A model generated the notes under the pieces. The model made no database searches. It had not been told where the DNA came from and saw nothing but the letters and a program-made list of their open reading frames with translations. The position numbers were made by a program, and so were the translations under genes. Of a stretch of 64,000 nucleotides of DNA, positions 1-64,000 are shown piece after piece (positions within the stretch are counted from its first letter, which is position 1; the number at the start of each line of letters is the position of its first letter). This DNA comes from a virus. Lineage: Duplodnaviria > Caudoviricetes. The DNA lies in the IMG/VR virus record IMGVR_UViG_2974638963_000001, positions 54,538 through 118,537 of that record; one strand, given 5' to 3'.

Positions 1-1
1 A

Positions 2-520
2 TCTGAGTCTCTGTGTGATAGGTTTAACCGTATAGACAGAGAAGTTTTCCCCGAATACCATTGGTTGTTTGAAAAAGGATATTATACCAATAGTCACCAC
101 TTAAGTGTGGATAGAAAGGTAGCTCCTGATGTCAAATTTGATTTTGAATCTAACTTTACTAGTATTGCTAGTGGCGGCTGCATTTCTTACGTAGAACTTC
201 CTGATATGAAGAAGTTTCCTCAAGGTCTAGAATGGGTGATTGATTACGCTGCAAGCAAGGTGCACTACTTCGGTATTAATACCCCAGTGGACTCATGTGA
301 TGATTGTGGGTTCATGGGTGAGACAGTACCTACTGAAAATGGGTTCACATGCCCGTCTTGTGGTAACCATGACCCTGACAAGCTAGAAATTACTAGACGT
401 GTCTGTGGGTACTTAGGTAATCCTGGTAGTCGTCCATTTAATCCTGGTAAGCAGCACGAGGTTATGGATAGGGTTAAACATGCCGATGTTCGCAAAGGAA
501 AGGTGCAAGTAAAGAAATAA
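2..520 (+). CDS. nrdD: Anaerobic ribonucleoside-triphosphate reductase, C-terminal part (5' truncated by window)
   Basis: Frame open from position 2 (SESLCDRF); YYTNS motif, CxxC...CxxC zinc site, glycyl-radical motif RVCGYLG. Confidence 0.95.
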   Translation, partial: SESLCDRFNRIDREVFPEYHWLFEKGYYTNSHHLSVDRKVAPDVKFDFESNFTSIASGGCISYVELPDMKKFPQGLEWVIDYAASKVHYFGINTPVDSCDDCGFMGETVPTENGFTCPSCGNHDPDKLEITRRVCGYLGNPGSRPFNPGKQHEVMDRVKHADVRKGKVQVKK

Positions 521-525
521 ATTTC

Positions 526-554
526 TTGCTTAATAGCTCTCGTTTTGGTATAAT
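526..554 (+). promoter_or_regulatory. sigma70-type early promoter
   Basis: TTGCTT-17-TATAAT. Confidence 0.85.
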
Positions 555-585
555 ATCTATAAATTAACTAAAGCGAGGGTTTATT

Positions 586-939
586 ATGTTACAAGAGTCG
601 GTTAACGCAATTATAGAAGAATCACTAGGTGATAGAGTTAAAGAATTGGTAGGTATTGTTCATAATGGTATCATCCAATCTGCAAAGAAAAGGAGCTTCT
701 GTAGCACTATTCAAATTAATAATGCTACCAAACAATTTAGCCTTAATAAACAAGAACTAGTTTCATTACTACAAATTGTTTCAGCTATTTTTGAAGCAGA
801 GGGCGGAATACTAATGACTTACGCTATCTCTGGTAGTAACAATGACCTATCTATTGGGGTAGATGTATTAGTATCACCTACTGATACACTTGCATCTTAT
901 CTTGTAAAAATTTATGATTCGGAGAATGATAATGGCTGA
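586..939 (+). CDS. Hypothetical protein
   Basis: ORF after promoter, SD GAGG. Confidence 0.7.
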   Translation: MLQESVNAIIEESLGDRVKELVGIVHNGIIQSAKKRSFCSTIQINNATKQFSLNKQELVSLLQIVSAIFEAEGGILMTYAISGSNNDLSIGVDVLVSPTDTLASYLVKIYDSENDNG

Positions 940-1144
940 TTTCTGTAGGGATTGTGCAATTGATATTTTGGGTTTCGACACCAAAGATCTTGCAGGTTTA
1001 ATTACTAAAGAAGATATGTATAACGGAATCCGTGCCCACGTGATATGTGAGGGCTGTGGGTGGATTCTAGTAGACCATAATGGTGTTCGTGTTGCTCCTG
1101 ATGACAATGTTCAAGAGGTAGATAAGAATGAAGAAGATCACTAG
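932..1144 (+). CDS. Small Cys-rich (CxxC...CxxC) hypothetical protein
   Basis: MADFCRDC...CEGCG; SD GGAG at 921. Confidence 0.7.
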   Translation: MADFCRDCAIDILGFDTKDLAGLITKEDMYNGIRAHVICEGCGWILVDHNGVRVAPDDNVQEVDKNEEDH

Positions 1145-1424
1145 ATGGTGGGTAGCTAGAACAAGCCCTAATGATGTTGCCTTAGATCTAGCCACTGTGT
1201 GCACTCGTGTTATAAATAGGTCTAGAGTGGGCAATGCAGTAGCTTCCCAACTAACTCAAGTTACAGAGACTGAAATAGAGCGTGTTAAAAAATTAAATGT
1301 TAATGCTACTGATATTAACATGTTAGTCCAGATATTATGTGGGTTAGGTGTACAACTAGATTGTAGCGCAGCTAATATTCCTGATATTATCAAGCGTGAA
1401 TGGGACCTAGAGGAAGAGCAGTAA
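1128..1424 (+). CDS. Hypothetical protein
   Basis: ORF with SD GAGG, overlapping neighbours. Confidence 0.65.
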   Translation: MKKITRWWVARTSPNDVALDLATVCTRVINRSRVGNAVASQLTQVTETEIERVKKLNVNATDINMLVQILCGLGVQLDCSAANIPDIIKREWDLEEEQ

Positions 1425-1723
1425 TGAATATTATTGTACCACGCCCAGAACATATGCCACGTAGTCAGAATGATCTGCCAGATGAAGTATACTATAATAT
1501 ATGGGCAGCAGATCAGCTAGCTAGTATTGTAGGTTACATGTTATCCTATACCAACGAGTTCCATAAAGAAGGCAAGTTTGATATCACACTTACAAATACT
1601 GGAGGCTCAGAGGTACGTAGGCGCGTAACTGAGGCATTGGCTGAACAAGGCTGGGAAGCTACATATGAGCTTGAGAAGTACCAGCAACCTTTACTGACGT
1701 TACGTCCGCTTGACGACCTGTAA
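1424..1723 (+). CDS. Hypothetical protein
   Basis: TAATG coupling to upstream ORF; SD GAGG. Confidence 0.65.
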   Translation: MNIIVPRPEHMPRSQNDLPDEVYYNIWAADQLASIVGYMLSYTNEFHKEGKFDITLTNTGGSEVRRRVTEALAEQGWEATYELEKYQQPLLTLRPLDDL

Positions 1724-1790
1724 AATTTAGAAAGTGGTGGGAAATTTGGCTGTTCAAATAGGAACCACCACCCCGATTTATAAAAATTTC

Positions 1791-1819
1791 TTGCAATCGT
1801 CGAAAACTTTTGTTATAAT
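1791..1819 (+). promoter_or_regulatory. sigma70-type promoter driving the structured RNA and obp
   Basis: TTGCAA-17-TATAAT with upstream A/T tract. Confidence 0.85.
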
Positions 1820-1825
1820 ATATTC

Positions 1826-2400
1826 ATAGTTTGGAAATTCTTAGGCGTTTAAGAAAAGCGCCTAACGATTTGTAAACTCTAGATTGATTTACATTTGTCA
1901 CTCAGTATGTATCCGGTTCGTGGGGCAACCCCAACGTAGATAACGCTGATTATCTCTAACCACATAAATTCTTAACTAGTTCGACAGCTATAAAGCTGGC
2001 TTTGCTACCTGAAATCCGACCTGTTGTGCGGTGTAGTCTTATGAAGTCTCTTCGGAGAAAACCATGTTGTCATAGGGCTAGGGTAACGATAAGAACGCGG
2101 TCAATTAAACTTCTCAGAGGATGTAGGTTCGCCCTGTCTTCGGAGCACACCTGCTTAGCGGCGAATCATGAGGTGGCGTGCGAAGTTTATGTAGACTAGC
2201 AATAGCAGTCCGGCGGAGTGAGACCAAAGGCGTATAGTGAGAATAAGAAGAGAGTGTATGTGGTTAGGATGTTTTCTTTTTCGAAAGAACTCGAACAAAA
2301 AGTAAGTTGATTGTATTTGCTAGGTGAACCCTCGGGCAACTGACATAGTAACTGAACAAATCTTAGAGCATAACTGTTCCCTGGCTAAACAGGATGGACA
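1826..2400 (+). ncRNA. Putative large structured non-coding RNA or structured leader (family unknown)
   Basis: Nested long-range helices (1956-1966/2257-2267, 11 bp perfect; 2106-2113/2182-2189; 1893-1910/2343-2361), three UUCG and two GCAA-type hairpin loops, no credible ORF. Confidence 0.7.
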
Positions 2401-2438
2401 GGATAATTGTAACCTTTTAACTATAGGAGTAACTCTAC

Positions 2439-5219
2439 GTGTTCACGATTTTAGAGGGACATGAGGGGTGGACAAGAGATCAAGCAACCGGTAACTGGGT
2501 TCCGTCTAACGAGGACTTCGTGTTTGCTAAAGAATTCTCTGAACAGTTTCCAATGGGTAAACCTCACTCACTTCCAACCAAGTTTAATGTTGTGAATGAA
2601 TATGACCCAAAGACACTCCCTGAAATGATGGATTTATTAAAGTTAATTACAGCTAACCCTCAATGGATGGTTATTCGTGCAAAACCGAAGGCAGCTCGAC
2701 GTGCAATTTATAGACGTAAAGTGAATTTCGAAACTTCTAATAAATCTAATATAATCGCTATCGACGTGGATGATTTTCCACTTCCTGACGATATATCTCC
2801 GTTTGATATTGCCGCCCAAGGACGTTACGTTCTAGGCATCCTTAATTCAATTAGCGAGGAGATGTTCCCATTAGATGCAGGTTTTATTGCACATGCATCG
2901 TCTTCTGCTGGTATTAAGTCTGGTATTCGTCTGCATATGTTCTTTCAGACTAATATTCCAGTAACTCAAGGACAATTGAAATTCACGTTCTCATCTATTA
3001 ATGAATCTTCACGAGAAAAATATAATGGAGTTAACGTAATTGACTTGGCTTATTACTCAGCTGTTCAGGCACATTATTTTGCCGACCCAATTTTCAAAGC
3101 CCCATTTAAAGATCCTTTCAAACAGGAGAAAGTCGCACGTCTGAGATTTGTTTCCGGTGGAACAATAAATATGCCAGACAATGTGCCAGACTTTGAGTCT
3201 ACTAAGGGGGAGTTTAAAGAGGAATTTTACTCTTTGTTAGATCAAATTAAAGGAAAACGTTCAACATCAGATAAGGTTGAGCGAATCATTGGAGAACTGG
3301 AAGATGCAGAAGATGGTGTTTATCTTCGTATAATTCCCAAGTTATATCACAATGCACTAGAAGAGGGTATAGATCTAGCATGGCTAGAAAAGGAAATTAC
3401 TCCAGCATTGTCTCTATATGTAGCACATAAAGACAACAGAAGAACTATTCAGGAATACTTTACCAACGGTCGTAAGCAGGCTTTGAAAGCTTTTGTAAAC
3501 AACTCTAAACGAGAGATACCGTTAAACTTAAAAGGCGTTCCAATTAAGCAGTTAGAAACTAACTCTGCTGAACAGGATAGATTCTTAAAGTTAGATAAAT
3601 TACCACCCGAAGGATCAATGACATTTGTTAAGTCTAGCCTGGGAACTGGTAAAACAACAGCTATTATTAAATGGCTAGATTCTGGTATGATTGATGGGGG
3701 ATTCCTAGCAATCACAAACACTCGTGCCTTAGTTTCATCAAACGCAAAGAAATTCACGTCTGGTCAATATAACAAATCTATTGATATGTTAGACTTTAAG
3801 AGAGGTGGATTAACTAGAATGTCCTCAACGATTCACTCTATTCATAAATTCAAGGGTTTAGTTGATAAGGTTGACTTTGTATTTATAGATGAGGCAGATG
3901 CGGTAATGAATGATTTATTATTTGCACCTGTTGTTAAGAATCGCAGACAGTGTATCGAAACGTTACGTGACCTTTTATTAAATGCGAAACATGTAATTTT
4001 ATCTGATGGTGATATCAGTGCAGAAACCGTAGAAGCCTATGGTAGTCTTATAGATTTTGATAAACCAATTAATTTCTTTAATCATCATCGTCGAATGTTA
4101 CAAGGTGCTCAAGCATATGAATTCTCAGATGCAGAGTCGGTCTGGGTCGCTTTTCAAACTTCATTAGAAATGGGTGAGAAGTCAATCATAGTAACAGACT
4201 GTGGGCCTGCAGAATTAGGTGAACGTGGTATTGCTTTACGAGAAGCCACTGGTTGTATAGTTAAAGAGATCCATTCCAACTCAACCGAAGACCCTGACAT
4301 TCGCAAAATACTAGACTATACTAATGAAGAACTTATCAATCAAAATGTTCACGGATTATTATGTAGTCCATCAGTAACTAATGGAGTTGACTGGAACTAT
4401 TTTGATAACGTATTCTTATTGACTTTAACGCCTAATCAAGCCCCAAACATGCGATTCCAGGCATTACGACGAGATCGTGGAGCACAGACTTTCTATTTCT
4501 ATACAGATAAGTCAACAAGTGGTTTCGATGCAGGTTCTACTCAGTATAATGCTGAGGAAGGGTGGCTAGATGCTAGTCAACAATCTTATGCAAGACGTAG
4601 GGAAACTGAAAGTCGAAACTATGCCTCAACTTTAAGATATTATTTATTAGACCAAGGCGCTACTATTGATATCTTTACAGAAAGTTGGGGTAAAATGGAA
4701 TCGGCGGCGGATGTCTATAAAGAAGAAAGGGTTAACGCTATCTTATCATCTCTACCAGATTATACTCCTTTACGTCACAATGATGCTTATGATGCTAAAC
4801 TATTACTGATGTCTTATTATCATATTGATAAACTATCAGAAGTAACCAGAGAACTAGCGGAGTCATTTGTAGAACAGAAGCCCAACGAGAGAGCAGAGTT
4901 CTTTCATAAGGTAGTAGATTTACTGTGGCCGGCAATAAAGAAATGTACTAGCGTTTCGGTAACTCCACTAGCAGAGGCATTAAAGAAACATAAACGAGAG
5001 TTCTTCTTATTAACTGGTCAATCGGCTCAGGCTAAATATACTCGTAAATATCTAGGAATGATGGGAATTGGTAAAGATCTTGACCTTGAGAACATCAAAG
5101 ACTGGTATAGAACCTATTGTAAAATAGAGGGTATACAGTTGCATCCCGATTTTATGACAGATAAAGAGCGTTCTCTATATGAAGAGGCTAGTATGGATTT
5201 GAGGTTCGATGATGAGTAA
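2439..5219 (+). CDS. obp: Replication origin-binding protein (N-terminal AEP/PrimPol-like domain plus UL9-like SF2 helicase)
   Basis: GTG start with SD AGGAG; IDVDD and SSSAG...RLH motifs; Walker A GTGKTT, DEAD, QALRRDR; T5 synteny. Confidence 0.85.
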   Translation: MFTILEGHEGWTRDQATGNWVPSNEDFVFAKEFSEQFPMGKPHSLPTKFNVVNEYDPKTLPEMMDLLKLITANPQWMVIRAKPKAARRAIYRRKVNFETSNKSNIIAIDVDDFPLPDDISPFDIAAQGRYVLGILNSISEEMFPLDAGFIAHASSSAGIKSGIRLHMFFQTNIPVTQGQLKFTFSSINESSREKYNGVNVIDLAYYSAVQAHYFADPIFKAPFKDPFKQEKVARLRFVSGGTINMPDNVPDFESTKGEFKEEFYSLLDQIKGKRSTSDKVERIIGELEDAEDGVYLRIIPKLYHNALEEGIDLAWLEKEITPALSLYVAHKDNRRTIQEYFTNGRKQALKAFVNNSKREIPLNLKGVPIKQLETNSAEQDRFLKLDKLPPEGSMTFVKSSLGTGKTTAIIKWLDSGMIDGGFLAITNTRALVSSNAKKFTSGQYNKSIDMLDFKRGGLTRMSSTIHSIHKFKGLVDKVDFVFIDEADAVMNDLLFAPVVKNRRQCIETLRDLLLNAKHVILSDGDISAETVEAYGSLIDFDKPINFFNHHRRMLQGAQAYEFSDAESVWVAFQTSLEMGEKSIIVTDCGPAELGERGIALREATGCIVKEIHSNSTEDPDIRKILDYTNEELINQNVHGLLCSPSVTNGVDWNYFDNVFLLTLTPNQAPNMRFQALRRDRGAQTFYFYTDKSTSGFDAGSTQYNAEEGWLDASQQSYARRRETESRNYASTLRYYLLDQGATIDIFTESWGKMESAADVYKEERVNAILSSLPDYTPLRHNDAYDAKLLLMSYYHIDKLSEVTRELAESFVEQKPNERAEFFHKVVDLLWPAIKKCTSVSVTPLAEALKKHKREFFLLTGQSAQAKYTRKYLGMMGIGKDLDLENIKDWYRTYCKIEGIQLHPDFMTDKERSLYEEASMDLRFDDE

Positions 5220-5451
5220 GTGGGATTTACAGCCTAGATACAGGCAAAAACCTGCCAAAGCTAAACCTACCAAACCTCGGGGAGAGCTATGTAGAGTTCT
5301 CCCACCTCGTTTGGCAAGGACTCCAGGTATTTATGAGTTCTTGATGTCTAAGATAGATAGTGCTAGACTAGAAAGGTATCACCTCGTTATGGCGTATCGT
5401 CGTAAATGCTCCGAAATAGCTGACCTACTATTAAATGAAAAATTTGATTGA
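5209..5451 (+). CDS. Hypothetical basic protein
   Basis: ORF overlapping the obp stop, SD GAGG. Confidence 0.65.
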   Translation: MMSKWDLQPRYRQKPAKAKPTKPRGELCRVLPPRLARTPGIYEFLMSKIDSARLERYHLVMAYRRKCSEIADLLLNEKFD

Positions 5452-5476
5452 TTAATAGCTAAATTTGATTTATAAT
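5448..5476 (+). promoter_or_regulatory. sigma70-type promoter
   Basis: TTGATT-17-TATAAT. Confidence 0.75.
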
Positions 5477-5508
5477 AGTTTCATAAATTTGGAAAAGAGG
5501 AATTAGAT

Positions 5509-6228
5509 ATGGCAGGCGGAAAACGCAGACGTGTAGCTGCCCATGACATTCCAGATGCTTTATTTATAGAAGCAAAAGAATGGCTTGAAAAGGGTGGTAC
5601 AAAGAAAGGTGCATGTGACATCTTAAGCAAAAGTGGAGTCAATGTAGGCTCTAATAAAAAGATGGAAGAGCTAATCCAAGAATGGGAAGACCGTAAAGTT
5701 TACGATGCAGAAATGAGAAAGCGTAAACGTGGTACGAGCATAGAAGGAGTTGAAGCCGCTTCCATTATTGAAGATTACTTTGCTGGTATTAGTATCGCAG
5801 ATATTGCAGACCAAAATCATCGTTCTCAGATGAAGATTAAATCATTCCTAGAAGAGAATGGTGCTTTGTTACGTGCTACTGAACCAGAAGATCCTAATCG
5901 TCCTTGGGAACTTTTCCCACCATTGCTAGATGAAAGTACATTTAGTGATGAATATAAGATTGGGGATATTGTTTGGGTAGCTGGTCGTCAGTGTTTTGGC
6001 GAAGTAACCCATAAATTATCTGATGATGTATATCGTGTGTGGCTTTTAAGCGGCAAACAGATGTATATTCCAGTTGAAGTATGGAACTTAGCCAACGTAG
6101 AACGCTTCAGAGAGTTTGGTGTAGATCCTAAGCGATTTGGAGAACGTTGGGAACGTGATGATGTGATAGTGACCTTGAATGAGGCACTTAAGAAAGCTAA
6201 ATTAAATGCGGCTAAGGATGCAAAATAA
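5509..6228 (+). CDS. D2: T5 D2-like protein
   Basis: GGTKKGACDIL motif, size and synteny with T5 D2. Confidence 0.75.
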   Translation: MAGGKRRRVAAHDIPDALFIEAKEWLEKGGTKKGACDILSKSGVNVGSNKKMEELIQEWEDRKVYDAEMRKRKRGTSIEGVEAASIIEDYFAGISIADIADQNHRSQMKIKSFLEENGALLRATEPEDPNRPWELFPPLLDESTFSDEYKIGDIVWVAGRQCFGEVTHKLSDDVYRVWLLSGKQMYIPVEVWNLANVERFREFGVDPKRFGERWERDDVIVTLNEALKKAKLNAAKDAK

Positions 6229-6482
6229 TGGTAAAAATGACTTTAGCAGAGATCTTTTCTAGGTCTCTATTGACCTCTCGTGTAGAATTTGCACGAAAAG
6301 AAGATAACTTGGAAGAAGGGCTTGAAAAGTTTTATGCTATTTCAAGTAATGATCCAGAAATGAAAAACGTTATAGAATTAAATACTATCAATACTGCAAC
6401 AGGTGAAACCAAAGTAGAGCATAAATCTCTAGGGGAATTCATCCAACGGTATGGTATGCAGAGTCGTTGGTACTTGATCTAA
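6228..6482 (+). CDS. Hypothetical protein
   Basis: TAATG-coupled ORF. Confidence 0.65.
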   Translation: MVKMTLAEIFSRSLLTSRVEFARKEDNLEEGLEKFYAISSNDPEMKNVIELNTINTATGETKVEHKSLGEFIQRYGMQSRWYLI

Positions 6483-6490
6483 AAATTCAC

Positions 6491-6519
6491 TTGCTTAGTA
6501 TTAGCAAAATTGTTATAAT
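6491..6519 (+). promoter_or_regulatory. sigma70-type promoter
   Basis: TTGCTT-17-TATAAT. Confidence 0.85.
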
Positions 6520-6558
6520 ATTTATATAAATTAATCAACAACAAAAGGAAATAAATTT

Positions 6559-6957
6559 ATGTCAGAACTAGATAAAGTTGCACTTGCCGATCGTTACGTA
6601 GAAGTCATTTCTGCTTACCCAGAAGACGAGCGTCCATCAATTACAACTGAAGTTGTTAAGCAAGTAGCAGAAGAATTTGGTATCCCTGCCAACTCAGCAC
6701 GTCTGCATATCAGTCGTGACCCACGTGGCGTTTATATTAAGAAAGATTCTGCCAAGAAATCAACATCTGCTGATGGTGAAAAGAAAACTGGTGGAACTCG
6801 CACATCTAAAGCCGCAGCACAAGCTGAGCTAAAAGCAGCTCTGATGGATGCAGGTGCACCAGAAGATAAAGTTGCCGAAGGCGAAGAAATCATCGAGAAA
6901 ATGACAGGTAAAGCTGCTCTGTTCTTAGCTGAATTAATTCGTTCAATCACTAAGTAA
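6559..6957 (+). CDS. D3: T5 D3-like DNA-binding protein
   Basis: Size, GVYIKK / GGTRTSKA / KMTGKAA motifs, synteny. Confidence 0.75.
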   Translation: MSELDKVALADRYVEVISAYPEDERPSITTEVVKQVAEEFGIPANSARLHISRDPRGVYIKKDSAKKSTSADGEKKTGGTRTSKAAAQAELKAALMDAGAPEDKVAEGEEIIEKMTGKAALFLAELIRSITK

Positions 6958-6969
6958 TAAGGAGCTGTT

Positions 6970-7299
6970 ATGACTAAGCGTTTTAGTGCAAACTTAAGTA
7001 CACCTGTTAAAAAGGTCGAAGTTATTGCAGCGTGTGACGAGTATGGTGAAGTGTTTATTCACTATCGCAAACAATCACGTAAGCCTGGTGAACCTTGGTC
7101 AACACAACTCCAAGGCACTATGGATTTCTCAGATAAGTATCTAGCTAAACGTTTTGAACAAGAACAACCAGCACCAGCAGGTGAAGGTGAAATCTTAGTG
7201 TTTAGCAGAACCAACGATCGCTTCCGCTATCTGCCAGTGGATACAATCTTTAAGATTGAGCATCTTGGCACAGTAGTTAACAAGGCTCGTGTCCTCTAA
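6970..7299 (+). CDS. Conserved T5-like hypothetical protein
   Basis: SD AGGAG, synteny. Confidence 0.7.
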   Translation: MTKRFSANLSTPVKKVEVIAACDEYGEVFIHYRKQSRKPGEPWSTQLQGTMDFSDKYLAKRFEQEQPAPAGEGEILVFSRTNDRFRYLPVDTIFKIEHLGTVVNKARVL

Positions 7300-7633
7300 T
7301 ATAGTTGAAGACGAAGGAATTGTTCGTCAGGAAAACGAAATGTATCCTGACGAATGCTCTGTTCCTTTGTGGGTTAAAAATGGGGAAGAAGTCCATTTCA
7401 CAATCTCCGAATTTCGAGGCAACCTATATATGGGTATACGTCTATGGCTCCAAGATGCCACTGACGAGAGTTGGTTCCCAACACGTGCTGGATTTTCTAT
7501 CCCTTTTAACATCGACACATCTGCTAGATTATTCAAGGCACTTGCTCGAACACTGAGTAAGGCAGAAGTCCTTGATGAAGTCATACAGCATACACAAAAC
7601 TGCGACACGCTTTCCGCGTTAAATAAATTATAA
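7289..7633 (+). CDS. PC4/p15-like ssDNA-binding protein
   Basis: TISEFRGNLYMGIR...WFPTRAGFSI matches the PC4-fold signature. Confidence 0.75.
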   Translation: MSSNIVEDEGIVRQENEMYPDECSVPLWVKNGEEVHFTISEFRGNLYMGIRLWLQDATDESWFPTRAGFSIPFNIDTSARLFKALARTLSKAEVLDEVIQHTQNCDTLSALNKL

Positions 7634-7660
7634 CCGTGCTTTTCAGTGCGGTTTTTATTT
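7632..7660 (+). terminator. Rho-independent terminator
   Basis: ACCGTGC-loop-GTGCGGT followed by T tract. Confidence 0.6.
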
Positions 7661-7662
7661 AC

Positions 7663-7691
7663 TTGCATTTTGCTTAAATTTTTGATATAAT
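7663..7691 (+). promoter_or_regulatory. sigma70-type promoter
   Basis: TTGCAT-17-TATAAT. Confidence 0.85.
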
Positions 7692-7731
7692 ATTTATATT
7701 GAATAGGTAATATATCAAAGGGGATTAATAA

Positions 7732-9173
<1,442 letters not shown>

Positions 9174-9211
9174 TTGATTGGGGTGTTTCCACCTCGATTT
9201 TCAAACTCTAC

Positions 9212-9240
9212 TTGACGTCGCGACAAATTATATGTATAAT
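9212..9240 (+). promoter_or_regulatory. sigma70-type promoter (first of two between ligA and ligB)
   Basis: TTGACG-17-TATAAT. Confidence 0.85.
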
Positions 9241-9307
9241 AGTTATACTGATTTGGGGATGAGGTGTCATGGCTGATAAGCCTGACGGAAATGAGTAAAA
9301 AATTCAT

Positions 9308-10112
<805 letters not shown>

Positions 10113-10118
10113 ATAACT

Positions 10119-10907
10119 ATGAGTACTATCAAATTAGCGTGGAACGAAGAAACTACTAATGCATTACGTGCGAAAGCTGAATCATTCGGTGGAGATGTAA
10201 TCACTCAAGAACAAGTTGCCCAAATCGCTATTGAGCTTGGTAATGAATTCTCTGATGAAAAAGCAACTCGTGCTGCAACTGCTCGTTCAGTAGGTTCTAA
10301 ACTGCGTAAAGAAGGTTTTGCTGTTCAACGTGCTGATGAAGTAGAAAAAGCTTCTGCATGGTCTGAAGATGAAACTGCTGAATTAGAAGCGTTCCTGAAA
10401 GCTTACGAGGGTGAGAAAACTTATGCTGAAATTGCTGCGGCGGTATGTGGTGGTAAATTCACACGTGCTCAGGTTCAAGGTAAAGTTCTGCATCTTGAAA
10501 TGACTGACAAAGTTAAGTTAACTCCGAAAGCTGCTGCTGTTCGTAAGTTTAGCCCTGAAGAAGAAAACAAGATCGTAAACTTGGTTGAAGCCGATGCATT
10601 CTTAGAGGATATCGCAGATGCATTAGATCGTACTTCTCGCCAGATTCATGGTAAATGCTTAAGTTTACTGCGTGAAAACCGTATTGCTAAATTACCAGAA
10701 CAAAAAGTTCATAAAGAATCTGCTCGTGCTGATGCATTAGCTGGCTTAGACGTAGCGTCTATGACTATCGCAGAAATCGCTGAAGCGACTGGTAAAAACG
10801 AAAAAGGCGTTAAATCAATGCTGACTCGTCGTGGTGTAGACTGTAAAGACTACAAAGGTGCTGCAAAACGCGCTAAATTAGACGAAAAAGCTGCTAAAGC
10901 TGAGTAA
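10119..10907 (+). CDS. D5: D5 DNA-binding transcription regulator
   Basis: Repeated W/F-S-x-E-E helix-turn-helix units, synteny. Confidence 0.85.
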   Translation: MSTIKLAWNEETTNALRAKAESFGGDVITQEQVAQIAIELGNEFSDEKATRAATARSVGSKLRKEGFAVQRADEVEKASAWSEDETAELEAFLKAYEGEKTYAEIAAAVCGGKFTRAQVQGKVLHLEMTDKVKLTPKAAAVRKFSPEEENKIVNLVEADAFLEDIADALDRTSRQIHGKCLSLLRENRIAKLPEQKVHKESARADALAGLDVASMTIAEIAEATGKNEKGVKSMLTRRGVDCKDYKGAAKRAKLDEKAAKAE

Positions 10908-10946
10908 TCGTTAAGTTACAAATCTTTCACAAGATTACCAACCTTT

Positions 10947-10982
10947 AGGGGAGAGGGATTAATTTCCTCTCCCCTTTTCTGT
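10947..10982 (+). terminator. Rho-independent terminator
   Basis: AGGGGAGAGG-loop-CCTCTCCCCT followed by T tract. Confidence 0.85.
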
Positions 10983-11020
10983 TTTTGGACAGCACGAAAG
11001 TGTAGTGAATGAGAGGAGTA

Positions 11021-12538
11021 ATGTTTAACGTTCAAGCGGTTGTATTAAAACAACTATTAACCACGGATGATGCTGTACAAGTTACATTCGCACTAGCACG
11101 TCTACGAAAAGAACACTTTACTGATGCTTTTTCCTCAATCTACGTGGCTATCCAGAATTACTATAAGACAAGTGGAAAGATACCTACACTAGACAGCTTA
11201 CGATTATCGGCTAACAGAAATGTTAGGCTATCGCAAGCGTTAGCAGTTTTAGACATGCAAGAAGTGCCAGAGGTCGAGATTTCTGAATCTATAGACGTAC
11301 TGGAAACTGAGTTCGCTCAAGACTTGACACTAAAGCTGCTGGAAAGTGAGGTGCTTAACGATCTATATGCACTAGACAAGGATGCGCTAGTAGACAGACT
11401 TAATAGTCTTGCTATGCAAGTTGAGAATGAGGTCGGACAGAGTGGTGCAATTACTCAAGCATACGAAATCGAAATATTCAAAGAGAAAGGTGCTCCTAAG
11501 TTAGCAGTATCTCTAGGAATTAGTAATGAGTTCGAAATACATTCTGGCAGCTTACAGCGTACCGAAGTAATGTTTTTAGGTGGTTTTCGTGGTTCTGGTA
11601 AGTCTATTGTATGTTGTAACATGCAAGTGACCCAATATCAGCAGGGGAAAGTATCGCCATACTTCTCACTGGAGATGAAAGCACACGAGGTAATGGAGAG
11701 AAACCTAGCAATATTATCGGGAGTTTCAGCATCAAGCCTTAGACTTGGAAGATTAGCCCCTGAAGAAGTTCAGCAGCTATTGAAGACAAGAGCAAGCATG
11801 TTCCATGGTGGTCTTGACGAGTATCATAAATATGCAGCAAAATACACAATCAATGAGATGAGTGATGGATTCGAACTTGAGAAGCTACTAAGAACCGAGT
11901 TCGAGGAAATAACTCCAATGCCTATCATTCATGATCCTAAGTTGAGTATTGAACAACTGGGAGCAATAACTAGAGGATTAATTAGTGTTCATGGTGAAGA
12001 GAGTGTTGAGTTAGTAATTCTTGACTACTTAAACCAGGTTCGAGTTCATGGTACATCAGATATTCAGATGTATGATTGGATCCCTCAGATGGTTGTTGCT
12101 AAGCAATTCAAGACAACGTGTGGAGAATTAAACGTTGCTGGTGTATCTCCTTACCAAATGGATAAACATGGTAATGCTCGTATGTCACAAGGTATCCTAG
12201 ATTCCTGTGATATGGCGCTGACCTTGAACCCTGCTAAGAAACCGAAAGGTGCAGATGGTAAGAGAGACCCTATGGGTGCAATTGTTTTTGAAACAACTAA
12301 AGTACGTAGCATGGATGATATGATTCTAGCTCCAGGTATTAGTTGGGAAACGTTGAGAATCGACCCAGCAGTTAACTACACAAAAGAAGATTTATTAGTT
12401 AAGGGCTTAGAACTAGCGTTAGACTTTGACAAAAAGAGTGGCGACAAATCCGAAAGAAAAGGAAAGAAAACCCCTCCTAAGAAAGACCTAGATCCTAACA
12501 CAGCAGGAGGCCCACCAGCCGGAGCAACTGACCTATGA
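11021..12538 (+). CDS. D6: DnaB-like replicative helicase (D6)
   Basis: Walker A GFRGSGKS, FSLEM, ILDYLN motifs. Confidence 0.9.
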   Translation: MFNVQAVVLKQLLTTDDAVQVTFALARLRKEHFTDAFSSIYVAIQNYYKTSGKIPTLDSLRLSANRNVRLSQALAVLDMQEVPEVEISESIDVLETEFAQDLTLKLLESEVLNDLYALDKDALVDRLNSLAMQVENEVGQSGAITQAYEIEIFKEKGAPKLAVSLGISNEFEIHSGSLQRTEVMFLGGFRGSGKSIVCCNMQVTQYQQGKVSPYFSLEMKAHEVMERNLAILSGVSASSLRLGRLAPEEVQQLLKTRASMFHGGLDEYHKYAAKYTINEMSDGFELEKLLRTEFEEITPMPIIHDPKLSIEQLGAITRGLISVHGEESVELVILDYLNQVRVHGTSDIQMYDWIPQMVVAKQFKTTCGELNVAGVSPYQMDKHGNARMSQGILDSCDMALTLNPAKKPKGADGKRDPMGAIVFETTKVRSMDDMILAPGISWETLRIDPAVNYTKEDLLVKGLELALDFDKKSGDKSERKGKKTPPKKDLDPNTAGGPPAGATDL

Positions 12539-13413
12539 AAGTAGAAGATCTATTAACCGGTAAGGGAATTGAGTATACTAACGCAGGTGGTGATTTACTT
12601 ATCACCTGCCTTAATCCCCAACATATTGATGCATCACCGTCTTTACGTGTTGATCGTGAGACGGGGGTTATGCACTGTTTAGCCTGTGGATTTGGTAAAG
12701 GTATACCAAGTATTTTCCATTACTTTAATAAAGAATTGCCGCGCTCTCACGGTCGTCTAGCTAAGATACGTGGAATGATACGCGACTTTAACACACTAAA
12801 CCAAGATTTAGCAATACCAGAGAACTCTATTCCGTTTAAGGATGATTACCGAGGAATCTCTGGAGCCACATACGAGAAGTATTTTGCATTTCAACAACAA
12901 TCAGACTGGGAGAATAGAATAGTATTTCCTATTACGGATGCGATGGGTAAAAACAAAGCGTTTTTAGGAAGAACTCAGTTAGGCGATGCAAAACCAAAAT
13001 ATCTCGTGCGCCCATCTAACGTTCCACTTCCCCTGTTCCCTAGCCGTTACGGAGAGTCTGTCATAGTCCTCGTTGAGGGCTTGTTCGATATGCTCAACCT
13101 TGAAGATAAAGGTATGACTAATGTAGTCTGCTGTTTCGGTACACATCAGTTCTCGCCTAACAACATCAAGGAAAAATTCACAGCATTAGAAGTATCTGGA
13201 GTTAATACGGTAGTAATATTATTTGACAACGATGACTCAGGAAATAAATCAGCGGACTTCCTATTTAAGTTGATCCGCGATAAAACTGATATGACACCTA
13301 TAGTTGGAAATTTCTTAGTTCCATCTTCTAAAGACCCAGGCGATCTAACTGCGGAAGAAGTTGAATCATTAAGCTGGAAAATAAATAAACTACTTGCGGA
13401 AAAGTTCCAATAG
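12535..13413 (+). CDS. pri: DnaG-like DNA primase
   Basis: N-terminal CHC2-type zinc site, TOPRIM VEGLFD and FDNDDSG. Confidence 0.92.
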   Translation: MKVEDLLTGKGIEYTNAGGDLLITCLNPQHIDASPSLRVDRETGVMHCLACGFGKGIPSIFHYFNKELPRSHGRLAKIRGMIRDFNTLNQDLAIPENSIPFKDDYRGISGATYEKYFAFQQQSDWENRIVFPITDAMGKNKAFLGRTQLGDAKPKYLVRPSNVPLPLFPSRYGESVIVLVEGLFDMLNLEDKGMTNVVCCFGTHQFSPNNIKEKFTALEVSGVNTVVILFDNDDSGNKSADFLFKLIRDKTDMTPIVGNFLVPSSKDPGDLTAEEVESLSWKINKLLAEKFQ

Positions 13414-13422
13414 TGATATAAT
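13394..13422 (+). promoter_or_regulatory. sigma70-type promoter for the polymerase
   Basis: TTGCGG-17-TATAAT. Confidence 0.75.
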
Positions 13423-13485
13423 ATATTTTGTAAGTTGCAGAAGTAATATTTGAAATTATACTTACTTACCTAATAGGAGAAAACA

Positions 13486-15293
13486 TTGAGTTCACTAAAA
13501 ATTGCGGTGGTCGATAAATCACCATCTAGAGCTAACTATCAGAAGTCCTTAAATTTATGGGACTATGATGTTGAAGTATTTCATATGGCTCATGAAAGTT
13601 TTACCGGTCGTATGCTTAAGAAGCATATCACAATCGGTACACCAGATAATCCATTTAATCCAGACGACTTTGATTATGTAATTCTGGTAGGTGCAGAGCC
13701 GTTTAAACAATTCACAGGTAGAACTGGAGTTGTAGATTACACCGGTAAACTAACTGAGGGTCTAGATGGTAAACTAAAATATTTAGTTTGTATTAATCCA
13801 TCTCAAGTACACTTTAAGCCAGAAATGAAACCTGTTCTGGATAAAACTATAACTGACTTTGAACGTATCCTCAATGGTACGGCTAAGCCACCGAAGCCTG
13901 GTAATTATAAACCAATACAAGATACTGATGAGGCATATGAGTATCTCTGTATGATTCGCTCTATGTTACCTGCTGCTGTAGTTGCATTTGACTCCGAAAC
14001 ATCGGGTCTATATGCTAGAGATTGTTATGTATTAGGTTTGTCAATCTCACATCAAGAATATCAAGGTGTATACATTGATGCAGATAATATTGATGAACGT
14101 TGTGTTTATGTTCTTCAAGAAATCTTAGATCAGAAAGATCGTCCAATCGTATTCCATAACTTGAAGTTCGATATTCATATGTATGAGTATCACTTTGGGT
14201 TTAATTTTGAAAAAGCATTTGCAGAAGATCGTATGCACGATACAATGCTAATGCACTATGTACTAGACGAACGTCGTGGTACTCATGGTTTGAAATCTTT
14301 GGCTATGCAATTTACTGATATGGGTGACTATGACTTTGAACTCGATCAGTTCAAGAGTGAGTATTGCAGAGCACATGGTATTAAGAAAGAAGATTTCACA
14401 TATGATCTGATCCCCTTCGAGATCATGTGGCCCTATGCTGCCAAAGATACCGATGCTACCATTCGTTTATTCAACTTCTTCTATCCGAAGATCCAAGCAA
14501 ACGAAGCGTTTATGCGTTTATACCATGGTCTATTGATGCCAGGTTGTCGATTCTTGCAGCGTGTTGAAGATCGTGGAGTACCTATCAATAAAGATAGACT
14601 AGTAACAGCGCAAGAACTATTAACTGATAAGCTTAACGGCTTGACTCAAGAGTTGTACTCGTTCCCTGAAGTTATGGAGTATGAGGCAATTAAGGGGGCT
14701 AAATTCAACCCTAACTCTCCAGTTCAGTTACGTGAGTTACTATTTGATGTTCTAGGATTAGAACCTACAGGTAAGTTGACAGATACAGGTGCTATATCTA
14801 CAGATGCTGAGTCTCTAGAGAAGATTTCCTCACAACATCCAGTAGCTAAGATCCTACTTAATATTCGTAAGACAACCAAACTCTTGTCTACGTACATTGA
14901 GAAGCTGTTAATCAGTATAGATACTGATGGCTGTGTAAGAACAGGATTTAACTTACACATGACAACATCGGGTCGATTAAGTTCTTCTGGTAAGTTAAAC
15001 TTACAACAGTTACCTCGTGATGAGTCTATAATTAAAGCATGTATTACTGCTCCAGTTGGCTATAGGGTAGTTGCACATGACTTAACAACTGCTGAGATTT
15101 ACTATGCTGCCGTGTTATCTGGAGACAGAAACATGCAACAAGTGTTTATTAACATGCAGAATGACCCAGAACGTTATCCTGACTTCCACGCCAACATTGC
15201 CCACATGGTATTTGGTCTGGATTGTGAACCTAACCAAGTTAAGAATTTGTATCCTGCATTACGCCAGGCTGCTAAAGCAATCAGTTTCGGGAT
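13486..15293 (+). CDS. polA: Family A DNA polymerase, exon 1 (3'-5' exonuclease and polymerase N-part)
   Basis: DSETSG, FHNLKFD, YAAKD exonuclease motifs; TSGRLSS, DLTTAE; ends inside motif B (AKAISFG-AT). Confidence 0.93.
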
Positions 15294-16404
15294 TAACCTA
15301 TAAAGGTTCCGATCTAGAGTAATCTAGTCTCAACTGAATAAATAAAGAGAATAACTCGCTCAATTGTCGGGGACGCTAAGTCTAGAAGTAGATATGCCAA
15401 TCCGCAGCCAGAGTTCCTGGGGACAGGTTCAAATGGTTCAGAGACTGACAGAATATCTAGAACAGATATTGCTGCGATGGAGAAATCCATAATACGGCGA
15501 GATACCTATTTACACGATTACCTGTCTTTTGAACCCTACGGGCAGGAGATGATCATGGAAATAAATAAAGAAAATTACGATAATTTAAAAGCACAGAAGT
15601 TAACAAGAGGTAAGATAGCCGAAGTTTTTGGTATCCCTGAATGGAGACTAAAGAAACTAATAGCCAGAGAGGGTTGGGGGAGAAAGATACCCAAATACGA
15701 ATATAATAACTGCTTTATTCGTGACACTGCTGAAGCAGCTTACTGGTTAGGTTTCCTATTCGCAGATGGTTGTGTAGATCATAAAGGGCGAGTACGTCTA
15801 ATGTTGCAGGATGCCGATGAACGTCATATAGAGAAGTTCAGGTCTTTCGTAGGAGCAGAAGACTACACTATACAGCAGTGTTCAGGGTACACCAGAAAAG
15901 CCCTGGAGTTTACGTCTAAGGAAGCCTGCAAAGATCTCTCTATATTTGGTATCTTACCTAATAAGACTCTAAAGTCCATTATCCCAGACCAAGAAGTATT
16001 CGGGGAACACTTAAACTCCTTTTTACGGGGGCTATTTGACGGGGATGGTACTATATGTGAGTCGTTCTCTAATGCTAATTCCATAACTGCAACCCTGTAT
16101 ACAGGATTTGCTATAGCTAAGCAAAATATGGAATGGCTGGATAATGTGCTAACTAATATTGTAGGTGTATCGTATAAAGTATACGAAAAAGATAACATCT
16201 ATACAGTAACCCTAAATACTAATAAATCTATACGACTACTAGAGTATATGTATACTAATTCTACAGAAAGTACTCGTCTAGATAGAAAATACGAAATGTA
16301 TAACAACATAGTGCTACAGGGTAATCGTAAGACTAGGTAGTAACTAGTCAGAATAAATAGGTATAAGGTATAGTCCGCACCATATGAAAATATGGAATTA
16401 TGTG
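15294..16404 (+). mobile_element. Group I self-splicing intron in polA
   Basis: P1 with U.G pair (TCGGGAT pairing with GTTCCGA); core P AATTGTCGGGGA 15362, Q AATCCGCAGC 15399, R GTTCAGAGACTGA 15436, S AAGGTATAGTCC 16365; terminal G16404; splicing restores FG-I-LYGSG in frame (875 aa). Confidence 0.93.
15555..16340 (+). CDS. Intron-encoded double-motif LAGLIDADG homing endonuclease with N-terminal HTH-like segment
   Basis: AAYWLGFLFADG and SFLRGLFDGDG motifs, LDRKY tail; SD AGGAG at 15544; alternative starts 15477 and 15549. Confidence 0.88.
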   Translation: MEINKENYDNLKAQKLTRGKIAEVFGIPEWRLKKLIAREGWGRKIPKYEYNNCFIRDTAEAAYWLGFLFADGCVDHKGRVRLMLQDADERHIEKFRSFVGAEDYTIQQCSGYTRKALEFTSKEACKDLSIFGILPNKTLKSIIPDQEVFGEHLNSFLRGLFDGDGTICESFSNANSITATLYTGFAIAKQNMEWLDNVLTNIVGVSYKVYEKDNIYTVTLNTNKSIRLLEYMYTNSTESTRLDRKYEMYNNIVLQGNRKTR

Positions 16405-17224
16405 CTTATATGGGTCAGGTCCAAGCAAGGTTGCTGAGTCTGTTAACATGGCTCTGTTAGAGCAATCAATCAAAACTGGCGAACCGTACACACCATGTAC
16501 GAAAGATGATGCATTGGAGTATATCGAGACTTACTTCTCTAGCTTCCCACAATTACGTCGTTGGATTGAAGATTCTCACTCACAAATCGAACAGTTCGGT
16601 TTCATCTATTCTCACTTTGGTCGTAAACGTCGTTTACCTAACGTGACTTCTGATGATAAAGGTGTTCGTGCCGGTGAAGTTCGTTCAGGGTTTAACGCAA
16701 TCATTCAGGGTGCGTCTTCTGATTCCCTGTTACTAGGGGCTATCGATGCAGATAACGAGATCGAAAAACTGGGATTATCTGACGAAATGAAAATCATTAT
16801 GCTAGTACACGACTCTGTAGTTGCTATTGTGCGTGAAGATCTTGTTGATCAATATAACGAATTAATAGTTAGAAACATCCAGACAGACCGTGGTATTAGT
16901 ATCAAAGGTTGCCCAATTGGAGTAGGTCAAGACTCTGAGGACGGGGGTTCTGTTGACTACTCTTGTGGTAAGGTTAAAGGTCAACACCCAATGATCGCAG
17001 TGATTCAGGATGAAGAATATCTAAACAATCTTGTAAAAGAGATTGAAGCTGATATCGATCTTCAATACACTATGCACGTGTTGAAAGATAAAAAACATGC
17101 CGAGTATGACGAGATCAAGGCTGAACGTAAGTTGTTGTCTAAAGTAGCTCTAGACTGTGGAAATATTGAGGTTGAATTAAACTCAATTATTGAGAGCTTC
17201 TGCCCTCAAGTAGCGAGACTGTAG
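16405..17224 (+). CDS. polA: Family A DNA polymerase, exon 2
   Basis: LYGSG, GRKRRL, NAIIQG, motif C VHDS. Confidence 0.93.
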
Positions 17225-17226
17225 AA

Positions 17227-17721
17227 ATGATATTAGACCTACCTCTTTATGAGGTTAGGTCTTTCTTTCGTAAGTCCAAGGAAGGGAACTACACAGTTAT
17301 TCAGACTCACTACACAAAGTATGTGTTAGATGATGAGTCCTTACCTGGAAACTACTGGGAAAGACGACTAGCCTTACGATGCAATGAGAAATCATTACCT
17401 TATAAATTGTACCCACTTAAGAAGCGTATTAATTCGTTGAGCCAGCTGGCTAAGTCTAAGGCTGAGTTCTATATTAATTCACAAGGTAAGTTAATACGTC
17501 ACTCCAAAGAGAAATTCTATAATATTGAGGTACACAAAGTTTTAAGTTCGGTGCAGATATATAATGGAAAGTGGCAAAACTATATTAGGGAAGCCCCTTT
17601 TCCTTTCATTACCGACAGCCCTGCTAGCTATCTTAGCGTTATCAAAGCTAGAGGCTCTTTCTGGTTATTCGATGTACACGACTTCAAGCCAGAAGAACGC
17701 AGGTACAGGGTTAAATTATGA
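17227..17721 (+). CDS. Conserved T5-like hypothetical protein
   Basis: Synteny between pol and D10. Confidence 0.75.
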   Translation: MILDLPLYEVRSFFRKSKEGNYTVIQTHYTKYVLDDESLPGNYWERRLALRCNEKSLPYKLYPLKKRINSLSQLAKSKAEFYINSQGKLIRHSKEKFYNIEVHKVLSSVQIYNGKWQNYIREAPFPFITDSPASYLSVIKARGSFWLFDVHDFKPEERRYRVKL

Positions 17722-19094
17722 AAATTTCAATCGGAAATAAAGCATTCTTTATGCTGCGTGACCCCGATTTTTGGGATGAAATCCGTCCTAAGATGACGTA
17801 TGAGATTATGGATAGAAATACCCAGTATCCTAAAATCTACCAAAACTGTGGTAAGATTCGTACTGAAATGGTGTGGATTCCTATCACTCGTGTTGCTGAC
17901 GTGTTAAAGGGTATTGATTTAGAAATCACAGATAGACGTGTAGCACCAGAAGTAGAATTCCCTGACCCTTCCTTTGTACTGCGGGAAGACCAGACAGAGA
18001 TATTCGATAAGTTTATAGCTTCTACCGAAGACTGGTGCATTATAAATGGTAAGCCAGGATTTGGTAAAACTATCACTGCCTTAGCTATTGCACACTATCT
18101 AGGAGTGAAAACTTTGGTGGTAACTACTAATGTTAATATTAGAACACAATGGGAAGATGAGGTTCGTAAGTGGTTCGGTATTGAGCCTGGTGTTATAGGG
18201 TCTAGCAGATTTGAACTAGATTCTCCAATTGTTATTGGCAACATTCAGACATTGAGTAAGCACGGAGAACGGTTAGCTAAGGAATTTGGTCTGGTAATTG
18301 TAGATGAGATGCACCACTGTGTTGCAACTACATTTACTAAATTTCTAGAGTTTTCCTACGCCAAGTATCGTATAGGTTTATCCGGTACCCTAAAGCGTAA
18401 AGACGGTCTTAATGTAATGTTTCCAGATTACTTTGGTTACACTGTATTTTCACCTGCGGTAGCTAATACTCTAGACCCAACAATCTATAAGTTCCACCTA
18501 CCTGAAGTAGAACTATCTGGGAACAGGAATATACCTTGGGCACTTAGAGCCAACGACGTATATGAAAATCCGTTGTATAGGGCACATATTATCTCAAAGA
18601 CGTATATAATGTACAGAGAGGGACATAAGGTACTAGTAGTATCTGACCGAAGTGAGCTAATAGCACACATAGCCGAAAAGCTAGAAAGTGTTGGTACTAA
18701 GGTGCACCAAATCACGGGGCAAACTTCTATCGAGGATAGGAAGAGCATCTTACTAGAGATTGAAACTGACCCAACACCGTGCGTACTAGTAGCTGCTGTT
18801 GGTATATTCTCTGAGGGTGTTTCGTGCAACCCATTGTCATGCTTAGTGCATGCATGTATAATTGGAGATAATGAGTCTTTAATTGAGCAACTAGGTGGAC
18901 GTATTCAACGTATTGCGGAAGGTAAACTACCTCCTGTGATTCTAGATACTAGATTAGGAGGTGATGTTGCCCAAAGACAGGCTGCTACACGAACTCGTGT
19001 GTACAATCAGAACGGTTGGACATCCAGAGAAATGACTGAAAAGGTTTGGGACAAATACTTAAAAAAAGTACTTGATCAAAACCCGATTTCTTGA
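17718..19094 (+). CDS. D10: D10 SF2 helicase (UvsW-like)
   Basis: GKPGFGKT, DEMHH, SGT, QLGGRIQR. Confidence 0.92.
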   Translation: MKISIGNKAFFMLRDPDFWDEIRPKMTYEIMDRNTQYPKIYQNCGKIRTEMVWIPITRVADVLKGIDLEITDRRVAPEVEFPDPSFVLREDQTEIFDKFIASTEDWCIINGKPGFGKTITALAIAHYLGVKTLVVTTNVNIRTQWEDEVRKWFGIEPGVIGSSRFELDSPIVIGNIQTLSKHGERLAKEFGLVIVDEMHHCVATTFTKFLEFSYAKYRIGLSGTLKRKDGLNVMFPDYFGYTVFSPAVANTLDPTIYKFHLPEVELSGNRNIPWALRANDVYENPLYRAHIISKTYIMYREGHKVLVVSDRSELIAHIAEKLESVGTKVHQITGQTSIEDRKSILLEIETDPTPCVLVAAVGIFSEGVSCNPLSCLVHACIIGDNESLIEQLGGRIQRIAEGKLPPVILDTRLGGDVAQRQAATRTRVYNQNGWTSREMTEKVWDKYLKKVLDQNPIS

Positions 19095-19100
19095 TATAAT
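19072..19100 (+). promoter_or_regulatory. sigma70-type promoter
   Basis: TTGATC-17-TATAAT. Confidence 0.8.
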
Positions 19101-19125
19101 ATTTATATAAATTGATGAGGAAGAA

Positions 19126-19380
19126 ATGGAAAATCAAAATCAAAATCAAAACCAAATTATTACAATAGATACTGCCGATATTCAGGTAGGTCTGTCAATG
19201 ATCGAACAAGAACAATTGTTCATGTTTTTAGCCAAGTGTCGCGAGGCTAGACAGTATCGTGGTCAAACACCGTTACAAGGAATCTTTGTACGTGTTGAAG
19301 ACCCATCATTCGATGAAGTTGTTAAAACATACCAAAAGTGGCATCCAATGCCCGAAGATACTCAGAACACAGACAATTAA
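19126..19380 (+). CDS. Hypothetical protein with N-terminal NQ dipeptide repeat
   Basis: Own promoter, SD GAGG. Confidence 0.75.
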   Translation: MENQNQNQNQIITIDTADIQVGLSMIEQEQLFMFLAKCREARQYRGQTPLQGIFVRVEDPSFDEVVKTYQKWHPMPEDTQNTDN

Positions 19381-19393
19381 TTAAAAACTTTTC

Positions 19394-19422
19394 TTGCCTT
19401 GAGCTAGAATATTTGATATAAT
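19394..19422 (+). promoter_or_regulatory. sigma70-type promoter
   Basis: TTGCCT-17-TATAAT. Confidence 0.8.
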
Positions 19423-19447
19423 ATATCTTATGAAATCGAGGTAAGAA

Positions 19448-19822
19448 ATGTTACGATTTGATTACGAAAAGATTTACATATTATCATATGGACGATCTGA
19501 CCTAATAATTGAATATCTACGCAGATTGCGAGATGAACCAGAGGCTTGTGTAAGTCTATTAGGTAGTTCGTTCATTGTTAATTCATCAGTTATCCTAGAT
19601 AACCCGATGAAATATAATGCAAGAATCTTAGCAGAATATGTTGGATTACTTAGCATTAGAAACTACGCTGATTATCAATTGACCGGAGACACATCTTTGC
19701 CAATGATGTCAGTATACCCATGGATTCCACGAGAAATCGTAGAGTCAAACCCATTCGTTCAAATATCTATAGATACGTTAAAATTCAATAAAGAAGAGGA
19801 AAAATCATATGTCAGGAACTAA
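19448..19822 (+). CDS. Conserved T5-like hypothetical protein
   Basis: SD GAGG, synteny upstream of D11. Confidence 0.75.
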   Translation: MLRFDYEKIYILSYGRSDLIIEYLRRLRDEPEACVSLLGSSFIVNSSVILDNPMKYNARILAEYVGLLSIRNYADYQLTGDTSLPMMSVYPWIPREIVESNPFVQISIDTLKFNKEEEKSYVRN

Positions 19823-20627
19823 AGCTTGGGGTTCATTCAGCGGTAAAGCAGAAACTAGCAAACACGCATACTTATCATTAAATCAAAAAGGTGCTTTCAG
19901 CATCCGTATTGTCTCCGGTGTACTACCACGTTACGTTTACTGGATTGAGAATAAAAGTTTAGGTATTTCCGCATCTTTTGACTCATTCCGTTTCAATCGT
20001 TCTCAAGAGAAATTCAACAACAGCTTACCTGATCCAATTCAGGACATGCACATCACTCAGTTCAATAAGTTCTCCAAGAAAAGCGAAGAGATCAAATCTC
20101 GTCGTAACTACTTATGCTGGGTTTTAGACCGCCAAGACGGTAGCAAAATGAAGCTGATGGAACTTAAATCATCTTTAAACGATTCAATCAACGAAATGAT
20201 GGGTCAACTGTACGCAGATGGTCTAAAATCACCGATGATGATCGACCTAGAAATCACCCGTATCGGGGAAGGTAAAGATACTCGTTATTCTGTCAACATT
20301 GTTAAAGCTATGAAAGACTTAGCTAAACTGCAAGATCCTGCTTCTGATATTGCTCGTGCGATGTTAAAAGATTACGAAGTAATTGGTGAGCCAGTATATG
20401 ATGGTGATTCAATGGTTGCTTTTGAGAAAGTACCAGATTTAGCAACTGAATTCCCAGCTCCATACGACCCAACTCGTGATGATTCTATCGAAGCTGCTGC
20501 AGAAGCACAACGCCGTGAAGTTGAAGAGTTCTTAGCTAAAGTTAAGGACGACGGCAATCAAAATAAACCTGAAGAGTCAGCTCGTGCTAACGATTTAGGT
20601 GCTGGTGAAGCGGCTGCTGATCTGTAA
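19809..20627 (+). CDS. D11: D11 protein (putative ssDNA-binding protein)
   Basis: IRIVSGVLPRYVYW motif, acidic C-terminus, synteny. Confidence 0.8.
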   Translation: MSGTKAWGSFSGKAETSKHAYLSLNQKGAFSIRIVSGVLPRYVYWIENKSLGISASFDSFRFNRSQEKFNNSLPDPIQDMHITQFNKFSKKSEEIKSRRNYLCWVLDRQDGSKMKLMELKSSLNDSINEMMGQLYADGLKSPMMIDLEITRIGEGKDTRYSVNIVKAMKDLAKLQDPASDIARAMLKDYEVIGEPVYDGDSMVAFEKVPDLATEFPAPYDPTRDDSIEAAAEAQRREVEEFLAKVKDDGNQNKPEESARANDLGAGEAAADL

Positions 20628-20643
20628 TAGACAGCATAGAAAC

Positions 20644-20668
20644 GGGGCTTAATTGCCCCTTTCTTTTA
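20644..20668 (+). terminator. Putative terminator
   Basis: GGGGC-loop-GCCCC followed by T tract. Confidence 0.6.
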
Positions 20669-20679
20669 TCTTGATAATA

Positions 20680-21657
20680 ATGAAAATACTTTTTACCGCA
20701 GATATACATATTAAATTAGGTCAAAAAGACGTGCCTGTAGACTGGCAGCGTAATAGATACCTGATGTTAGCTCAAGAATTGAAAGAGTTGTACATTAAAC
20801 ACCAGTGCGATCTAATGATTATTGGTGGTGATATCTTTGACACTAATAAACCAACCTCAAAGGAAGTAGATCTTAACACTAGATTCTTTTCCACGCTAAA
20901 AGATTGTAATATCATCTTGTACACCGGTAATCACGAAATGCTAAGTAAGAAAGAATCTGCTTTAAGCAATTTTACTTCTACATACCTAGAAATTAGTGAT
21001 ACGTTCTACGTTGCTGATGATTGTTATAGATCTGCTGACTTCGATATTATAGACTATACAGAGTTGAAAGCTAAAACATGGAAACCTGCCAAGTCTAAAC
21101 TTTGTTTCACACATGTTAGAGGAGAAATTCCACCACACGTAACTCCGGAAATTGACCTACAAAAATTTGTTGATCATGGCTATGAATTAGTTATAGCTGG
21201 AGACCTCCATTCCTTTCAAAATAGCCAACATATTGGTTCAGTTCCACTCATGTACCCTGGCTCACCATTAAGTACTTCGTTTGCTAGATCAGAACCCAAA
21301 AATACGCATGGTGTATTTATTATTGATACAGATACTCTATCAGTAGATTGGGTAAGTACAGATCATCTACCTCAGTTAATTACAAAAACAATATCTGTAG
21401 GAGAAGAGATGGTCGCTGGAACGTATCACCACCTCATGTATGAAATTGAGGGTAACATCTTAGAGCTTAAGTCTGTAGAGAATAGTGAACTTCTGAAAAA
21501 GAAATTGAATAACTCCGTATCTACAGAAGCTAAACTGCAACTTAAAGATAAAACAGTGGGTGAAGAACTAGATACATTATGGCAGGAAGTATATGGGTTA
21601 GATACTAAGACAAGAGTCAGGTTGCACAAGCGTCTAGGGGATTATAAAATTGTCTAA
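20680..21657 (+). CDS. D12: D12 SbcD/Mre11-like recombination nuclease
   Basis: ADIH, GGDIFD, GNHE, AGDLH, YPGSP metallophosphoesterase motifs. Confidence 0.92.
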   Translation: MKILFTADIHIKLGQKDVPVDWQRNRYLMLAQELKELYIKHQCDLMIIGGDIFDTNKPTSKEVDLNTRFFSTLKDCNIILYTGNHEMLSKKESALSNFTSTYLEISDTFYVADDCYRSADFDIIDYTELKAKTWKPAKSKLCFTHVRGEIPPHVTPEIDLQKFVDHGYELVIAGDLHSFQNSQHIGSVPLMYPGSPLSTSFARSEPKNTHGVFIIDTDTLSVDWVSTDHLPQLITKTISVGEEMVAGTYHHLMYEIEGNILELKSVENSELLKKKLNNSVSTEAKLQLKDKTVGEELDTLWQEVYGLDTKTRVRLHKRLGDYKIV

Positions 21658-23503
21658 AATTACAATTAGAAAGATGCGATTTGACAACTTCTTATCTTAT
21701 GGCGAAAGCAATGAGATAGACTTTGAAACAGGTCGCGTTGTACAACTTGTAGGTGCTAACGGTGCAGGTAAATCCTCAATCGCTACAGCACTAGAAGAAT
21801 GCCTGTTCAATAAAAATAGTAAAGGACTATCAAAGTCTGAACTATTCAACTGGGAACAGGATAAAAAACATTACCATCTAGAAGTTGACTTTTCAAAAGA
21901 TGGGAGCGAATACACTGTTATAAAGGACGTTAAGTCTACCACTAAACTTACACTTCTTCAAGATGGTGAAGATATAAGTGGTCATACAGCAACTCAAACG
22001 TATAAACTAATCAGTGATATATTTGGTTGTGACTTTACTACGTTTACAAAGATTGTGTATCAGTCTGTGGGGTCAAGTCTAGACTTCTTAAAGACTACTG
22101 ATGCAAAGCGTAAGGAGTTCTTAACATCTTTGTTTGATCAAGAGATATATAAAGCTCTTGAAGCAGATGTTAAGGCTGATATTAAAGTTGTAGAGAGTAG
22201 CGTAGCATCACTATCGGGGTCTATTAGCTCTACAAGCAAAATGTTAGAAATGGTTATCAAAGACAGTAAACTAACTATTCCAGAACGTGTTGAAGTACCT
22301 GAGTTTGACGATTCACAGGTTAGCGAGCGTATCGGAGAGTTAAAAGCACAGGCTACCCTAGTCTCCCATCAGCAGACTATGATCAAGAAGAAAATTGAAG
22401 CGGACAGACGTGTACGAGAAGCCCAAGAAGCTGTTGACTTGTTAACAGAACAAGTTAAAGATATTGATAACCCAAGTGAAGAAGAGCTGAATGAGAAGAA
22501 AACTAAATGGGCAGAATGTAATCATAAACTACGTGATGCAGAACTGCGTATAAAAACATTTAGTGCAGAGTCTTCTAATACTACATGCAAAACCTGTGGA
22601 TCACATCTTGATGTGTCTGCTGCACTCAATGCTCTTAACATTGCTAGAACTGATAAAGCCGAAGTTGCCGATACTGTTATTGAATTAGCAGAATCTATCA
22701 AGATTATTGAAGAAAAGCGTCAGCGTTGGGGCAAGTTAGGTCTAGCTCAAATGACGTTAAGTGCTGCACTAGAAAGTGCATCAGACTATGGTGACGTTAG
22801 TGACAACTCTATTGATTTGGATATTGGTGATATTAATGCTGATATTATTCGACTACAAAATGATGTCAAGCAAAGGAAACAAGAAGTAGAAACAGCTAAA
22901 AGTATCAATGCTGACTCAGATAAAAAGCAAGCTCTTAAAGATGCTGCACTTGATAGACTACACGTTATTGAGAAAGAACTAGATTCACTAAACGCTGAAC
23001 TAGCTGAGCAACAGGAACAATTAGCAGATCTACAACTTATAGCTAAATCACTGAAAGATATCGTTGGGTATAAGCTAGAATATAATGTTAAAGTATTTGA
23101 GGAACTTATTAATAAGTATCTATCAGATCTCACTGATGGTGTATTCGCTCTCAACTTTGAACTTAACGCAACTAAGTTAGACGTTATTATTTATAATAAT
23201 GGTCGTCAGACAAGTATGGCGTCATGTTCAACAGGTCAACAGCAAAGAATACAAACGGCTACATTATTAGCTATTCGTGCACTACTAAGCTCAGTTAATA
23301 AAGTTGATATAAATCTATTATTCTTAGATGAAGTTATCAGCTACATTGATACTCAAGGTATCGAAACATTAATAGAGGTTCTATTGAAGGAGCCAGAGCT
23401 TAATTCTTTTATAGTGTCACATGGACACTCTCATCCAATGGCAGAACAAATTGTTATTGTACAAGATGAGAATCAAGTCTCTAGACTTGTGGAATCAAAA
23501 TAA
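21650..23503 (+). CDS. D13: D13 SbcC/Rad50-like ATPase
   Basis: GANGAGKSS, coiled coil with CKTC hook, STGQ signature, LFLDE. Confidence 0.92.
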   Translation: MSKITIRKMRFDNFLSYGESNEIDFETGRVVQLVGANGAGKSSIATALEECLFNKNSKGLSKSELFNWEQDKKHYHLEVDFSKDGSEYTVIKDVKSTTKLTLLQDGEDISGHTATQTYKLISDIFGCDFTTFTKIVYQSVGSSLDFLKTTDAKRKEFLTSLFDQEIYKALEADVKADIKVVESSVASLSGSISSTSKMLEMVIKDSKLTIPERVEVPEFDDSQVSERIGELKAQATLVSHQQTMIKKKIEADRRVREAQEAVDLLTEQVKDIDNPSEEELNEKKTKWAECNHKLRDAELRIKTFSAESSNTTCKTCGSHLDVSAALNALNIARTDKAEVADTVIELAESIKIIEEKRQRWGKLGLAQMTLSAALESASDYGDVSDNSIDLDIGDINADIIRLQNDVKQRKQEVETAKSINADSDKKQALKDAALDRLHVIEKELDSLNAELAEQQEQLADLQLIAKSLKDIVGYKLEYNVKVFEELINKYLSDLTDGVFALNFELNATKLDVIIYNNGRQTSMASCSTGQQQRIQTATLLAIRALLSSVNKVDINLLFLDEVISYIDTQGIETLIEVLLKEPELNSFIVSHGHSHPMAEQIVIVQDENQVSRLVESK

Positions 23504-23985
23504 TGGCAGTTGATAGTAGAGAAAAAGGTAAACGCGGAGAAATGCAAGTCCGTGATTTACTTCGTGAAAAGACAAAACTTCAATGGGAACGAGTTCCAGG
23601 TTCAGGAGCATTTGGTGCAAACCATGCCCTTAAGGGTGATGTATACTTACCTCCAGGCACTGCACATATGAGCCTATTTTGTTTTGAGGTTAAATGGTAT
23701 AAAGATGAGCAACTAACATCTAATATCCTTAATACTGGAACATCCCAAATGGAAAAGTGGTGGGAGCAAGCAGTACGAGAAGCAGGAGAAATGAATATGA
23801 GACCTGCCCTAGTATTCAAAAAGGACAGAGGCCCTTGGCTAATTGCTCTTAGCTTCGATGATCCATCAGCATTAGCTCTGGCGGATTACCATCACTTAAT
23901 GATCTCGAAACGAGATACAGAGATTATTATAGGCGACTTCAAAACGTGGCTTGAGAACGTCTCTATCGAGGAACTAGTTAAGTAA
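23503..23985 (+). CDS. D14: D14 PD-(D/E)xK nuclease, Holliday-junction resolvase-like
   Basis: KGKRGE, GD, FEVK motifs. Confidence 0.85.
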   Translation: MAVDSREKGKRGEMQVRDLLREKTKLQWERVPGSGAFGANHALKGDVYLPPGTAHMSLFCFEVKWYKDEQLTSNILNTGTSQMEKWWEQAVREAGEMNMRPALVFKKDRGPWLIALSFDDPSALALADYHHLMISKRDTEIIIGDFKTWLENVSIEELVK

Positions 23986-24866
23986 TGAGTACAAAATCAT
24001 GGAAACAAATAAGGGACGAAGAAGTAGCGGAGTTCGAGTCTAGGAATAACTTAGTAGTTATTGACTTAGTTAACATCGCACATAGGGTATCTCAAAATAT
24101 AAAAGATGGTAAAGCATTTGCCAGAAAACTTTTAGAGGATATCAAAAGATTTGAAAAAGAATATCATGGAAGAAAAGTTATAGTCCTAACGGATAAAGGT
24201 AAATCTTCCTACCGTGTAGCTCTTTTTCCGGAATACAAAGACAACCGAAGAAAAGCACGTGAGAAGCGCAGTGAGGCTGAGCAAAGAGCACAGCGTGAGT
24301 GGTTTTCAAAATTGAAGGAAGGTATTCGTATTGTCGAAGAAACCATTAAGATATTTGGTTATGAAGGTGTTGAGGCAGATGATATGGCTGCGGTAATAGT
24401 AGACCAATACTCAGGCACTCAACTATTCGACCATATTTGGCTAATATCAACTGATGGAGACTGGGATCTTCTTCTTAAAGACGATGTATCTAGATATTCT
24501 TTCTACACCCAGCGGGAATATAAGCTTAAGGATATGTATGAAAATTCAGGAGTAGACACTCCAGAACAGCTAGCATCTCTCAAGGCTTTACAGGGAGATA
24601 GGAAGGATAATATTGATGGAGTTGAGGGAGTAGGAACTAAGCGTGGGTACGGTCTAATACGAGAATTTGGTTCAGCACTGGATATTGTAGAGGCAATCCC
24701 GCTCCCAGGAAAGCAAGCATTCATTCGTAAAGTGAATGAAAGTGCAGAACTAATCGAAAGAAACGTTCAACTCGTGGACTTAGTAAGTTTCTCTGCTGAA
24801 GCATTAGCTCATGCAGGTGTTTATAATAAATTCGTAGAAGAACTAGAGGAAATCATTAATGCGTAA
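23985..24866 (+). CDS. D15: D15 flap endonuclease / 5'-3' exonuclease
   Basis: EYKDNR, GVEADD, STDGDWD, GDRKDNIDGVEGVG. Confidence 0.93.
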   Translation: MSTKSWKQIRDEEVAEFESRNNLVVIDLVNIAHRVSQNIKDGKAFARKLLEDIKRFEKEYHGRKVIVLTDKGKSSYRVALFPEYKDNRRKAREKRSEAEQRAQREWFSKLKEGIRIVEETIKIFGYEGVEADDMAAVIVDQYSGTQLFDHIWLISTDGDWDLLLKDDVSRYSFYTQREYKLKDMYENSGVDTPEQLASLKALQGDRKDNIDGVEGVGTKRGYGLIREFGSALDIVEAIPLPGKQAFIRKVNESAELIERNVQLVDLVSFSAEALAHAGVYNKFVEELEEIINA

Positions 24867-25323
24867 TAGTATTCATCCAGTAAAAGTATTTGCAATTCGT
24901 GACGAAGTGCGTCCAGTAACAGGCTCCGCTGATGCAGCAGCTATTGATCTTCGTGTTAACTTATCAGAACGTGAACCTTATATGGTGTTACAGCCAGGCG
25001 AATCTCGTCTGGTAGGTTCCGGGTTACATATGGAAATTCCAGTAGGTTGGTGTGGAATTATCATTCCTCGTAGCGGTATGGGATCTAAAGGTTTACATAT
25101 TAAAAACGTAACAGGTCTTATTGATGCAGACTATCGTGGAGAGATCCAACTAGGCTTAGTTAACAATGGTACTGAGGAAATTATCATTGAACGTTTTGAG
25201 CGCGTATGCCAAATGGTAATTGTACCACACTACCCTCATGTAGTTGAGTTTGTAGATTCTGTTGATCAGTTATCTGAAACTGACCGGGGAACAGGTGGTT
25301 TTGGTCATAGCGGTAAGCAGTAA
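24859..25323 (+). CDS. dut: Trimeric dUTPase
   Basis: AAIDL, PRSG, GLIDADYRGE, RGTGGFGHSG. Confidence 0.96.
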   Translation: MRNSIHPVKVFAIRDEVRPVTGSADAAAIDLRVNLSEREPYMVLQPGESRLVGSGLHMEIPVGWCGIIIPRSGMGSKGLHIKNVTGLIDADYRGEIQLGLVNNGTEEIIIERFERVCQMVIVPHYPHVVEFVDSVDQLSETDRGTGGFGHSGKQ

Positions 25324-25324
25324 T

Positions 25325-25365
25325 AAAAAAACCCCAGTGGATTTTGTCCACTGGGGTTTATTTTT
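25325..25365. terminator. Bidirectional terminator between converging early and late operons
   Basis: A tract-ACCCCAGTGGA-loop-TCCACTGGGGT-T tract. Confidence 0.92.
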
Positions 25366-27643
25366 ACTTATGAAGTTCAAAAGTATCGTTAGTCAGCCAA
25401 TAGTTCTGTGTATTAACTATTGAGCCTAGCGCTTCCTCCCTCCTACCTCTTCTGATTTGCTCCTCCATAGCTGATTCCTCCTTCTCCCTTTTCAGGTTGT
25501 AGATAGAATCAATAGGCATTTCAACACGTAAGTCTATCCAAGTGTTATCCGGAATATCCACAACTTCTCCATCTTCGTAATATACAGGCTTATTATCTAG
25601 TACTTCTTTGATTCGGTAGTTCTGGAAGAGTGCAGGAGAATCTTGGTGCTGTCTATGGAAGGTTCTAACTTCGATATTACCACCTTTCAGAACTTTGGTT
25701 TTCACCCACATGATAGGTTGGTCATTCTCATCCTTAGGAACAACAACACCACCATTGATACCCCAAGCCCCATCAGAGTTAAATCCTAAGACACCCTCTA
25801 TGATGTAGTGGCCAGTACCGACCTTATTTAAGGTTACTCCTTGAGACTCCTCATTCAACTCTAGTCGGTCAGAGTACAGTTTGACGATAGGGGATGCTTT
25901 TTTAATAAAACCGTTAGCGTCCTCAGTTGTGTTTGCTGTAGTGTAAAATTCTTGCCAATCTCTCACTACATTATTAATTATTGCTCTGAATCCAACTTTT
26001 TCACTACCCGCGCCGAATCCGACTTGATACCCATACGCACTGCTCGAAGCTCCGAAAATGTTGAGTAAATGATGATTTAATCCAAAAAACGAGTCTGTTT
26101 TCGAATTTGGAGCATACATGATTGAATTTACTCTATAATCTGAGACTTTTTCCGTTGGAACATTTGTTGATGAATTTCTCCCAAAGCCAAAATCACCAAC
26201 TTGCATTAGCGTGCCAGGCGAATTCGGAATAATATGTGTTTGCCACGCACCACCCATTTCTCTACTTTTAATTACAGCTTCATTTCCACTGCCGCTTATT
26301 TGCACACCAGATCCGTTATTTCTATAGGCTGTTATTTCACCTTGATTTGTTTGTATTGAACCTGTTGCTTTTAAATTTCCACTTAATTCCCCGCCTGTTT
26401 TATCGAATTTACCATTCAACGCTGTATTAGTTGCATAGTCGCCTTTAGGTTGGAATCTACCATCCGCCTCATCCCGAGTCCACACTTCATCACTGAATGG
26501 ATAAGTTCTTGAAGGGGTAGTAGTACCACTAGCAGAACTACCAGCACGAGTTCTCAGTCTACCACTGGTATAATCTATAGATAAGTTAGCCCAGGTATCA
26601 CCAGTTTTGAATAAAAACGAAGGTGCGTATCTACTTACACCAGCTATTCCAGTGGGTTGGTCATTTCTGAAAATTGTTGATGATATTTTTCGATCACTAG
26701 TGGCATTTAAAAATTCTTGTTCATTGTTAATTCTAACAGTACTAGTACCGCCATGAAAACCATCTTGTCCTTCAACTACAGCAGGAGTACCTTTAATAGT
26801 TACACGTCCTGAACCTACTGTTGTTAAATTTAGATCACCATCGGTTTTTTCATTCCTAAATTCAAAAACCTTAGAGCCATTAGAAGTAAATCCAATATAT
26901 GCTTGCCTAGTTCCTCCTTCCATCCATGTAAAATACCCATGATTACCTGTTGCGTATTTAAATGCAGGGTTAGCACCGCCAGTACCTATAGGAATATACT
27001 TAGATAACGCCCCTAATGTAGTAGTTTCAGAGGTCTTTGCAGCAGTTTGGCTAGCTAGTGCAGCATCCTGAGACTTCTTAGCCTCAGTTTGGCTAATCTT
27101 AGCATTGGTCTCAGAAGTCTTAGCATTGGTCTCAGAAGTCTTAGCAGCAGATTGACTGGAAGCTGCAGCTGTTTGGCTAGATTTAGCCGCATTCTCAGAG
27201 TTCTTAGCATTAGTCTCGGAGGTTTTAGCCGCATCCTGACTTGCTTTGGCAGCATCCTGAGAAGTCTTAGCAGCAGTAGCCGATCCTGCTGCTGCTGTTT
27301 GACTTGAGGCTGCTGCTGTTTGACTTGAGGCTGCTGCTGTTTGACTAGCTTTAGCAGCGTTTTCTGAATTCTTAGCGTTTGTTTCAGAAGTTTTAGAAGC
27401 TGTCTGACTAGCTTTAGCCGCACTTTCAGAAGTCTTAGCATTTGCTTCAGAAGTCTTGGCAGCTTTAGCAGCATTTTCTGTGCGAGTGATTGCTTCACCT
27501 AATTCTTCCGCAGTTACTCCCTGAATAGATTTGGATAAGTTTACCACAAACTTAGGGTATTGTCCTGCTACTAACGGAATTGAGGAGTCTAACTCTGCAG
27601 CCTTCTGTAAGGTTATTCTTGTGAAAACATTATCTGTAGTCAT
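25364..27643 (-). CDS. ltf: L-shaped (side) tail fibre
   Basis: Position next to the collar gene; AKTSETN-type heptad repeats; prophage-type C-terminal module (GFIKKASPIVKL...WIDLRVEMP). Confidence 0.85.
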   Translation of the reverse strand: MTTDNVFTRITLQKAAELDSSIPLVAGQYPKFVVNLSKSIQGVTAEELGEAITRTENAAKAAKTSEANAKTSESAAKASQTASKTSETNAKNSENAAKASQTAAASSQTAAASSQTAAAGSATAAKTSQDAAKASQDAAKTSETNAKNSENAAKSSQTAAASSQSAAKTSETNAKTSETNAKISQTEAKKSQDAALASQTAAKTSETTTLGALSKYIPIGTGGANPAFKYATGNHGYFTWMEGGTRQAYIGFTSNGSKVFEFRNEKTDGDLNLTTVGSGRVTIKGTPAVVEGQDGFHGGTSTVRINNEQEFLNATSDRKISSTIFRNDQPTGIAGVSRYAPSFLFKTGDTWANLSIDYTSGRLRTRAGSSASGTTTPSRTYPFSDEVWTRDEADGRFQPKGDYATNTALNGKFDKTGGELSGNLKATGSIQTNQGEITAYRNNGSGVQISGSGNEAVIKSREMGGAWQTHIIPNSPGTLMQVGDFGFGRNSSTNVPTEKVSDYRVNSIMYAPNSKTDSFFGLNHHLLNIFGASSSAYGYQVGFGAGSEKVGFRAIINNVVRDWQEFYTTANTTEDANGFIKKASPIVKLYSDRLELNEESQGVTLNKVGTGHYIIEGVLGFNSDGAWGINGGVVVPKDENDQPIMWVKTKVLKGGNIEVRTFHRQHQDSPALFQNYRIKEVLDNKPVYYEDGEVVDIPDNTWIDLRVEMPIDSIYNLKREKEESAMEEQIRRGRREEALGSIVNTQNYWLTNDTFELHK
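27035..27470 (-). repeat. 21-bp / 7-aa tandem repeats in the tail-fibre coiled coil
   Basis: AKTSETN/AKASQTA/AASSQTA units, including exact 21-bp copies. Confidence 0.9.
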
Positions 27644-28056
27644 TATATTGTTACCCCATCATTTATGTAAACTTTACCCTCCAAAATTCTAACAGGTTGT
27701 TTATTTGGCATGGTCATTAGTATATCATAGAAGCCTACAAATCGTAGGCGCTGATTATATTTATCTCTATCTGTACTAGCAGCCTTTTCTAACAGGCTTA
27801 CTTTTTCTTTAGAAAGAGATACCGAAGCGATACCTAATTTAGGGGTTACCACTTTAGCATCAAAGTCTGTTATCTTTGTAGAAGAAGCATCTAGACCAGT
27901 CTTAATAGACCCTTTAAACGTCGCTCCAGTAATATCTATATCTACTTCTTCTGCAACCTCTCCATTAAAGCCCAAGGTTACGTCCTGAAATTTCAGGACG
28001 TAAGCAAATGGTATGTTACTATCTACTACTAAATCTAAGACTCTATTTTCAATCAT
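27643..28056 (-). CDS. Collar / fibre-attachment protein (T5 p132-like)
   Basis: Size, YDILMT...RILEGKV motif, synteny. Confidence 0.8.
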   Translation of the reverse strand: MIENRVLDLVVDSNIPFAYVLKFQDVTLGFNGEVAEEVDIDITGATFKGSIKTGLDASSTKITDFDAKVVTPKLGIASVSLSKEKVSLLEKAASTDRDKYNQRLRFVGFYDILMTMPNKQPVRILEGKVYINDGVTI

Positions 28057-28060
28057 TATC

Positions 28061-31000
28061 TTACCTTATATGAATAGACCCATTTTGTAAGTCTATCTTC
28101 ATCTTATATGTACCCTCTGGATTAGATGATAATGCAGCAGCACGGTCATATATAACGTTAATACCAGTTTGTGCAAAGAATGCCTGATCGGCAACAATTT
28201 TCTTAGATGTAATTGTACCGTCTAGAACCATGTCTCCATGTACCATAAGTGCTGGATTAGTCCATGAACTACCATTCCACTGTCTAGTGATACCTGCTTT
28301 AGGGTTAGCCGTATGATATTGGGTTAATACGTCATACTGAACAGGGGTAGAGCTAAATGTGGATTTAAAGAACGCAGTAGCATCAGCATCTGACCAGCCA
28401 GCCGCCCCTCTACCCTGTCTGTAAAACCCAGGACCACGCTGCCCGTTTGCACCCGGAGTACCATTGGTACCGTTAGCTCCAGGCTTACCATCTGCTCCAG
28501 GCTTACCATTCTTACCTGCATCTACCCAAGCGGTAGCTACATCTCCCTCCTCTAGTTTAACTTGTGATACCTTACCAAAAGTAGTTTTACCTTGGATGTG
28601 CACACCCATTGCAGCTACAGATTTAACTTCCTTATTCTGAATAGTTATAGTAGCCTTGGATACCGCAGAAGTAGCAGTACCTCTATCGTACCAAGTACCA
28701 ATATGTTGGGTTTGACCGTCTACATAAGTAATACTCATCTCACAACCAATCCTATGTCTACCGCCAGCAGTACCCTCTACAATACCGTTAGTTTCTATAA
28801 AACAGGATACAGTTACTTTCTTACCTTTAAGTAGGTTAAAGGATTCTACTGTTGGCATAAACTCAGTAGATAGCATTGAAGACTTACTTACACTAGTGTT
28901 ACTAGAGTCCACAATAACTAGATCTGTAGTACCCGTAAGCAAGTTATTATTAACGGGGTTAGCTGGTATACCACTCCACTGAATCGGAGTTGACCAACCT
29001 GTTCCTGCAACTAGTTTATTAGTTCTAGGATCTAGTGTACCCATAGAGGCATATACAGCTTCTACTGTTGGGTTATAGTTAGCTGGTGGTGTTTTAGACC
29101 AGTTAGTTGGTGGGTACTCGATACCTCCAGGAATAACTGGTTGTGTTCTAGATACTTGATAAACGTATGTAAGACCAAAACCGTCTTTACCCGGTAACCC
29201 ATTAGTACCATTAGAGCCAGGTTTACCATCCGCACCAGGCTTACCGTCTTGCCCATTATTACCATTGTTGCCTGTAAACTGTACTGGAGTTGCCCATTTA
29301 GTTCCTGAAACTAGTTTATTAGTCTTAGGATCTAGTTGACCAATCGATACATACACACACTGGGTCAATGGATTTGGTATAGCAGGAGGAGTTGTGCTCC
29401 AACCATTCGGAGGATAATCTGGTAATGTAGAAGCCACAGGTACTGTACCTTTATTACCTAGCTGGTAAATTGATACAGTACCTTTACCATCTAGACCATT
29501 ACTACCGTTACTACCAGGCTTACCATCAGACCCCGTAGTACCACTCCATTGAACTGGTTGAGAATAGTTAGTCCCAGAAACTAGCTTATCAGTAACAGGA
29601 TCTAACTGACCAGTACTTGCATAGATCTTTTGTTTAAAAGGATCTTGAATGCTAGGAGGAGTTTTACTCCATCCTGGAGGCGGATACTCTTGAGAAACGG
29701 GTATACTAGGAGCTGCGGTGTTTAGCTGGTAAATAGTAACTTGTCTGATACCAGTAATACCATCACCTATGGTAATATCCCCATTAGGTGTACCAATAGT
29801 TACTCCAGCAGACATCCAGATCTTTTCACCGTCAAACCGGATAAAACTATCTTTATTACCAACGTCAAATCTTGCAAGACCGTCCTTACCCATACCCATC
29901 CAAACACCCGATGTATCACCACCATAAGTCTTACCAGTAGAGTATATCTTAGGGTTATCTTGTCCAGTAAGGTTAGATAGAACAACACTAGCAGCGTATA
30001 TCTCATTAGAGATGATTCTACCATCAACGTTTACTGTACCAGTAACTGGGTCCATAGATATTGGAGCAACCCCTTTATCATTTAACATACCAAGACTAAA
30101 AGACCCATCCGACGCATTTAATAGGAAAGTCTGTTCCCATTTACCATTTACCTGTTTCTGACCTTTGATATGGGAATAAGTTATCTCAATACCTGTAGTC
30201 TTAGTAAATGAAGAGTCTAATGGTATGCTTGCGTTTAATGTAAAGTTAGCATTATCACTTGCGGTAGTATTCTTATCAGAAGGGCCCCACGAGATGGCTT
30301 CTACCTTAAATACTGTTGGAATTTCCCAAGGGAATCCAGTAATAATTGCTGCTTGAGTAGCACCGGTATTAACACGTGCTGCTTTAGCCCAACCAGTTTT
30401 ATCAAACTCTGCCTTAGATACATAGTACATAACGAATTCCCGGATGTTTGCACCACTACCTGCCGACCAATTCCACTTAACTTGGACGTCGTATCTTTCG
30501 TTACCGTCTAAAATTCTAGCAGCAGTAAAAGTTAGGTTAGTAGGTTTACTTGGCGGAGTAAATGCATAATTAACAACCAGGTCTGCTGGATACTGAGTCC
30601 AATCAGAGATATCAGTAGTGAAGCCGTCTGGTAGTGCAACACGTCCCCTACAACGAGCCTTGTATGTACCAGCAGGAATGTTAGCTAGTCGTACCCCTTC
30701 TTTAATCTCTCCGGAATAGATAGTTTCCCACGTTTTACCATCTTTAGATAATTGTAGTTCAACTATTTGTCCTGCCCCTTCAAAATCAACAATTAAATAA
30801 GATGTACCTACCCCAACAACTGCCGCTTCCATCTCTGCTTTATAAGATTTTATTCGTGGAGCTAGAAGAGTTGTTATATTACTAGAGTCGGATATTAAGA
30901 TACTTAGCTTATTAGCTAATAATTCAGAATCTACCATAGAATCCCAATATGCTCCTGTGACACTATATTTAGTATTAGGAGTTAATTTTTCTAGGATCAT

Positions 31001-31177
31001 GTAGAAAGTATTTAGGTCTTGTGAAGTTTGTGCTACTTCTTTATTACCTGTGGTAATCCAGAATGTCTTACCGATAGTATCTGGGTCTGTAAAAGGGGAG
31101 TGGTACACTAAAGCCTTAGTGTACCCTACCGCTATTGAACTCAGAACCATCTTTGCTGGAGATGGGTTTTTAATCAT
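28061..31177 (-). CDS. pb4: Central straight fibre pb4-like (FnIII domains, collagen-like Gly-X-Y segments, internal repeats)
   Basis: FnIII patterns, GKPGADG runs, C-terminal MKIDLQNGSIHIR, synteny. Confidence 0.85.
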   Translation of the reverse strand: MIKNPSPAKMVLSSIAVGYTKALVYHSPFTDPDTIGKTFWITTGNKEVAQTSQDLNTFYMILEKLTPNTKYSVTGAYWDSMVDSELLANKLSILISDSSNITTLLAPRIKSYKAEMEAAVVGVGTSYLIVDFEGAGQIVELQLSKDGKTWETIYSGEIKEGVRLANIPAGTYKARCRGRVALPDGFTTDISDWTQYPADLVVNYAFTPPSKPTNLTFTAARILDGNERYDVQVKWNWSAGSGANIREFVMYYVSKAEFDKTGWAKAARVNTGATQAAIITGFPWEIPTVFKVEAISWGPSDKNTTASDNANFTLNASIPLDSSFTKTTGIEITYSHIKGQKQVNGKWEQTFLLNASDGSFSLGMLNDKGVAPISMDPVTGTVNVDGRIISNEIYAASVVLSNLTGQDNPKIYSTGKTYGGDTSGVWMGMGKDGLARFDVGNKDSFIRFDGEKIWMSAGVTIGTPNGDITIGDGITGIRQVTIYQLNTAAPSIPVSQEYPPPGWSKTPPSIQDPFKQKIYASTGQLDPVTDKLVSGTNYSQPVQWSGTTGSDGKPGSNGSNGLDGKGTVSIYQLGNKGTVPVASTLPDYPPNGWSTTPPAIPNPLTQCVYVSIGQLDPKTNKLVSGTKWATPVQFTGNNGNNGQDGKPGADGKPGSNGTNGLPGKDGFGLTYVYQVSRTQPVIPGGIEYPPTNWSKTPPANYNPTVEAVYASMGTLDPRTNKLVAGTGWSTPIQWSGIPANPVNNNLLTGTTDLVIVDSSNTSVSKSSMLSTEFMPTVESFNLLKGKKVTVSCFIETNGIVEGTAGGRHRIGCEMSITYVDGQTQHIGTWYDRGTATSAVSKATITIQNKEVKSVAAMGVHIQGKTTFGKVSQVKLEEGDVATAWVDAGKNGKPGADGKPGANGTNGTPGANGQRGPGFYRQGRGAAGWSDADATAFFKSTFSSTPVQYDVLTQYHTANPKAGITRQWNGSSWTNPALMVHGDMVLDGTITSKKIVADQAFFAQTGINVIYDRAAALSSNPEGTYKMKIDLQNGSIHIR

Positions 31178-34013
31178 TTAAGTATGTCCATGCGACTGAG
31201 GCTTCCCCGTTAGGTCCCTCTGCTCGAACCCTAATTACGCCCTCACGGAAAACTCCCAGAGCATTATTAAGTTTCATGTAGTCTGATTTATTTTGTGCGT
31301 ACTGGTAAATGCTACGGTGACCGTTGGTTGTTGCAGACGAGTAGATAATACTCAGTGATTGAGGATGTAGAAATTGGAACACATATCTTAGCCCAGTTAT
31401 TTCTTTTTCCTCTTTTATGCCATCCCACTCAGTGATAACATCAGGACCGATCCAATCAGTAAAAGAACCAGGAGCTCTGTTAACTAATTTAAAATTAGTT
31501 ACTACACTAAGGTTTCTAGCTGCATCTATGTTCAAGGTTAGAACTACTGGTGAACTTCGTCTACCAGTAACATCTACTGCTCTTACTTCAAAAGTATATG
31601 TGCCCTCAGTTAACCCAAATAAATCTAGCTCTAATCTAGAGTTAAGGCTAGTTACGTTACTTGTTACTACATAAGGATCCAACCTATCTGTTTGATACAC
31701 TGTGTAGTAGGCTATTCCAGGTGTTATACTAGGTAACCAGCTTAGTGTTCCATTCTTACCTATACTAGTATTATCTTTATACGGGGTGTATTGAAGATCT
31801 CTAGGCGGAGTTACTAACGCCTCAATAATAGGTGGTACTTCAGGGTTTTCTACCTGTTGGGAGTTAATAAATACATCTTCCCCATACTCCCTCAAGGATA
31901 CCTTTATCTTACCGGAAGAGGAAACCTCTACTTCGTCTACTAAGAAGTACTTATCCTTCCACTTATATCTATCATACGTAAAGCTAACAGCATCATTAAC
32001 CTCTATACCAAGATGTGATATAGGTAACTCAAGTTTTAATACCCTGTTATATCGTGACTTTTTAAGTTCCCTAGCCGCCATAGATCTTGCCGTGTAGTAG
32101 TTGGTGATATTAGCAAAAGATAAATTAAGTCTCTTATCAACATCGTTATCTGCACGTTTAAACTCAGAGTTGTAGAAAGTAACAGTGCTAGACTTCCAAG
32201 CAAGGGCAGGATCTATTATAGACGCCTGTACTGAGTTAAATTTGTTTCTACCAGTTATATCTTCAAGCTCTACGGAGCCGTTAGTTTCAAGGTAGTGTAT
32301 CTTTCTTGGGTTAGGGTCATACTTCTCTACGGTTATACCATATACCCCTAGCATATTGTTTAACGAGCCACTGTACCCGTCAAGTAGTACCTCTACGTTC
32401 TTAAATACAGACTCTGCCGTATCTATTACTGTATTCATCTGAATCATCTGCCTATTGGAGTCAGACATGTTATTCCAGCCTAAATATCTCCAATAGTTTA
32501 CCCAAGCACCATCATATGATTCATCTATAGTATCTATAATCTCAGCAGAATCAATAGCTCTCTCCATATTGATTAATTCAAGACTAACGTTAGCACCGAA
32601 AGTAGTAGAGGTTAAATAGTCTACAGTTTGCCATATCCCATTTAACGTAGTTCTATCAGCCTTAATAGTTCCATCCCTAGAATAGGTTCTTACCTTCCTT
32701 CCAAGGACAGTTGCGTCCACTTGTGGTATTTCTGTTCTATTTTCAGTTAGCTTAAATCTTACAACAGCATACGCAGTATCAAGAAGCTTATAGTTCTCAT
32801 CCCAGTACTCAGGTCCCATACCCTGGTTTCTCTGTAACAAGAAACCTCTAGCCTTAGCCTTATCAACCAGTACTCTAGAAGCCTCTTGGTCACTCAGCCC
32901 ATGATATGTCCATACTCGGATGTCCCCGTTACCATCGTTATACTTATACTCTTGACCATGCACGGATGGAGAAGATGTTGCTACACCAGAGGCCAGACGA
33001 TGCATAGTGTCCCCAGCGTATCTTTTACGACCAAAACAAGTTCTGTCTTTACTGTCTGCATCATCGTAACAGATCATAGGCACATCATTAAACGAAAAGT
33101 CTAAGAAGCCTTCTATCTCTCCCTCAGCAAAGGCATACACAACCCATACTGTCTCTGGGTCACTAGCATCTGTATCTGCGAATACTGGTATACCCGGAAC
33201 TTGCCTAACTCCATATACTACAGGAATAAATTTTGCTGTTAAGTTAAAGTCTATATCAATGGATCTAGTTACGTTCTCATAGTATTCGACTAAGCTATAC
33301 TTTTTAGACAGCCCGAAGAAAGAACTCTTAGATTTTAGTTTATAACGTTTTTCTTTTGCTTGGTACTTGGCAAGAATAGTAATAGACTTGTTAGAGTGGA
33401 AAAACCCTAGATCATCCATATACTCAATCTTTTTGGCACTTTTAGTAGGTACTAGTTTACCGTCAATAACTTCAAGACCCCTATGAGACGCATCGTCGGT
33501 TATGCGCCCATTCACCCTTTCAAAATCGTAGAACATATTATTACATGTCCATGTGATTACTGAGCTACGAGTATTACCATTATTGCTTTCTCTAACATTG
33601 CCGGAAGATATCTTACCCGAAAAATATTTATATGCCCCTTTAGTATCAGAGTCTGTTGGTACAATTTCACCATTAGAGTCTAGAAAGGCTTGATATATGA
33701 TTACAGTTCTATCTATAAAAGATACTCCCGACGCAACTAGCCTTCCTAGCTCTACGTTGTCTACCCCACTCATTGTAATGCTAAGAGAACCTACGGTAAG
33801 TTTTCTATTTTGTTTATGAGAAGAAATGCTCTTTATTTTACCGCTTATATATGTGGTTCCATTGTACACTATATCTCTACCGTAATCAGTATAGTAGGCA
33901 TACTGTGGGCTACCACCATTGCTAGGCAGCTCAATTACCACTAGGTTAGCTATACGTAGAGGATTAGCAGAATTGGATATAAAGTCAATTGCTGACGGAA
34001 GTAAGTGTTTCAT
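31170..34013 (-). CDS. pb3: Baseplate hub / tail-tip protein pb3
   Basis: 947 aa, IPVVYG motif, C-terminal FnIII, synteny. Confidence 0.88.
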   Translation of the reverse strand: MKHLLPSAIDFISNSANPLRIANLVVIELPSNGGSPQYAYYTDYGRDIVYNGTTYISGKIKSISSHKQNRKLTVGSLSITMSGVDNVELGRLVASGVSFIDRTVIIYQAFLDSNGEIVPTDSDTKGAYKYFSGKISSGNVRESNNGNTRSSVITWTCNNMFYDFERVNGRITDDASHRGLEVIDGKLVPTKSAKKIEYMDDLGFFHSNKSITILAKYQAKEKRYKLKSKSSFFGLSKKYSLVEYYENVTRSIDIDFNLTAKFIPVVYGVRQVPGIPVFADTDASDPETVWVVYAFAEGEIEGFLDFSFNDVPMICYDDADSKDRTCFGRKRYAGDTMHRLASGVATSSPSVHGQEYKYNDGNGDIRVWTYHGLSDQEASRVLVDKAKARGFLLQRNQGMGPEYWDENYKLLDTAYAVVRFKLTENRTEIPQVDATVLGRKVRTYSRDGTIKADRTTLNGIWQTVDYLTSTTFGANVSLELINMERAIDSAEIIDTIDESYDGAWVNYWRYLGWNNMSDSNRQMIQMNTVIDTAESVFKNVEVLLDGYSGSLNNMLGVYGITVEKYDPNPRKIHYLETNGSVELEDITGRNKFNSVQASIIDPALAWKSSTVTFYNSEFKRADNDVDKRLNLSFANITNYYTARSMAARELKKSRYNRVLKLELPISHLGIEVNDAVSFTYDRYKWKDKYFLVDEVEVSSSGKIKVSLREYGEDVFINSQQVENPEVPPIIEALVTPPRDLQYTPYKDNTSIGKNGTLSWLPSITPGIAYYTVYQTDRLDPYVVTSNVTSLNSRLELDLFGLTEGTYTFEVRAVDVTGRRSSPVVLTLNIDAARNLSVVTNFKLVNRAPGSFTDWIGPDVITEWDGIKEEKEITGLRYVFQFLHPQSLSIIYSSATTNGHRSIYQYAQNKSDYMKLNNALGVFREGVIRVRAEGPNGEASVAWTYLND

Positions 34014-34622
34014 TTATCGACTCTCCTCGAAATTAAGAGTAAACGACTCGTACATACCATCAGAAGTTAGTGTAGATTTCCATGTCTCTAACTGTAATGG
34101 TTTAGTTTGAAATAGTATCCCGTTAAACACAGGTTTTTCAGCACCATTAGTAGTTGTAGCAAGATCAGGATAAAGACCTAACGTGAGGTTGTTACCATTA
34201 GCCGTTACTGATGTAATCTTATATACTTTATAATGGGAGGATAGTTTAAATAGTCCCCCTACTTTTGGTAAGCCAGTTAAATTAGGAATAGTCATTGTTA
34301 GACTATTGCCCTTCTGACCCCCAGGAATTTTTGCATTCGCCAAGTCTCCTTGGATACCGAATGTCTCATATTGTGGAAGAAGAATTTCTATAAATCCCCC
34401 TTTCCTCTTGTACTCACCAATAAATGCGTCCATTAAGAAAAATTCTTTTGGGAACAAGTCAGGGAACGGGATAGAGATACCCCAATACTGAGATACTGTT
34501 CTCACTTCGAATACTTGGTTATTAGCCATTCTATCTTTAGTTACTGGATCATTATCGATAAGAGTAACAGATTCAAACCCAGGGACTAAACCTGGATGCG
34601 TATATGGGTCTGGCAGTCTCAT
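34014..34622 (-). CDS. pb9: Distal tail protein pb9 (Dit)
   Basis: MRLPDPY start, 202 aa, synteny. Confidence 0.85.
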   Translation of the reverse strand: MRLPDPYTHPGLVPGFESVTLIDNDPVTKDRMANNQVFEVRTVSQYWGISIPFPDLFPKEFFLMDAFIGEYKRKGGFIEILLPQYETFGIQGDLANAKIPGGQKGNSLTMTIPNLTGLPKVGGLFKLSSHYKVYKITSVTANGNNLTLGLYPDLATTTNGAEKPVFNGILFQTKPLQLETWKSTLTSDGMYESFTLNFEESR

Positions 34623-34655
34623 TATTTTCTCCTATGAATCAAAACATATATTCCA

Positions 34656-34684
34656 ATTATACACTCGATAATTACAAATGTCAA
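34656..34684 (-). promoter_or_regulatory. Consensus promoter for tail-tip genes
   Basis: TTGACA-17-TATAAT on - strand. Confidence 0.9.
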
Positions 34685-34705
34685 GAATAATTTATATTGT
34701 GGATA

Positions 34706-34732
34706 CAAATAAGGGGACTGAATAGTCCCCTA
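34706..34732 (-). terminator. Terminator after the tape measure gene
   Basis: AGGGGACT-loop-AGTCCCCT hairpin. Confidence 0.7.
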
Positions 34733-34738
34733 CATTGT

Positions 34739-37700
34739 TTATCGTACTAGTGTTGCACCCTCTTCATTCAGTGACCATTCTACTGCATCTCTGAAAGTCT
34801 CCTTGTTTCTAGAAGCAAACTCGGCGAATGAAGCTGCGTCAATAGTGTTAATATGTACAACAGTAGTGTTACTCTCACTACCACCACTTCCAATATTATC
34901 ATTAGAAGTAACACGTCCAGGTACTCCGGAAGAAGCGATCTCAACTCCATGCTCTCCGTAGATATATCCAACTCCTGGAAGGGTGGTACCACCCTCAGCA
35001 CGCGGGATAAAGTTTTGAGCTGACCCAATACCCTTTTCTCCGCGAGTATACGCCAACTCACCAGCAGTACCATTCTGTGATACGTCGAACTTGTTTTCAC
35101 GTTCTCCAAGTTTTAAGTACCCAGACTCTCCTCCTCCCACATCCATAGACGGGGAAGTAGGGGTAGACGCCTGAGCATATGCCATAGCACCAGATGCAGC
35201 AGCTGCAATCATAAGAGGAATAGACCATGGGTACGGAACTGCGTTAGCAGCTTGCATAACCGCTACTGCTGTTTGAATTAAGATCTGTTTCTTTGCAGAA
35301 TCTTGTTGAATCTTAATCTTCTCAGCTTCCATCTTCTTGATCTTAGCTTTAGACTCTTCTGACTTACCATCACGTTGCTGTTCCGCTTTGATAGCCATAT
35401 CTATTGCTGACGTTTGTTGCTTAGCAGACATATTAAATACGCTACTAAGTAATTGCATACCGGCTGCTGCTGTTGAGGTTGCGTCTAAGGCACCATCCGC
35501 ATATAGCATAACCGCATTCATTACGTTACCTAGGTTAGTACCAACTGCTGTTGCTTCTGAGTTGATAGCTTGCAGATTACTTAATGCTTCTGCGTACCCT
35601 TGTTGGTTATTAACGTAATCTTGTTGCTGTTTAGCGTCCTCTCCCATACCTAGAGTAGACTGACCAGTTCCGCCTAAAAGACCTGTAGTAGCATTAGCGT
35701 ACATACGTTGTCTTTCATTTTCTAGCTCAACTAACTTAGTTTCAGCAACTACGATCTCCTGCTTAAGCTCTAAGATTTTCTGTTGATCAACCGCAGTTCT
35801 AGTAGCTTCTGAAGATGCAAGTTCTGCATTCAACTTCTCATTAAAATCTGCAATATCACGTAACAAACTATCTTTAGCAGTCTTAGTAGAATCCGTGTCA
35901 AACATAGATCTACCAAAGTTTATACTATTCTCTGCTTGCCTATTAAGTTCAGCCTTTTCCATGAATGCCATATCACGTCTAATTTGCGATTCTGTCAGGA
36001 GTGATTGGTTATACTCATTTTGCTTATCGGCTTTACCTTTGTAATGAGCCATGTTCTGCTCGTTAATACGCAGCTCTTCTTTCTTCATGGCATTCTGGTA
36101 TTCATAGTCAGATAGCATATGGTTATTTACTAGTGCTATTTTACCAGATAGATCAAGAATTGTCTTCTCAGTTTTAACTTGAACAGTTTTCTCTTTAGTT
36201 AGTGCAGAGATCTGGTTGTTCATCATCTGAACTTCTAACTCATTGATACGCCTACGTGTTGCAGCAGCACTACCCTCTGATAAAAGACCAGAGTCTAACT
36301 GTTTGTTAAGTAACGCAATTTCTGACTTGGCTTCATTAGCCTGTTGTCTAGCATTAAGTGCAGCGACCTTGGTTGCTGATCCAGCTTGTCCAGATAATTT
36401 CTGAGCAAGTGCTAATCGTTCTTTAGCTAAAGCTACACTATTAGCTCCATACTCATCATATACCTCTAATGCTTCGGTAAGAATACGCTCTTGTGCCTTA
36501 AGTCTTTGCATTTCGTTAGCAGCAAGTCCAATAGACTGGGCTATATTTTCCCATGCACCCTTAAAGGCATTGGATCCTGACTCTAAGGCGTTAATGGTAT
36601 TACGAACTTGCTCTAGACCTGCGCGAGCTTTAGAAGTATCAGACAAGTTATTCATTGATTCTGAAATACTAGCCTTACCTTCCTTAGCGTAGTTACGTAA
36701 TTCATCTACTGTCTTTAATGATTCCCTAAACTCTTCCTTGATAGCAACAGACTCTATCATCATATCGCCCATAGGGATCTTAATAGTTTGGAAAGCATTT
36801 TCCAGTGCAGTACCTTGAGACATATCACGCATAGCTGTAATAGTAGTTTGCAGCTCTTTCACAGCCCCATCATAAGAACGGACTTTCTGTTCTGCATCTT
36901 TAACAGCCTGTTCCTCAGCTTTCCATTTACCAATACTAGAATCTTGCATATTGATAAGATCGCCAAACATAGTTAGGCTAACTAAAGAGTGGGAAGTTTT
37001 AGCAAGTGCAGCATCAGTCCCGTTATCAAACTGTAGAGTCTTATTTAGGTCAGCTAAGTTCTTGATAGCTATAGCACGTTCTTTTTCTGCTTTAGAATAC
37101 TCGTCCATGAGCTTACCTTCCTGCTCAAGTACAGTTTCCATAGAAGAAACAAATCCACCACTCTGAACATCTGTAACCTTTAGACCATCACGCACCAGTT
37201 TAAGGTTATCTCCGATATCACCTACTTTATCACTAATTTCTAGTAATCTGTTAAGGATATCTATTAACGGTGTTAGCCTACTAGCCAATAACGACGCTAA
37301 TTTTGAGGAGCTAGAGGAAATATTTGCGCCAAATTTATCCCAAGCAGAAGAAGCTAACGCAGCGTCCAGTTTACCTAGAGCATTATTAGATTGTTCAACA
37401 ACTGCATTCAGTAATGCTTGTTGTTTCTGAACCTTGGATAAATTTTGAGAATTATAATTTAGACCTGCACCAGCAGCGTTTAGCTGATCTGCGTACTTCT
37501 TATACGCGGAAGACAAGTCTATTGCTAGACCAGCACCACTAAGAGAAGCTGCATCAAGTTTATAAACACCATTGATAACACGTTCAACCGCATCAGCCAT
37601 AGAGGTAAATCCAGCAGCGGATGCACGTTGTGCTACTTTACCTAGTTTCTCCAGGTCAGCTGCTGAAGCACCTAATTGGGTAGCCTTAGTAGCTTTAGCC

Positions 37701-38452
37701 ATAGCTTCTTCAAAACTAATTGCATTACCAGTTGCTTCTTGTAGGCTTTGAGCTAGTAGCTGAGTTGGGGTACCACTTATAGACGTCATAGCAATACCAA
37801 GCTTATTAAGAGTATTTACTTGGTCACCTGCTTGTAAGACCCTGAATGCTTGTTGAAGTGCGAATACGTTAGCTGCAATCTGACCATACAACATAGGGAT
37901 TGGTCCTGCAATACGTGCTAGTGCTGCGAAGTCACGTGTTGCCCCTCTAGCTGCTCCGGAGGTATCACCAACTGCACGTGTGAATTTTCCTGAACGTCTA
38001 GCTGCATCATCCGCCGCTTGACCATACCCTCTGGTGTGTCTGGTAACAGTGTTCATTGAATCCCCAACGTCTTCGATAGCTCTAACAACGTTGTTCTCCA
38101 TCCTATCAGCAAACTTAGTAATATTATTCATACCAACTACAAAGTTAGAGCTGAATTGTTGGAACTCTTGAGTAAGGAAACGGATTTCGGAAGCTACTTC
38201 CTTGATGCTCCTATCCAGCATCTTAAGCCCTTTACTATTACCGACTTTATCAAAGCTTCCTGCCATAGAGTCAGCATACTGTTGAACTTTCTGCATCTCC
38301 TTTGCCATACTCTTTAAAGAGTCAGTAGTTAGTTCAGAACCAGCAGCAGCGTCTTCTAAGGCTTGAGATAGGTTTTTGATGGAGGTTGTGGTTTTCGAAA
38401 CACCTTTCTGTGTTACGTCTATCTCAACTTCCCTAATCATTTTATCTGCCAT
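34739..38452 (-). CDS. pb2: Tape measure protein pb2
   Basis: 1237 aa coiled coil, hydrophobic segments, synteny. Confidence 0.9.
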   Translation of the reverse strand: MADKMIREVEIDVTQKGVSKTTTSIKNLSQALEDAAAGSELTTDSLKSMAKEMQKVQQYADSMAGSFDKVGNSKGLKMLDRSIKEVASEIRFLTQEFQQFSSNFVVGMNNITKFADRMENNVVRAIEDVGDSMNTVTRHTRGYGQAADDAARRSGKFTRAVGDTSGAARGATRDFAALARIAGPIPMLYGQIAANVFALQQAFRVLQAGDQVNTLNKLGIAMTSISGTPTQLLAQSLQEATGNAISFEEAMAKATKATQLGASAADLEKLGKVAQRASAAGFTSMADAVERVINGVYKLDAASLSGAGLAIDLSSAYKKYADQLNAAGAGLNYNSQNLSKVQKQQALLNAVVEQSNNALGKLDAALASSAWDKFGANISSSSSKLASLLASRLTPLIDILNRLLEISDKVGDIGDNLKLVRDGLKVTDVQSGGFVSSMETVLEQEGKLMDEYSKAEKERAIAIKNLADLNKTLQFDNGTDAALAKTSHSLVSLTMFGDLINMQDSSIGKWKAEEQAVKDAEQKVRSYDGAVKELQTTITAMRDMSQGTALENAFQTIKIPMGDMMIESVAIKEEFRESLKTVDELRNYAKEGKASISESMNNLSDTSKARAGLEQVRNTINALESGSNAFKGAWENIAQSIGLAANEMQRLKAQERILTEALEVYDEYGANSVALAKERLALAQKLSGQAGSATKVAALNARQQANEAKSEIALLNKQLDSGLLSEGSAAATRRRINELEVQMMNNQISALTKEKTVQVKTEKTILDLSGKIALVNNHMLSDYEYQNAMKKEELRINEQNMAHYKGKADKQNEYNQSLLTESQIRRDMAFMEKAELNRQAENSINFGRSMFDTDSTKTAKDSLLRDIADFNEKLNAELASSEATRTAVDQQKILELKQEIVVAETKLVELENERQRMYANATTGLLGGTGQSTLGMGEDAKQQQDYVNNQQGYAEALSNLQAINSEATAVGTNLGNVMNAVMLYADGALDATSTAAAGMQLLSSVFNMSAKQQTSAIDMAIKAEQQRDGKSEESKAKIKKMEAEKIKIQQDSAKKQILIQTAVAVMQAANAVPYPWSIPLMIAAAASGAMAYAQASTPTSPSMDVGGGESGYLKLGERENKFDVSQNGTAGELAYTRGEKGIGSAQNFIPRAEGGTTLPGVGYIYGEHGVEIASSGVPGRVTSNDNIGSGGSESNTTVVHINTIDAASFAEFASRNKETFRDAVEWSLNEEGATLVR

Positions 38453-38464
38453 TATATTTTTCCA

Positions 38465-38498
38465 ATAAAAAAGGCTCTAGGCATTTACGCCCAGAGCC
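38465..38498 (-). terminator. Terminator downstream of the tail chaperones
   Basis: GGCTCT stem followed by T tract on - strand. Confidence 0.7.
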
Positions 38499-38531
38499 AA
38501 GCCCTCTCGTGGAACGCCCAGTGGAGGAAAT

Positions 38532-38909
38532 TTACGCACGCTTGTTGGTAACATTAGACTTGTTACCTACTTTTGTTGCTTTCTTGTACTCTGCGATAGC
38601 GGACTTCTTAGCTTCACTATCTAGAACCCTAATGAATTCTAGCATTTGTAGTTTAGCCTCTCTGTCAGATATATCAAACAGTTCGAAAGCAAGTGAAAGA
38701 CCAGATAGGTCTTTACCGTTATACATAGGATACGTTCCAGGTACGAACGTATCATTTAGAATATTAAATATTGCTACTGCTTCTTGGCACAGCGTATCTA
38801 GGCTGTGAATGTCCATTGGCATTTGTGCAGGATCTGGAGTCATTCCTAGCTGTTCGCACATTGCAAGGTATGCTTCTTTGGTCATTCTAGAACCAGAGGG
38901 GACATTCAC
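38532..38909 (-). CDS. Tail assembly chaperone, gpT-like part (probably expressed by frameshift)
   Basis: Between gpG-like ORF and TMP; frame open into the upstream ORF; weak own RBS. Confidence 0.75.
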   Translation of the reverse strand: MNVPSGSRMTKEAYLAMCEQLGMTPDPAQMPMDIHSLDTLCQEAVAIFNILNDTFVPGTYPMYNGKDLSGLSLAFELFDISDREAKLQMLEFIRVLDSEAKKSAIAEYKKATKVGNKSNVTNKRA

Positions 38910-38946
38910 TTGCTTAGCAAATTTCTCCAGATCAGCTATTCGTCGT

Positions 38947-39357
38947 CTATGATCTTTTTGTACGAAAAGAATCGATACGGAATACAGTCTCGTTGATAAA
39001 CGTTAAGAACGAACGGCTAGATTTCAATAGTTGCTCTGCGTTATCAGGAGAGTATTCAACAATAGTATCAGGATCTTGATCCACTAAGTCAACTAACATT
39101 AGTTTTTCAACCCCCTCTACTGTCAGACCCTTCCAGCCTACTACAGCAGCAGATGCCAGTTCTTTTACAAATTTAGCATCATCTTGTTCGTAGCCTACAA
39201 TCATACCGTTTTCCATCTGTGGAACTTGGCACTTCTCTAGGATTTCCTGAGAGCGAGTACGGCTAACGTGGCGAACACGAATAATAAAACCAGGGATACC
39301 CAAGTATTCAACTTCGGCTTCTTTAGTTTCTAATGCAACCTTTTTTAAATCAATCAT
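38947..39357 (-). CDS. Tail assembly chaperone, gpG-like
   Basis: VVGWKGLT motif, synteny. Confidence 0.8.
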   Translation of the reverse strand: MIDLKKVALETKEAEVEYLGIPGFIIRVRHVSRTRSQEILEKCQVPQMENGMIVGYEQDDAKFVKELASAAVVGWKGLTVEGVEKLMLVDLVDQDPDTIVEYSPDNAEQLLKSSRSFLTFINETVFRIDSFRTKRS

Positions 39358-39364
39358 TATTTCC

Positions 39365-40258
39365 TCACTTAAATGTTATACTTACGGGAGCTGGTGAGTT
39401 ATACATTGGAATTATATCCAAGCTCATAGAGAGAGTCTCATCAGCAGTTAGGCGTTTAGTCACCCTAGCACTAGGGATGTCCACTAATATTTTACTTGTG
39501 TAAATCTGGAGATGATAACCGTATAAAGGTTCATCTATCTTCAGGAAGTTACTTTCAGGCTTACCATGTACTTCTCGTTTGTACATATTTATATTAGCTG
39601 AGAAATTCATTTCGTTTATTACAGCCTTTTTCGGATAACTCATTTGACCAATCTCGTAGATTGATTTCTCCTCCCTCCATGTACACTGCTGTTGGAAAGA
39701 TAGACCAGATCCCCTAATAGATGGCAGGTCAATTCCGTTCATTGTACAGAATAAAGGACTAGGAATACTAACTTCAGATTGATCCAGTGATGGATGTGGA
39801 AGTAGTTCCCTTAATTGAGTAACATTGGAGGCTATAATACCGACACTTAGTTCAGGGATACCTTTCTCTAGAGAGAAGTCAGCATTTGAAACATATGCAG
39901 GGGTTAGCTCGAAAATCGCTCCACTTTGGTATTGAATATATACTTTTAGGTAAGTAGGTTCAAGTTTGGAATTAAAAGGCAAGTATAATGTATTGCCATC
40001 TCTCTCCATCCCTAACCACTCAAAAAACATAGACTCAAGACTATTATTGGAGAAGTTTACTATTAAAGAAAGAGTAACTGGGTTAAACCCAGTTACTATA
40101 GATACAGGATAGTTACTCTTTCCATGAACAGTCCGTCTATTTACTTTATATTCAGCCATAGTCGTGTCATAATTCATTGTTGATAGAGCAGAAAACGTAT
40201 AGCGCCTCCCCTCATATTCTATGATTATTTTCGACTCTCTAAGAAAAGAGTAACTCAT
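39365..40258 (-). CDS. Baseplate tube / minor tail protein (p140-like)
   Basis: N-terminus similar to the tube protein (SFLRESK vs QLLRESR), synteny. Confidence 0.8.
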   Translation of the reverse strand: MSYSFLRESKIIIEYEGRRYTFSALSTMNYDTTMAEYKVNRRTVHGKSNYPVSIVTGFNPVTLSLIVNFSNNSLESMFFEWLGMERDGNTLYLPFNSKLEPTYLKVYIQYQSGAIFELTPAYVSNADFSLEKGIPELSVGIIASNVTQLRELLPHPSLDQSEVSIPSPLFCTMNGIDLPSIRGSGLSFQQQCTWREEKSIYEIGQMSYPKKAVINEMNFSANINMYKREVHGKPESNFLKIDEPLYGYHLQIYTSKILVDIPSARVTKRLTADETLSMSLDIIPMYNSPAPVSITFK

Positions 40259-40261
40259 TTA

Positions 40262-41407
40262 TTAGCCTCCAGTCCCTGGGTCAGCAGGATTTGCATCTCC
40301 CTTCTCAATAAACGTTTTAACTAACGCCTTAGTGAAGATTGGGGAGAACCCAAAGAATGCTTGGTCACCAGAATCTAGCTCCGTAGGCTGAGCACTAAAT
40401 TCAATCTGCGTACTTAATACATCATCAACTTCTAGTGATGGGGTGGATAGAATTGCATTAGGAGCAACTAGAACAGCCGCTGGACGAGCATCATCATATT
40501 CACCACCAAGTACAAATGAAACACTGTAGCTATTTACTGTACTTAAGTTAGTAAGTAGGTCTTTATAGATCTCAGCAGTACCCAACGGGTTGGTGTTTAA
40601 GTATGCAGTTAAGTTACCTGTGATAGTGATACCACCAGTAAATGAACTGATTGGGCGGTCAACACGACTTAACGTATTTGGAGTTAAGTAGGTGATGTTG
40701 TTATTAATAGAGAATGACGCACCGGTAATAGGAACGTTATACTCTTTCTTAGCGCCTAGATTGTCTTTAACATGAAGAATAGTCAACTTGTTAACTAGGT
40801 AGGACTGCTGCAGCTGTACGAATAATTCGTCACTAACTTCAACTGTCTTGATATCGAAAGGCTCTTTATCTAATGGAATTAGTTCAGTACCATTACCAGA
40901 CCATGTTACCATTGCTATGTTGTCGATATCAATATTAATTTCAGCTTGGTTTACTTGAACTTTCTTAACCTGATACCAAACTTCACCTGTACGGATATAT
41001 ATGTTTAGTCCAGCTAGTTCGTGGTAGGCAGATGCCTTGAAGTCAACCATAGCATTTGTTTCGTTTGTGTGGAACCCGTCCTCTCCAGCAAGATCCATGG
41101 GTTTACCACTTGTCAGTGCATGCCATAACATATAGTCCGGCAACATTACTTGCTTACTAGTGCTATCTATGTAAGGAAGAATGTATGTTGAGAAGCTCCA
41201 GTTTGCAGGGTTTAAAGAGTCATTATAACGCTTACTACCACGAGTAGGTATCGGTCCTGCCTCATTTACTGTGATGTCTGTAGAGTTCCCGTCTACACCG
41301 AAACTAAGGTCGTCTTGAATCAAGATTTCCATAGTATTAGATTTATTGAAACCCTTGTCTACCGTTGAGACGAATAGTCGGGATTCCCTTAGTAATTGAA
41401 TAGCCAT
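40262..41407 (-). CDS. pb6: Major tail tube protein pb6 (appears to lack the C-terminal Ig domain)
   Basis: MAIQLLRE..., WSFSTYILPY motif, 381 aa. Confidence 0.88.
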   Translation of the reverse strand: MAIQLLRESRLFVSTVDKGFNKSNTMEILIQDDLSFGVDGNSTDITVNEAGPIPTRGSKRYNDSLNPANWSFSTYILPYIDSTSKQVMLPDYMLWHALTSGKPMDLAGEDGFHTNETNAMVDFKASAYHELAGLNIYIRTGEVWYQVKKVQVNQAEINIDIDNIAMVTWSGNGTELIPLDKEPFDIKTVEVSDELFVQLQQSYLVNKLTILHVKDNLGAKKEYNVPITGASFSINNNITYLTPNTLSRVDRPISSFTGGITITGNLTAYLNTNPLGTAEIYKDLLTNLSTVNSYSVSFVLGGEYDDARPAAVLVAPNAILSTPSLEVDDVLSTQIEFSAQPTELDSGDQAFFGFSPIFTKALVKTFIEKGDANPADPGTGG

Positions 41408-41432
41408 TTATAGTTTTCTCCTTTAAAATGCA

Positions 41433-41918
41433 CTATAATAGTCGTGTGTCCGTTAGGTATCTCACAGTAAAAGATATCTCAGCAAGGGCGAATGGGTTTA
41501 GTAGCCCTTCATCCGTACCAGTACTAGTAATACTGCAATCAATTATTGTTCCAGAGTCTCCTCCACCATCAGGTCTATTAATAGTATAGCGCAATTTCTT
41601 GTGACTGTCAAGGATTTTTTCTAAATCGTATATGAGAGTTTCCAATGCTTCTTCTCTACGAGCATCATCATTATCCTTAACAAATATCATCACCGTCATT
41701 GGCTGGTACTTCCAGCGTTGGGCGGACGGTTGGTAGTCTTGTGTTTCTGTCCCTAGGTTCAATGCAATATACGGAAATTGCTTGATCTCCTCAAAGGTTT
41801 TAAATTTGCCTACTAGCGCACCTGGAACAGTATTAAAGTACTCAGTTGGGTGAGTTCCGTCTAAGCACTCTCGGATACGCTGCTCATATGCTTTTCGTAT
41901 TGCTAGCCTGTTAGACAT
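41433..41918 (-). CDS. Tail terminator protein (p142-like)
   Basis: Size, TDEGLL motif, synteny. Confidence 0.78.
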   Translation of the reverse strand: MSNRLAIRKAYEQRIRECLDGTHPTEYFNTVPGALVGKFKTFEEIKQFPYIALNLGTETQDYQPSAQRWKYQPMTVMIFVKDNDDARREEALETLIYDLEKILDSHKKLRYTINRPDGGGDSGTIIDCSITSTGTDEGLLNPFALAEISFTVRYLTDTRLL

Positions 41919-42679
41919 TACGTTCCCTCTCTTACTGTAATGTTGTATCTTGAGTGAATCAAGTCACGTGCTGCTTTTGCCAACGCTTCTCCGATTAGGG
42001 TCTGCGGGTTACGTGCGCCTGCAAAAGGTGTTAAAGATAGTCGGTTATAGGTAGATACAGTCGGATTAAATACAGAGTATGGTCTGGTCATGTAATTATA
42101 GGATATTATAGCCTCTACTTTCTTTCCTTCCCCACGTACCTGTAGACTTTTCACTTCAACTGAATTAGCAAATCGTCCTGTTCTCCATTTAAGTGGTGCA
42201 CCAGCCTTTTTCATGCCCTGAGTTAAATACATCTTACCAAGTATTTCCAACATAGACATCATATTAGAATTACTTACAAACATACCAGAAGGCCCCTGTA
42301 CCGGTCCAAAGTAGGCATCTGGATCATCCTCCGCAGGGTCCCCTAGACTAACACGTACGCTTCCTACGGTTCTCTTTTTACCTATCTTGTTCATTTGACC
42401 TATACCAAGTATTCTAGCAAACACATTGGCTAGGCTATCAATTTCTCTATCTATATCGTAACTTGAGTTTATTATTTCAAATATTTTAGGAGTAACTGTT
42501 TCCAGATAATCAGCAGATACTGGCTTACTAAACTTAAAGGTTAGTTTAGCGATCCTCCCGTCCCTACTAGGATCTTGCAAACCAGTTTCAATAGTGTAAT
42601 CTACCTTATCACGCTTGTACCCTGAAGGGTTGGATAACTCCTGTAATATGATTTGTTTTGCTAGATCGCTTAGTGCCAT
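41918..42679 (-). CDS. Tail completion protein (p143-like)
   Basis: LKWRTGRFANS, RNPQTLI motifs, synteny. Confidence 0.78.
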   Translation of the reverse strand: MALSDLAKQIILQELSNPSGYKRDKVDYTIETGLQDPSRDGRIAKLTFKFSKPVSADYLETVTPKIFEIINSSYDIDREIDSLANVFARILGIGQMNKIGKKRTVGSVRVSLGDPAEDDPDAYFGPVQGPSGMFVSNSNMMSMLEILGKMYLTQGMKKAGAPLKWRTGRFANSVEVKSLQVRGEGKKVEAIISYNYMTRPYSVFNPTVSTYNRLSLTPFAGARNPQTLIGEALAKAARDLIHSRYNITVREGT

Positions 42680-43197
42680 TATATAATCCTATGTGAATTT
42701 ACGATGGTCATAATATGTTTAGGTAAACCTGTTATTTGATTCATAAACGTGATATTTTCACCACCGAAGCTACGAGAATTACGGTACTCGTGCTTTTCCC
42801 AGTACTCAACAGTTAATGCTACGGCCAACTTGAGGTCTCGTGCCCACTCGATAGTATCAGCGTCATATGTAATTTTGTACATTCCAGAGGGAACAGGGGG
42901 AGAAATATAAAGTCTACCCGAATCCAAGATATGGCAACGATCTGCCATATTATTACTTGGATCTGTTATGATATGGAATTTACTAATCTTGGTCGCCTGT
43001 AAGTTATTGATAAAATATCTATCGCGCCCATTGAACACTTCGAGGAACTCAGTACCTTCTTCTGATACTGACCAGTTAAGTTGGTTTAGGATCAAAGCAT
43101 TAGCTGCGGCTAGGTAGGATTTTACTTCTGAATCTAGAGCTTGAGGTAGGTTCCTCATCTCCATGTATTCATTCTCTGATAAAATTTCTGTAGCCAT
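42679..43197 (-). CDS. Head completion / adaptor protein (p144-like)
   Basis: DLKLAV...LPKHI pattern, synteny. Confidence 0.78.
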   Translation of the reverse strand: MATEILSENEYMEMRNLPQALDSEVKSYLAAANALILNQLNWSVSEEGTEFLEVFNGRDRYFINNLQATKISKFHIITDPSNNMADRCHILDSGRLYISPPVPSGMYKITYDADTIEWARDLKLAVALTVEYWEKHEYRNSRSFGGENITFMNQITGLPKHIMTIVNSHRII

Positions 43198-43210
43198 TTA
43201 TTTTTCCCAA

Positions 43211-43237
43211 TAAAAAAGGAGAGCCGAAGCTCTCCTT
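43211..43237 (-). terminator. Terminator after the major capsid gene
   Basis: GGAGAGC-TTCG-GCTCTCC-TTTTTT on - strand. Confidence 0.92.
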
Positions 43238-43262
43238 ATCCGGCATATTGCCTAAGTCTTGA

Positions 43263-44690
43263 TTACTTAGCGTAAGCAGCCACAACAATGTTGTGAGTGT
43301 CAAACTTACGTTGTAAGTTCAGACGTTGAGTAACGAAGATGTTGTAACGTTGTGATTCTGGATCACGTTGATCTTCAACAAACACGTTACGTTGACGTGG
43401 TACTAAGAAGTCTGGTGTATATACGATTAACGCATACGCAGAACCAGCTGCTTTTGCTGGGAAGTACTCGGAAACCACTACAGGCATACCGTAGATACGA
43501 CCTACTTGACCAGTCAGTTTGATAGCATTAGCTGCTTCAACCTGTGCAACGTCTTGGAATTCTTCGTCTAAGGTTAAGTCGAAGTAAGCGTCTAAAGAAA
43601 CAACCAGAGCAAGTTTGTTCAGGTTTAAACCTTTAGATTTTAAGTGTGCACGCAGAGCGTGAATTTCTTTAGCAGTTACTTTAACTGTACCATCAGCTTT
43701 AGCTTTAGTCTCTTTAACAGCGTTGTCTTTAGCAGCCATTGTTAATAGACCTTCTGGCTGACCAACACCAGTACCGCTCATGAAAGCTTTCTCAATTGAA
43801 ACAGCGTGTGATTCAATGATGTTTGCACGGATGATTGGCAACAGAACGATGATAACGTCTTCTGTAGTTTCATCAGTGATGAATGCTTTAGCAGCAAGTT
43901 TGAAAGTTTTGAAACTGATTTCTGTCAGTTTATCTTTTTGCCACTCACCAGTTGTTTCTGGTTTACCATAAGTAGCTGCGTCTACCCAGTTGGCTTCTAA
44001 TGGACCACCTTGCACTGGCATAACCAGGTTAGCAGCAGTCATAGGAAGTTCAGGGAACAAGTTACCAACAATAAGTTCTTTCTGAATATCACGCAGGATG
44101 TTAGTAGTGAAGATAGTTTCATATGCTTCGCTAGAAACTGCCATTGAGCTAGATTCGTTCAGAGCTTTCAGGTAGCTAGCACCAGTCTCTGTTTCGAATA
44201 CATCTTTCTTGCAAACTTTAGCTAACAGAACTAGGTCATCAACTGTTTTCTCGAAAGATTTAGTATCACCTAGCAGGCTTGTTGCAACAGAGTTTTCCAG
44301 AGGAGAACGACCGTGGCGAGCAACGTTTAATTGTTTGATCTGATCTTTAAGAGTTTCTAAAGTTGCAGCGTTATCTTCTACAGATTTAGCAAAAGCTTCT
44401 TCACTGTCTTTCAACTTCTGAGAAAGGGATAAGATTAATTCGTTGGCAGTATTAAGTGCTTTACGATCTTCTTCTTTCGCAGCAGCGATTAAATCATTAA
44501 CACGCTTTTCCATAGCTTCTTGTTCAGCAGCTTTTTGTTTTGCAGCAGCTTCGCGAGCTTCCTTATTGCGCATCTCTTCCATAAATTTGACGATATCAGC
44601 ATTGTCAGCAGAAGCAGAAGGAGCTTTACCTGCCATAGCCTTTGCAAGCTCTGCAATCAGTTCGTCAGTAGATTTTTGTTGTACTGTCAT
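43263..44690 (-). CDS. pb8: Major capsid protein precursor (HK97 fold with N-terminal delta scaffold)
   Basis: Coiled-coil N-terminus, FMSGTGVGQPEGLL, GRIYGMPVVVS. Confidence 0.93.
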   Translation of the reverse strand: MTVQQKSTDELIAELAKAMAGKAPSASADNADIVKFMEEMRNKEAREAAAKQKAAEQEAMEKRVNDLIAAAKEEDRKALNTANELILSLSQKLKDSEEAFAKSVEDNAATLETLKDQIKQLNVARHGRSPLENSVATSLLGDTKSFEKTVDDLVLLAKVCKKDVFETETGASYLKALNESSSMAVSSEAYETIFTTNILRDIQKELIVGNLFPELPMTAANLVMPVQGGPLEANWVDAATYGKPETTGEWQKDKLTEISFKTFKLAAKAFITDETTEDVIIVLLPIIRANIIESHAVSIEKAFMSGTGVGQPEGLLTMAAKDNAVKETKAKADGTVKVTAKEIHALRAHLKSKGLNLNKLALVVSLDAYFDLTLDEEFQDVAQVEAANAIKLTGQVGRIYGMPVVVSEYFPAKAAGSAYALIVYTPDFLVPRQRNVFVEDQRDPESQRYNIFVTQRLNLQRKFDTHNIVVAAYAK

Positions 44691-44696
44691 TTTATA

Positions 44697-45275
44697 TTAT
44701 TTCCCGTTAAATACCGCATTATGAATGCGCTCAACTAAAGTTCTGAACGGATCTACCGGCTCAGCGTTATTAATAAATTCTTTTCTAAAGTCTAAGTAGT
44801 CTGAGCCATTCATGCTCTTGGCTACTTGGAATGTTGAATCTTGGTTACATGGGACAGCAACAACTGAAATCTCATGTAGTTCAAGATCTTTGATAACAAA
44901 GGTATCAGAGTGGTCTTCCCAGTCTGCATCTAAGCAGCGGAAGCCAACACTAAATGTTTTTAAGATACCATGCTCAACCATACTAAAGACTTGAGGATCA
45001 GTATCGCGTACAATATTAGCTGCAATGAACAAACCTTTTTCATCTGGTCTTAATTCTATACAACTACCAACTGGTCTACGATGATCATGCCCAAACAAAA
45101 TGATCGGGTTCTTCTGGTAATTAGTTAATGCACTACGTGTTTTCCACGCAGAAGCTAAAATAATATCTCCAGCTCTGTCTTTGTCTACAGTATTAGCGTA
45201 ACCCTCAATAGTGATTACGCCATCTGATGCTGTAGTAGCCTTAGTGATCATGGAATCTAATTGAATTAGACTCAT
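44697..45275 (-). CDS. pb11: Prohead maturation protease
   Basis: IEGYAN, HDH, FSVGF, EISVVAVPCN. Confidence 0.93.
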   Translation of the reverse strand: MSLIQLDSMITKATTASDGVITIEGYANTVDKDRAGDIILASAWKTRSALTNYQKNPIILFGHDHRRPVGSCIELRPDEKGLFIAANIVRDTDPQVFSMVEHGILKTFSVGFRCLDADWEDHSDTFVIKDLELHEISVVAVPCNQDSTFQVAKSMNGSDYLDFRKEFINNAEPVDPFRTLVERIHNAVFNGK

Positions 45276-46483
45276 GCTTCGACTCCTTGTTCAGCTTTAA
45301 TAGTGAAAGATCCAACCTCACCGAATTGTTGCATCCCTTTGGATGGGTAATTCTCGTCTTTGGCAACTACCTTAAATTTAACTACTCTATCTGGCTCACC
45401 AACTGCTGGAATTTTCTTAATAGTTAGTGGAATTGGGTTATCCCCAAGTTTATTACCAGGTGTCACGTACTCAAGATCTTTGGAGTCTACTAAAGATACT
45501 TCTAAGGAACCGCTTTGATGTTGACCCTTAACAACTGTAGTCTCAATCATAACAGATTCTTTATTCTTAGTAACTTCAGTCTTATCCTGTGTCCAAGTTA
45601 TTTCCAACTTATCTGCAATAGTTTTTGAAACTGTAACCGTCTTAGTTCCGTGGTTAACCGGAGTAGGAACACCGCTGCCCTGTTTAACACTAAATAATGT
45701 TAATGGAATAACCACAGGTTCGTCTTCAGCTAGATTAGCACATTTAATTGAGATACGAGGCTCTCCCTCTACACGTGAGGTTAATATTAGTCTAGCTTGA
45801 CTTTCTGGCAGGTCGTCTGGAACATCTATCCAAACTTGATCAGGCTCTTCGCCTTGGTCAACATTAAAGGAAGCGAAAACTTCGTCTCCTTTCATGGTTA
45901 GTTTGTTATCAGATAGTTCCCAAGAGATTTTAGTCTCTTTAGCTGCTAAGAAGAAAACAGATACCGTAGTTGCTGTCACAGTTGTGTCAGGATAATTCTT
46001 ATCTTTGGCTGTAAAAGTTAGTAATGCAGATGTATCGGCATTTCCTAGCTCAGTATAAGTAACTGTCATGGTATTGGTTTCTTCATCAAACGCAGAGAAC
46101 TCCATTTTAAGAGGGTTATTTTCAGGATCTACGGCTGGAGCAAAGTCGGTCATAAAATCAACCGAACCAGGTAGGTACTCACCCTCTAACACTTTAAGTG
46201 TTAGTGTTGATTTACTACCTTTAGTTGATAGCTCATCTGGAGTTGCTGTTACTTCAAACTTAAGCTTCGGCTTTGGGGGCACTACTTCTCCACCCTCTTC
46301 TCCAGCAGTTAATGCTTTCCAGTTTGCACGGTTAGTGTATGCTGGACTACGACCCATTGCTTTACGAAGTTCTTGATAAGACTTAAATGGCGCATCATCA
46401 CGAGCCAATATTTCGTTGCAAGAGTCTGGAATTCCATCTGGGAACATCTCGTTTAGTGCTCCCAGGATTTCTTCTCTAGTCAT
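45272..46483 (-). CDS. pb10: Capsid decoration protein with about three Ig-like domains
   Basis: pb10 position; small N-terminal domain, Pro linker, three beta-rich repeats (AKDKNYP/AKDENYP). Confidence 0.7.
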   Translation of the reverse strand: MTREEILGALNEMFPDGIPDSCNEILARDDAPFKSYQELRKAMGRSPAYTNRANWKALTAGEEGGEVVPPKPKLKFEVTATPDELSTKGSKSTLTLKVLEGEYLPGSVDFMTDFAPAVDPENNPLKMEFSAFDEETNTMTVTYTELGNADTSALLTFTAKDKNYPDTTVTATTVSVFFLAAKETKISWELSDNKLTMKGDEVFASFNVDQGEEPDQVWIDVPDDLPESQARLILTSRVEGEPRISIKCANLAEDEPVVIPLTLFSVKQGSGVPTPVNHGTKTVTVSKTIADKLEITWTQDKTEVTKNKESVMIETTVVKGQHQSGSLEVSLVDSKDLEYVTPGNKLGDNPIPLTIKKIPAVGEPDRVVKFKVVAKDENYPSKGMQQFGEVGSFTIKAEQGVEA

Positions 46484-47721
46484 TCTTTATTTTCCTCAGC
46501 GGGTGGTCTTCCACCCTCCTGACCTGATACGCTAGTAGCAGAGCCAGAGATGTTTGCAGGTATGCGAATTTCTTCCATTCGTGGATCGTCTAGAGGTTCT
46601 AGACCCAATTCCGCACGTACTTCATTACCTGTCATGATTCCGTTATTAACTAACGTTGAAAGGTATTTACCCTCACTATCTCTGTCAGGTGTTAAAGCAC
46701 GCACATGTTTAGTCTCAGGTTCGACATAAAAGCCGAAGAAGAACTGAACAGCGCTTGCAAACTTTCTTAACATGGGAATAATAGTCATGTAATAGAAAAG
46801 TTCAACATTAGGACGTATGTTTGCGTTGTTTCCACCATCAATTAAGATCTGCGGAACCCCTAATGCTATACAAATGTCTTTCTCCTGACGAGCGATATCT
46901 TCTTTAAAGTCTAAATCCTTGAAAGATGATATTTGTGAATATGGTTTCGCTTTAAGACCACCATCTAGAATTAACACAGAAGATTGACCCGTATTCGGAT
47001 TATAATTTAATTGTATCTCTTCTTGTGCACGTTCGCGGTGTTTCTTATTTAATATGTCGTCAGTTTCTAGGATTAACCCAATTACAGTACCATTCTTAAG
47101 GAATGTATCCTTAAAGTGCAACATGGCATTACGTTTAGTAACAGAGTCTAAAGTCGCTTGGATACGTGACTGTCCTGAAATTTGGGATGTCAGTCCATTG
47201 ACGAATGCGTTATCCTTAATAAAAATAATTTCGTCAACCGCAAATCTAACTTTACTATTACCGAACTCATAGTGACTTACAACTGTCGATTTATCAGCGA
47301 CAACTTTCATCATTATAGCTGGTAGGTGATATAATGCACCACCCTCTTTGTCGTAATGAATAAACGCAGTGCCTAGAAATAAAAGATCTGTAATAACGAG
47401 ACGTCGGAACGTATCGATATCCATATATGGGTTTGGCTTAACATTCATTAGTCTATCTAACGTAGCCTTTCTGATGCCTTGACCATAACTTATAATGTCT
47501 TTCATATTTTCGCCGATCTCATAAGAGCATTCAGCAGCACTGTCAATTACCATGTTTGCAGCACGACTCAACATAGGCACGTTTCTGTATGCCTCACTGA
47601 CCGTTATCGGTTTCTGTAATGTTGGTGAACTGCTAGATTGTGCGGCACTAATTTGAGCTTGCCCAGGATTACGTTTTTCATAACTCCCTATAAGGGATTT
47701 TAAATCATCAAACATTCCCAT
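46480..47721 (-). CDS. pb7: Portal protein
   Basis: HK97-family portal motifs (PNPYM, ICIALGVP, GIMTGNEVR). Confidence 0.93.
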   Translation of the reverse strand: MGMFDDLKSLIGSYEKRNPGQAQISAAQSSSSPTLQKPITVSEAYRNVPMLSRAANMVIDSAAECSYEIGENMKDIISYGQGIRKATLDRLMNVKPNPYMDIDTFRRLVITDLLFLGTAFIHYDKEGGALYHLPAIMMKVVADKSTVVSHYEFGNSKVRFAVDEIIFIKDNAFVNGLTSQISGQSRIQATLDSVTKRNAMLHFKDTFLKNGTVIGLILETDDILNKKHRERAQEEIQLNYNPNTGQSSVLILDGGLKAKPYSQISSFKDLDFKEDIARQEKDICIALGVPQILIDGGNNANIRPNVELFYYMTIIPMLRKFASAVQFFFGFYVEPETKHVRALTPDRDSEGKYLSTLVNNGIMTGNEVRAELGLEPLDDPRMEEIRIPANISGSATSVSGQEGGRPPAEENKE

Positions 47722-48266
47722 TACGCTCTAAGCTCCGATAACTCTGGTGCAGGTACTCGGAAATCGAGCAAGCCCATAGAGTCTATTTTAGTTTTACCTT
47801 TTCTAGATTGATTTGATATAAATGATTTGTCTCTCAGATGATCTTCGTCAACTTGAAAGATACTTGGTAAGCTCTGGTGATCTTCGCCACCTAGATGCTT
47901 GATTCTTTGTTTCTCCACCCAGGCTTCTTGTTTTTTCGCTGTAAACAGCGGTGGCTCTTTTGTGTACACTTTGTGAAGTTGTACGTGGTGGTCTCGGCAA
48001 AGGGTAACGGCGTGCTCCACTAGCTCATGCATATATTTTTCGTAGAATGCTTCCCTATGACTAAGGACTACTTCTTCGTTATTGAAATCCAGTTGGTTTT
48101 CTGCAGCATAGTTTTTAACTAGTAGAGCTACCGTATGGTAATGATGAAACTCTAAGTTTTCATCCGTACCACAGATTCTACATTCGGACGCTTTAGGATA
48201 TCTGGACTTTATACCGTCTCTCATTATGGATATCGCATCTCTTTTGTACTTGACATTGGTAGCCAT
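47721..48266 (-). CDS. HNH nicking endonuclease
   Basis: CRICG...HH...LCRDHH...H; between terL and portal as in T5. Confidence 0.85.
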   Translation of the reverse strand: MATNVKYKRDAISIMRDGIKSRYPKASECRICGTDENLEFHHYHTVALLVKNYAAENQLDFNNEEVVLSHREAFYEKYMHELVEHAVTLCRDHHVQLHKVYTKEPPLFTAKKQEAWVEKQRIKHLGGEDHQSLPSIFQVDEDHLRDKSFISNQSRKGKTKIDSMGLLDFRVPAPELSELRA

Positions 48267-48295
48267 TTATTTTTATCTCCCAACTCAATATAACT

Positions 48296-48324
48296 ATTAT
48301 ATCGAAATTCTCATCGTTTGTAAA
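48296..48324 (-). promoter_or_regulatory. Promoter for the head operon
   Basis: TTTACA-17-TATAAT on - strand. Confidence 0.8.
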
Positions 48325-48403
48325 GTGGAGTTTGAAAATCGAGGTGGAGCGACTTCAATGAGTTCGGTCGCTCTCCTGCAAAATATTTTAAATTCCTATA
48401 AAA

Positions 48404-49726
48404 TTATAACTCTCTACGTATTGAGTAGATAGCATAGCGTATAGCATCAGAGTAGTGAGAATTATGGTCATGATACGGTCGCTCTCTAGATATTTGCTTA
48501 CTCTCTTCATCCATATGCCACTTATAACCTATCAAACTCTCTATTAGTCCTTTACATTTTGAATCTACTATAATCTTATCTTGCCAGAATAAGTCTTGCA
48601 AGTATCTGATACCATCGTTAACAGACTTCTTAGCACCTTTAGTTGAGATATCAAAGTCGTGGGCTAGGTCATGTCTGAATTGGGCGGCAGCGGAGTCAAC
48701 GAAAATATAATCAGGATCCATGCGCCTTACAAGATCCTCTATGTACTGAGCATGTTCAGAGGTTGTCTTCTCAGCCTGTAAGTATTCTTCTACCACATAG
48801 AACATATCCGTATCATAGTGGTACTTAACAGTTACAATAGCTGTTGGATCACGATAACCAACGTCAATGCCAACGATAACTTCAAAGTCATCAGTATTAG
48901 CAAAGAAGTGACGCATACCGGATAAGTCTTTAACATGTTTCTCAATATCAAACGTATCGAAGATTTGCCCTTCGAACACACCGAAGTCTGCTTCGTACTC
49001 TTGACGGAAATATGCTTCTGAGGTAGTTCTTCGTGCGTCTTCGATAGTCTTTAAGTCTACCCTAGGATTGTCACGATAGGTAGCATGAATAGACACCCAG
49101 GTCTTCATGGAATCTGTTTCTGTAGACTTACCATATTCATAGAACGTCTTGAACCAGTTATTACCACGAGGGGTAGATATGAATAGCGCCTTTGAGTTAG
49201 GTTTGTCAAGTGTTGGCATCAACTGTACTTGGAAGGCATCCCCACCCTTATCAGAAATTGCTGCCTCATCAAATATAATGAAGTCATATGAACGACCAAC
49301 TGCGGAGTCGGCGTTACCTGCTGATGCCAGTTTGAATAGTGAGCCATTCGATAACTCAATCTCCTTGTCCTTAGCATTCTCTTTTTCTGTCTTGATACCA
49401 TGTTTACGAATCAGCCCCTTGATGAGATCCCATCCGATGTTTGCCAATGAGTAGTTAGGTGCAATAACTAGCACCAACGTTCCAGGTTCTAGTAACTTTA
49501 AGAATCCTAGGTTGTACGCAATAAAGGATTTCCCTACACGGCGTGATACACAGGCCGTTACAAAACGGTGACGTGGGTCATTTAGGGAATTTATAATTGC
49601 AATCTGAGGGCGATTAGGTGTAATGCCCTCTAGATCTAACATACCTTGTACGGATAGCTTAAAGAAACTATTATCACCAAAGTCCAATAGGTCTGTGGTG
49701 TTTATGTAGTCTCTAGATACTTCCAT
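48404..49726 (-). CDS. terL: Terminase large subunit
   Basis: SRRVGKS Walker A, IIFDEAA, ISTPRG, GIDVG and DAIRY nuclease motifs. Confidence 0.95.
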   Translation of the reverse strand: MEVSRDYINTTDLLDFGDNSFFKLSVQGMLDLEGITPNRPQIAIINSLNDPRHRFVTACVSRRVGKSFIAYNLGFLKLLEPGTLVLVIAPNYSLANIGWDLIKGLIRKHGIKTEKENAKDKEIELSNGSLFKLASAGNADSAVGRSYDFIIFDEAAISDKGGDAFQVQLMPTLDKPNSKALFISTPRGNNWFKTFYEYGKSTETDSMKTWVSIHATYRDNPRVDLKTIEDARRTTSEAYFRQEYEADFGVFEGQIFDTFDIEKHVKDLSGMRHFFANTDDFEVIVGIDVGYRDPTAIVTVKYHYDTDMFYVVEEYLQAEKTTSEHAQYIEDLVRRMDPDYIFVDSAAAQFRHDLAHDFDISTKGAKKSVNDGIRYLQDLFWQDKIIVDSKCKGLIESLIGYKWHMDEESKQISRERPYHDHNSHYSDAIRYAIYSIRREL

Positions 49727-50199
49727 TATTTACCTTGTAGTTTAGTAATAAGCGAAGCATAGTTAGGGTCATTAATTACCTGTACGTTAGTTTGGTTGGC
49801 TACGACTCTGTTTCCTGCCTGCTTAATCTTCTCAAGCTCTGCTTCCATCTTCATCTCGTCCATCTTCATTCTATGGACAGTTTTTAAAATATCCATAATA
49901 TCTTGATCTGAGCCGAGGCCGGTCTCGTCCATTTGTTCAAGCTTCATGTTGATAATCTTATCTAGGAGAGCGAATAGCTTATGTTTATTCCTAAATCCAG
50001 ATTCGTTAAACAGAGTACTGATATACTGCTTAACTTCTGGCTTGTTATAGATTTTGACCACACCCTCTTTAGGCATGTTAAGGGCTACAGCAGCCTTATC
50101 AATGTCAAAACCGTTATTAAAATACGCCTCTACTACCATCATCCCTTCGGGATCGATAAATTCAGGCGCTAATGCTGTAGGATTAGTTGCTGGTAACAT
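49726..50199 (-). CDS. terS: Terminase small subunit
   Basis: HTH-like N-terminus, position, size. Confidence 0.8.
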   Translation of the reverse strand: MLPATNPTALAPEFIDPEGMMVVEAYFNNGFDIDKAAVALNMPKEGVVKIYNKPEVKQYISTLFNESGFRNKHKLFALLDKIINMKLEQMDETGLGSDQDIMDILKTVHRMKMDEMKMEAELEKIKQAGNRVVANQTNVQVINDPNYASLITKLQGK

Positions 50200-50208
50200 A
50201 TTATTTCC

Positions 50209-52074
50209 TTACGAAAGAGCAGCAATGCTCATAGTGTACGCTGGTACGTGAAACTTGGGATTAGCATTAAGAGACTGACCATTACCGCCTTTCTTACCAG
50301 GCATCGGGGCACCTCTGTGAGATACTGATATCTCCACATTACCATTACCTAAATTTCTGAACCAGAATGCGATATTTGTAAGCCAAGTATTTACCACTGG
50401 ATCAGAGAAGTCAGCCCAACCACTATCGCTCTTGTATGATTTTACTTCCATAAACTGTACATACTTATTTATAGGCAAGACAAGAATACTATGATCTCCC
50501 CCCACATTAGGAACAGTGTTGCTGGAAAGTTTCATAATACCTCCCCCTACTCTGGCATAATATGCTTCGTTAGGTAGCCATACACGGACATCTGTTGTGT
50601 TAAGATTCATTATAATTGTAGAGGCCCTATTAGTAGCTAGCCCTAGAGCTACTGTAGCAATAACCTTACTTTCAGGGTTTGCCAATGTTACCTCAGACCC
50701 CCCGAAAGTAACTCTTTTGGTTGCCCCAGGAAGTAGTTTAAGCGCCATAGACCCACCTTTCCCCCATATCGTCCGAGTTTGAGTTCCTATAGAGTCGGGG
50801 GTAATTACCCACCCATTTCCGGAATTTTTCATATCTTGAATACCAAGGAAGTTATGTTGGTTTGGTGCTAGACTTACCATGGAGGACCCCGAGGTAGTAT
50901 TAATACTACTATCTGAAGCTACCCCCAATAAGGGCATTGCAGACCTCATATTGGGAAGACCATTACCATCATATGATGGATTAGCATACATATAGGTATA
51001 ACCAGACCCTGTAGTACTAGGATTGATTTGATGCAGCATTTTGGCTGCTAAGGTTTTTATAGATACTCCCCCCACCTTAAAGTCATTCCTATCTAGCTTA
51101 ATCTCCCCTGTTAAAGGGACTATATTAGTCAGAGAATACCCTGAGTTAACATTATAAGTTAGATTCAGCTTTCTGATAATAATCTTGGTAAAGGTTACCG
51201 TAGGGTAGTCCCACAACTCCATATAGCTGGCATTCCGGTTTCCATGCCATTTAGTAGTACCAGAAATAGTACCTAGTTTACGATGATTTAACCACCAGTT
51301 AGCGTACCTATCGCGGTCACTATAATGCTGCATATCCTTTTCGAATTTCTGTGAAGCGTTAGCTAAAGCCCCTCGGGGGGCTCCTATTAAATTGTTAAAT
51401 GGAGGTACCAGAATCCCTGAGTAAGTCCCCCCATAAAATCCTACACGATAGAACTTACTGGTGTCAATGGTTACAAATGAGTTATTATACCCGCACCTCC
51501 ATAATCTATCCCTAGCAACATTGAAACTGTTAGCCTCACTATCACCACCAATTCTCATAGTATTGATACCAAAAGAATCTTGATCAAGGGTGGCTTGTCT
51601 AATATCAGTAGATTTATTGCCCACAAAGAAACCTACATGTACACCTATCCCTGGGCGCATTGTTACATGTAAATCGTAGTCATGGAAGTCCATACGCCCA
51701 TCCCAGTCATCCCAGGCATCCCCCGTATCAAACGAGGAGGTTATACTATGGCCATTAATTACTTTAGAGTATTCCTTACCGTTTACTGTGTAGAATACTT
51801 CAATAAGTGTAACAGTAGAACTATTTTTAATAGCATTTATAGCACCCGCAGGTAGTGACCCTACCTTATATCTGCCAAGAATATTCCAACCACCGTATGT
51901 ATCTCCCACAGCGGAAGCATCGAAATTAGTTAATGGGATAGCCCACTCATCAGTTATAAACACATGTGGCAATGAGGAGTGAAAGATAGTATCATTACCA
52001 ACCCCATTGCGTGCGTCACTGGACTCTGTTAAGTGCAGGACAGTCCCCGGACTTCCTTTCATATAAAGACCCAT
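50209..52074 (-). CDS. pb5: Receptor-binding protein pb5
   Basis: MGLY...VLHL...TIFHSSLPHVF N-terminus typical of pb5; 621 aa; position. Confidence 0.8.
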   Translation of the reverse strand: MGLYMKGSPGTVLHLTESSDARNGVGNDTIFHSSLPHVFITDEWAIPLTNFDASAVGDTYGGWNILGRYKVGSLPAGAINAIKNSSTVTLIEVFYTVNGKEYSKVINGHSITSSFDTGDAWDDWDGRMDFHDYDLHVTMRPGIGVHVGFFVGNKSTDIRQATLDQDSFGINTMRIGGDSEANSFNVARDRLWRCGYNNSFVTIDTSKFYRVGFYGGTYSGILVPPFNNLIGAPRGALANASQKFEKDMQHYSDRDRYANWWLNHRKLGTISGTTKWHGNRNASYMELWDYPTVTFTKIIIRKLNLTYNVNSGYSLTNIVPLTGEIKLDRNDFKVGGVSIKTLAAKMLHQINPSTTGSGYTYMYANPSYDGNGLPNMRSAMPLLGVASDSSINTTSGSSMVSLAPNQHNFLGIQDMKNSGNGWVITPDSIGTQTRTIWGKGGSMALKLLPGATKRVTFGGSEVTLANPESKVIATVALGLATNRASTIIMNLNTTDVRVWLPNEAYYARVGGGIMKLSSNTVPNVGGDHSILVLPINKYVQFMEVKSYKSDSGWADFSDPVVNTWLTNIAFWFRNLGNGNVEISVSHRGAPMPGKKGGNGQSLNANPKFHVPAYTMSIAALS

Positions 52075-52102
52075 GTTTTCTCCTTAATAATTAAAAAATT
52101 AG

Positions 52103-52131
52103 TTGCGTTCCGCCTCAATTCCTGATATAAT
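52103..52131 (+). promoter_or_regulatory. Early-type promoter for the llp-position operon
   Basis: TTGCGT-17-TATAAT followed by ATTTATATAAATT. Confidence 0.85.
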
Positions 52132-52169
52132 ATTTATATAAATTAAAGAAGCAAATCGATAATAAACTA

Positions 52170-52198
52170 ATTATACAACAGATTTGCCACGATGTAAA
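52170..52198 (-). promoter_or_regulatory. Promoter for pb5 and terminase, facing the + promoter
   Basis: TTTACA-17-TATAAT on - strand. Confidence 0.75.
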
Positions 52199-52238
52199 GA
52201 ACATTTTTAAAATCAATCTAGACAAAAAGAGGTATAGT

Positions 52239-52757
52239 ATGGAAGTTATTTATAAAACATTTAATGGTACTGCTAGGACCGATTTAATACTAAGGGGTGA
52301 GAGAGCTAACCTGCTCAAATTTGACCAATCACACATCTTAGGCGAAGTATTAAAAGCAACACCAGTTCACAATTTGACAAACAGACTAATAGATCTGTAT
52401 ATTGTGTTCAACAATAAGGAAACTACCGTTATAAAAGAAGTAACAAGTTATGAAATAAGAGGTGAGTACGGAGAATACAAGGATTCTTGTGAATTGTACC
52501 TCTTACCACCAATACCCAAAGGACCTGCATGGAAAGCAGAACAGCAGCTTCTATCTGATCACTCAGCGGAGATAATAAGACTCTTCAACAGCTGTGAAGA
52601 TCTAGATGAGAAGAAGCTAGATGAAATACATACTCGTCATGAGAGGTTAGAGAGGGAGGCTAGAGAAGCGGCAAGGATTGAGTTTACTCAAAGCTTCTCC
52701 GCTGCGAAAGATCAGTTAATAAGTTGGATTAAGCCTCTAGGATGGAGTATAGTATAA
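52239..52757 (+). CDS. Hypothetical protein
   Basis: SD GAGGT, follows promoter. Confidence 0.75.
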   Translation: MEVIYKTFNGTARTDLILRGERANLLKFDQSHILGEVLKATPVHNLTNRLIDLYIVFNNKETTVIKEVTSYEIRGEYGEYKDSCELYLLPPIPKGPAWKAEQQLLSDHSAEIIRLFNSCEDLDEKKLDEIHTRHERLEREAREAARIEFTQSFSAAKDQLISWIKPLGWSIV

Positions 52758-52827
52758 TGACAACTATACTTGTTATAATTATATTCGAGATATGTATATC
52801 TTCTACAATACTTAGCTAGGATATGTT

Positions 52828-52917
52828 ATGGGAATCTTAGAAATTACAGCCATAGTAGGTTTAGTATATGTGGTTATAGGACTACTTACCTGGGCAGCTC
52901 ACAGAGGAGTATACTAG
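52828..52917 (+). CDS. Single-TM microprotein (29 aa)
   Basis: MGILEITAIVGLVYVVIGLLTWAAHRGVY; SD AGGA. Confidence 0.55.
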   Translation: MGILEITAIVGLVYVVIGLLTWAAHRGVY

Positions 52918-53010
52918 ATGATACCAGCCTGGGTTCTAGGGGCATTGATCGGTAGTATCATATTAAGCATACCGCTAGCCTTATTTGTAGGAGCATGTTA
53001 CGATGATTAG
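52918..53010 (+). CDS. Single-TM microprotein (30 aa)
   Basis: MIPAWVLGALIGSIILSIPLALFVGACYDD; SD GAGGAG, adjacent to previous stop. Confidence 0.6.
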   Translation: MIPAWVLGALIGSIILSIPLALFVGACYDD

Positions 53011-53131
53011 CTACCCATTACTAATAGTTTGTGCATTAGTAGGCTCCTTGGTAGGTGCGTGGTTAGGCGTTAAGGGATACGCCCCATTTATTTTACGAAT
53101 GTCACGGAGACATAAAGATGCGGAAGTCTGA
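53003..53131 (+). CDS. Single-TM microprotein (42 aa)
   Basis: MISYPLLIVCALVGSLVGAWLGVKG...; SD AGGAG. Confidence 0.6.
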   Translation: MISYPLLIVCALVGSLVGAWLGVKGYAPFILRMSRRHKDAEV

Positions 53132-53252
53132 TGATGGGAAGAGTATAATCTTCACAGACAAAGAAGTTATGTTTTACTTTCTCCTGCTCCCCACCATCTG
53201 GTTTGCCTTAGTTCTTGGTGGAATAGCAATTCTGTTACCATTCTTTATTTAG
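53118..53252 (+). CDS. Single-TM microprotein (44 aa)
   Basis: ...FYFLLLPTIWFALVLGGIAILLPFFI; SD GGAG. Confidence 0.6.
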   Translation: MRKSDDGKSIIFTDKEVMFYFLLLPTIWFALVLGGIAILLPFFI

Positions 53253-53268
53253 ACTTAGTGAGGCTTTT

Positions 53269-53367
53269 ATGGACGTAGTGAAACTTTTAGAGATTGTAGT
53301 GGGTTTTGGTGGGATGGCATTAGTCTTCTTACATTATAATGATTTGTGGATATTTAGTAAGCAGTGA
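53269..53367 (+). CDS. Single-TM microprotein (32 aa)
   Basis: MDVVKLLEIVVGFGGMALVFLH...; SD GAGG. Confidence 0.55.
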   Translation: MDVVKLLEIVVGFGGMALVFLHYNDLWIFSKQ

Positions 53368-53402
53368 GATTTTAGTGAGATTATAGTGAGATTATAGTGA
53401 GA
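53362..53402 (+). repeat. 11-bp tandem repeat (AGTGAGATTWT x3.6)
   Basis: Directly visible. Confidence 0.9.
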
Positions 53403-53421
53403 CCTCCATTGGTATTCAGAA

Positions 53422-53523
53422 TCCTAAAGACTAATTCATCGAAAAATCCTGATGCTCATAGACCATTGGTCGTGGTAGAACCGTTTAGACGCCTAAAGAC
53501 CTTTTCATCGAAAAATCCTGATG
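53422..53523 (+). repeat. 32-bp direct repeat pair CCTAAAGAC...TTCATCGAAAAATCCTGATG
   Basis: Two copies 70 bp apart. Confidence 0.85.
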
Positions 53524-53601
53524 GGTTACGTGTGGGTGTGTGCAATAGGGGTGGGGGCTTGGGCTAGTCTCCGAACCGCCCCCTATTGTATCACGGTTGC
53601 T

Positions 53602-53841
53602 TTAGTTTGTCAACGGTTGCATACTCAAAAGATTTGTAAAGTTTTGTAAGATAATTCTCAAAGCTAGGTCTTTACTATTGGGGCTACCATCTGCCAAAGC
53701 ACTTGATGCTATATCTGTAATGGCATCAGCCGCTACCCGATTAATAACTAAGTAACCTTTAGCATTTAATTCTGCTACTAATTGATTAAGTTGTTCTTGG
53801 CTCATTTCTTTGTTAGGGCTTAATTCGATAACGTTTGACAT
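53602..53841 (-). CDS. Pre-early hypothetical protein
   Basis: SD GAGG before ATG 53841. Confidence 0.65.
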   Translation of the reverse strand: MSNVIELSPNKEMSQEQLNQLVAELNAKGYLVINRVAADAITDIASSALADGSPNSKDLALRIILQNFTNLLSMQPLTN

Positions 53842-53937
53842 AATGACCTCACACAATTTAAGAATATTGATATTAGCTGGTTAACGTCTAACTAAGTAAC
53901 TAACTAGGGCTAACCAACTAATAGAGATTATATCAAA

Positions 53938-54654
53938 CTAGGCAGAAATAGCAACCAGTTTATTAAACTTACTGCTTAAATAGTCTCTTTCTTCCTGAGT
54001 ATAACTACACCATGCCGTTTCGATATGTTCCGCTAATGCTTCTGGGTCGTGCAGTTCTTCCATCACTTGATCAATGAATTGTTCACCAGCCATGCGATAC
54101 CCAACGTTTAACACGTCATTAACAAGCGTAGCATCTACAACTTGAAAGCCCATTTCACGAGCAACAGATAACACGCCTTGATGATCATCGTATACAGTGA
54201 TAACAGCGTTTGGATACATAGCTTGTAAGATCTCAAAGTATTTGCGTTTGTATTCAGCATCACGGCTGTAATAAACGTCTTTGATATCTTCAAGGGCAAA
54301 ATAACGGGCTAAGGTAGTTCTACTCATGATACTGGCGGCTTGCGGCTTATTGGTTATTAATCCTTGTTTGCGTAGGTAGTAATAATCGGATTTGTACATT
54401 GTTCTGGCTGTTACTATAATATTATGAGTATCACCTTTGTTAATATTCTCTTTCATGACAGCCGCTAGAGGTAACAAGGTATCAGCTTGTACTAGCTCAT
54501 GAGTACAAGCGTTTTGAATATATCCAGTTAAATCTAGGTTGCCAGTAGCTTCATCTAGGTATGGTCTAACACGATGAAAGCTATTTATTACAGTGCCGTC
54601 AAGGTCAAAGATATTAAGAAACTTGATATCATTAAATACTCGTGTTTGTTGCAT
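53938..54654 (-). CDS. dmp: Deoxynucleoside-5'-monophosphatase (HAD family)
   Basis: IFDLDGT, TAR, YDD motifs; position at the start of the T5 FST region. Confidence 0.9.
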   Translation of the reverse strand: MQQTRVFNDIKFLNIFDLDGTVINSFHRVRPYLDEATGNLDLTGYIQNACTHELVQADTLLPLAAVMKENINKGDTHNIIVTARTMYKSDYYYLRKQGLITNKPQAASIMSRTTLARYFALEDIKDVYYSRDAEYKRKYFEILQAMYPNAVITVYDDHQGVLSVAREMGFQVVDATLVNDVLNVGYRMAGEQFIDQVMEELHDPEALAEHIETAWCSYTQEERDYLSSKFNKLVAISA

Positions 54655-54739
54655 GGTTGTTACCTCTCGCATTTAAGCGGTTTATTTTGGAGTTGTAAGT
54701 ATAAAGAAAGCCCCTGAATATATCAAGGGCTTAACAGTG

Positions 54740-55204
54740 TTATTCTTCAGTGAACAAAGCAGGCTGAACAGGATTAATAAAAGTTACTTTAATTTTGTAA
54801 GGGCTTTCGCTTCTAGCATTAATAGGTGATACTAGCACTTGCCAGCCAGCTTCTACAAAGTCCGCTAGGTCTGAGAATAGAAAATCGCTCTCTGTCATTA
54901 ACACAATAACTTCGGTTACATCTACCTTGCTTGTATCAATATCAATAAAGGAGTAATAATCCTCTAATGATTTTGCAACGTTTTCTATATGTTGGGTAGG
55001 CAAGCCACCCGTTACACCTTCCGCAATATCGCCAAAGATGCGAGGTAAAGCCGACTCGATAGCAGTCGCAACGCTTGCCGCTTCTTGGTCGTTGTTGATC
55101 AAGCCTTTACCATAACGAATAATTGAGCCGTCAACAATGTTAACATTCTCAATAGCCCCGTTGTCAAAAGTTTTGCCGTTTGAGTATACAGTGATCATTT
55201 TCAT
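54740..55204 (-). CDS. Pre-early hypothetical protein
   Basis: Between dmp and A1, SD-like GAGAG. Confidence 0.7.
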   Translation of the reverse strand: MKMITVYSNGKTFDNGAIENVNIVDGSIIRYGKGLINNDQEAASVATAIESALPRIFGDIAEGVTGGLPTQHIENVAKSLEDYYSFIDIDTSKVDVTEVIVLMTESDFLFSDLADFVEAGWQVLVSPINARSESPYKIKVTFINPVQPALFTEE

Positions 55205-55340
55205 GGTTATTCTCTCTTATAGGTTAGCCCCTATTTATTTAGGGGCTTTAAGGTTTATTTGTTTTTAGTTAACAAGATATAACAAGTTGTTAACAACGTG
55301 CCAGCGCAGCCAGCTAGAAATAGAGGGGCTAAATCAATCA

Positions 55341-57104
55341 TTATGCGCGGTATTTCCCGTCTGTGATACGCACTAATTGACGCTGACCGTTGTTATAGGT
55401 AATCAAGTGCGTTTGAGTCCAGCTAGAAGCCCCGATATTATAGCCCATATCTAATGAGCCAGCAACGCCAGCAGTGTAACATAAGCCGTTAACGCTTGCA
55501 CTATGAGTGTGACCAGTGTTTAAGCGTCCTAACTTCGCAAACTGTTTAGGATTCCCCCGTGAGCCATTAGCCCCAACATGACCATGACAGCCCATTTCTA
55601 CGCCAGCGACCTTGAAAGATTCATCAACAACTAGGAAACGAATCTGATTAGCATTTTCTAACTTAGCTATCTTTTTCAAGCCCACTTCTAGGGCATTCCA
55701 GCCGCTTGCGGATTTATGTTCCGCAATATGGCGATATTTATCAAGGTTCATCTCATGATAAAGAATAGCATTAGCAGGATCTAGCCCTATATTAACATCC
55801 CATGCTTTGAGCCAGTTGGCTAGAGCTAAATCATGATTGGACTCAACCACAATGATTTCACTGAATGGGCGCATGATATCGCGGAAAATGTTAGCCGTAT
55901 CAATGAGATCTTGTTTAACGCTTTCTTGCCCTAAGTAGTAACGCTCCGCAATAAAATCATAATCACGTCTATTGTGATGATTTCGGCTTGTAAAGTCGTG
56001 GCTATCATGACAGATAGTAAACTTAGGTTTTAACAAGTCAATCATCGACGGGTAGCCATGCAAGCCAGCACCCCATGAACAAGCCGCTACAACATGATCA
56101 ATCTTTTCTGCATGAAGATCACCGAACTGTAAAGCAGAAACATGATTTTCAGCTCTAAACACTTGATCACTTGTTACATAAGTATCAAGATCATAAAACG
56201 AGCCATCATCATTCATGCACTGTAAATGGCGTATAAATGGCGTGTCATTATCGTCGAACTCAACTAAGATTGCACCATAGCAATGCAATGATTCTGCTTT
56301 CTGACCAGCTAGGCGCTGAATATAATTTCGATGTGTGACCGTCCCCGTTGTAGTTAACTCTCTAACTAGCTCACCTTTAAGAGCAGGGATATTAAACATT
56401 TGATACTTGGCAGCAGGTACAACCGCATGATGATTGCCTATAATGCTTTCAATGCCTGTTAATGGGTTAATAGCAGTAGGGGAAATGCATAAAGCACCTA
56501 AGAAAGATACTTTCTTACTTTCGCCTAGAAACACGTTTTCCTCAACAAAATATGGGGTTAATTCTGGCGCATACCACAATGAATCATCTTGCGCGGTCGG
56601 ATTCGCAAAGCCTTTCTTGTTATATGCAAACTTAGAAATGATTAATTCAGCTCCTAAATACTCTGCATACGTTTCTAAGGATTTCAAGAAAGGCACGTTA
56701 ACAGAAGTATTATTTTGCGCGGTTGTCAAAATAAATGCTTTACCTGATTTAACTTGCCATTTTGATTGAGCAGGTTTTAGAGAGCCACCATATACAGGCA
56801 AATCAGGGTTATCAGCTTTACGGGCTTTAGCCTTTGTTATTGGCTTGTTCTCGTCTAGCCATACTCTAAGCGCAGCCGTGAATTCTGGTTTAATAGCTTG
56901 CTCACCGTCCTCATTGTCATACGCTAGATTTTCCGCTATAACATCGACTAAAGTAGACAGCGCAAACGCTTCGTTTGCCGTTTTATCTTTTACGGATTCT
57001 AGGCGTTTTCCGTAGTAATTAACACCTTTAGCGCATTCTAGCAGGTCAGCCGCCAGATTTTTATCTGCTAATAGGTCTGAAATAGTTTTTAAAATGGGAT
57101 TCAT
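55341..57104 (-). CDS. A1: A1 protein (host DNA degradation / second-step transfer; metallophosphoesterase-like)
   Basis: TTAQNNT, GDLH, SNHD, HGHVGANGSRG, GHTHS, SSW motifs. Confidence 0.9.
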   Translation of the reverse strand: MNPILKTISDLLADKNLAADLLECAKGVNYYGKRLESVKDKTANEAFALSTLVDVIAENLAYDNEDGEQAIKPEFTAALRVWLDENKPITKAKARKADNPDLPVYGGSLKPAQSKWQVKSGKAFILTTAQNNTSVNVPFLKSLETYAEYLGAELIISKFAYNKKGFANPTAQDDSLWYAPELTPYFVEENVFLGESKKVSFLGALCISPTAINPLTGIESIIGNHHAVVPAAKYQMFNIPALKGELVRELTTTGTVTHRNYIQRLAGQKAESLHCYGAILVEFDDNDTPFIRHLQCMNDDGSFYDLDTYVTSDQVFRAENHVSALQFGDLHAEKIDHVVAACSWGAGLHGYPSMIDLLKPKFTICHDSHDFTSRNHHNRRDYDFIAERYYLGQESVKQDLIDTANIFRDIMRPFSEIIVVESNHDLALANWLKAWDVNIGLDPANAILYHEMNLDKYRHIAEHKSASGWNALEVGLKKIAKLENANQIRFLVVDESFKVAGVEMGCHGHVGANGSRGNPKQFAKLGRLNTGHTHSASVNGLCYTAGVAGSLDMGYNIGASSWTQTHLITYNNGQRQLVRITDGKYRA

Positions 57105-57179
57105 TTATATAGCTCCTAATTAAAGGGTTTTAGTGGTAACGAACTAGCCACCTCCGAAAAGGTGACTAGGGCGGATCAC

Positions 57180-57644
57180 TTATAGGCGGTCAATGCCATT
57201 TTCTTCCATAATGCCCTGTAATACATCATCAGGGCATACCTTTTTAACAATCATAATGATTGTATCAAGGTTGGCTTTTTCAAGACTAGCCCAATCATCT
57301 TTTTCTTGGTCGTTGTCGGACATATCACGCTGAAGGGCACGAATCAGAGTGATTTTTTGTAATTTCTTACCGCCGCCAACTGGCTGCTTTACTTCAAGGG
57401 CACGATAAATTTTGTTACCGTTTTCATCTTTAGAAGATGATAACTTAGTACGGACAGCCGTAGCCGTGTATGTTTCACCATCACCGCTAATTTGTTCACC
57501 GATGGATGCTAGATTATCGACAGCGTTTGCCGATGCAATTTCTTCGTCGGTCGGTTCAGCAGGGTTAACAAATGCCGCTAAATATAAGTTGATAGCTTTT
57601 GCGGTTACTTCTTCATTCCAGCGTTTTTTAGATGGAGTAGACAT
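57180..57644 (-). CDS. A2: A2-like DNA-binding protein
   Basis: WNEEVT...AVRTKLSS...VGGG...K...SLEKA pattern, position upstream of A1. Confidence 0.78.
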   Translation of the reverse strand: MSTPSKKRWNEEVTAKAINLYLAAFVNPAEPTDEEIASANAVDNLASIGEQISGDGETYTATAVRTKLSSSKDENGNKIYRALEVKQPVGGGKKLQKITLIRALQRDMSDNDQEKDDWASLEKANLDTIIMIVKKVCPDDVLQGIMEENGIDRL

Positions 57645-57842
57645 AATTTAATACCTCATTTTTCATGGTTTAAGTTTAAGTTATACACTTCTCATTAGTG
57701 TATTATGAATAGAGCCTGTCTGTCAAGCCCTATTAATTACACTATCAAGAGGAGTCTAAGCAATGGCAACTGCTTAATGAAGCCCTGAATTTCAAGGCTT
57801 GTTTAAGCATCCAATCTTAGCTATTTCACCGTGTTTTCCGTA

Positions 57843-57855
57843 TTGTTAAAGAGCG
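57843..57855 (-). promoter_or_regulatory. boxA antitermination element
   Basis: CGCTCTTTAACAA on - strand, ~20 nt after the inferred TSS. Confidence 0.8.
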
Positions 57856-57881
57856 TGGTTAGTTGCCTAACCTTTGAATCT

Positions 57882-57910
57882 ATCTTATATCAGCCGCCTG
57901 ATTTTGTCAA
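57882..57910 (-). promoter_or_regulatory. Pre-early promoter
   Basis: TTGACA-17-TAAGAT. Confidence 0.85.
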
Positions 57911-57914
57911 GCGT

Positions 57915-58214
57915 TTATTTCCAAATACTTCTATTAATGCTTTGTTGCGATTCTATCGTTTCTACAACCTGAATCACTATGCCTAGATTATGCCATGCTT
58001 CGCTTGCCTTGTCAAACAGTTTTTTATCACCGTCGAAATACTGATCTAGCGTAGCCTTGTAAGCGTTGCGAATTATCTTAGCTTCTTTCCTTAGCCTTGT
58101 CAAGTCGATTCTATGATCTATTCTCTCGGTCAATGCTTCGTTTGCCGTAATGCCCTGAGAAGCTACTAGAGTGCATAATACTTGATTAAAAGATTGTTTT
58201 GCCATATTTGCCAT
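57915..58214 (-). CDS. Pre-early hypothetical protein
   Basis: Own promoter, SD GAGG. Confidence 0.75.
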   Translation of the reverse strand: MANMAKQSFNQVLCTLVASQGITANEALTERIDHRIDLTRLRKEAKIIRNAYKATLDQYFDGDKKLFDKASEAWHNLGIVIQVVETIESQQSINRSIWK

Positions 58215-58252
58215 TCCTCAATAGTTAGGTTAGGCGGCTGATATAAGTTAGA

Positions 58253-58265
58253 TTGTTAAAGAGCG
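58253..58265 (-). promoter_or_regulatory. boxA antitermination element
   Basis: CGCTCTTTAACAA on - strand. Confidence 0.8.
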
Positions 58266-58281
58266 TGTTTCTATGGTTAGT

Positions 58282-58310
58282 ATCTTAAAGCCTAGTATTG
58301 TTTTTGTCAA
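58282..58310 (-). promoter_or_regulatory. Pre-early promoter
   Basis: TTGACA-17-TAAGAT. Confidence 0.85.
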
Positions 58311-58652
58311 CTATTTATTTGTGTACTGCATAACATTTTCTATATATACGATTCTAACCGCTATATATAAGCAACGATAGAAGCGCAAGGCTAATTGATC
58401 TTTTGCTATCCCGTAGTGAATAGGCATTTTTGACGCTTCGGGAAATTTTTCTTCTAGATCTGATAATAGGCGAGTTAATGAAGCCCATTTAACAGAACCA
58501 TTATCAAGCCCTTTTTCAAGATCTAACATGATGCAAGTTGCTACCTTATCGATATCATTTCTAACCACTATAGGAAATGATAATAATTCTAGTATTAACT
58601 GTAATGTATCATTGCTTAAAAAGGTTGCTTTAATCTTTCTTGCTTTTGCCAT
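58311..58652 (-). CDS. Pre-early hypothetical protein
   Basis: SD GGAG. Confidence 0.75.
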   Translation of the reverse strand: MAKARKIKATFLSNDTLQLILELLSFPIVVRNDIDKVATCIMLDLEKGLDNGSVKWASLTRLLSDLEEKFPEASKMPIHYGIAKDQLALRFYRCLYIAVRIVYIENVMQYTNK

Positions 58653-58700
58653 TTGTATTTACTCCGATAGTATATACTAGGCTTTAAGATACTAACCGTA

Positions 58701-58713
58701 TTTTTAAAGAGCG
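58701..58713 (-). promoter_or_regulatory. boxA antitermination element
   Basis: CGCTCTTTAAAAA on - strand. Confidence 0.75.
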
Positions 58714-58800
58714 TTACTACTAGGAACTTATCCAGTTATTCATATGCCACTGGCGGCTACTTCGTGGGCTTTCCTTGCCTTGTTCCTTACTATGTGACTA

Positions 58801-58828
58801 AGTATACATGAGCCAATTTAAAAAGCAA
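58801..58828 (-). promoter_or_regulatory. Pre-early promoter (leftward)
   Basis: TTGCTT-16-TATACT with A/T-rich UP element. Confidence 0.65.
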
Positions 58829-58942
58829 CTATTATTTTTAATTATTTTGCTGGCGGTAGTGTATAAGGAAACGGGCGCGTGATTATACACAAGTTAACTA
58901 GGAAGTAAAGAAAATTACTTATTAAAAAGATACAAAAAGAGC

Positions 58943-58970
58943 TTGCATTTAACAACCGTGGTGCTAATAT
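58943..58970 (+). promoter_or_regulatory. Pre-early promoter (rightward)
   Basis: TTGCAT-16-TAATAT with A-tract UP element. Confidence 0.6.
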
Positions 58971-59006
58971 ATATCTCATCGAAAGGCAAACAAAGGAGGT
59001 AGCAAA

Positions 59007-60086
59007 ATGACCGTCAAGGCACTTAAAAGCAATCGAGCGATAGCTCGAAGCGGTCACATTAACACAATTGAGCAATTAAGACAATCAGACGTTGGGGGTT
59101 TTCCATCAACTAGTATTGTTAGACGAGCTACGCCTAGGCAGCTTAATAATATAATGCATACGGCAGGGAGTACAGAACAATCTGTATTAACTCCTTTAAG
59201 TAGTCAAAGTGCGTATAAACATATTAAAAATTTGCTTGATTTACTTGTTTCCGGTGTGGTAGAATACATTACAATCTACTCGCCAGATGGTACGTTAATA
59301 AGTGATCACTATTATTCTACACGTCGATCTATGGAGGAGGATTGCGATACCGCCTACTCTAAGGCTAAGGACGATTTACTAATCTTAGCTAAATCTAGTA
59401 ATGGCATCATGTTAACATGGGGTAGCTATGACGCTAGAAAGTCGGCAGGTGTGGGCGTCAAGGTAGAGTGTGAGGTTTTCAATCAAAATGATAGCCTATT
59501 TGACGTTATCTATGATATATTTAACCATGCTAACTATAACGATTTAATTGACGTGGATTTATCCGATAAGCTACGCAATCAGGGCGTTATTATACAGGGT
59601 CATACAGTTAGCGAGAACAAGTATACACAAGTAATTATAGAGGAATTTTTAAAATCATCTATAAGCGAAGCTGGCGAAACAGCAGAGCAACCAATCGAAA
59701 CCAAAGAGGAAACTAGCAAAATGAAAACAACATTCAGCACTATCTTAGCAGAAAACAAAGCAGCAGCAATCAACGCTGGCGAAATGGAAACGGGGCGTTT
59801 AGTCGTTAATCGTATTGTGGCAGTCGTTAAAAAGCGTGCTCCGCTAATGGTTAAAGGGTACATTGATACACCAGTGGGGCGCATTGCCGTAGCAAATTTA
59901 TTTGCCGCTTTAGTGCGAGAATATCTACCTGATAACGCACTGGCAGGACGTGCGGCAGACGGGGCGGTGAAGTCGGCAGCTTATGAAGTATTGCGTGATA
60001 TTGATATACCAGCAATTCTAGAAGAAGTATTGGCAGGATTCAAAGACGCTGAGCCAGCAGCAGCAAGCGAAAAGATCGCACTGTAA
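59007..60086 (+). CDS. Pre-early hypothetical protein (conserved-looking C-terminus, PLMVKGYIDTPVGR)
   Basis: SD AAGGAGGT; possible internal start at 59721 (GAGG...ATG). Confidence 0.8.
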   Translation: MTVKALKSNRAIARSGHINTIEQLRQSDVGGFPSTSIVRRATPRQLNNIMHTAGSTEQSVLTPLSSQSAYKHIKNLLDLLVSGVVEYITIYSPDGTLISDHYYSTRRSMEEDCDTAYSKAKDDLLILAKSSNGIMLTWGSYDARKSAGVGVKVECEVFNQNDSLFDVIYDIFNHANYNDLIDVDLSDKLRNQGVIIQGHTVSENKYTQVIIEEFLKSSISEAGETAEQPIETKEETSKMKTTFSTILAENKAAAINAGEMETGRLVVNRIVAVVKKRAPLMVKGYIDTPVGRIAVANLFAALVREYLPDNALAGRAADGAVKSAAYEVLRDIDIPAILEEVLAGFKDAEPAAASEKIAL

Positions 60087-60134
60087 TTTGATGGTAGGGG
60101 CTAGAACTTAGCCCCTAATTAAAGAGGTGATACA

Positions 60135-60536
60135 ATGGCAAAAGTTATAAATTTTGAGTGTGTACACGTCTTAAATATCCGTACAACGGGGCAAGCGTTA
60201 ACATGGGAGAGCGCACTAGAACAGATTAGTAAGTGTACTAAATGCCAATATGTTACTGTTACATTAGGTCGCTTGGTTTTCCGTATTGACTGGCTAATAC
60301 TGGCTAGCATTTACGAATCTTTACAATTAAATATGCCGTTTAGTGTTGCGGTAGGGGGCGAAGTCTGGTATATTGAACAATATCAGGACGTGGAACAATT
60401 GTTTTATAACGTTTCTGTAAGCCGTCTTTTTATGAAAGAGGGAGTAGCTTATTATGTGGGCGATATTATCGGGCTATGTGGAAAAGTTACTAAGGGTCAA
60501 GGGATTACGAATCATAGTACTGTTAATTTTAGCTGA
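60135..60536 (+). CDS. Pre-early hypothetical protein
   Basis: SD GAGGTG. Confidence 0.7.
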   Translation: MAKVINFECVHVLNIRTTGQALTWESALEQISKCTKCQYVTVTLGRLVFRIDWLILASIYESLQLNMPFSVAVGGEVWYIEQYQDVEQLFYNVSVSRLFMKEGVAYYVGDIIGLCGKVTKGQGITNHSTVNFS

Positions 60537-60719
60537 ACTATTATATCGTGTTTTCTTTGAATCTAAGTATTACTTTTATACGCTCCAATGACTATATTTA
60601 AAGTGTTACTAGTTAGCGGCTGTATATGTATAGTTTGGCATTTACTAGCCCATTGGCTAGATAATAGACGATTAAAACGTATGGGTAAAGGATGATATCT
60701 AACCTATAGGGGGGTTAAA

Positions 60720-60836
60720 ATGTGGGATCTATTTCTATCCCCCAATGGGGATTTAAACTGGCTTTCTTTGTTGCTGGCGGCTGTATGCACTATAGCTATT
60801 CTAGTGATCTTTGATGATAACGAGCCGTTACTATAG
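60720..60836 (+). CDS. Single-TM microprotein (38 aa)
   Basis: MWDLFLSPNGDLNWLSLLLAAVCTIAILVIFDD...; SD AGGGGG. Confidence 0.55.
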   Translation: MWDLFLSPNGDLNWLSLLLAAVCTIAILVIFDDNEPLL

Positions 60837-60845
60837 GGGCTTTAT

Positions 60846-60932
60846 ATGAAGTGTGACAAGGTAGGCGTATATTGCAACATTCTAGCGGCTGGCATCTTTG
60901 GGTTAATGATTTTATCATGTATCTTAAAGTAA
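60846..60932 (+). CDS. Single-TM microprotein (28 aa)
   Basis: MKCDKVGVYCNILAAGIFGLMILSCILK; SD AGGGG. Confidence 0.5.
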   Translation: MKCDKVGVYCNILAAGIFGLMILSCILK

Positions 60933-61011
60933 TTCTTTATATGTTGGCTATTTTATGCCCTGTGTTCGGGGCTTCAAGCGGCTTAATGTGGTTAATGACT
61001 ATATTAGCAGG

Positions 61012-61416
61012 ATAGCACAAAAAGCTAAAACAATTTAATCTAGGTAGGGTAATATAGCCCTACTAACACAAAACGAGGGTTTAAACATGGAAAAATTAAA
61101 ACTGGCATTCCCTACTGCATTTTCTGAGCTAGTTGAATGCTTTGGGGAAAAGCAAGCTGAAATTGAGCTTGAGAAGTTAGTCGAGCGTCAAAAGATTAAC
61201 CCTAAGTTAGATTTAGAAGATAAACCGCTTCTAGCTGCTTTTGTGTGGGAAGAAACGGAACAGGGTCATGAATACTGGCGAGAGCTTCTATACTCAAAAG
61301 ATTTATTGCCACCACTGTTTTATTTTCTGTCCGACTCTAGTCATACAGACGACGAATAGCACAAAAAGCTAAAACAAATTAATCTAGGTAGGGTAATATA
61401 GCCCTACCAACACAAA
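61012..61416 (+). repeat. 61-bp direct repeat (61012-61072 and 61356-61416), each upstream of a paralogous gene
   Basis: 59/61 identical, contains a GTAGGG...CCCTAC hairpin. Confidence 0.92.
61087..61359 (+). CDS. Hypothetical protein (AFxW...QGxEYW motif)
   Basis: SD GAGG. Confidence 0.75.
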   Translation: MEKLKLAFPTAFSELVECFGEKQAEIELEKLVERQKINPKLDLEDKPLLAAFVWEETEQGHEYWRELLYSKDLLPPLFYFLSDSSHTDDE

Positions 61417-61445
61417 TAAACCAATGATTTGAGAGGTAGTAAAAA

Positions 61446-61874
61446 ATGACCATTATCCAACGTATGCCTAAATTTGTTTCTACTATGGTAGCAGTATTTG
61501 ACGGGGACGCAGACCTTGCAGCGCAGATCATTAACGAGTTAGAAGCGGCAGGGGTAGAATTCGCAGAAAAAGATTGTGTTAGCTTGGGCGCGGCTTTTGA
61601 TTGGCAGCAATCCCCGCAAGGTCGGGAGTATTGGGATATGATGGACGATAAAGCGGAGCAGGTACTAGGCGAAGATTACCGCTTGCCAGACTTTCAAGAG
61701 TGCGGTTGTCCAGCTTGTCAGATGACCGTTAAATTAGGCGGCACAATTGATGCAATCATGGTTGTAGGATCGCTGGGCTTGCTAGTAGAGGCTATTCCTG
61801 AGCCAATGATCAAAGATATGGTAACTCGTGCTAAGGAAGATCGCCTTAAAGAAAGAGCAGGGCGCACGCACTAA
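61446..61874 (+). CDS. Hypothetical protein (AFxW...QGxEYW motif, CGCPAC)
   Basis: SD GAGGT. Confidence 0.75.
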   Translation: MTIIQRMPKFVSTMVAVFDGDADLAAQIINELEAAGVEFAEKDCVSLGAAFDWQQSPQGREYWDMMDDKAEQVLGEDYRLPDFQECGCPACQMTVKLGGTIDAIMVVGSLGLLVEAIPEPMIKDMVTRAKEDRLKERAGRTH

Positions 61875-61925
61875 CACTAATAAAAGCCCCCTGAACCAAT
61901 AGGGGGCGTTTAAGGAGAAGTTATA

Positions 61926-62036
61926 ATGATTATTTTTACTTTGTGGGGCGTCATTCAGTGGGCTACTTTAGTCTATATATTGGTTACTCCGTATATTTTA
62001 GAAGCGGTTGTAACTCAACAATTAGCAGGCTTATAA
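61926..62036 (+). CDS. Single-TM microprotein (36 aa)
   Basis: MIIFTLWGVIQWATLVYILVTPY...; SD AGGAG. Confidence 0.55.
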   Translation: MIIFTLWGVIQWATLVYILVTPYILEAVVTQQLAGL

Positions 62037-62117
62037 TATTTGACTAGCTTATGCTCTTATGATACATTAAGAGCATAGACGAGTTAAATTAAACCGTAAA
62101 TAATCGAGGATATCAAA

Positions 62118-62387
62118 ATGAAATTAACTAAATTGGTGTTAGCTACTTTGGTGTTAGGCTTGGCAGGTTGCGCGACTACTGGCGAAAAACCAGCTATAAC
62201 CCCTAAAACGTGTATAGGCATCATGGAGGTTTCAACCATGAATAAAACCTACTCGGTGGACTTGAAAGCCGTCAAAACTAACAAGTATGGCGAAACGTTC
62301 TATCAGGTTAAAGGCTACAATCCATTTGTAGGCGGGGCAGGTTGGGTTCGTGAAGATGCTTTTCAGTCTGTAATGTGTGATGAATGA
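62118..62387 (+). CDS. Lipoprotein, Cor-like superinfection-exclusion candidate
   Basis: Signal peptide with lipobox LAGC; second Cys pair and GWV motif. Confidence 0.65.
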   Translation: MKLTKLVLATLVLGLAGCATTGEKPAITPKTCIGIMEVSTMNKTYSVDLKAVKTNKYGETFYQVKGYNPFVGGAGWVREDAFQSVMCDE

Positions 62388-62580
62388 GATCATCTATATT
62401 AAACGCTTTATATCCCTATACTGGCACTTTATAGGGGTAGTGGAAGCGATGCACGAAAAGGCAGTTAGTGAGAATCACCAATACGGGATTGACCTAACTA
62501 GACGTAAACTAGACCGCCTTAAAATTGATCTGCTAGGCTGGCAAGATAAGCTGATGCATGAGATAAAAAATACAAAATAG
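62377..62580 (+). CDS. Hypothetical protein
   Basis: Overlapping ORF in operon. Confidence 0.55.
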   Translation: MMNEIIYIKRFISLYWHFIGVVEAMHEKAVSENHQYGIDLTRRKLDRLKIDLLGWQDKLMHEIKNTK

Positions 62581-62584
62581 TCAT

Positions 62585-62613
62585 TGACAATATAGCCCTT
62601 TCGATGTATATTA
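62585..62613 (+). promoter_or_regulatory. Promoter
   Basis: TTGACA-17-TATATT. Confidence 0.7.
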
Positions 62614-62643
62614 TATGCATACACCAAACGAGAGGGTTACAAA

Positions 62644-62874
62644 ATGATTATTCGTATTTCTGGCATTAACATCAACAACGATTTAGATATGTTTGACGCA
62701 CTGGCAAGCGCAGGCTATGCAGGGGCACTAGATCGCCTAGATGATATAACAGCAGAGTTAGACGTGAGAGATTATGCCTTTAGACAACGGGCAGGGATCG
62801 AGGAAGCGCAAGTGATGCACCTATTGCGAGAACTTACCGAGATAGACGGGTTAAAAATATCTATTGGTAACTAA
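62644..62874 (+). CDS. Hypothetical protein
   Basis: SD GAGGG. Confidence 0.7.
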   Translation: MIIRISGININNDLDMFDALASAGYAGALDRLDDITAELDVRDYAFRQRAGIEEAQVMHLLRELTEIDGLKISIGN

Positions 62875-62884
62875 CAACCCCAAC

Positions 62885-62911
62885 AGCCTTGCAGAAATGC
62901 AGGGCTTTTTT
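62885..62911 (+). terminator. Terminator ending rightward pre-early transcription
   Basis: AGCCTTGCA-GAAA-TGCAGGGCT followed by T tract. Confidence 0.9.
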
Positions 62912-63024
62912 GTACCCCCAATAAACAAGCCCCTACCTTACTACCCCATCAACAATAAAACCTCTCACATTGGCTTACACAGAGCGTCATAATAGACAAC
63001 CGCATATTGTTCTAAGTCTATAAG

Positions 63025-63040
63025 CTGTATATCTATACAG
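63025..63040. promoter_or_regulatory. LexA (SOS) box
   Basis: CTGTATATCTATACAG, 15/16 to CTGTATATATATACAG. Confidence 0.75.
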
Positions 63041-63077
63041 GGTCAAAACTGTGGATAACTTCTGTGGATAAGTCGAT

Positions 63078-63092
63078 CTGAATCGTTTCAGC
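63078..63092. promoter_or_regulatory. Cra (FruR) operator-like site
   Basis: CTGAATCGTTTCAGC vs GCTGAAWCGNTTCA. Confidence 0.65.
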
Positions 63093-63100
63093 AAGCCCCC

Positions 63101-63117
63101 AACTGGTCAGACCTGTG
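63101..63117. promoter_or_regulatory. FadR operator-like site
   Basis: AACTGGTCAGACCTGTG vs AACTGGTCNGACCAGTT (2 mismatches). Confidence 0.65.
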
Positions 63118-63131
63118 GGTAACTTCTAAAC

Positions 63132-63156
63132 GCAAGTGAGAAGCATTCGCATTCAT
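63132..63156. promoter_or_regulatory. Fur box-like site
   Basis: GCAAGTGAGAAGCATTCGC (12/19) plus an overlapping hexamer-shifted copy. Confidence 0.5.
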
Positions 63157-63158
63157 TT

Positions 63159-63230
63159 AGCCGTCTAAACGTCTGGACGTCTAAACGTCTAGATGGCTGG
63201 ACGTCTAGATGGCTGGACGTCTAGACGTCC
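63159..63230. repeat. Nine tandem 8-bp Met boxes (MetJ operator array)
   Basis: AGCCGTCT AAACGTCT GGACGTCT AAACGTCT AGATGGCT GGACGTCT AGATGGCT GGACGTCT AGACGTCC vs AGACGTCT. Confidence 0.8.
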
Positions 63231-63357
63231 CTCTGCGCTTATGTGCGTAATCGGGATCGCTTTTTCAAAACGTTACATGCGAGCTAGGCTACATGTGAAT
63301 TTCTGAAAATGCAAATTCCAAAATTCTCGAAAAAATTTTTCCATTCGTAAAATATTC

Positions 63358-63855
63358 TCTCCTGCTCCCTGGCTATCTAAAATAAACTCAAAAATAAAAC
63401 CAACCACCAGCAATTCTCCAACCTTAAAAAATAAAACGTCTTCAGAAGATTCAACGAGTCTCTTTTATGGGACTCGATTTTATTTTTGTCTTTGAGTAAT
63501 GCTATCACCTTAGTTTACAAATCAGTTTTGAGAAGCTGTTTTATTTTTGGTGCTTAAAGTTTGCTGGTGGATTTGCCGGGGAGCAGGGGAGGAGAAAACC
63601 AAAAGATCTACTTGACAACCAGTTTTGCAGAAACCAAATAACGAACCTTGCACACTAGGATTTTATAAACTAGGAATAAATATGCTCTCACGAAATAGGC
63701 GTGAGCAATTCTCCAGTCCCCCGGCTGACTTGTTTTACTGGAATGTCTTCTAGGATGCAAAATATTTAGTGGGATTATTTCTTAGCGTGGATGATCTTGA
63801 GGAAGTCTTGAGAGGATGTGGGTAGATATTAGAGGATGTGCCGGGGAACAGGAGA
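63358..63855. repeat. Long imperfect inverted repeats, injection-stop-signal-like region
   Basis: 63358-63373/63575-63590, 63404-63413/63561-63570, 63710-63725/63840-63855; no ORFs; position after pre-early genes as in T5 iss. Confidence 0.7.
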
Positions 63856-64000
63856 GGAAATCTTAAGGGGCCCAGGAAAATCGTTGTTTGTAGAAAAACG
63901 CACTTAAAACAACCCCCCTGGTAACTAACCGCCTTATATCGAAAAATTATGACCTTAAAGGTGGGTAAAGGGCTTGAAAAATAAAAAATTCATGAGGCCC

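What the first reader, a model, noticed from the sequence alone, without database searches (positions are those of the whole stretch)
1826..2400. Unannotated ~550-nt highly structured RNA transcribed directly upstream of the PrimPol-helicase (obp) gene
Seen: a strong promoter (1791-1819) is followed by ~610 nt without a credible ORF, richer in GC than typical intergenic DNA here. Nested long-range helices: CTAACCACATA 1956-1966 with TATGTGGTTAG 2257-2267; ATTTGT/TCAGT/ATGT 1893-1910 with ACAT/ACTGA/ACAAAT 2343-2361; TAAACTTC 2106-2113 with GAAGTTTA 2182-2189; GTAGGT with ACCTGC. Local hairpins have stable loops: cUUCGg at 2051 and 2139, UUCG at 2280, GCAA at 1925 and 2199, plus stems at 1841-1865 and 1938-1955. 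It lacks tRNA, tmRNA, RNase P and group I core signatures. Inference: a large multi-domain ncRNA in the size class of ROOL/GOLLD/OLE-type RNAs. It is co-transcribed with a primase-helicase, so it may be an RNA partner of Obp, a replication-origin or primer RNA, or a translational control element.
Basis: partly seen in the sequence, partly recalled or inferred. Interest (0 to 1): 0.88.

Follow-up and report, generated by a model that had tools for sequence, protein, structure and literature searches.

The report
Structured RNA upstream of obp
The 610 gene-free bases in front of this T5-like phage's replication-initiator gene encode a large folded RNA that is kept, in shape far more than in sequence, across T5-like phages of enterobacteria, matches no catalogued RNA family and has no known function, though it is probably tied to that gene or to starting DNA replication.

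Summary
A near-consensus promoter (1791-1819) is followed by about 610 nt with no credible ORF, up to obp (2439-5219). No Rfam family or tRNA matches.

The anatomy is a 21-bp 5' hairpin (1828-1878), a roughly 48-bp long-range rod (1951-2009 with 2215-2271), a 200-nt branched head, an unconstrained linker (2272-2361), and a conserved 3' segment with the Shine-Dalgarno site.

Against Providencia phage PSTCR5, the hairpin and core are 99-100% identical. obp third codon positions are 79%, and one hairpin tip and the linker are 70-77%.

Nearly all 47 T5-like loci have a 500-900 nt ORF-free gap here. In the T5 clade, 58 of 120 predicted pairs change on both sides and 91% of cells stay paired. A GCU-UAGC-GGC hairpin sits 204-224 nt from the rod base in six sequence-unrelated clades, including this one.

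Function is open. My leading reading (0.35) is an RNA coupled to Obp-dependent replication initiation. A cis-acting processing or regulatory leader follows closely (0.30).

This scan has reported the same RNA family on other T5-like genomes. I found no paper describing it.

The parts
1791..1819 (+). Sigma-70 promoter with an extended -10. The RNA start is inferred at about 1826.
   Evidence: 10 of 12 matches, TG present. Identical in PSTCR5. The same TTGCnn-N17-TATAAT element sits about 497 nt upstream of obp in Markadamsvirinae and 619 nt upstream here.
1828..1878 (+). 5'-terminal hairpin of 21 bp, -22 kcal/mol.
   Evidence: 100% identical to PSTCR5. A comparable 5' hairpin occurs in T5, L010, L031, L032 and PM135.
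1879..1950 (+). 5' domain. It holds the motif UAUCCGGUUCGUG (1910-1922), the hairpin GGGG-CAA-CCCC (1922-1932) and a small hairpin at 1938-1955.
   Evidence: 98.6% identical to PSTCR5. Similar motifs in T5 (AUACGGAACAG) and PM135 (GUACGGUUCGU) at the equivalent place. The pairing partner is unresolved.
1951..2009 (+). 5' strand of the long-range rod, four stacked helices.
   Evidence: Pairs with 2215-2271. The one double change against PSTCR5 (1977 with 2245) turns U-A plus A.A into tandem G.A/A.G within the helix (my reading).
2010..2214 (+). Branched head. Hairpin domain 2018-2102 (UUCG tip at 2051-2054), domain 2106-2189, hairpin 2191-2214.
   Evidence: 99% identical to PSTCR5 outside 2116-2148.
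2116..2148 (+). Hypervariable hairpin tip inside the head.
   Evidence: 69.7% identity to PSTCR5, with no indels.
2148..2175 (+). Family hairpin. Helix 2148-2152 with 2171-2175 encloses G2153-C2162, with loop UAGC closed by a U.G pair.
   Evidence: Covarying flanking helix across clades. A covariance model built from T5-clade sequences only finds this site as the best non-training hit: PSTCR5 E 0.011-0.021, window E 0.1-0.19. It is the only hit in the whole genome. The A2147-to-C change in PSTCR5 extends the helix.
2215..2271 (+). 3' strand of the rod.
   Evidence: 99.2% identical to PSTCR5 over 2149-2271.
2272..2361 (+). Unconstrained linker with one conserved 15-nt island at 2326-2340.
   Evidence: 76.7% identity with several indels. 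The T5 clade has no equivalent stretch.
2362..2438 (+). Conserved 3' segment. CUGUUCC box and hairpin 2374-2401, Shine-Dalgarno AGGAG at 2425-2429.
   Evidence: 94.8% identity. The hairpin appears. It aligns with the (A/G)UUGUUCU box and hairpin of the T5 clade.
2439..5219 (+). obp, 926 aa, with an N-terminal primase-polymerase-like part and a UL9-type helicase.
   Evidence: Pfam PF02399, E 6.8e-07. 913 phage records carry a homologue.

Best explanation
What it is (confidence about 0.9): the Priunavirus version of an undescribed structured RNA found upstream of obp in T5-like phages of enterobacteria. The host polymerase makes it from a strong early promoter. It begins with a stabilising 5' hairpin. 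It then folds into a roughly 320-nt rod-and-head core that carries an invariant GCU-UAGC-GGC hairpin. With no terminator, transcription runs on into obp.

How it most likely works (inferred; the confidence given is for this part): the RNA acts in replication initiation together with Obp, rather than merely tuning obp translation. In this model, transcription from the strong promoter opens the DNA at this locus. Obp, translated from the same transcript, recognises the folded RNA, with the invariant hairpin as the likeliest contact. The primase-helicase is thereby loaded in cis, next to its own gene, either on an R-loop or pre-primer as with ColE1 RNA II, or as an RNA-protein complex. This would make the locus the phage's primary origin.

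Shown: the promoter, the fold, its conservation and covariation, and its linkage to obp. Inferred: Obp binding, origin function, and any priming.
For: A real RNA under selection:
- Core identity to PSTCR5 is 99.2-99.4% and the 5' hairpin is 100%. obp third codon positions are 79.4%, and the tip and linker are 70-77%.
- T5 clade (31 sequences): 91.1% of cells paired, against 81.8% when shuffled and about 42% when slid. 58 pairs change on both sides, against 35 and 21-29. Covariation score 0.313, against 0.161 and 0.06-0.09.
- The + strand folds better than its complement, -134.9 against -106.8 kcal/mol.
- The layout recurs where sequence does not. Rod spans are 319-353 nt and the hairpin lies 204-224 nt from the rod base in the window, T5, L010, L031, L032 and PM135. 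A T5-clade profile HMM finds nothing in the window.

A link to Obp or replication beyond cis control:
- The RNA lies directly upstream of obp in nearly all 47 loci, although the spacer to obp ranges from about 65 to about 290 nt.
- PM135 has a 12-of-12 consensus promoter between the RNA and obp, as well as one in front of the RNA. L051 is similar. obp therefore need not be read through the RNA, yet the RNA is kept.
- T5 against L010: leader nt 1-105 are 100% identical and the rod plus head 40-65%. The diverged block runs on through obp codons 1-600, and all 29 fixed Obp differences between the two leader types lie in residues 36-419.
- The RNA lies about 4 kb from the genome-wide cumulative GC-skew minimum, where gene direction switches.
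- The RNA is G-rich, with skew +0.15 to +0.25.
- From memory, unchecked: electron microscopy by Bourguignon et al. (1976) placed the first T5 origin near the middle of the genome, where this locus lies.
Against: - No AT-rich unwinding element and no iterons in 1600-2600.
- Obp has its own primase-polymerase-like domain, so an RNA primer is not obviously needed.
- A very stable RNA fold works against R-loop formation.
- The co-divergence of the RNA core with the Obp N-terminal part amounts to one evolutionary event between adjacent DNA. Plain linkage explains it.
- The GC-skew minimum is equally explained by the switch in gene orientation.
- No data on expression, binding or origin mapping could be obtained.
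- In this window and in T5, the RNA's promoter is the only recognisable promoter for obp. A purely cis role therefore stays fully possible here.
Confidence: 0.35

Rival explanations
1. It is a cis-acting leader. The rod is an RNase III-type processing stalk, like rRNA precursor stems, T7 R sites or the lambda N leader. Cleavage removes the 5' hairpin and head and leaves an obp mRNA that starts near the conserved 3' hairpin. This sets Obp amount and timing. A protein, possibly Obp itself, bound to the invariant hairpin could provide feedback.
For: - Same strand, no terminator, and the only recognisable promoter for obp in this window and in T5.
- Rod segments of 21-31 bp are long enough for RNase III.
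- Rod and head sequence evolves about as fast as synonymous sites while pairing is kept, as in processing stalks.
- A conserved hairpin and Shine-Dalgarno segment lie at 2362-2438.
- In the T5 clade, a hairpin that contains the start codon covaries with the GUG-to-AUG change: C-G in 23 sequences, U-A in 3 (pair 514/528).
- Long structured leaders are usually cis-regulatory (general knowledge).
Against: - Second consensus promoters downstream of the RNA in PM135 and L051 bypass it.
- A 200-nt branched head and an invariant loop are more than a stalk needs.
- The linker between core and start site is unconstrained here, and spacer length varies.
- No conserved segment pairs with the start region: z is about 0 in 8 of 10 leaders.
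Confidence: 0.3
2. It is a trans-acting stand-alone RNA whose job is unrelated to Obp, for example a decoy against a host defence or a host-takeover RNA. It would lie next to obp only because a strong early promoter is there.
For: - It has its own consensus promoter and a stabilising 5' hairpin.
- Head alleles are swapped between near-identical T5-clade phages, and the tip is hypervariable here. Both resemble arms-race loci.
- The genome reportedly holds other promoter-driven ncRNA candidates (unchecked notes).
Against: - Strict adjacency to obp in every clade examined.
- No complementary target for the invariant loop in the window.
- No paralogue of the hairpin elsewhere in the genome.
Confidence: 0.15
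3. It is a DNA-level element. The helices would form in single-stranded DNA, as single-strand initiation hairpins recognised by the primase domain or a UL9-type origin hairpin. The RNA would be incidental.
For: - From memory: origin-specific primases such as RSF1010 RepB' recognise DNA hairpins, and UL9 binds the oriS* hairpin.
- The 8-nt invariant motif could be a protein-binding site.
Against: - G.U pairs are abundant in the covarying helices, and the complementary strand folds much worse.
- A conserved promoter is placed exactly at the 5' end.
- A 320-nt nested fold is hard to form in duplex DNA.
Confidence: 0.05

Closest known systems
ColE1-type plasmid pre-primer RNA II
   Same: A promoter-driven, folded RNA of about 500-600 nt lies next to replication functions. 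Its fold, not its coding capacity, is what is kept. Allelic variation of loops between relatives is plausible in both.
   Different: No antisense RNA I-like gene was found: minus-strand promoter-like sites are at chance level. There is no sequence or Rfam relation. The partner here is a primase-helicase rather than RNase H and Pol I. Hybrid formation is untested.
RNase III processing stalks (rRNA precursor stems, T7 early R sites, lambda N leader)
   Same: Long-range pairing of distant segments makes a stem of more than 20 bp around an internal RNA. The stem sequence drifts while pairing is kept. The element lies in an early phage transcript upstream of a gene.
   Different: Cleavage is untested. 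The enclosed RNA is not a known functional RNA. An invariant hairpin lies inside the head.
Large 'ornate' RNAs of phages and bacteria (ROOL, GOLLD, OLE, raiA, HEARO)
   Same: The size class, the multi-branched fold, occurrence in phages, and unknown biochemical role.
   Different: No match to any of their covariance models in 9 loci. Very few conserved nucleotides. It is fixed upstream of one particular gene rather than near tRNA clusters.
Structured leaders of replication and RNA-metabolism genes (IncB/IncI repZ leader, R1 CopT, rne 5' UTR, T4 gene 32 and 43 operators)
   Same: It is the 5' untranslated region of a replication-initiator gene. The conserved hairpin loop contains a YUNR-type sequence (UUAG), as in loops that make fast RNA-RNA contacts (my reading of the motif).
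   Different: It is 5-10 times larger. No conserved partner for the loop was found. No leader peptide and no antisense gene were found.

Membership tests
T5-like obp-upstream structured RNA (undescribed; defined by this analysis and earlier notes of this scan) | Lies between a near-consensus sigma-70 promoter and obp, on the same strand, in an ORF-free gap. | tested here: met
T5-like obp-upstream structured RNA | A long hairpin at the 5' end of the transcript. | tested here: met
   1828-1878.
T5-like obp-upstream structured RNA | A long-range rod spanning about 320-350 nt that encloses a branched head. | tested here: met
   1951-2271, span 321 nt. The other clades span 319-353 nt.
T5-like obp-upstream structured RNA | A GCU-UAGC-GGC hairpin inside a covarying helix, about 204-224 nt from the rod base. 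| tested here: met
   2148-2175, 204 nt from the rod base. The covariance model built without this clade gives E 0.011-0.19 and these are the best non-training hits.
T5-like obp-upstream structured RNA | Compensatory base changes within the window's own clade. | tested here: inconclusive
   Only two sequences exist, the window and PSTCR5. The core is almost invariant. Covariation is shown only for the T5 clade.
ROOL, GOLLD, OLE, HEARO, raiA | A match to the family's covariance model. | tested here: not met
   No hit at E <= 1 in window 1-8000. No hit in any leader at E <= 10 across 8 related loci.
Group I or II intron, RNase P RNA, tmRNA, 6S RNA, tRNA | A match to the Rfam model or to ARAGORN. 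| tested here: not met
ColE1 RNA II-type pre-primer | An antisense regulator gene, a persistent RNA-DNA hybrid, and RNase H processing at an origin. | not testable with these tools
   Only minus-strand promoter-like sites at chance level. Hybrid formation and cleavage need experiments.
RNase III processing stalk | A double-stranded stem of at least about 20 bp made by long-range pairing, cleaved by RNase III. | tested here: inconclusive
   The stem is present: about 21 bp at 1951-1973 with 2250-2271, plus three more helices. Cleavage is not testable here.
Protein-coding gene (ORF 2002-2199) | A conserved frame with excess third-position change, a start signal, and homologues. | tested here: not met
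   Substitutions fall 3/6/3 by codon position. No Pfam hit. TTG start. Nearly all related leaders lack an ORF of 70 aa or more.

The most novel reading that the evidence does not exclude
The RNA is an obligatory RNA component of origin firing in a classical double-stranded-DNA phage. Nascent Obp would bind the folded RNA of its own transcript through the invariant UAGC hairpin. The primase-helicase would then be loaded in cis on the transcription-opened DNA. The rod-head alleles would act as specificity determinants that keep co-infecting T5-like phages from cross-activating each other's origins. This would be an RNA-guided or RNA-licensed mode of replication initiation not described for phages.
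Probability: 0.2. Interest if true: 0.9.

Novelty: new variant of a known kind. Interest (0 to 1): 0.68.

Why it matters
T5 has been a model phage for over sixty years. To my knowledge (from memory, not checked against papers here), its replication origin and the role of its "origin-binding" primase-helicase have never been defined at sequence level.

A promoter-driven structured RNA sits directly in front of that gene across the enterobacterial T5-like clades, and more than 900 sequenced phage records carry the gene. It is absent from Rfam and from the papers I could search. It gives a concrete, mutable handle on how these phages start or control replication.

Even if it proves to be "only" a processing or regulatory leader, it would be among the largest cis-acting RNA structures known in a phage. 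It is also a clean natural example of a fold kept while the sequence turns over at about the synonymous rate.

Tried and rejected
- **Rfam.** cmscan in E-value mode on window 1-8000 and on 8 related loci found nothing in any leader.
- **ARAGORN.** No tRNA or tmRNA.
- **DNA similarity.** blastn and a T5-clade profile HMM against the window leader found only PSTCR5 and the promoter.
- **Metagenome scan** for closer relatives of this Obp found none.
- **Coding reading of ORF 2002-2199** is rejected.
- **Iterons or an AT-rich unwinding element.** None.
- **A partner for the invariant loop.** Candidates exist in single clades, such as CGCUGA at 1944-1949 and UUGCUAGG at 2317-2324, but they are changed in PSTCR5 or placed differently in other clades. 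No trans target in the window and no second copy in the genome.
- **A segment that pairs with the obp start region.** Not better than shuffles in 8 of 10 leaders. Only T5-type leaders reach z = -3.1.
- **Pairing of the 5' motif with 3' segments.** Several plausible partners, none consistent across clades.
- **Vibrio-phage leaders (JSF10, L051).** They have rods of similar span, but their xUAGCGG strings do not form the family hairpin, so I do not claim the hairpin for them.
- **Covariance model R1** is too narrow to recover PM135, L031 or L032.
- **Q-INS-i structural alignment** is not installed.
- **Literature.** Four literature searches found no description of this RNA. The T5 origin-mapping paper is not held.
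- **Single-sequence shuffles.** Only weakly significant.

Full report
**Setting.** The window is the right half of a 118.5-kb T5-like phage genome with direct terminal repeats. Its only close relative in the collections is Providencia phage PSTCR5 (Priunavirus, Demerecviridae), about 94% identical over this region. The flagged stretch lies between a small upstream ORF that ends at 1723 and a 926-aa gene at 2439-5219. Pfam matches that gene to Herpes_ori_bp, and 913 phage records carry a homologue, usually named "replication origin binding protein".

**Observation.** The promoter at 1791-1819 is real by consensus: 10 of 12 matches, with the TG extension. There is no credible ORF up to obp. The longest is a 65-aa, TTG-started frame. 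Differences from PSTCR5 inside it fall 3/6/3 on the three codon positions. G+C is raised. No terminator-like site lies before obp. Rfam and ARAGORN find nothing. The + strand folds at z = -1.8 to -2.2 and the - strand at z = -0.6. On its own this is modest evidence.

**Anatomy in the window.**
- A 21-bp hairpin starts two bases after the inferred RNA start (1828-1878).
- A 5' domain follows (1879-1950).
- A rod of four stacked long-range helices pairs 1951-2009 with 2215-2271, about 48 bp in all.
- A branched head (2010-2214) has three arms.
- A linker runs from 2272 to 2361.
- A last segment (2362-2438) holds a hairpin at 2374-2401 and the Shine-Dalgarno site.

**Selection seen against PSTCR5.**
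- The 5' hairpin is 100% identical.
- The core is 99.2-99.4% identical outside one hairpin tip.
- obp codon positions 1 and 2 are 98.0% identical; third positions are 79.4%.
- The tip (2116-2148) is 69.7% identical and the linker 76.7%.

The core is thus held as tightly as protein-coding first and second positions. The tip and linker drift freely.
- The outermost helix (1893-1910 with 2343-2361) has its 3' strand rewritten in PSTCR5 without any compensating change.
- The UUCG loops near 2139 and 2280 are not kept.

**Family-wide conservation.** Using an alignment of four Obp proteins, I fetched 47 related loci from IMG/VR, plus T5, Klebsiella phage Roth37 and Vibrio phage JSF10 from GenBank. 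Nearly all have a gap of 500-900 nt with no + strand ORF of 70 aa or more upstream of obp. Most enterobacterial members have a TTGCnn-N17-TATAAT promoter at a fixed distance. The leaders fall into 13 clusters with no detectable sequence similarity between them. A profile HMM of the T5 clade finds nothing in the window.

Within the T5 clade (31 distinct leaders), the RNAalifold structure has 120 pairs. On the count of structure pairs:

| Measure | Observed | Shuffled | Slid |
|---|---|---|---|
| Cells paired | 91.1% | 81.8% | about 42% |
| Pairs changed on both sides | 58 | 35 | 21-29 |
| Covariation score | 0.313 | 0.161 | 0.06-0.09 |

The complementary strand folds worse, -106.8 against -134.9 kcal/mol. 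Together with many G.U pairs, this points to an RNA read in the obp direction.

**Same layout, different sequence.** Minimum-energy folds show the same plan in the window, T5, L010, L031, L032 and Proteus phage PM135 (L009):
- a 5' hairpin;
- a rod spanning 319-353 nt;
- one hairpin, GCU-UAGC-GGC, enclosed by a helix whose sequence differs in every clade, 204-224 nt from the rod's 5' base.

A covariance model of that hairpin, built only from T5-clade sequences, picks the equivalent site in PSTCR5 (E 0.011-0.021) and in the window (E 0.1-0.19). These are the best hits outside its training set. It is the only hit in the phage genome. The PSTCR5 change at 2147 lengthens this helix. I do not extend the hairpin claim to Vibrio-phage leaders. 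They have rods of similar span but lack the hairpin.

**Turnover of sequence under a kept fold.** Between T5 and L010:
- The first 105 nt of the leader are 100% identical.
- The rod and head are 40-65% identical.
- The last 74 nt are 86.5% identical.
- obp third positions are 62-73% identical for codons 1-600 and 87.5% beyond.

The rod and head thus change at about the synonymous rate or faster while pairing and the hairpin stay. The left border of the diverged block is the base of the rod. The block continues into the N-terminal two thirds of Obp, and all 29 fixed differences between the two leader types lie in residues 36-419. This is a single event between neighbouring DNA. I treat it as a lead, not evidence of co-adaptation.

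**What it does.** Nothing here shows function, so I weigh circumstantial evidence.

Against simple translational control:
- No segment that pairs with the obp start region is conserved.
- The linker between core and start site is unconstrained.
- PM135 has a perfect consensus promoter between the RNA and obp, as well as one in front of the RNA. L051 is similar. The RNA is kept even where obp can be transcribed without it.

For a tie to Obp or replication:
- Strict adjacency to obp in all clades.
- The co-diverged block described above.
- The position about 4 kb from the genome's cumulative GC-skew minimum and strand switch.
- The strong promoter.

Against an origin:
- No iterons and no AT-rich element.
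- Obp has its own primase-like domain.

For a processing stalk:
- The rod is long enough for RNase III.
- It drifts in sequence like rRNA stalks do.
- A conserved hairpin precedes the start site.

I therefore rank the readings as follows:

| Reading | Confidence |
|---|---|
| Replication-coupled RNA | 0.35 |
| Cis-acting processing or regulatory leader | 0.30 |
| Unrelated trans-acting RNA | 0.15 |
| DNA-level element | 0.05 |

**Known relatives and novelty.** No Rfam family matches in 9 loci. Four full-text searches and two papers on structured-RNA discovery gave no description of this RNA. It resembles ColE1 RNA II, RNase III stalks, ornate phage RNAs and replication-gene leaders in different respects, and it is a member of none.

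Earlier notes of this scan report the same kind of RNA upstream of obp in at least eight other T5-like genomes, with the same open question. My analysis agrees with them and adds:
- the Priunavirus member;
- the constant rod-to-hairpin geometry;
- the constraint map against PSTCR5;
- the bypass promoters in PM135 and L051;
- the negative start-pairing test.

**Limits.**
- The window's own clade has only two sequences, so its helices rest on conservation and on analogy with the T5 clade.
- Cross-clade homology rests on layout, one hairpin and position, not on a full structural alignment.
- Expression data could not be obtained.

Noticed in passing
L009:2435-2464 (Proteus phage PM135) and L051:2334-2361: A second near-consensus sigma-70 promoter (12 of 12 matches in PM135) lies between the structured RNA and obp, as well as the one in front of the RNA. 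In these clades obp can be transcribed without the RNA.
   Followed up: partly
L005/L029 against L010, leader and obp (L029:2004-5263): T5-clade phages carry two 'alleles' of the rod-head module, 40-65% identical, between flanks that are 100% and 86.5% identical. The diverged block extends through obp codons 1-600, and all 29 fixed Obp differences lie in residues 36-419. The last 320 codons are nearly identical.
   Followed up: partly
window 2116-2148 and 2272-2361: Two stretches inside the otherwise almost invariant leader are 70-77% identical to PSTCR5. That is slightly below the 79% of obp third codon positions. They could be neutral spacers or sites under diversifying selection.
   Followed up: partly
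whole genome, about 52 kb (about 2.5 kb before the window start): The cumulative GC-skew minimum coincides with the switch from minus-strand to plus-strand genes, about 4 kb upstream of the RNA.
   Followed up: partly
window 1734-1772: A GTGGTGG...CCACCAC inverted repeat lies just after the stop codon of the upstream ORF and before the promoter. It may end the upstream operon. T5 has an annotated terminator at the equivalent place. The simple terminator scan did not call it.
   Followed up: no
L001 / PSTCR5 record MW057857.1, 107524-109434 and 1-864: The GenBank record is cut inside obp, so the gene is split across the record ends and is not annotated there.
   Followed up: partly
L018, L033, L041 (about 100 nt upstream of the usual leader start): Three T5-clade phages have the promoter about 100 nt further upstream and a different 5' hairpin sequence. 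This suggests an insertion or a duplicated promoter-leader unit.
   Followed up: no
L005 leader nt 342-361 with the obp start region (T5-type leaders only): The 3' strand of the inner rod is strongly complementary to the obp start region (-18 kcal/mol, z = -3.1). Other clades do not show this.
   Followed up: partly

What the first reader, a model, noticed from the sequence alone, without database searches (positions are those of the whole stretch)
57877..58697. Pre-early ORFs each enclosed by a long inverted repeat pairing the 5' leader with the next promoter region (rRNA-processing-stem-like layout)
Seen: ORF 58311-58652 is flanked by a perfect 24-bp inverted repeat (58275-58298 and 58674-58697). 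ORF 57915-58214 is flanked by a different one, 22/23 matched (57877-57899 and 58232-58254). In each case the upstream arm follows a boxA and the downstream arm is the spacer and -10 of the next promoter. The upstream arm has no -35, so it is not simply an antisense promoter. Established: in rrn operons, boxA and Nus factors help leader and trailer pair into RNase III stems around 16S and 23S. Inference: the phage may package individual pre-early mRNAs like rRNAs (closed ends, RNase III excision, stabilisation), or the leader RNA may invade the downstream open promoter as a feedback switch. Two different arm sequences in the same layout argue for selection.
Basis: partly seen in the sequence, partly recalled or inferred. 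Interest (0 to 1): 0.82.

Follow-up and report, generated by a model that had tools for sequence, protein, structure and literature searches.

The report
rRNA-style RNA brackets around phage genes
In the first-injected DNA of this T5-like phage, two small genes are each bracketed the way bacteria bracket their ribosomal RNAs, with a host boxA signal, then one strand of a long RNA helix, the gene, and the other strand, which is also the core of the next promoter; the bracket is conserved across T5 relatives but has never been tested experimentally.

Summary
The two inverted repeats (24/27 nt and 22/23 nt) are the only long-range ones in the 118.5-kb genome and are far longer than any in shuffled sequence. 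Each 5' arm starts 0-3 nt after a perfect boxA (GYTCTTTAANA). There are only three boxA copies in the genome, all here and all on the transcribed strand. Each 3' arm is the spacer, -10 and discriminator of a TTGACA-17-TAAGAT promoter and ends at about +1.

The layout is conserved in T5 itself, where the repeat is already annotated as IRA/IRA' around hdi and includes promoter P_D/E20. It is also found in six to seven further lineages (clearly in KEY, My1, Slocum, TrudiRoth, Kpn24-P2 and an IMG/VR relative of PL1; weakly in PL1). The arm sequences and the enclosed genes differ, but the arms stay complementary.

The best reading (confidence 0.6) is an rrn-like leader-trailer RNA helix that forms only on transcripts carrying the whole ORF and is probably cut by RNase III.

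The repeats are known in T5 with "function unknown". I found no paper giving the boxA/helix reading. This scan reached the same reading earlier on other T5-like genomes. What is new here is two tandem modules with unrelated arms and unrelated cargo genes.

The parts
58882..58909 (-). P0, candidate promoter for the first module (TTTACT-16-TATAAT), followed by the conserved CGCGCCCGTTTCC
   Evidence: Consensus scan gives 10/12. It is identical in PSTCR5. The downstream 13-mer is shared with T5 and TrudiRoth. It is predicted only.
58700..58714 (-). boxA-1 (ACGCTCTTTAAAAAT)
   Evidence: Perfect match to GYTCTTTAANA (consensus from PMC5725501).
58674..58700 (-). 5' arm of helix 1 (perfect core 58674-58697)
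   Evidence: Duplex -39.7 kcal/mol against a shuffle minimum of -25.6. Mean pair probability 0.99.
58311..58652 (-). ORF113, cargo gene 1 (SD GGAG at 58665-58662). No family found. It is not hdi.
   Evidence: 13 synonymous and 6 non-synonymous codon differences against PSTCR5.
58272..58310 (-). Promoter P1 (-35 at 58310-58305, -10 TAAGAT at 58287-58282), whose spacer, -10 and discriminator form the 3' arm of helix 1 (58272-58298). It is the orthologue of T5 P_D/E20.
   Evidence: It shares the core TAGGCTTTAAGAT with T5 IRA/P_D/E20.
58254..58266 (-). boxA-2 (ACGCTCTTTAACA), about 10 nt after the predicted +1 of P1
58232..58254 (-). 5' arm of helix 2
   Evidence: Duplex -38.2 against a shuffle minimum of -29.4. 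Pair probabilities 0.8-1.0 except at the single A.A mismatch.
57915..58214 (-). ORF99, cargo gene 2. The likely start is the second ATG at 58205, 9 nt after GAGGA. It holds two internal promoter-like sites (58103-58075 and 58015-57987).
   Evidence: 18 synonymous and 3 non-synonymous codon differences against PSTCR5.
57877..57910 (-). Promoter P2 (-35 at 57910-57905, -10 TAAGAT at 57887-57882), containing the 3' arm of helix 2 (57877-57899)
57844..57872 (-). boxB-like GCAA hairpin (57872-57857) followed directly by boxA-3 (57856-57844). It has no partner arm and leads into A2/A1.
   Evidence: Hairpin -6.9 kcal/mol. Duplex search gives -24.2, no better than shuffles.
55341..57644 (-). A2 (57180-57644) and A1 (55341-57104), the essential pre-early genes served by this promoter and boxA chain
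   Evidence: PHROG 1725 and 1745. PSTCR5 annotation.

Best explanation
Each module is an rrn-style transcription and processing unit built around an mRNA.

Inferred sequence of events:
- Host RNA polymerase starts at P0 or P1.
- It transcribes a boxA, which is expected to load NusB/NusE and the other rrn antitermination factors.
- It then transcribes the 5' arm, the small ORF, and reads straight through the next promoter.
- The untranscribed core of that promoter (about -30 to +1) is the 3' arm.

On these read-through RNAs the two arms form a 23-27 bp leader-trailer helix that loops out the whole cistron. RNAs that start at the downstream promoter lack the 3' arm. RNAs that start at promoters inside the ORF lack the 5' arm. 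So only RNAs carrying the complete ORF close the helix.

A perfect duplex of this length is a default RNase III substrate. Cleavage would have three effects. It would detach the used boxA leader. It would release the ORF mRNA with base-paired ends. It would leave the downstream RNA starting just before its own fresh boxA, as happens at the 16S-23S spacer.

What is shown: the anatomy, its statistical significance, conservation with covarying arms across genera, and thermodynamic dominance of the helix.

What is inferred: Nus loading, read-through, RNase III cleavage, and the benefit to the phage (mRNA stability, dosage, or resetting of the antitermination complex).
For: - The repeats are unique in the genome and far beyond chance.
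- Three perfect boxA consensus sites occur only here, all on the sense strand (consensus).
- The 5' arm starts 0-4 nt after boxA in every lineage, and the 3' arm always covers the spacer, -10 and discriminator of the next sigma70 promoter.
- No terminator-like site lies on the minus strand between 58720 and 57640.
- The MFE and centroid structures of an 866-nt RNA contain both helices, z = -3.5. Cognate pair probabilities are 0.8-1.0.
- The same layout occurs in T5, TrudiRoth, KEY, My1 (two modules), Slocum, Kpn24-P2 and an IMG/VR relative of PL1. Duplex energies are -38 to -73 kcal/mol, against shuffle minima of -25 to -37. The last boxA, before A2, never has a partner.
- With arms anchored on the -10, cognate arms pair at 22-27 of 27 positions in 8 of 10 modules (mean 22.8 over all ten). 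Non-cognate arms average 13.8. Many columns show 3-4 different Watson-Crick pair types.
- Transition mismatches are mostly G.U in the sense RNA: about 8, against 2 C.A.
- The enclosed genes are unrelated: DUF7416/hdi in T5 against two orphan ORFs here. What is conserved is therefore the frame, not the cargo.
- The rrn precedent has boxB-boxA-boxC, a 25-40 bp leader-trailer helix whose 5' strand lies 18-19 nt after boxA, and a second boxA set before 23S (PMC10250234).
Against: - There are no RNA data. No transcript ends, no rnc dependence and no Nus dependence have been shown.
- P0 is only predicted.
- In transcripts truncated before the 3' arm, the 5' arm is not kept unusually free: unpaired probability 0.43 against 0.46 overall.
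- In Proteus phage PL1 the duplex is no better than shuffles (-29.8).
- The two Vibrio T5-like phages with a boxA lack the helix.
- In TrudiRoth, and partly in T5, the repeat includes boxA itself. An anti-boxA rather than a boxA then follows the promoter, which does not fit 'each segment gets a fresh boxA'.
- Some mismatches are A.A, G.A or C.A. The G.U excess is not statistically significant.
- Quasipalindrome template switching could keep arms complementary without any RNA function.
Confidence: 0.6

Rival explanations
1. The RNA helix forms but is not an RNase III processing site. Instead it acts as a switch on the intact RNA. It could bring stop codon and start codon together (closed-loop re-initiation). 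It could displace or lock the Nus complex on the adjacent boxA. It could protect both ends from RNase E and exonucleases, as the hok mRNA 5'-3' fold-back does.
For: It rests on the same covariation and folding evidence as the main reading. The 5' arm abuts boxA (0-4 nt) and ends 9-20 nt before the SD, and the 3' arm starts about 12-17 nt after the stop codon. In TrudiRoth the helix includes boxA itself, which suggests control of boxA accessibility.
Against: From established RNase III biochemistry, perfect 23-40 bp duplexes are cut by enterobacterial RNase III unless antideterminant pairs are present. I did not test for antideterminants. Recurrent central mismatches (A.A in the window's helix 2 and in Slocum) might modulate cleavage rather than prevent it.
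Confidence: 0.15
2. The repeat is a DNA-level by-product with no RNA function. The 5' arm is an inverted partial copy of the promoter core, kept similar by template switching or gene conversion between quasi-palindromic arms, or left over from an ancestral divergent promoter pair.
For: In Vibrio phage D17 the same promoter core really does occur in both orientations as divergent promoters, so promoter duplication can create inverted repeats in this family. Every 3' arm is a promoter.
Against: The arms have turned over completely between genera and between the window's own two modules, yet stay complementary across 240-450 nt. The mirrored copy never keeps a -35 at working distance. The 5' arm is always glued to a sense-strand boxA, which a neutral process would not maintain. 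Mismatches lean towards G.U on the sense strand.
Confidence: 0.12
3. The upstream arm is an antisense promoter or a sigma70 decoy. RNA polymerase binds the mirrored -10 on the plus strand, giving antisense RNA or pausing.
For: The plus strand of each upstream arm carries TAAGAT or TAAGTT. A weak plus-strand promoter-like site (TTGCCA-16-TAGTAT, 58646-58673) lies next to arm 1.
Against: There is no -35 and no extended -10 at the right spacing, here or in T5. In T5 the -35-like GTTTAC sits only 13 nt from the -10. The scan found 39 promoter-like sites against 26.8 expected, so one weak neighbour means little. Sigma-dependent pausing needs the -10 on the non-template strand in the sense orientation, which is not the case here.
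Confidence: 0.05
4. The leader RNA invades the downstream promoter DNA, forming an R-loop on the non-template -10 strand, as a feedback switch.
For: The 5' arm RNA is complementary to the non-template strand of the next promoter (read).
Against: The same RNA molecule will itself contain the fully complementary 3' arm a few nucleotides later, giving an intramolecular RNA-RNA helix with a predicted probability of about 1. No known precedent or requirement for such invasion exists. It would not explain the G.U-compatible changes any better.
Confidence: 0.03

Closest known systems
E. coli / Enterobacterales rrn operon leader and spacer: boxB-boxA-boxC plus the 16S and 23S leader-trailer helices cut by RNase III (PMC10250234)
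   Same: It has a sense-strand boxA matching GYTCTTTAANA, sometimes with a hairpin directly before it. The 5' strand of a long helix starts right after boxA. The helix is 23-40 bp, against 25-40 bp in rrn. It encloses the whole downstream RNA. A new boxA follows each 3' strand, as before 23S. Two units lie in tandem. The helix is supported by covariation, not by sequence conservation.
   Different: It encloses 96-113-codon mRNAs, not structural RNAs. The loops are 330-375 nt, not 1.5-2.9 kb. The 3' strand doubles as the core of a strong sigma70 promoter, so locally initiated RNAs lack it. There is no boxC sequence. The element is carried by a virulent phage. RNase III cleavage and Nus binding are untested.
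Phage T5 'inverted repeat A / A'' in Repeat Region 1 of the left terminal repeat (GenBank AY587007 annotation; Davison, bioRxiv 10.1101/866236)
   Same: It occupies the same place (terminal repeat, upstream of A2/A1). The same boxA precedes the 5' arm. The 3' arm lies in the orthologous promoter, with the core TAGGCTTTAAGAT shared with P_D/E20.
   Different: T5 has one module around hdi (T5.008, DUF7416), and its repeat runs on into a partial anti-boxA. The window has two tandem modules, with a second, unrelated arm pair and two unrelated orphan ORFs. The literature I could read calls the region 'untranslated' with unknown function and mentions no promoter, boxA or RNase III in this connection.
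Phage T7/T3 early-region RNase III sites and lambda N-leader / sib retroregulation (from my own knowledge)
   Same: Host-polymerase early transcripts of a virulent or temperate phage are cut into units by host RNase III. In lambda the RNase III site lies next to a nut (boxA) site, and sib forms only on antiterminated read-through RNA.
   Different: Those sites are local hairpins, often with internal loops. They are not 330-375-nt-range duplexes that enclose a cistron, and none coincides with a promoter core.
hok mRNA fold-back (fbi/tac) 5'-3' pairing (from my own knowledge)
   Same: Long-range pairing of the two ends of a small toxic-protein mRNA closes the molecule.
   Different: The hok pairing silences translation until 3' trimming. 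It has no boxA, no promoter overlap and no proposed RNase III cut in that helix.

Membership tests
rrn-type boxA (NusB/NusE site) | Sense-strand match to the gamma-proteobacterial consensus GYTCTTTAANA | tested here: met
   Three perfect matches, all on the minus strand at 58712, 58264 and 57854. None occurs elsewhere in 108 kb, against 0.95 expected (consensus from PMC5725501).
rrn-type boxA (NusB/NusE site) | Lies in the transcribed leader shortly after a promoter | tested here: met
   boxA-2 and boxA-3 begin about 10 and 20 nt after the predicted +1 of P1 and P2. boxA-1 lies about 160 nt after P0. The promoters are predicted only.
rrn-type boxA (NusB/NusE site) | Binds NusB/NusE and confers Rho-resistant elongation | not testable with these tools
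   Needs ChIP/RIP or boxA point mutants in nusB or suhB hosts.
rrn-type boxA (NusB/NusE site) | boxB hairpin directly upstream (rrn order boxB-boxA) | tested here: inconclusive
   boxA-3 has a clear GCAA hairpin (-6.9 kcal/mol). boxA-1 has a weak one (-4.3). boxA-2 has none. T5, KEY, Slocum and Kpn24-P2 have strong ones at boxA-1.
rrn leader-trailer helix / RNase III processing stalk | Long (more than 17 bp) complementarity between the flanks of the enclosed RNA | tested here: met
   24/27 and 22/23 bp, with pair probabilities 0.8-1.0.
rrn leader-trailer helix / RNase III processing stalk | 5' strand placed just downstream of boxA | tested here: met
   The gap is 0-4 nt in nine modules from seven lineages. 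In rrn, boxC lies 18-19 nt after boxA.
rrn leader-trailer helix / RNase III processing stalk | Helix supported by covariation among relatives | tested here: met
   Cognate arms pair at 22-27 of 27 positions in 8 of 10 modules, against a non-cognate mean of 13.8. Several Watson-Crick pair types appear per column. Duplex energies are far below shuffles in 10 modules.
rrn leader-trailer helix / RNase III processing stalk | Cleaved by RNase III in vivo | not testable with these tools
rrn leader-trailer helix / RNase III processing stalk | Encloses a structural rRNA | tested here: not met
   It encloses protein-coding ORFs under purifying selection with no Rfam match. It therefore works like this family but is not a member.
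T5 IRA/IRA' cassette | Position in the terminal repeat upstream of A2/A1, with the 3' arm in the P_D/E20-type promoter | tested here: met
   Module 1 shares TAGGCTTTAAGAT with T5.
T5 IRA/IRA' cassette | Encloses hdi (T5.008, DUF7416) | tested here: not met
   ORF113 and ORF99 show no similarity to Hdi and no Pfam or PHROG hit.
Mobile or invertible DNA element (IS/MITE terminal repeats, Hin-type inversion) | Recombinase or transposase, multiple copies of the same repeat, target duplications | tested here: not met
   Each repeat is unique in the genome apart from the terminal-repeat copy. No recombinase lies in the neighbourhood. The two arm pairs are unrelated.
Divergent duplicated promoters (as in Vibrio phage D17) | The mirrored copy has its own -35 at 16-18 nt | tested here: not met
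   The plus-strand hexamers are CTCCGA and ATAGTT. In T5 the spacing is 13 nt.

The most novel reading that the evidence does not exclude
Enterobacterial T5-like phages copy the whole regulatory grammar of host rrn operons for their first-injected genes. The copied parts are a GC-discriminator promoter, boxB-boxA, leader-trailer helices and a fresh boxA per segment. The rrn antitermination complex, acting as an RNA chaperone, would then loop out each small and often toxic cistron. RNase III would release it as an end-paired mRNA. Placing the 3' strand in the untranscribed core of the next promoter lets the phage treat read-through RNAs and locally initiated RNAs differently. The frame would be a general expression cassette into which unrelated host-takeover genes are swapped.
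Probability: 0.3. Interest if true: 0.8.

Novelty: new variant of a known kind. Interest (0 to 1): 0.62.

Why it matters
If the reading holds, it would be the first case I know of in which the rrn antitermination and leader-trailer design is used for messenger RNAs. It would occur in T5, a classic model phage whose pre-early control is still poorly understood.

It would assign a function to repeats (IRA/IRA') that have been catalogued since 2005 as conserved but unexplained. It would also explain why the very strong pre-early promoters overlap small toxic genes.

It offers a compact natural test bed, with 330-450-nt loops instead of 1.5-kb rRNA, for the proposed chaperone role of the rrn antitermination complex in long-range helix formation.

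The tandem modules here, with different arms and different cargo genes, show that the frame is modular. That could be useful as a design for insulated expression units.

Tried and rejected
No read-level test was possible and read laying was not used.
- Close relatives for fine covariation: only PSTCR5 (94% identical) exists in the phage collection. The next relatives have about 50% A1 identity.
- The search for related loci with A2, alone or as an alignment, returned only 1 and 5 loci.
- Scans of viral contigs for the boxA 14-mer and 15-mer returned mostly unrelated contigs with single hits and were not informative.
- Rfam: no family matched in 57500-59100.
- Paralogy of the two cargo ORFs, and homology to T5 Hdi: none found. 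Pfam and PHROGs gave nothing for either ORF.
- The idea that the 5' arm is kept single-stranded until its partner appears was not supported: 0.43 against 0.46.
- Gentz and Bujard 1985 (PMC214212), needed for the mapped +1 of P_D/E20, is not held.
- Readings considered and rejected: mobile element or invertible segment, antisense promoter, operator pair for one protein (the two arm pairs are unrelated), intrinsic terminator (no U-tract directly after the 3' arm), and a cruciform in double-stranded DNA (the loops are far too large).
Full report
**What the DNA is.** The window is the right 64 kb of a 118,537-bp virus record with an exact 10,461-bp direct terminal repeat. The finding lies inside that repeat, so it is present at both genome ends. 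The nearest published relative is Providencia phage PSTCR5 (Demerecviridae, Priunavirus), 94% identical over this stretch. Just downstream on the same (minus) strand lie the T5-type pre-early genes A2 (57180-57644) and A1 (55341-57104).

**Checking the observation.** All genes here run on the minus strand. Read 5' to 3' on that strand, the order is as follows.
- A candidate promoter P0 (TTTACT-16-TATAAT, 58909-58882).
- boxA-1 (58714-58700).
- The 5' arm of helix 1 (58700-58674).
- SD GGAG and ORF113 (58652-58311).
- Four nucleotides after the stop codon, promoter P1 (TTGACA 58310-58305, 17-nt spacer, TAAGAT 58287-58282). Its spacer, -10 and discriminator are the 3' arm of helix 1 (58298-58272).
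- boxA-2 (58266-58254).
- The 5' arm of helix 2 (58254-58232).
- SD GAGGA and ORF99 (58214-57915).
- Promoter P2 (57910-57882), containing the 3' arm of helix 2 (57899-57877).
- A GCAA-loop hairpin (57872-57857).
- boxA-3 (57856-57844).
- About 200 nt of leader.
- A2.

The repeats are 27 nt with one mismatch (24 perfect) and 22 of 23 nt. They are the only inverted repeats of 18 nt or more, with a gap of 50-1000 nt, in the whole genome. In 40 block-shuffles of the window the longest was 14-18 nt. The boxA consensus GYTCTTTAANA (PMC5725501) occurs exactly three times in the 108-kb unique genome. All three are within 860 nt and on the sense strand, against 0.95 expected on both strands. On the plus strand, the mirrored -10 of each upstream arm has no -35 (CTCCGA and ATAGTT at 17 nt) and no TG extension.

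**The enclosed ORFs are real genes but unrelated cargo.** Against PSTCR5, ORF113 shows 13 synonymous and 6 non-synonymous codon differences. ORF99, counted from its second ATG, shows 18 and 3. Neither ORF has a Pfam or PHROG family. They are not similar to each other.

**T5 has the same layout.** The T5 GenBank record AY587007 already annotates 'inverted repeat A' and 'A'' in the left terminal repeat. In the T5 sequence, a GC hairpin is followed directly by ACGCTCTTTAAAAAT, and then by IRA'. Next comes a 67-codon ORF. Its stop codon overlaps the TTGACA of a TTGACA-17-TAAGAT promoter, and that promoter's spacer, -10 and discriminator are IRA. A 2026 preprint states that the experimentally characterised strong promoters P_H22 and P_D/E20 overlap gene hdi fully and partly. 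hdi is T5.008, an FtsZ-targeting division inhibitor (PMC10714956) of family DUF7416. So the T5 3' arm is P_D/E20 and the T5 cargo is hdi. The window's P1 shares the core TAGGCTTTAAGAT with P_D/E20, but the flanking arm bases differ and the 5' arms differ in step with them. The window's ORFs are not Hdi.

**Comparative panel.** I fetched the pre-early regions of eleven T5-like phages and further IMG/VR loci.
- A blind search for inverted repeats and boxA motifs found the same order in Erwinia KEY (25 nt), Pectobacterium My1 (25 nt, plus a second module), Serratia Slocum (28 nt), Klebsiella Kpn24-P2, Proteus PL1 (17 nt), TrudiRoth (40 nt) and T5 (25 nt). That order is boxA, a 5' arm within 0-4 nt, one or two small ORFs, a 3' arm in the next promoter, and the next boxA.
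- I then computed the best duplex between the 50 nt that start at each boxA and the following 120-1000 nt. Energies for the first boxA(s) of each phage were -38 to -73 kcal/mol. The minima of 30 shuffles were -25 to -37.
- The last boxA before A2 never had a partner better than shuffles.
- PL1 itself was not above shuffles. An IMG/VR relative of PL1 (L271) was (-38.4).
- The two Vibrio phages with a boxA have only one and have no such helix.

**Covariation.** I anchored ten modules on the -10 hexamer. Cognate arms pair at 22-27 of 27 positions in eight modules. The other two were poorly anchored because of a bulge. Non-cognate combinations average 13.8. Most columns outside the -10 show three or four different Watson-Crick pair types. 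The window's own two modules have unrelated arms in the same layout. Small-scale variation points the same way. In the T5 clade, two C-to-T changes in the 5' arm give U.G pairs. PSTCR5 has an A-to-G change giving G.U. TrudiRoth, My1 and Kpn24-P2 also carry G.U pairs. C.A mismatches are fewer: roughly 8 G.U against 2 C.A, which is suggestive but not significant. Complementarity without sequence conservation excludes a sequence-specific protein site and points to base pairing.

**Which nucleic acids pair.** No terminator-like structure lies on the minus strand between 58720 and 57640, and the stop codons abut the next -35. So transcripts that carry a complete ORF should run through the next promoter and contain both arms. 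Folding an 866-nt RNA puts both long-range helices in the MFE and the centroid structure, with z = -3.5. Partition-function pair probabilities are 0.88-1.0 for helix 1. For helix 2 they are 0.79-1.0, except at the single A.A mismatch. The perfect part of 3' arm 1 ends at 58275, about the predicted +1 of P1, so P1-initiated RNAs lack it. RNAs from the promoter-like sites inside ORF99, like those from P_H22 inside hdi, lack the 5' arm. The helix is therefore specific to RNAs that carry the whole cistron. An intramolecular RNA helix is the simplest reading. Four alternatives fit less well:
- An antisense promoter fails for lack of a -35, both here and in T5.
- A cruciform is implausible with 330-375-bp loops.
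- An R-loop on the promoter is out-competed by the RNA's own 3' arm.
- Neutral concerted evolution cannot be excluded. It does not explain the constant junction with a sense-strand boxA, or the turnover of the arms across genera.

**How it most likely works.** The layout matches the rrn operon point by point, as described in PMC10250234.
- rrn has boxB, boxA and boxC after the promoter, and a second set before 23S.
- rrn has 25-40-bp leader-trailer helices supported by covariation.
- The 5' strand (boxC) lies 18-19 nt after boxA.
- In the current model, boxA bound to NusB holds the 5' strand at the RNA exit channel until the trailer emerges.

The phage modules have a 5' strand starting 0-4 nt after boxA, a 23-40-bp helix, a fresh boxA after each 3' strand, and two units in tandem. 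I therefore infer three steps. First, the rrn antitermination complex loads on the phage RNA. Second, the helix closes when RNA polymerase passes the next promoter. Third, RNase III, which cuts long perfect duplexes by default (established biochemistry), severs the used leader, releases an end-paired ORF mRNA, and leaves the downstream RNA with its own boxA. These steps are inference. None was testable here.

**Evidence against, and open points.**
- No RNA data could be obtained.
- The 5' arm is not predicted to stay unusually free before its partner is made.
- In TrudiRoth, and partly in T5, the repeat extends through boxA. The promoter is then followed by an anti-boxA, which fits a boxA-masking switch better than a simple 'fresh boxA' model.
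- A recurrent A.A mismatch opposite position 5 of TAAGAT, seen in the window's helix 2 and in Slocum, is unexplained.

**What is known and what is new.** The repeats are catalogued for T5 (Wang et al. 2005 annotation). [quoted passage not shown] His text never mentions promoters, RNase III or antitermination. Full-text searches found no paper linking phage T5 with boxA, NusB, antitermination or RNase III. Notes from this scan show that follow-up agents reached the same rrn-like reading on at least seven other T5-like genomes and on an SP6/K1-5-like phage. The left-end copy in this genome was noted too. Those are unchecked AI notes and not independent evidence, but the idea is not new to this scan.

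This window adds three things:
- A Priunavirus example with two tandem modules.
- A second, unrelated arm pair.
- Cargo genes unrelated to hdi.

Together these show that the frame, not the gene, is the conserved unit.

**Verdict.** I class it as a new variant of a known kind (the rrn boxA plus leader-trailer helix), carried by phage mRNAs, and already catalogued as an unexplained repeat in T5.

Noticed in passing
window 58075-58103 and 57987-58015 (minus strand): Two consensus-like sigma70 promoters (TTGACA-17-TAAGAT, and TTGACA-17-CATAAT with TG) lie inside the coding frame of ORF99. This resembles P_H22 inside T5 hdi. Their RNAs would carry the 3' arm without the 5' arm.
   Followed up: partly
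window 58370-58388 and 57945-57963: A 19-nt stretch near the 3' end of ORF113 is complementary (17/19) to one near the 3' end of ORF99. It is kept in PSTCR5 with a shifted register. It could be a third, inter-module pairing, or it could be chance (shuffles reach 16-18 nt).
   Followed up: no
window 58865-58909 (minus strand); L127:5008-5021; L136:2476: The P0 candidate promoter has a 16-nt spacer and a GC-rich discriminator, followed by CGCGCCCGTTTCC. That motif is identical in T5 and nearly so in TrudiRoth, and lies 152-165 nt before boxA-1. From memory it resembles rrn P1 promoters. This was not tested.
   Followed up: partly
window 57835-57844; L129:3237, L131:2875, L132:2808, L134:3362, L135:3712: The last, partnerless boxA of each phage is followed by a conserved TTTGGAAAA(C). 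The window has ACGGAAAAC. This holds even in the Vibrio T5-like phages. It may be an extended Nus/boxC-like element.
   Followed up: no
L136:2637-2676 and 3081-3120 (Escherichia phage TrudiRoth): The inverted repeat is 40 nt and includes boxA itself, so the promoter is followed by an anti-boxA (duplex -73 kcal/mol). T5 keeps a partial version (AGAGCG). This suggests that boxA is masked in read-through RNA.
   Followed up: partly
L135:1691-1716, 2592-2619, 2907-2927, 3367-3385 (Vibrio phage D17): The same promoter core (GCTTAGAATSGCTTACAGG) is used in both orientations. These are true divergent or repeated promoters that produce inverted repeats at the DNA level. They are a useful negative comparator.
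   Followed up: no
window 61012-61072 and 61356-61416 (plus strand): Two 61-nt direct repeats (97% identical), each with a GTAGGG...CCCTAC hairpin, precede successive small ORFs of the rightward pre-early operon. No boxA lies on that strand.
   Followed up: no
window 63154-63229: A tandem array of 8-nt units (CGTCTAAA / CGTCTGGA / TGGCTGGA) lies in the gene-free stretch near the inner end of the terminal repeat, where T5 has its injection-stop repeat region.
   Followed up: no
window 57780-57800 (minus strand): A hairpin AAGCCTTG-AAATT-CAGGGCTT lies about 45 nt after boxA-3 in the A2 leader. It is boxB-like in shape and identical in PSTCR5.
   Followed up: no

What the first reader, a model, noticed from the sequence alone, without database searches (positions are those of the whole stretch)
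63020..63235. Cassette of back-to-back host transcription-factor operators in the first-injected DNA (candidate multi-regulon decoy or ejection-control device)
Seen: about 210 bp of gene-free DNA after the last pre-early terminator carries, almost without spacer, a near-consensus LexA box (63025-63040), two perfect DnaA boxes (63050, 63063) and a third with one mismatch (63114), a Cra palindrome (63078-63092), a FadR palindrome (63101-63117), a Fur-like box (63132-63156) and nine Met boxes (63159-63230). No ORF follows that they could regulate. Established: these match enterobacterial operator consensuses; T5-like phages inject the terminal ~8% of the genome first and pause near a non-coding injection stop signal, where DnaA boxes have been noted. 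Inference: either (a) a DNA sponge that titrates host regulators of SOS/recombination, carbon flux, fatty acids, iron and methionine/SAM, amplified by terminal redundancy and replication, or (b) a landing pad where abundant host proteins clamp, ratchet or sense host state during the two-step ejection. I know of no description of such a multi-TF cassette, but cannot search.
Basis: partly seen in the sequence, partly recalled or inferred. Interest (0 to 1): 0.92.

Follow-up and report, generated by a model that had tools for sequence, protein, structure and literature searches.

The report
Host-operator cassette at phage injection stop
A 210-bp gene-free stretch at the 8% point of a T5-like Providencia phage genome, where such phages pause DNA injection, consists mostly of top-grade binding sites for host proteins (LexA, DnaA, Cra, MetJ, perhaps FadR), giving concrete host factors to test for a pause that is still unexplained.

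Summary
The window ends in the right copy of an exact 10,461-bp terminal repeat of a Priunavirus (T5-like). An identical copy lies at 8.0-8.2% of the genome in the left, first-injected repeat.

Within one 108-kb genome unit, these all fall in the same 210 bp:
- the only LexA-type box
- the only Cra-consensus match
- the best FadR-type match
- all MetJ two-box matches
- two of the five perfect DnaA boxes

The Fur-like box is not above background here.

Calibration on E. coli K-12 shows the LexA, Cra and MetJ sites match consensus as well as or better than native operators. The Cra palindrome is identical to natural fruB operators.

Eleven Demerecviridae from at least nine genera share one layout: LexA-type palindrome, oriented DnaA boxes, a Fur-type or MetJ-type array, then a nick motif. 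The Cra site is specific to phages of Providencia and Proteus. The FadR-like site occurs only in Priunavirus.

This is the T5 injection-stop region. Papers I could search describe only its DnaA boxes.

Host proteins probably coat it on entry. A role in the pause is inferred, not shown. The decoy (sponge) reading is unlikely.

This scan had already noted LexA, Fur and MetJ look-alikes on other DNA. The Cra site is new to it.

The parts
53540..64000 (.). Right copy of the exact 10,461-bp direct terminal repeat. The identical left, first-injected copy is G000 1-10461.
   Evidence: exact end identity of 10,461 bp.
62885..62910 (+). Intrinsic-terminator-like hairpin plus T-run that closes the rightward pre-early operon.
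   Evidence: Identical in PSTCR5.
63025..63040 (.). LexA-type palindrome CTGTATATCTATACAG, the homologue of T5 'palindrome D'.
   Evidence: It is the only site in the genome unit within 3 mismatches of the 16-mer consensus. The same element sits at the same place in 11 of 11 Demerecviridae. In E. coli K-12 only 7 sites are within 2 mismatches; I checked two, which lie upstream of umuD and dinD.
63050..63058 (-). Perfect DnaA box (TTATCCACA on the - strand).
63063..63071 (-). Perfect DnaA box, paired with the first (4-bp gap).
63078..63092 (.). Cra/FruR-type operator CTGAATCGTTTCAGC, in the roughly 51-bp spacer between the DnaA boxes.
   Evidence: It is the only match to RSTGAAWCSNTHHW in the genome unit. 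The 16-mer with a leading G is the fruR-fruBKA intergenic operator in Vibrionaceae. The site is identical in the Proteus phages Stubb and PM135 although the flanks are unrelated. PSTCR5 has TGAATCGATTCA. K-12 has no exact CTGAAWCGWTTCAG; of its six 1-mismatch sites, two lie upstream of fruB and one upstream of pfkA.
63101..63117 (+). FadR-like site AACTGGTCAGACCTGTG, overlapping the third DnaA box.
   Evidence: Best match in the genome unit (1 mismatch). The core CTGGTCNGACNTNT is shared with a K-12 hit at the coordinate I recall for fadL, and hits at the fabA and fabB coordinates differ by 1 mismatch (genes assigned from memory, not checked). It is found only in this phage and PSTCR5. Specificity is modest.
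63114..63122 (-). DnaA box with one mismatch (TTACCCACA). It is perfect in PSTCR5.
63132..63156 (.). Degenerate remnant of the Fur-box-like repeat unit (shares CATTCGCATTCA with the T5 DRC repeats). Not a significant Fur match here.
63159..63230 (.). Nine tandem MetJ-type boxes, 1-2 mismatches each to AGACGTCT.
   Evidence: It is longer and closer to consensus than the K-12 metJ/B, metF, metN, metC and ybdL operators. Homologous arrays sit at the same slot in Vibrio and Aeromonas T5-like phages.
63233..63238 (+). CTGCGC, matching the sequence at the T5 7.9% major nick. It is followed by a DRD-like repeat (TGTGCGTAATCG...).
   Evidence: By sequence homology to the annotated T5 nick 1 and direct repeat D. 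The nick itself was not tested.

Best explanation
This is the injection-stop-signal region (the equivalent of T5 'Repeat Region 3') of a Priunavirus. It lies at the point where a T5-type phage halts DNA transfer after about 8% of the genome.

Its repeats and palindromes are operator-grade sites for host DNA-binding proteins. There is a family-wide core: a LexA-type palindrome, same-strand DnaA boxes with a fixed spacer of five or six helical turns, an array slot, and a nick motif. Lineage-specific modules are added to it: a Cra operator and a FadR-like site inside the DnaA spacer, and a nine-box MetJ array where T5 carries Fur-type repeats.

Inferred mechanism: as the last roughly 200 bp of the first-step DNA emerge into the cytoplasm, pre-existing host LexA, DnaA, Cra, MetJ-SAM (and perhaps FadR) occupy them within seconds. 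They coat and bend this stretch into a compact nucleoprotein cap next to the nick. [quoted passage not shown] It does not regulate a gene and does not act as a regulon sponge.

My odds:
- Identity as the injection-stop region: about 0.9.
- Host proteins really bind several of these sites in vivo: about 0.6.
- That binding is causal for the pause or restart: about 0.2.
For: Shown:
- Position at 8.0-8.2% of a genome with a 10,461-bp terminal repeat, after the last pre-early terminator. T5 shears at 7.9%.
- Homology and shared order with the annotated T5 features palindrome D, the DnaA-box repeats, DRC, nick 1 and DRD.
- The motif classes are concentrated in the stop region in this phage, PSTCR5, T5, Stubb and VPT02. 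For example, in T5 6 of 10 Fur-type hits fall in 371 bp, P about 8e-15.
- 11 of 11 phages from at least 9 genera have the LexA-type palindrome 25-38 bp before DnaA boxes that all lie on one strand. Variation in the palindrome is confined to its central positions and one arm base.
- The sites are operator-grade. The Cra palindrome equals natural fruB operators and beats every K-12 site. The LexA box equals the best K-12 SOS box. The MetJ array beats the native operators.
- Fur-type arrays (T5, Sepoy, My1, Kpn24-P2, Stubb) and MetJ-type arrays (this phage, PSTCR5, VPT02, AhSzw-1, JSF12) occupy the same slot before the nick.
- The phage has no MetJ, LexA, Fur, LacI, GntR or DnaA DNA-binding domain.
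- There is no promoter above chance and no gene to regulate.

Inferred:
- No phage-made protein exists when this DNA arrives, so only host or virion proteins can read it.
Against: - There are no binding data of any kind.
- The whole stretch 63025-63375 is about 96% identical to PSTCR5, including parts with no recognised motif. That comparison therefore shows no selection specific to the motifs.
- The Fur-like element fails here, and the FadR core is not specific.
- In Vibrio phages and in jumbo phages the 8-bp arrays drift to AGAAGGCT / AGACGGCT / AGATGGCT units. These are poorer MetJ matches and are shared across unrelated phages, which could point to another binder or to a structural role.
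- The strand is unusually foldable (z = -4.7), so a cruciform reading is not excluded.
- Proteins bound to DNA already inside the cell do not obviously stop DNA still outside.
- I could not verify that Providencia has cra, fadR and metJ, because genomes in the tools are unnamed.
- A later check of a sister finding in this scan gave the causal reading only 8/100.
Confidence: 0.5

Rival explanations
1. The palindromes and repeats are structural DNA (cruciforms or hairpins that hinder passage) or sites for phage-encoded or virion-carried proteins. On this view their likeness to host operators is coincidental or irrelevant.
For: - The strand folds far better than shuffles (z = -4.66).
- Non-motif DNA up to 63375 is just as conserved.
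- Similar 8-bp arrays with off-consensus units occur near the record starts of the unrelated jumbo phages XbC2 and A4.
- Published views of the region invoke secondary structure.
Against: - Four or five different elements each match a different host factor at or above the quality of native operators.
- Coincidence is unlikely even allowing hundreds of candidate factors.
- The phage has no homologue of those families.
- Phage-made proteins are absent at entry.
- The Cra 15-mer is kept intact between genera while its flanks are unrelated.
Confidence: 0.2
2. The cassette is a host-protein roadblock or insulator. Tightly bound repressors behind the last pre-early terminator stop RNA polymerase, or other translocases moving rightward, from pulling the remaining DNA in prematurely or from colliding with the entry channel.
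For: - The cassette lies about 115 bp downstream of the terminator of the rightward operon.
- All DnaA boxes are on one strand in every phage examined, a polar design.
- The slot is filled by arrays of cooperative repressor sites.
- The rest is inference from the established T7 model of transcription-driven DNA entry.
Against: - A strong intrinsic terminator is already present.
- No direct evidence exists.
- From memory of the classical literature, first-step complexes are stable in chloramphenicol, which neither needs nor excludes this model.
- T5 has a second copy of the LexA/DnaA module upstream of the same operon, at 6137, where a terminal roadblock makes less sense.
Confidence: 0.12
3. 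The cassette is a multi-regulon decoy or sponge. It titrates LexA, DnaA, Cra, FadR and MetJ away from host operators and so reprogrammes the host.
For: - The sites are stronger than native operators.
- There are two copies per genome, amplified by replication.
- The DnaA-titrating datA locus is a precedent (established knowledge).
Against: - Only one copy is present during the pause, against hundreds to thousands of molecules of each factor (established estimates, from memory).
- T5-type phages degrade host DNA during the pause (paper read) and, from established T5 biology, shut off host expression. Derepression would come too late to matter.
- Which regulon is 'targeted' changes between genera at the same slot, Fur versus MetJ.
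- Cra and FadR sites are absent from most relatives.
Confidence: 0.06
4. The cassette is a replication origin, or a packaging or recombination site of the terminal repeat: DnaA boxes and iteron-like repeats next to a nick.
For: - A DnaA-box cluster, repeat arrays and a nick motif lie within 0.8 kb of the repeat's inner end.
- The jumbo-phage arrays also lie near the starts of their records.
Against: - T5 origins were mapped near the genome centre, and the replication genes are not expressed during the first step (Davison preprint).
- No AT-rich unwinding element was noted.
- This reading gives no role to the LexA, Cra and MetJ-type sites.
Confidence: 0.06

Closest known systems
Phage T5 injection stop signal / left-terminal-repeat 'Repeat Region 3' (palindrome D, IRD'-spacer-IRC' with DnaA boxes, direct repeats C and palindromes E-I, major nick 1, direct repeats D; Heusterspreute 1987, Wang 2005, Davison preprint 10.1101/866236)
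   Same: - Same position (about 8%, after the last pre-early terminator, inside the terminal repeat).
- Same order of elements.
- Same LexA-type palindrome, and same-strand DnaA boxes with a spacer of about 51 bp.
- Same CTGCGC nick motif and DRD-like repeat.
   Different: - No inverted second copy in the repeat. This corresponds to Davison's 'Type 4'.
- The spacer holds a Cra operator and a FadR-like site.
- The Fur-type DRC block is reduced to one degenerate unit and replaced by nine MetJ-type boxes.
- Published descriptions name only DnaA boxes.
Native operators of enterobacterial repressors: SOS boxes (umuD, dinD), fruB O1/O2 (Cra), met boxes (metC, metN, ybdL, metF, metJ/B), fadL/fabA (FadR)
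   Same: Same consensus sequences at equal or better match quality.
   Different: - No promoter or gene is controlled.
- Five factor classes are packed into 210 bp.
- Nine MetJ boxes, against 2-4 found by the same criterion in the K-12 operators.
E. coli datA-type DnaA-titrating locus
   Same: A gene-less cluster of DnaA boxes that acts through protein occupancy rather than promoter control (established knowledge).
   Different: - The cassette is on a phage.
- It has only three boxes, combined with sites for unrelated repressors.
- Titration is unlikely given copy number and timing.
Phages that borrow host LexA (for example GIL01; PMC4551915 listed)
   Same: A phage genome carries SOS boxes read by the host repressor.
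   Different: There LexA represses a lysogenic promoter in a temperate phage. Here the phage is virulent and no promoter was found.
8-bp MetJ-like arrays near the genome ends of jumbo phages (Asteriusvirus A4, Mimasvirus XbC2)
   Same: Long 8-bp-periodic AGAYGKCT arrays in gene-free DNA close to the start of the record. Earlier notes of this scan say the same.
   Different: - The phage families are unrelated.
- No LexA/DnaA module was seen beside them.
- The units are mostly AGACGGCT / AGATGGCT, further from the MetJ consensus.

Membership tests
T5-type injection stop signal region | Non-coding DNA inside the long terminal repeat, after the last rightward pre-early gene, at about 8% of the genome | tested here: met
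   The terminal repeat is 10,461 bp. The cassette is at G000 9486-9694, which is 8.0-8.2% of 118,537 bp. It follows a terminator, and the relative has no gene annotated there.
T5-type injection stop signal region | Palindrome D followed by oriented DnaA-box pairs separated by a fixed spacer of about 52 bp | tested here: met
   The palindrome starts 25 bp before the first box. It is 51 bp from the second to the third box, and all boxes lie on the - strand. The same geometry holds in the relatives.
T5-type injection stop signal region | Inverted second copy (IRC-spacer-IRD) elsewhere in the repeat | tested here: not met
   No inverted or direct copy was found in 53540-64000. Davison describes such single-copy 'Type 4' phages, so this does not exclude membership.
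T5-type injection stop signal region | DNA transfer actually pauses here, and there is a single-strand nick at the CTGCGC motif | not testable with these tools
   Only the sequence motif is present (63233-63238).
LexA operator (gammaproteobacterial SOS box) | CTGT-N8-ACAG with an A/T-rich centre, close to TACTGTATATATATACAGTA | tested here: met
   15/16 to the 16-mer, and unique in the genome unit. K-12 has only one site this close, 46 bp upstream of dinD.
LexA operator (gammaproteobacterial SOS box) | Overlaps a promoter that it represses | tested here: not met
   No promoter-like site overlaps it. The count in the region equals that of shuffles.
DnaA box | TTATCCACA / TTWTNCACA | tested here: met
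   Two perfect boxes and one with 1 mismatch. Counting perfect and 1-mismatch boxes, 3 lie in the 261-bp window (G000 9461-9721) against 0.08 expected.
Cra/FruR operator | Match to RSTGAAWCSNTHHW / palindrome TGAAWCGWTTCA, as at fruB | tested here: met
   Exact on the - strand, and the only such match in the genome unit. The sequence is the fruR-fruBKA intergenic site in at least 10 Vibrionaceae and relatives. The 14-mer occurs in 99 of 401 genomes of that order, against roughly 17 for the reversed control.
Cra/FruR operator | The host encodes Cra and uses this operator | not testable with these tools
FadR operator | ANCTGGTCNGACNTGTT-type 17-mer | tested here: inconclusive
   16/17, and the best match in the genome unit. 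However, the core has 6 exact K-12 matches, is not enriched over the control, and occurs only in the two Priunavirus genomes.
Fur box | Match to GATAATGATAATCATTATC or the 7-1-7 model | tested here: not met
   No hit at thresholds that 54, 6 and 0 other sites in the genome reach. Relatives do have strong Fur-type arrays at this slot.
MetJ operator | Two or more tandem 8-bp boxes close to AGACGTCT | tested here: met
   Nine boxes with 1-2 mismatches each. The two-box criterion finds only 7 sites in K-12, of which 3 lie directly upstream of metN, metC and ybdL.
Transcription-factor decoy / titration locus | Enough site copies, early enough, to change occupancy of host operators that still matter | not testable with these tools
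   Inference only: one copy is present during the pause, and host DNA is degraded early.

The most novel reading that the evidence does not exclude
The T5-type injection stop is read by the host's own repressors. LexA, DnaA and a cooperative repressor filament assemble on the last DNA to enter. The filament is Fur in T5 and MetJ here, with Cra kinking the DnaA spacer in Providencia and Proteus phages. This complex is what holds the genome at 8%, or it gates restart according to host state (SOS, iron, SAM, carbon flux), until A1/A2 dismantle it.
Probability: 0.15. Interest if true: 0.9.

Novelty: new variant of a known kind. Interest (0 to 1): 0.7.

Why it matters
Why T5-type phages stop DNA transfer at 8% and how they restart has been open since the 1960s. 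Papers from 2023-2026 still call the stop region uncharacterised apart from repeats and DnaA boxes.

Reading its 'repeats and palindromes' as operator-grade sites for named host proteins turns the question into ordinary experiments: gel shifts, ChIP on arrested complexes, host mutants, effector addition and box scrambling. The swap of Fur-type for MetJ-type arrays, and the lineage-specific insertion of a Cra operator, also suggest that phages can recruit whichever abundant host repressor is at hand as a building block for a cis-acting device. This would be a use of operators that has nothing to do with gene regulation.

Tried and rejected
- Host-genome check. I wanted to see whether Providencia or Proteus carry cra, fadR and metJ, and this Cra operator at fruB. 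'of' needs a G handle. The 401-genome order sample carries no names. The check was abandoned.
- Davison 2015 (Bacteriophage 5:e1086500): not held, so I cannot exclude that it mentions other host sites.
- Regulated promoter or ncRNA reading: the promoter-like count equals that of shuffles, and Rfam gave only sub-threshold hairpin noise on the array. Rejected.
- Phage-encoded look-alike regulators: none of six Pfam families is present, and the pre-early ORFs gave only DUF7566.
- Strict four-box MetJ pattern across IMG/VR: 13 loci. Only PSTCR5 and one Vibrio T5-like phage have heterogeneous arrays in an injection-stop context. The rest are perfect microsatellites in unrelated viruses.
- A1-based locus search in IMG/VR: it gave only 5 loci, and the distant ones lack the cassette within 9 kb. 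Uninformative.
- Motif-specific constraint from the PSTCR5 comparison: not separable, because the whole stretch 63025-63375 is conserved.
Full report
WHERE IT IS

The window is G000 54538-118537 of a 118,537-bp virus record. The query stretch occurs twice, at G000 9461-9721 and 117537-117797. The two genome ends are identical over exactly 10,461 bp. Window 53540-64000 is therefore the right terminal repeat, and an identical cassette lies in the left repeat at 8.0-8.2% of the genome.

The closest public relative is Providencia phage PSTCR5 (Priunavirus, Demerecviridae), 89% identical over this non-coding DNA. In PSTCR5 the A1 ('DNA transfer protein') and A2 genes, a rightward block of small genes and then 1.7 kb without any annotated gene lie in the same order.

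THE OBSERVATION

All the elements are at the stated coordinates:
- a LexA-type palindrome at 63025-63040
- two perfect DnaA boxes and one with a single mismatch, all on the - strand
- a Cra-type palindrome at 63078-63092
- a FadR-like 17-mer at 63101-63117
- nine 8-bp MetJ-type units at 63159-63230 (Tandem Repeats Finder: period 8, 9.0 copies)

A terminator-like hairpin at 62885-62906 precedes them.

I scanned one genome unit of 108,076 bp. The cassette holds the only site within 3 mismatches of the LexA 16-mer, the only match to the degenerate Cra consensus, the best FadR-type match, every MetJ two-box match with 3 or fewer mismatches, and two of the five perfect DnaA boxes. The chance that a motif's best genomic site lands in a given 261-bp window (G000 9461-9721, the cassette plus about 20 bp each side) is 0.0024. 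Even with 300 candidate factors, four or more such coincidences have P of about 0.006 (my calculation).

The 'Fur-like box' does not pass. It misses thresholds that 54 and 6 other sites in the genome reach.

ARE THE MATCHES OPERATOR-GRADE?

I calibrated on real genomes rather than on memory.

Cra:
- The exact 16-mer GCTGAATCGTTTCAGC was found in many bacterial genomes. In at least 10 of the 14 gammaproteobacterial hits examined, it lies between a divergent LacI-family gene and a fruB-fruK-fruA operon. That is the canonical Cra/FruR target.
- The 14-mer occurs in 99 of 401 genomes of that order, against about 17 for the reversed control.
- In E. coli K-12, CTGAAWCGWTTCAG has no exact match and six sites with one mismatch. 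Two are 21 and 88 bp upstream of fruB and one is 107 bp upstream of pfkA. The phage site is exact.

LexA:
- Only seven K-12 sites lie within two mismatches of the 16-mer.
- Those checked sit 22 bp upstream of umuD and 46 bp upstream of dinD, and only the dinD site has a single mismatch. The phage box also has one.

MetJ:
- Only seven K-12 sites match two tandem boxes with 3 or fewer mismatches.
- Three of them are directly upstream of metN, metC and ybdL.
- By one criterion the native operators have 2-4 boxes with 0-3 mismatches each. The phage has nine boxes with 1-2 mismatches each.

FadR:
- The core is shared with K-12 hits at the coordinates I recall for fadL, fabA and fabB (not checked against the annotation).
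- It has six exact K-12 matches and no enrichment over the control. That call stays tentative.

CONSERVATION

I compared the homologous regions of T5, Sepoy, My1, Slocum, Klebsiella phage Kpn24-P2, Proteus phages Stubb and PM135, Vibrio phages VPT02 and JSF12, Aeromonas phage AhSzw-1 and PSTCR5. All share one order:
1. a LexA-type palindrome
2. 25-38 bp later, DnaA boxes that all lie on the same strand
3. a spacer that puts the next DnaA box 50-52 or 61 bp on
4. an array slot
5. CTGCGC plus TGTGCRAATCCGAC-type repeats (the annotated T5 7.9% nick and direct repeat D)

The palindrome is T5's annotated 'palindrome D'. It is CTGTATAAATATACAG in T5, Sepoy and VPT02. It varies only in its central positions or by ACAG to CCAG in My1, Slocum and Kpn24-P2. 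In whole-genome scans such A/T-rich boxes occur almost only in the first-step DNA, with one or two stray sites elsewhere in three of the genomes.

The array slot holds Fur-type repeats of the form tGAGAATcATTCTCa in T5, Sepoy, My1, Kpn24-P2 and Stubb. In T5, 6 of 10 genome-wide hits fall in 371 bp, P about 8e-15. The slot holds MetJ-type arrays in this phage, PSTCR5, VPT02, AhSzw-1 (about 14-16 units) and JSF12 (about 20 weaker units). The degenerate 'Fur-like' unit here shares CATTCGCATTCA with the T5 repeats and looks like a remnant.

The Cra 15-mer is identical in this phage, Stubb and PM135 although the flanking spacer DNA is unrelated. PSTCR5 has the other consensus variant, TGAATCGATTCA. 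It is absent from the other genera. The FadR-like site is confined to the two Priunavirus genomes and sits where T5 has a variant DnaA box.

Against PSTCR5, the 115 bp between terminator and palindrome are about 35% diverged, while 63025-63375 is about 96% identical. The few changes inside the boxes fall at consensus-tolerated positions. The conservation also covers DNA with no recognised motif.

WHAT IT IS NOT

- There is no promoter above chance and no downstream gene.
- There is no Rfam family.
- There is no second copy in the repeat.
- The phage has no MetJ, LexA, Fur, LacI, GntR or DnaA DNA-binding domain. The pre-early ORFs gave only DUF7566.

LITERATURE

The Davison preprint (10.1101/866236) describes the repeats, the palindromes and eight DnaA boxes, and proposes that membrane-bound DnaA stops the DNA. 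It does not mention LexA, MetJ or FadR. Papers from 2023 and 2026 still list only repeats, palindromes and DnaA boxes and call the mechanism unknown. No paper in the library pairs T5-like phages with LexA or SOS boxes or with MetJ. Davison 2015 was not available.

EARLIER NOTES OF THIS SCAN

Other agents had already reported the LexA-type palindrome and Fur-type arrays in T5-like stop regions, and MetJ-type arrays in jumbo phages. One such finding was later given 82/100 for the observation and 8/100 for the bold causal reading. I reached the same sequence-level conclusions independently here.

MECHANISM

Shown:
- position
- homology to the T5 stop region
- operator-grade matches
- family-wide layout
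- absence of phage homologues and of a regulated gene

Inferred:
- When this DNA enters, no phage protein has yet been made. Only host or virion proteins can read it.
- LexA, DnaA, Cra, MetJ-SAM and perhaps FadR, each present in hundreds to thousands of copies, should occupy such sites within seconds. They would form a dense, bent nucleoprotein cap on the last roughly 200 bp before the nick.
- Fur-type and MetJ-type arrays replace each other at one slot, and both repressors bind cooperatively along short-repeat arrays. This suggests that a protein coat matters, not which regulon the protein belongs to.
- A LacI-family protein such as Cra kinks its operator at the central CG (established for the family). 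That fits the constant-length, reportedly bent spacer.

Whether this cap holds the DNA, insulates it from polymerases arriving from the rightward operon, or marks it for A1/A2 is open. I put a causal role in the pause at about 0.2. The sponge reading is weak for three reasons: only one copy is present during the pause, host DNA is destroyed early, and the 'target' regulon differs between genera.

A structural or phage-protein reading remains a real rival. The strand is highly foldable (z = -4.66). Off-consensus AGAYGGCT units are shared with jumbo-phage arrays. The jumbo genus concerned otherwise infects enterobacteria, so those arrays do not argue against MetJ.

VERDICT

- The object is the known T5-type injection-stop region in a Priunavirus variant.
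- Its reading as a cassette of host operators is well supported at the sequence level and is unpublished as far as I could search.
- The Cra module is new even to this scan.
- Function is inferred, not shown.

Noticed in passing
window 62911-63024 versus 63025-63375: Against PSTCR5, the 115 bp between the terminator and the LexA-type box are about 35% diverged with several indels. Everything from the box to 63375 is about 96% identical, including 140 bp beyond the nick motif that carry no recognised site.
   Followed up: partly
L005:1420-1431 (Proteus phage Stubb): The PhageTerm-predicted end of Stubb's terminal repeat falls exactly on the last base of the CTGCGC nick motif. Either the repeat ends there, or read starts at a nick misled the prediction.
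   Followed up: no
L009:640-790 (Xanthomonas phage XbC2) and L010:1440-1610 (Escherichia phage A4): Jumbo phages carry long 8-bp-periodic AGACGGCT / AGATGGCT arrays in gene-free DNA. The XbC2 array lies about 0.7 kb from the record start and the A4 array about 5.2 kb from it. The units resemble the weaker units of the T5-like arrays.
   Followed up: partly
L148 (Vibrio phage JSF12, reverse strand, about 390-530 of the non-coding stretch): An array of about 20 units of AGAAGGCT / AGACGGAT / AGAAGTCT sits at the MetJ slot. It is much further from the MetJ consensus than the array in this phage.
   Followed up: no
T5 AY587007 positions 231-234 and 6137; AhSzw-1 110,504-111,705: Extra Fur-type and LexA-type sites lie in other repeat regions of the first-step DNA. 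These include the extreme left end of the T5 repeat and the second inverted LexA/DnaA module.
   Followed up: no
PSTCR5 NC_055910 69424-69439: A second A/T-rich CTGT-N8-ACAG palindrome (CTGTTAAAATTAACAG) lies about 9.6 kb downstream, in the early region.
   Followed up: no
L131-L143 (IMG/VR): Perfect microsatellites (AAATGTCT)n, (GGATGGCT)n and (GAATGGCT)n occur in unrelated viral contigs, one with a giant-virus MAG label (L136). They satisfy a loose MetJ-box pattern but are simple repeats.
   Followed up: partly
window 59007-60086 (+): A 359-aa pre-early protein is a full-length member of DUF7566 (E 1e-103). The other nine pre-early ORFs tested have no Pfam family.
   Followed up: no
E. coli K-12 NC_000913.3 982980, 1062888, 3919873, 4497132: Four further two-box MetJ-type matches were not checked against gene context.
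   Followed up: no

What the first reader, a model, noticed from the sequence alone, without database searches (positions are those of the whole stretch)
63159..63230. Nine tandem MetJ boxes, longer than typical host met operators
Seen: an exact 8-bp register over 72 bp, each unit 6-7/8 to AGACGTCT, including GGACGTCT-AAACG as in natural met operators. Established: MetJ-SAM binds cooperatively to tandem Met boxes, and host operators usually have 2-5. Inference: a high-avidity, SAM-dependent MetJ trap that could derepress Met/SAM synthesis or act as a SAM sensor. It parallels T3 SAMase, which also derepresses the met regulon, but works through DNA rather than an enzyme.
Basis: partly seen in the sequence, partly recalled or inferred. 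Interest (0 to 1): 0.8.

Follow-up and report, generated by a model that had tools for sequence, protein, structure and literature searches.

The report
Host MetJ-box array at phage injection-stop site
Nine head-to-tail copies of the binding site of the host methionine repressor MetJ sit in the terminal repeat of this T5-like phage, at the point where T5 pauses DNA injection, so the phage probably recruits a host metabolic repressor as part of its DNA-end machinery rather than to regulate a gene.

Summary
Window 63159-63230 holds nine exactly phased 8-bp units, each 6-7/8 to AGACGTCT. By the published met-box matrix it scores 88.5 bits. E. coli operators score 19-31 bits and the Providencia metJ/B operator 32-45.

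The window is the right end of a 118,537-bp T5-like (Priunavirus-like) phage with an exact 10,461-bp terminal repeat. The array lies at repeat positions 9,620-9,691, matching T5's first-step-transfer boundary. It sits in a conserved non-coding cassette: a LexA-like box, three DnaA boxes, nine Met boxes, then CTGCGC, T5's 7.9% nick motif. T5 has Fur-like boxes in the same slot and no Met boxes.

Similar arrays occur in or near terminal repeats of unrelated phages (jumbo Rak2-like, Drulisvirus, Ermolevavirus, Vibrio and Aeromonas T5-likes). Nearly all listed hosts belong to MetJ-bearing orders. The degeneracy of the arrays mirrors that of natural met boxes.

My reading is a cis-acting MetJ landing pad in the injection-stop and terminal-repeat region. 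MetJ binding itself is untested.

I found no paper describing this. Earlier notes of this scan reported the same kind of array on other DNA (jumbo coliphages).

The parts
63159..63230 (.). Nine in-phase 8-bp Met-box-like units (predicted MetJ-SAM binding array). This is the right-terminal-repeat copy; an identical copy lies at genome 9,620-9,691.
   Evidence: TRF; unit list; 88.5 bits by the published matrix.
63025..63040 (.). LexA (SOS) box-like palindrome CTGTATATCTATACAG, the counterpart of T5 palindrome D.
   Evidence: It matches the 16-bp core of the SOS-box consensus (taken from memory) in 15 of 16 positions. The same element is found in PSTCR5, T5, Thalassa, VPT02 and AhSzw-1.
63050..63122 (-). 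Three DnaA boxes: TTATCCACA at 63050-63058 and 63063-63071, and TTACCCACA at 63114-63122.
   Evidence: these are the only two perfect boxes in 64 kb. The layout matches the DnaA-box pairs of the T5 iss region (Davison, bioRxiv 10.1101/866236).
63233..63238 (+). CTGCGC motif directly abutting the array. It is the counterpart of the T5 'major single-stranded nick 1, 7.9%' site.
   Evidence: Sequence homology only; nicking was not tested.
63040..63375 (.). Conserved non-coding core of the injection-stop-like region, 94-100% identical to Providencia phage PSTCR5. Flanks are 50-75% identical.
   Evidence: Sliding identity.
53540..64000 (.). Right copy of the exact 10,461-bp direct terminal repeat. 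The window end is the record end. The array ends 770 bp from it.
   Evidence: head/tail blastn, 100% identity; window position in the record.
55341..57104 (-). A1-like pre-early 'DNA transfer protein'.
   Evidence: phrog_1745, E 1e-198.
57180..57644 (-). A2-like pre-early DNA-binding protein.
   Evidence: phrog_1725, E 7e-28.
62885..62906 (+). Terminator-like hairpin closing the rightward pre-early genes, upstream of the cassette.

Best explanation
The array is a high-affinity, cooperative binding array for the host methionine repressor MetJ with its corepressor SAM. It is not an operator of any gene. It is one module of a conserved, non-transcribed cassette of host-protein sites: a LexA-like box, DnaA boxes, then Met boxes, ending at the CTGCGC nick motif. 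The cassette sits at the inner end of the 10.5-kb terminal repeat, where T5 halts first-step DNA transfer, and 770 bp from the right physical end in the other repeat copy. I infer that it acts in cis. Host proteins coat this stretch as soon as it enters the cell and build a bulky nucleoprotein block. That block marks or insulates the first-step boundary and, in concatemers, the genome junction. It could stop RNA polymerase from reading or pulling through, or anchor and position the DNA for nicking or terminase. Shown here: the sequence match, the position, the conservation and the recurrence in other phages. Inferred: MetJ binding. More weakly inferred: the block or insulator role.
For: (1) By the published matrix and thresholds (PMC3228920) the array has 9 boxes and 88.5 bits. 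E. coli metJ/B scores 31.2, metA 27.1, metF 24.9, metE/R 21.1 and metC 18.9 bits. The Providencia metJ/B operator scores 32-45 bits.
(2) The array is unique in the genome and far above shuffles.
(3) In TRF-defined arrays from 13 phage lineages, 123 of 167 non-consensus bases are the second choice of natural met boxes. At position 3 the transversion A>C beats the transition A>G 37:4, as in natural boxes (84:27). Non-consensus shares correlate at r = 0.91.
(4) Providencia and Morganella encode MetJ 91-93% identical to E. coli MetJ. The phage has no MetJ gene.
(5) The array is at terminal-repeat positions 9,620-9,691 of 10,461. T5's shear point is at 9,618 and its nick 1 at 9,661-9,668 of a 10,139-bp repeat.
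(6) The order LexA-like box, DnaA boxes, slot, CTGCGC is the same in PSTCR5, Thalassa, VPT02, AhSzw-1 and T5. The slot holds Met boxes (5-16) or, in T5, Fur-like boxes.
(7) The conserved core is 94-100% identical to PSTCR5 while its flanks are 50-75%.
(8) Arrays occur in or near terminal repeats of unrelated phages: NNA-G4 bases 1-40 of its annotated left terminal repeat, CBB, vB_Ec-M-J and PGT2. Across three searches every listed host but one lies in a MetJ-bearing order (orders from PMC3228920 and PMC4239095).
(9) No sigma-70-like promoter overlaps the array.
Against: No binding experiment exists. T5 itself has no Met boxes anywhere, so MetJ cannot be a general requirement for two-step injection. 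Distant A1-bearing metagenomic relatives show no array within 10 kb. Xanthomonas phage XbC2 keeps a strong array although Xanthomonadales lack MetJ; it is a close relative of Pectobacterium phage CBB, so this may reflect recent descent. Many units carry G at position 6 (AGATGGCT), which weakens one half-site. Proteins bound on the cytoplasmic side do not obviously stop inward DNA movement, so the block mechanism is speculative. Non-coding space in these phages is concentrated in terminal repeats, which may partly explain where the arrays lie. The host tally is confounded by phage phylogeny, and each BLAST search returned exactly 101 records, probably a cap.
Confidence: 0.5

Rival explanations
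1. MetJ decoy. The array soaks up MetJ-SAM, derepresses the host met regulon and raises methionine and SAM supply for the phage, or reports SAM level.
For: The predicted affinity is very high. There are two copies per genome, and replication would multiply the sites far beyond a few hundred MetJ dimers per cell (that number is from my own knowledge). Arrays occur in many phages of MetJ-bearing hosts. The array is in the first DNA to enter the cell.
Against: At infection only 18 boxes enter. The phage carries A1, which in T5 is needed for early host-DNA degradation, so host genes could hardly respond. The fixed position inside a conserved cis cassette, with a different operator type (Fur-like) in the same slot in T5, argues for occupancy as such rather than methionine physiology. 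A decoy would not need a terminal-repeat location in three unrelated phage groups.
Confidence: 0.17
2. The array is bound by a phage-encoded protein, for example a ribbon-helix-helix protein, A2, or a terminase or nickase accessory factor. Its likeness to met boxes is convergent.
For: Ribbon-helix-helix proteins such as plasmid omega bind tandem short repeats (my own knowledge). A2-like DNA-binding protein and many small unknown ORFs are encoded nearby. XbC2 keeps the array in a host order without MetJ.
Against: Unrelated phage families (Demerecviridae, Rak2-like jumbo phages, Autographiviridae, Zobellviridae) share the same 8-bp consensus and the same degeneracy as natural met boxes, with no known shared DNA-binding protein. 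T5 has A2 but no array. Pfam found no DNA-binding domain in the ORFs tested here, including the neighbouring 61087-61359, 61446-61874 and 62644-62874.
Confidence: 0.12
3. The array acts as DNA structure only. Tandem quasi-palindromes form hairpins, cruciforms or slipped structures that serve nicking, terminal-repeat duplication or packaging, with no sequence-specific protein.
For: Single-stranded folding gives -21.1 kcal/mol, z = -5.2 against shuffles. The array abuts the nick motif. Hairpin-primed duplication of the repeat has been proposed for T7 (my own knowledge).
Against: Any tandem palindrome folds, so the z-score does not discriminate. Many units are non-palindromic (AGATGGCT), without compensating partners in register. 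A structural role predicts neither the match to the MetJ degeneracy spectrum nor the restriction to phages of MetJ-bearing hosts.
Confidence: 0.08
4. A neutral microsatellite that resembles met boxes by chance.
For: Short tandem repeats expand by slippage. Non-coding terminal regions tolerate them.
Against: It is 96.7% conserved against PSTCR5 while nearby non-coding DNA is 50-75% identical. It recurs with different unit orders in many lineages. Its consensus equals AGACGTCT and it is exactly 8-bp phased.
Confidence: 0.03

Closest known systems
MetJ operators (tandem met boxes) of the gammaproteobacterial methionine regulon (metA, metJ/metBL, metC, metE/R, metF)
   Same: The 8-bp unit, the AGACGTCT consensus, the strict head-to-tail phase and the same tolerated variants (GGACGTCT, AAACGTCT, AAACATCT, GGACGGCT, AGACGTCC). 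It passes the published identification thresholds.
   Different: It has 9 boxes and 88.5 bits, against 2-6 boxes and 19-45 bits in host operators. It overlaps no promoter, neighbours no methionine gene, and lies in a phage terminal repeat among other host-protein sites.
Phage T5 'Repeat Region 3', the proposed injection stop signal (iss) (Heusterspreute 1987 as cited by Davison; Davison, bioRxiv 10.1101/866236)
   Same: It lies in an untranslated stretch at the inner end of the left terminal repeat, about 9.6 kb from the left end. It has a palindrome D-like element, paired DnaA boxes and the CTGCGC nick motif, with A1 and A2 upstream.
   Different: T5 has palindromes E-J and direct repeat C (Fur-box-like by my scan) where this phage has nine Met boxes. 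T5 has no Met boxes at all. Davison's analysis mentions DnaA, IHF and FIS but not MetJ, LexA or Fur.
Host-factor sites and polymerase pause sites at phage genome junctions: IHF site in lambda cosB; T7 concatemer-junction pause site and the short-repeat arrays beside the T7 terminal repeat (my own knowledge, not checked here)
   Same: These are cis elements in or beside terminal or cohesive-end regions. They use a host protein or a stalled polymerase to organise DNA-end processing.
   Different: The proteins and sequences are different. No role of MetJ in packaging or injection is known. This is a resemblance in logic only.
T3 SAM lyase (SAMase) and titration loci such as datA for DnaA
   Same: They are ways to change the occupancy of a host regulator or the SAM-dependent state of the cell.
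   Different: SAMase is an enzyme that acts in trans. datA is chromosomal. Here the context points to a cis role, and titration by one genome is small.

Membership tests
MetJ operator (tandem met boxes) | Two or more adjacent 8-bp boxes in exact head-to-tail phase | tested here: met
   Nine units, period 8, no indels.
MetJ operator (tandem met boxes) | Each box at least 1/4 of the consensus score and the whole site at least the consensus score (12.58 bits), by the Augustus and Spicer matrix | tested here: met
   All 9 boxes pass. Total 88.5 bits, mean 9.8 per box.
MetJ operator (tandem met boxes) | Degeneracy pattern like that of natural boxes | tested here: met
   All 11 non-consensus bases of this array are the natural second choice. 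Across lineages the figure is 123 of 167, r = 0.91.
MetJ operator (tandem met boxes) | The host encodes MetJ | tested here: met
   Providencia and Morganella MetJ are 91-93% identical to E. coli MetJ. The host of this record is inferred from 79.5% identity to Providencia phage PSTCR5.
MetJ operator (tandem met boxes) | Overlaps or adjoins the promoter of a methionine or SAM gene and represses it | tested here: not met
   No promoter-like site at the array and no methionine gene nearby. The region lies between convergent transcription units.
MetJ operator (tandem met boxes) | SAM-dependent binding of MetJ | not testable with these tools
   Needs EMSA, footprinting or ChIP.
T5-type injection-stop region (Repeat Region 3) | Large untranslated region at the inner end of the long terminal repeat, near 8% of the genome | tested here: met
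   Terminal repeat of 10,461 bp. The cassette is at repeat positions about 9,486-9,699, inside a gene-free stretch that starts at about 9,336 and runs past the repeat's end.
T5-type injection-stop region (Repeat Region 3) | Palindrome D-like element followed by paired DnaA boxes and a further DnaA box after a spacer | tested here: met
   The layout is as in T5.
T5-type injection-stop region (Repeat Region 3) | Pre-early genes A1 and A2 in the same terminal repeat | tested here: met
   phrog_1745 and phrog_1725.
T5-type injection-stop region (Repeat Region 3) | Two-step DNA transfer that stops here; a nick at the GCGC site | not testable with these tools
   Only the sequence motif CTGCGC is shown.
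Replication origin with iterons | Iterons and DnaA boxes next to an initiator gene and an AT-rich unwinding element | tested here: not met
   No initiator gene adjoins the region. The units equal met boxes rather than lineage-specific iterons. T5 origins map near mid-genome according to the paper read.

The most novel reading that the evidence does not exclude
The injection-stop region of T5-like phages is a read-out panel of host physiology. It is a cassette of sites for host proteins that bind DNA only in particular metabolic states: MetJ with SAM, Fur with iron in T5, LexA when there is no DNA damage, and DnaA with ATP. Their occupancy at the paused DNA end gates or times the second step of genome entry, or at concatemer junctions the packaging cut. 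Met-box arrays in the terminal repeats of unrelated phages would be the same device.
Probability: 0.1. Interest if true: 0.9.

Novelty: new variant of a known kind. Interest (0 to 1): 0.72.

Why it matters
What halts T5 DNA after the first 8% has been open since the 1960s. The stop region has been described as a thicket of unexplained repeats, with only DnaA boxes given a name. Reading the repeats as operators of host regulators gives named proteins and simple knock-out and binding tests for that question. In this phage the operators are MetJ, LexA-like and DnaA sites, with Fur-like sites in T5. More widely, oversized Met-box arrays in the terminal repeats of T5-like, T7-like and jumbo phages would be a previously undescribed way for phages to use a host metabolic repressor as a structural or sensing part of their DNA ends. 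They would also tie phage DNA transactions to the SAM level.

Tried and rejected
- **Origin-of-replication reading** (DnaA boxes plus repeats): rejected. There is no initiator gene, the units are met boxes, and the position equals the T5 iss region.
- **TrpR**, the other repressor known to bind in 8-bp tandem around CTAG: considered and set aside from my own knowledge of its ACTAGT core. Many unit junctions here are CTGG or CTAA, and the whole unit fits the MetJ matrix. I ran no TrpR matrix.
- **MetJ gene in the phage**: none (PF01340).
- **Pfam on neighbouring small ORFs**: no DNA-binding domain found.
- **A1-based search for more relatives in IMG/VR**: only PSTCR5 and three distant metagenomic contigs turned up, and those showed no array within 10 kb. 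Copy-number variation among close relatives therefore rests on PSTCR5 alone.
- **Literature searches** (MetJ with phage, met box, terminal repeat, or AGACGTCT): nothing relevant.
- **Exact 20-bp SOS consensus**: no perfect copy in any locus. The 16-bp core matches with 1-2 mismatches.
- **Not possible with these tools**: a matrix scan of the whole phage collection stratified by host. The three BLAST searches each returned exactly 101 records, probably a cap.

Full report
**The observation.** The stretch reads as nine 8-bp units in perfect register at window 63159-63230: AGCCGTCT AAACGTCT GGACGTCT AAACGTCT AGATGGCT GGACGTCT AGATGGCT GGACGTCT AGACGTCC.
- Tandem Repeats Finder independently reports period 8, 9.0 copies and no indels.
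- Each unit matches AGACGTCT in 6-7 of 8 positions. There is no perfect box anywhere in the window.
- A scan for runs of at least four consecutive 8-mers at 5/8 or better finds only this array in 64 kb.

**Score as a MetJ site.** I used the information matrix and thresholds published for met-box identification (PMC3228920, read).

| Site | Boxes | Bits |
|---|---|---|
| This array | 9 | 88.5 |
| E. coli K-12 metJ/B | 4 | 31.2 |
| E. coli K-12 metA | 4 | 27.1 |
| E. coli K-12 metF | 4 | 24.9 |
| E. coli K-12 metE/R | 3 | 21.1 |
| E. coli K-12 metC | 2 | 18.9 |
| Providencia metJ/B operators | 5-6 | 32-45 |

- The E. coli values come from the same scan. The Providencia values come from the flanks of metJ loci.
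- In the whole 118,537-bp genome only the two copies of the array score high. Thirty block shuffles never exceeded 22.4 bits.
- All 11 non-consensus bases of the array are the second-ranked base of natural met boxes at that position.

**Where it lies.**
- The window is the last 64 kb of a virus record of 118,537 bp. The record carries an exact 10,461-bp direct terminal repeat.
- The region is 79.5% identical to Providencia phage PSTCR5 (Demerecviridae, Priunavirus), which is T5-like.
- The repeat contains A1-like and A2-like pre-early genes and a dmp-position gene.
- The array occupies repeat positions 9,620-9,691 and ends 770 bp from the repeat's right end.
- In T5 the estimated first-step-transfer shear point is 9,618, and the annotated 'major nick 1, 7.9%' is at 9,661-9,668 of a 10,139-bp repeat.
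- The array directly abuts CTCTGCGC, the counterpart of T5's CCCTGCGC nick motif.

**The cassette around the array.** Upstream of the array lie:
- a LexA-box-like palindrome at 63025-63040 (T5 palindrome D);
- the only two perfect DnaA boxes of the window, at 63050 and 63063;
- a third DnaA box with one mismatch at 63114.

This is the architecture Davison describes for the T5 injection stop signal, 'Repeat Region 3' (bioRxiv 10.1101/866236). That paper mentions DnaA, IHF and FIS but not MetJ, LexA or Fur.

**Comparison within T5-like phages.**
- The order LexA-like box, DnaA boxes, a variable slot, CTGCGC holds in PSTCR5, Vibrio phages Thalassa and VPT02, Aeromonas phage AhSzw-1 and T5.
- The slot holds 9 Met boxes in PSTCR5 (85 bits), 5 in Thalassa, 8 in VPT02, and 16 in AhSzw-1 (139 bits) next to one Fur-like box.
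- In T5 the slot holds four Fur-box-like elements and no Met boxes. A three-box degenerate pattern finds none in the entire T5 genome.
- Against PSTCR5, window 63,040-63,375 is 94-100% identical while neighbouring non-coding DNA is 50-75%.
It does not.

**Beyond T5-like phages.** Three BLAST searches seeded with different arrays find similar arrays in several unrelated groups.
- **Rak2-like jumbo phages:** CBB at 709-804 of its 22,456-bp 'redundant repeat', and vB_Ec-M-J inside its annotated direct terminal repeats.
- **Autographiviridae:** Klebsiella Drulisvirus NNA-G4, bases 1-40 of its annotated 255-bp left terminal repeat, and E. coli Ermolevavirus PGT2 at 38-109.
- **Others:** Pseudoalteromonas and Vibrio phages.
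- **Hosts:** all listed hosts are Enterobacterales, Vibrionales, Aeromonadales or Alteromonadales, four of the five orders known to have MetJ; the fifth is Pasteurellales (PMC3228920; PMC4239095 Table 1). The one exception is Xanthomonas phage XbC2, a close relative of Pectobacterium phage CBB.
- **Degeneracy:** for arrays delimited by TRF without the matrix, symmetrised base counts track the natural met-box counts (log-frequency r = 0.85; non-consensus shares r = 0.91). Of 167 non-consensus bases, 123 are the natural second choice. At position 3 the transversion to C outnumbers the transition to G 37:4, as in natural boxes.

**Caveats on this survey.**
- The hit lists are probably capped at 101 records.
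- The phage lineages are few.
- Host and phage phylogeny are confounded.
- Many records have arbitrary start points.

**Interpretation.**
- That the array would bind MetJ-SAM is a strong sequence-based inference (about 0.7) but is untested.
- It is not a classical operator. No promoter-like site overlaps it, no methionine gene is near, and it lies between a terminator that closes the rightward pre-early genes and leftward early genes.
- It sits in a fixed slot of a conserved cassette of host-protein sites, and the slot holds either Met boxes or Fur-like boxes. This argues that what matters is dense occupancy by an abundant host repressor at this point of the DNA.
- I therefore favour a cis role. 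A nucleoprotein block or marker would form at the first-step boundary and, in concatemers, at the genome junction. It would insulate against polymerase read-through or pulling, or position nicking and terminase cutting.
- This last step is inference only. T5's lack of Met boxes shows that MetJ is not universally needed.

**Rivals.**
It keeps some probability because replication multiplies the sites. However, a single infecting genome brings only 18 boxes. A1-type phages are expected to destroy host DNA early; this is known for T5. A decoy would also not need this position.
- **Phage-encoded binder.** It is disfavoured because unrelated phages share the exact host-type consensus, and T5 has A2 without the array.
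- **Pure DNA structure.** Single-stranded folding gives z = -5.2, but this is expected of any tandem palindrome. It explains neither the MetJ-like degeneracy nor the host range.

**Prior knowledge.**
- I found no paper describing Met boxes in phage terminal repeats.
- Earlier notes of this scan report the same kind of array near the ends of jumbo coliphages. I reached the same reading before consulting them, and they are not independent evidence.
- A note on this same stretch suggested a cassette of host operators. That prompted my LexA and Fur checks.
- This report adds the exact placement at the T5-type injection-stop position, the conserved cassette order, and the Met-box/Fur-like interchange in the slot.

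Noticed in passing
window 63025-63040; also L005 3833-3848 (T5), L009 1305-1320, L017 1351-1366, L002 3234-3249: T5 'palindrome D' and its counterparts match the 16-bp core of the LexA SOS-box consensus (from memory) with 1-2 mismatches in every T5-like injection-stop region examined. The Davison paper does not mention LexA.
   Followed up: partly
L005 3976-4135 (T5 AY587007 about 9,475-9,634): T5's direct repeat C and palindromes E-I resemble Fur boxes: TGAGAATCATTATCA has one mismatch to the 15-bp core, and there is a 16/19 match to the 19-bp consensus where none is expected by chance. They fill the slot that Met boxes fill in other genera. AhSzw-1 has one Fur-like box next to its 16 Met boxes.
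   Followed up: partly
window 63890-64000: The last 110 bp or so of the genome (the right end of the terminal repeat) are 92-100% identical to PSTCR5, although the preceding 500 bp are only 35-75% identical. This is a candidate terminase or end-recognition region.
   Followed up: no
window 61012-61072 and 61356-61416: A 61-bp direct repeat, 96.7% identical, lies upstream of two successive small pre-early ORFs (61087-61359 and 61446-61874).
   Followed up: no
L019 2413-2566 and 4021-4193 (Vibrio phage D164): This 46-kb Vibrio phage carries several long 8-bp arrays. One is dominated by ATCCATCT and another alternates ACACATCT and ATACATCC. These are weaker, drifted met-box-like units, and some are annotated as short hypothetical genes.
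   Followed up: no
window 63240-63330: Downstream of the nick motif are several ATGTGC/ATGCAA-type words (for example ATGTGCGTAATCGGGA) that recall T5 direct repeat D (TGTGCAAATCCGACA), which has no known function. Thalassa and VPT02 have clear repeat-D-like copies after their arrays.
   Followed up: no
L003 648-775 (Xanthomonas phage XbC2): This phage has a strong Met-box array although its listed host order lacks MetJ. It suggests either a recent host jump from an enterobacterial lineage or array function without MetJ.
   Followed up: partly
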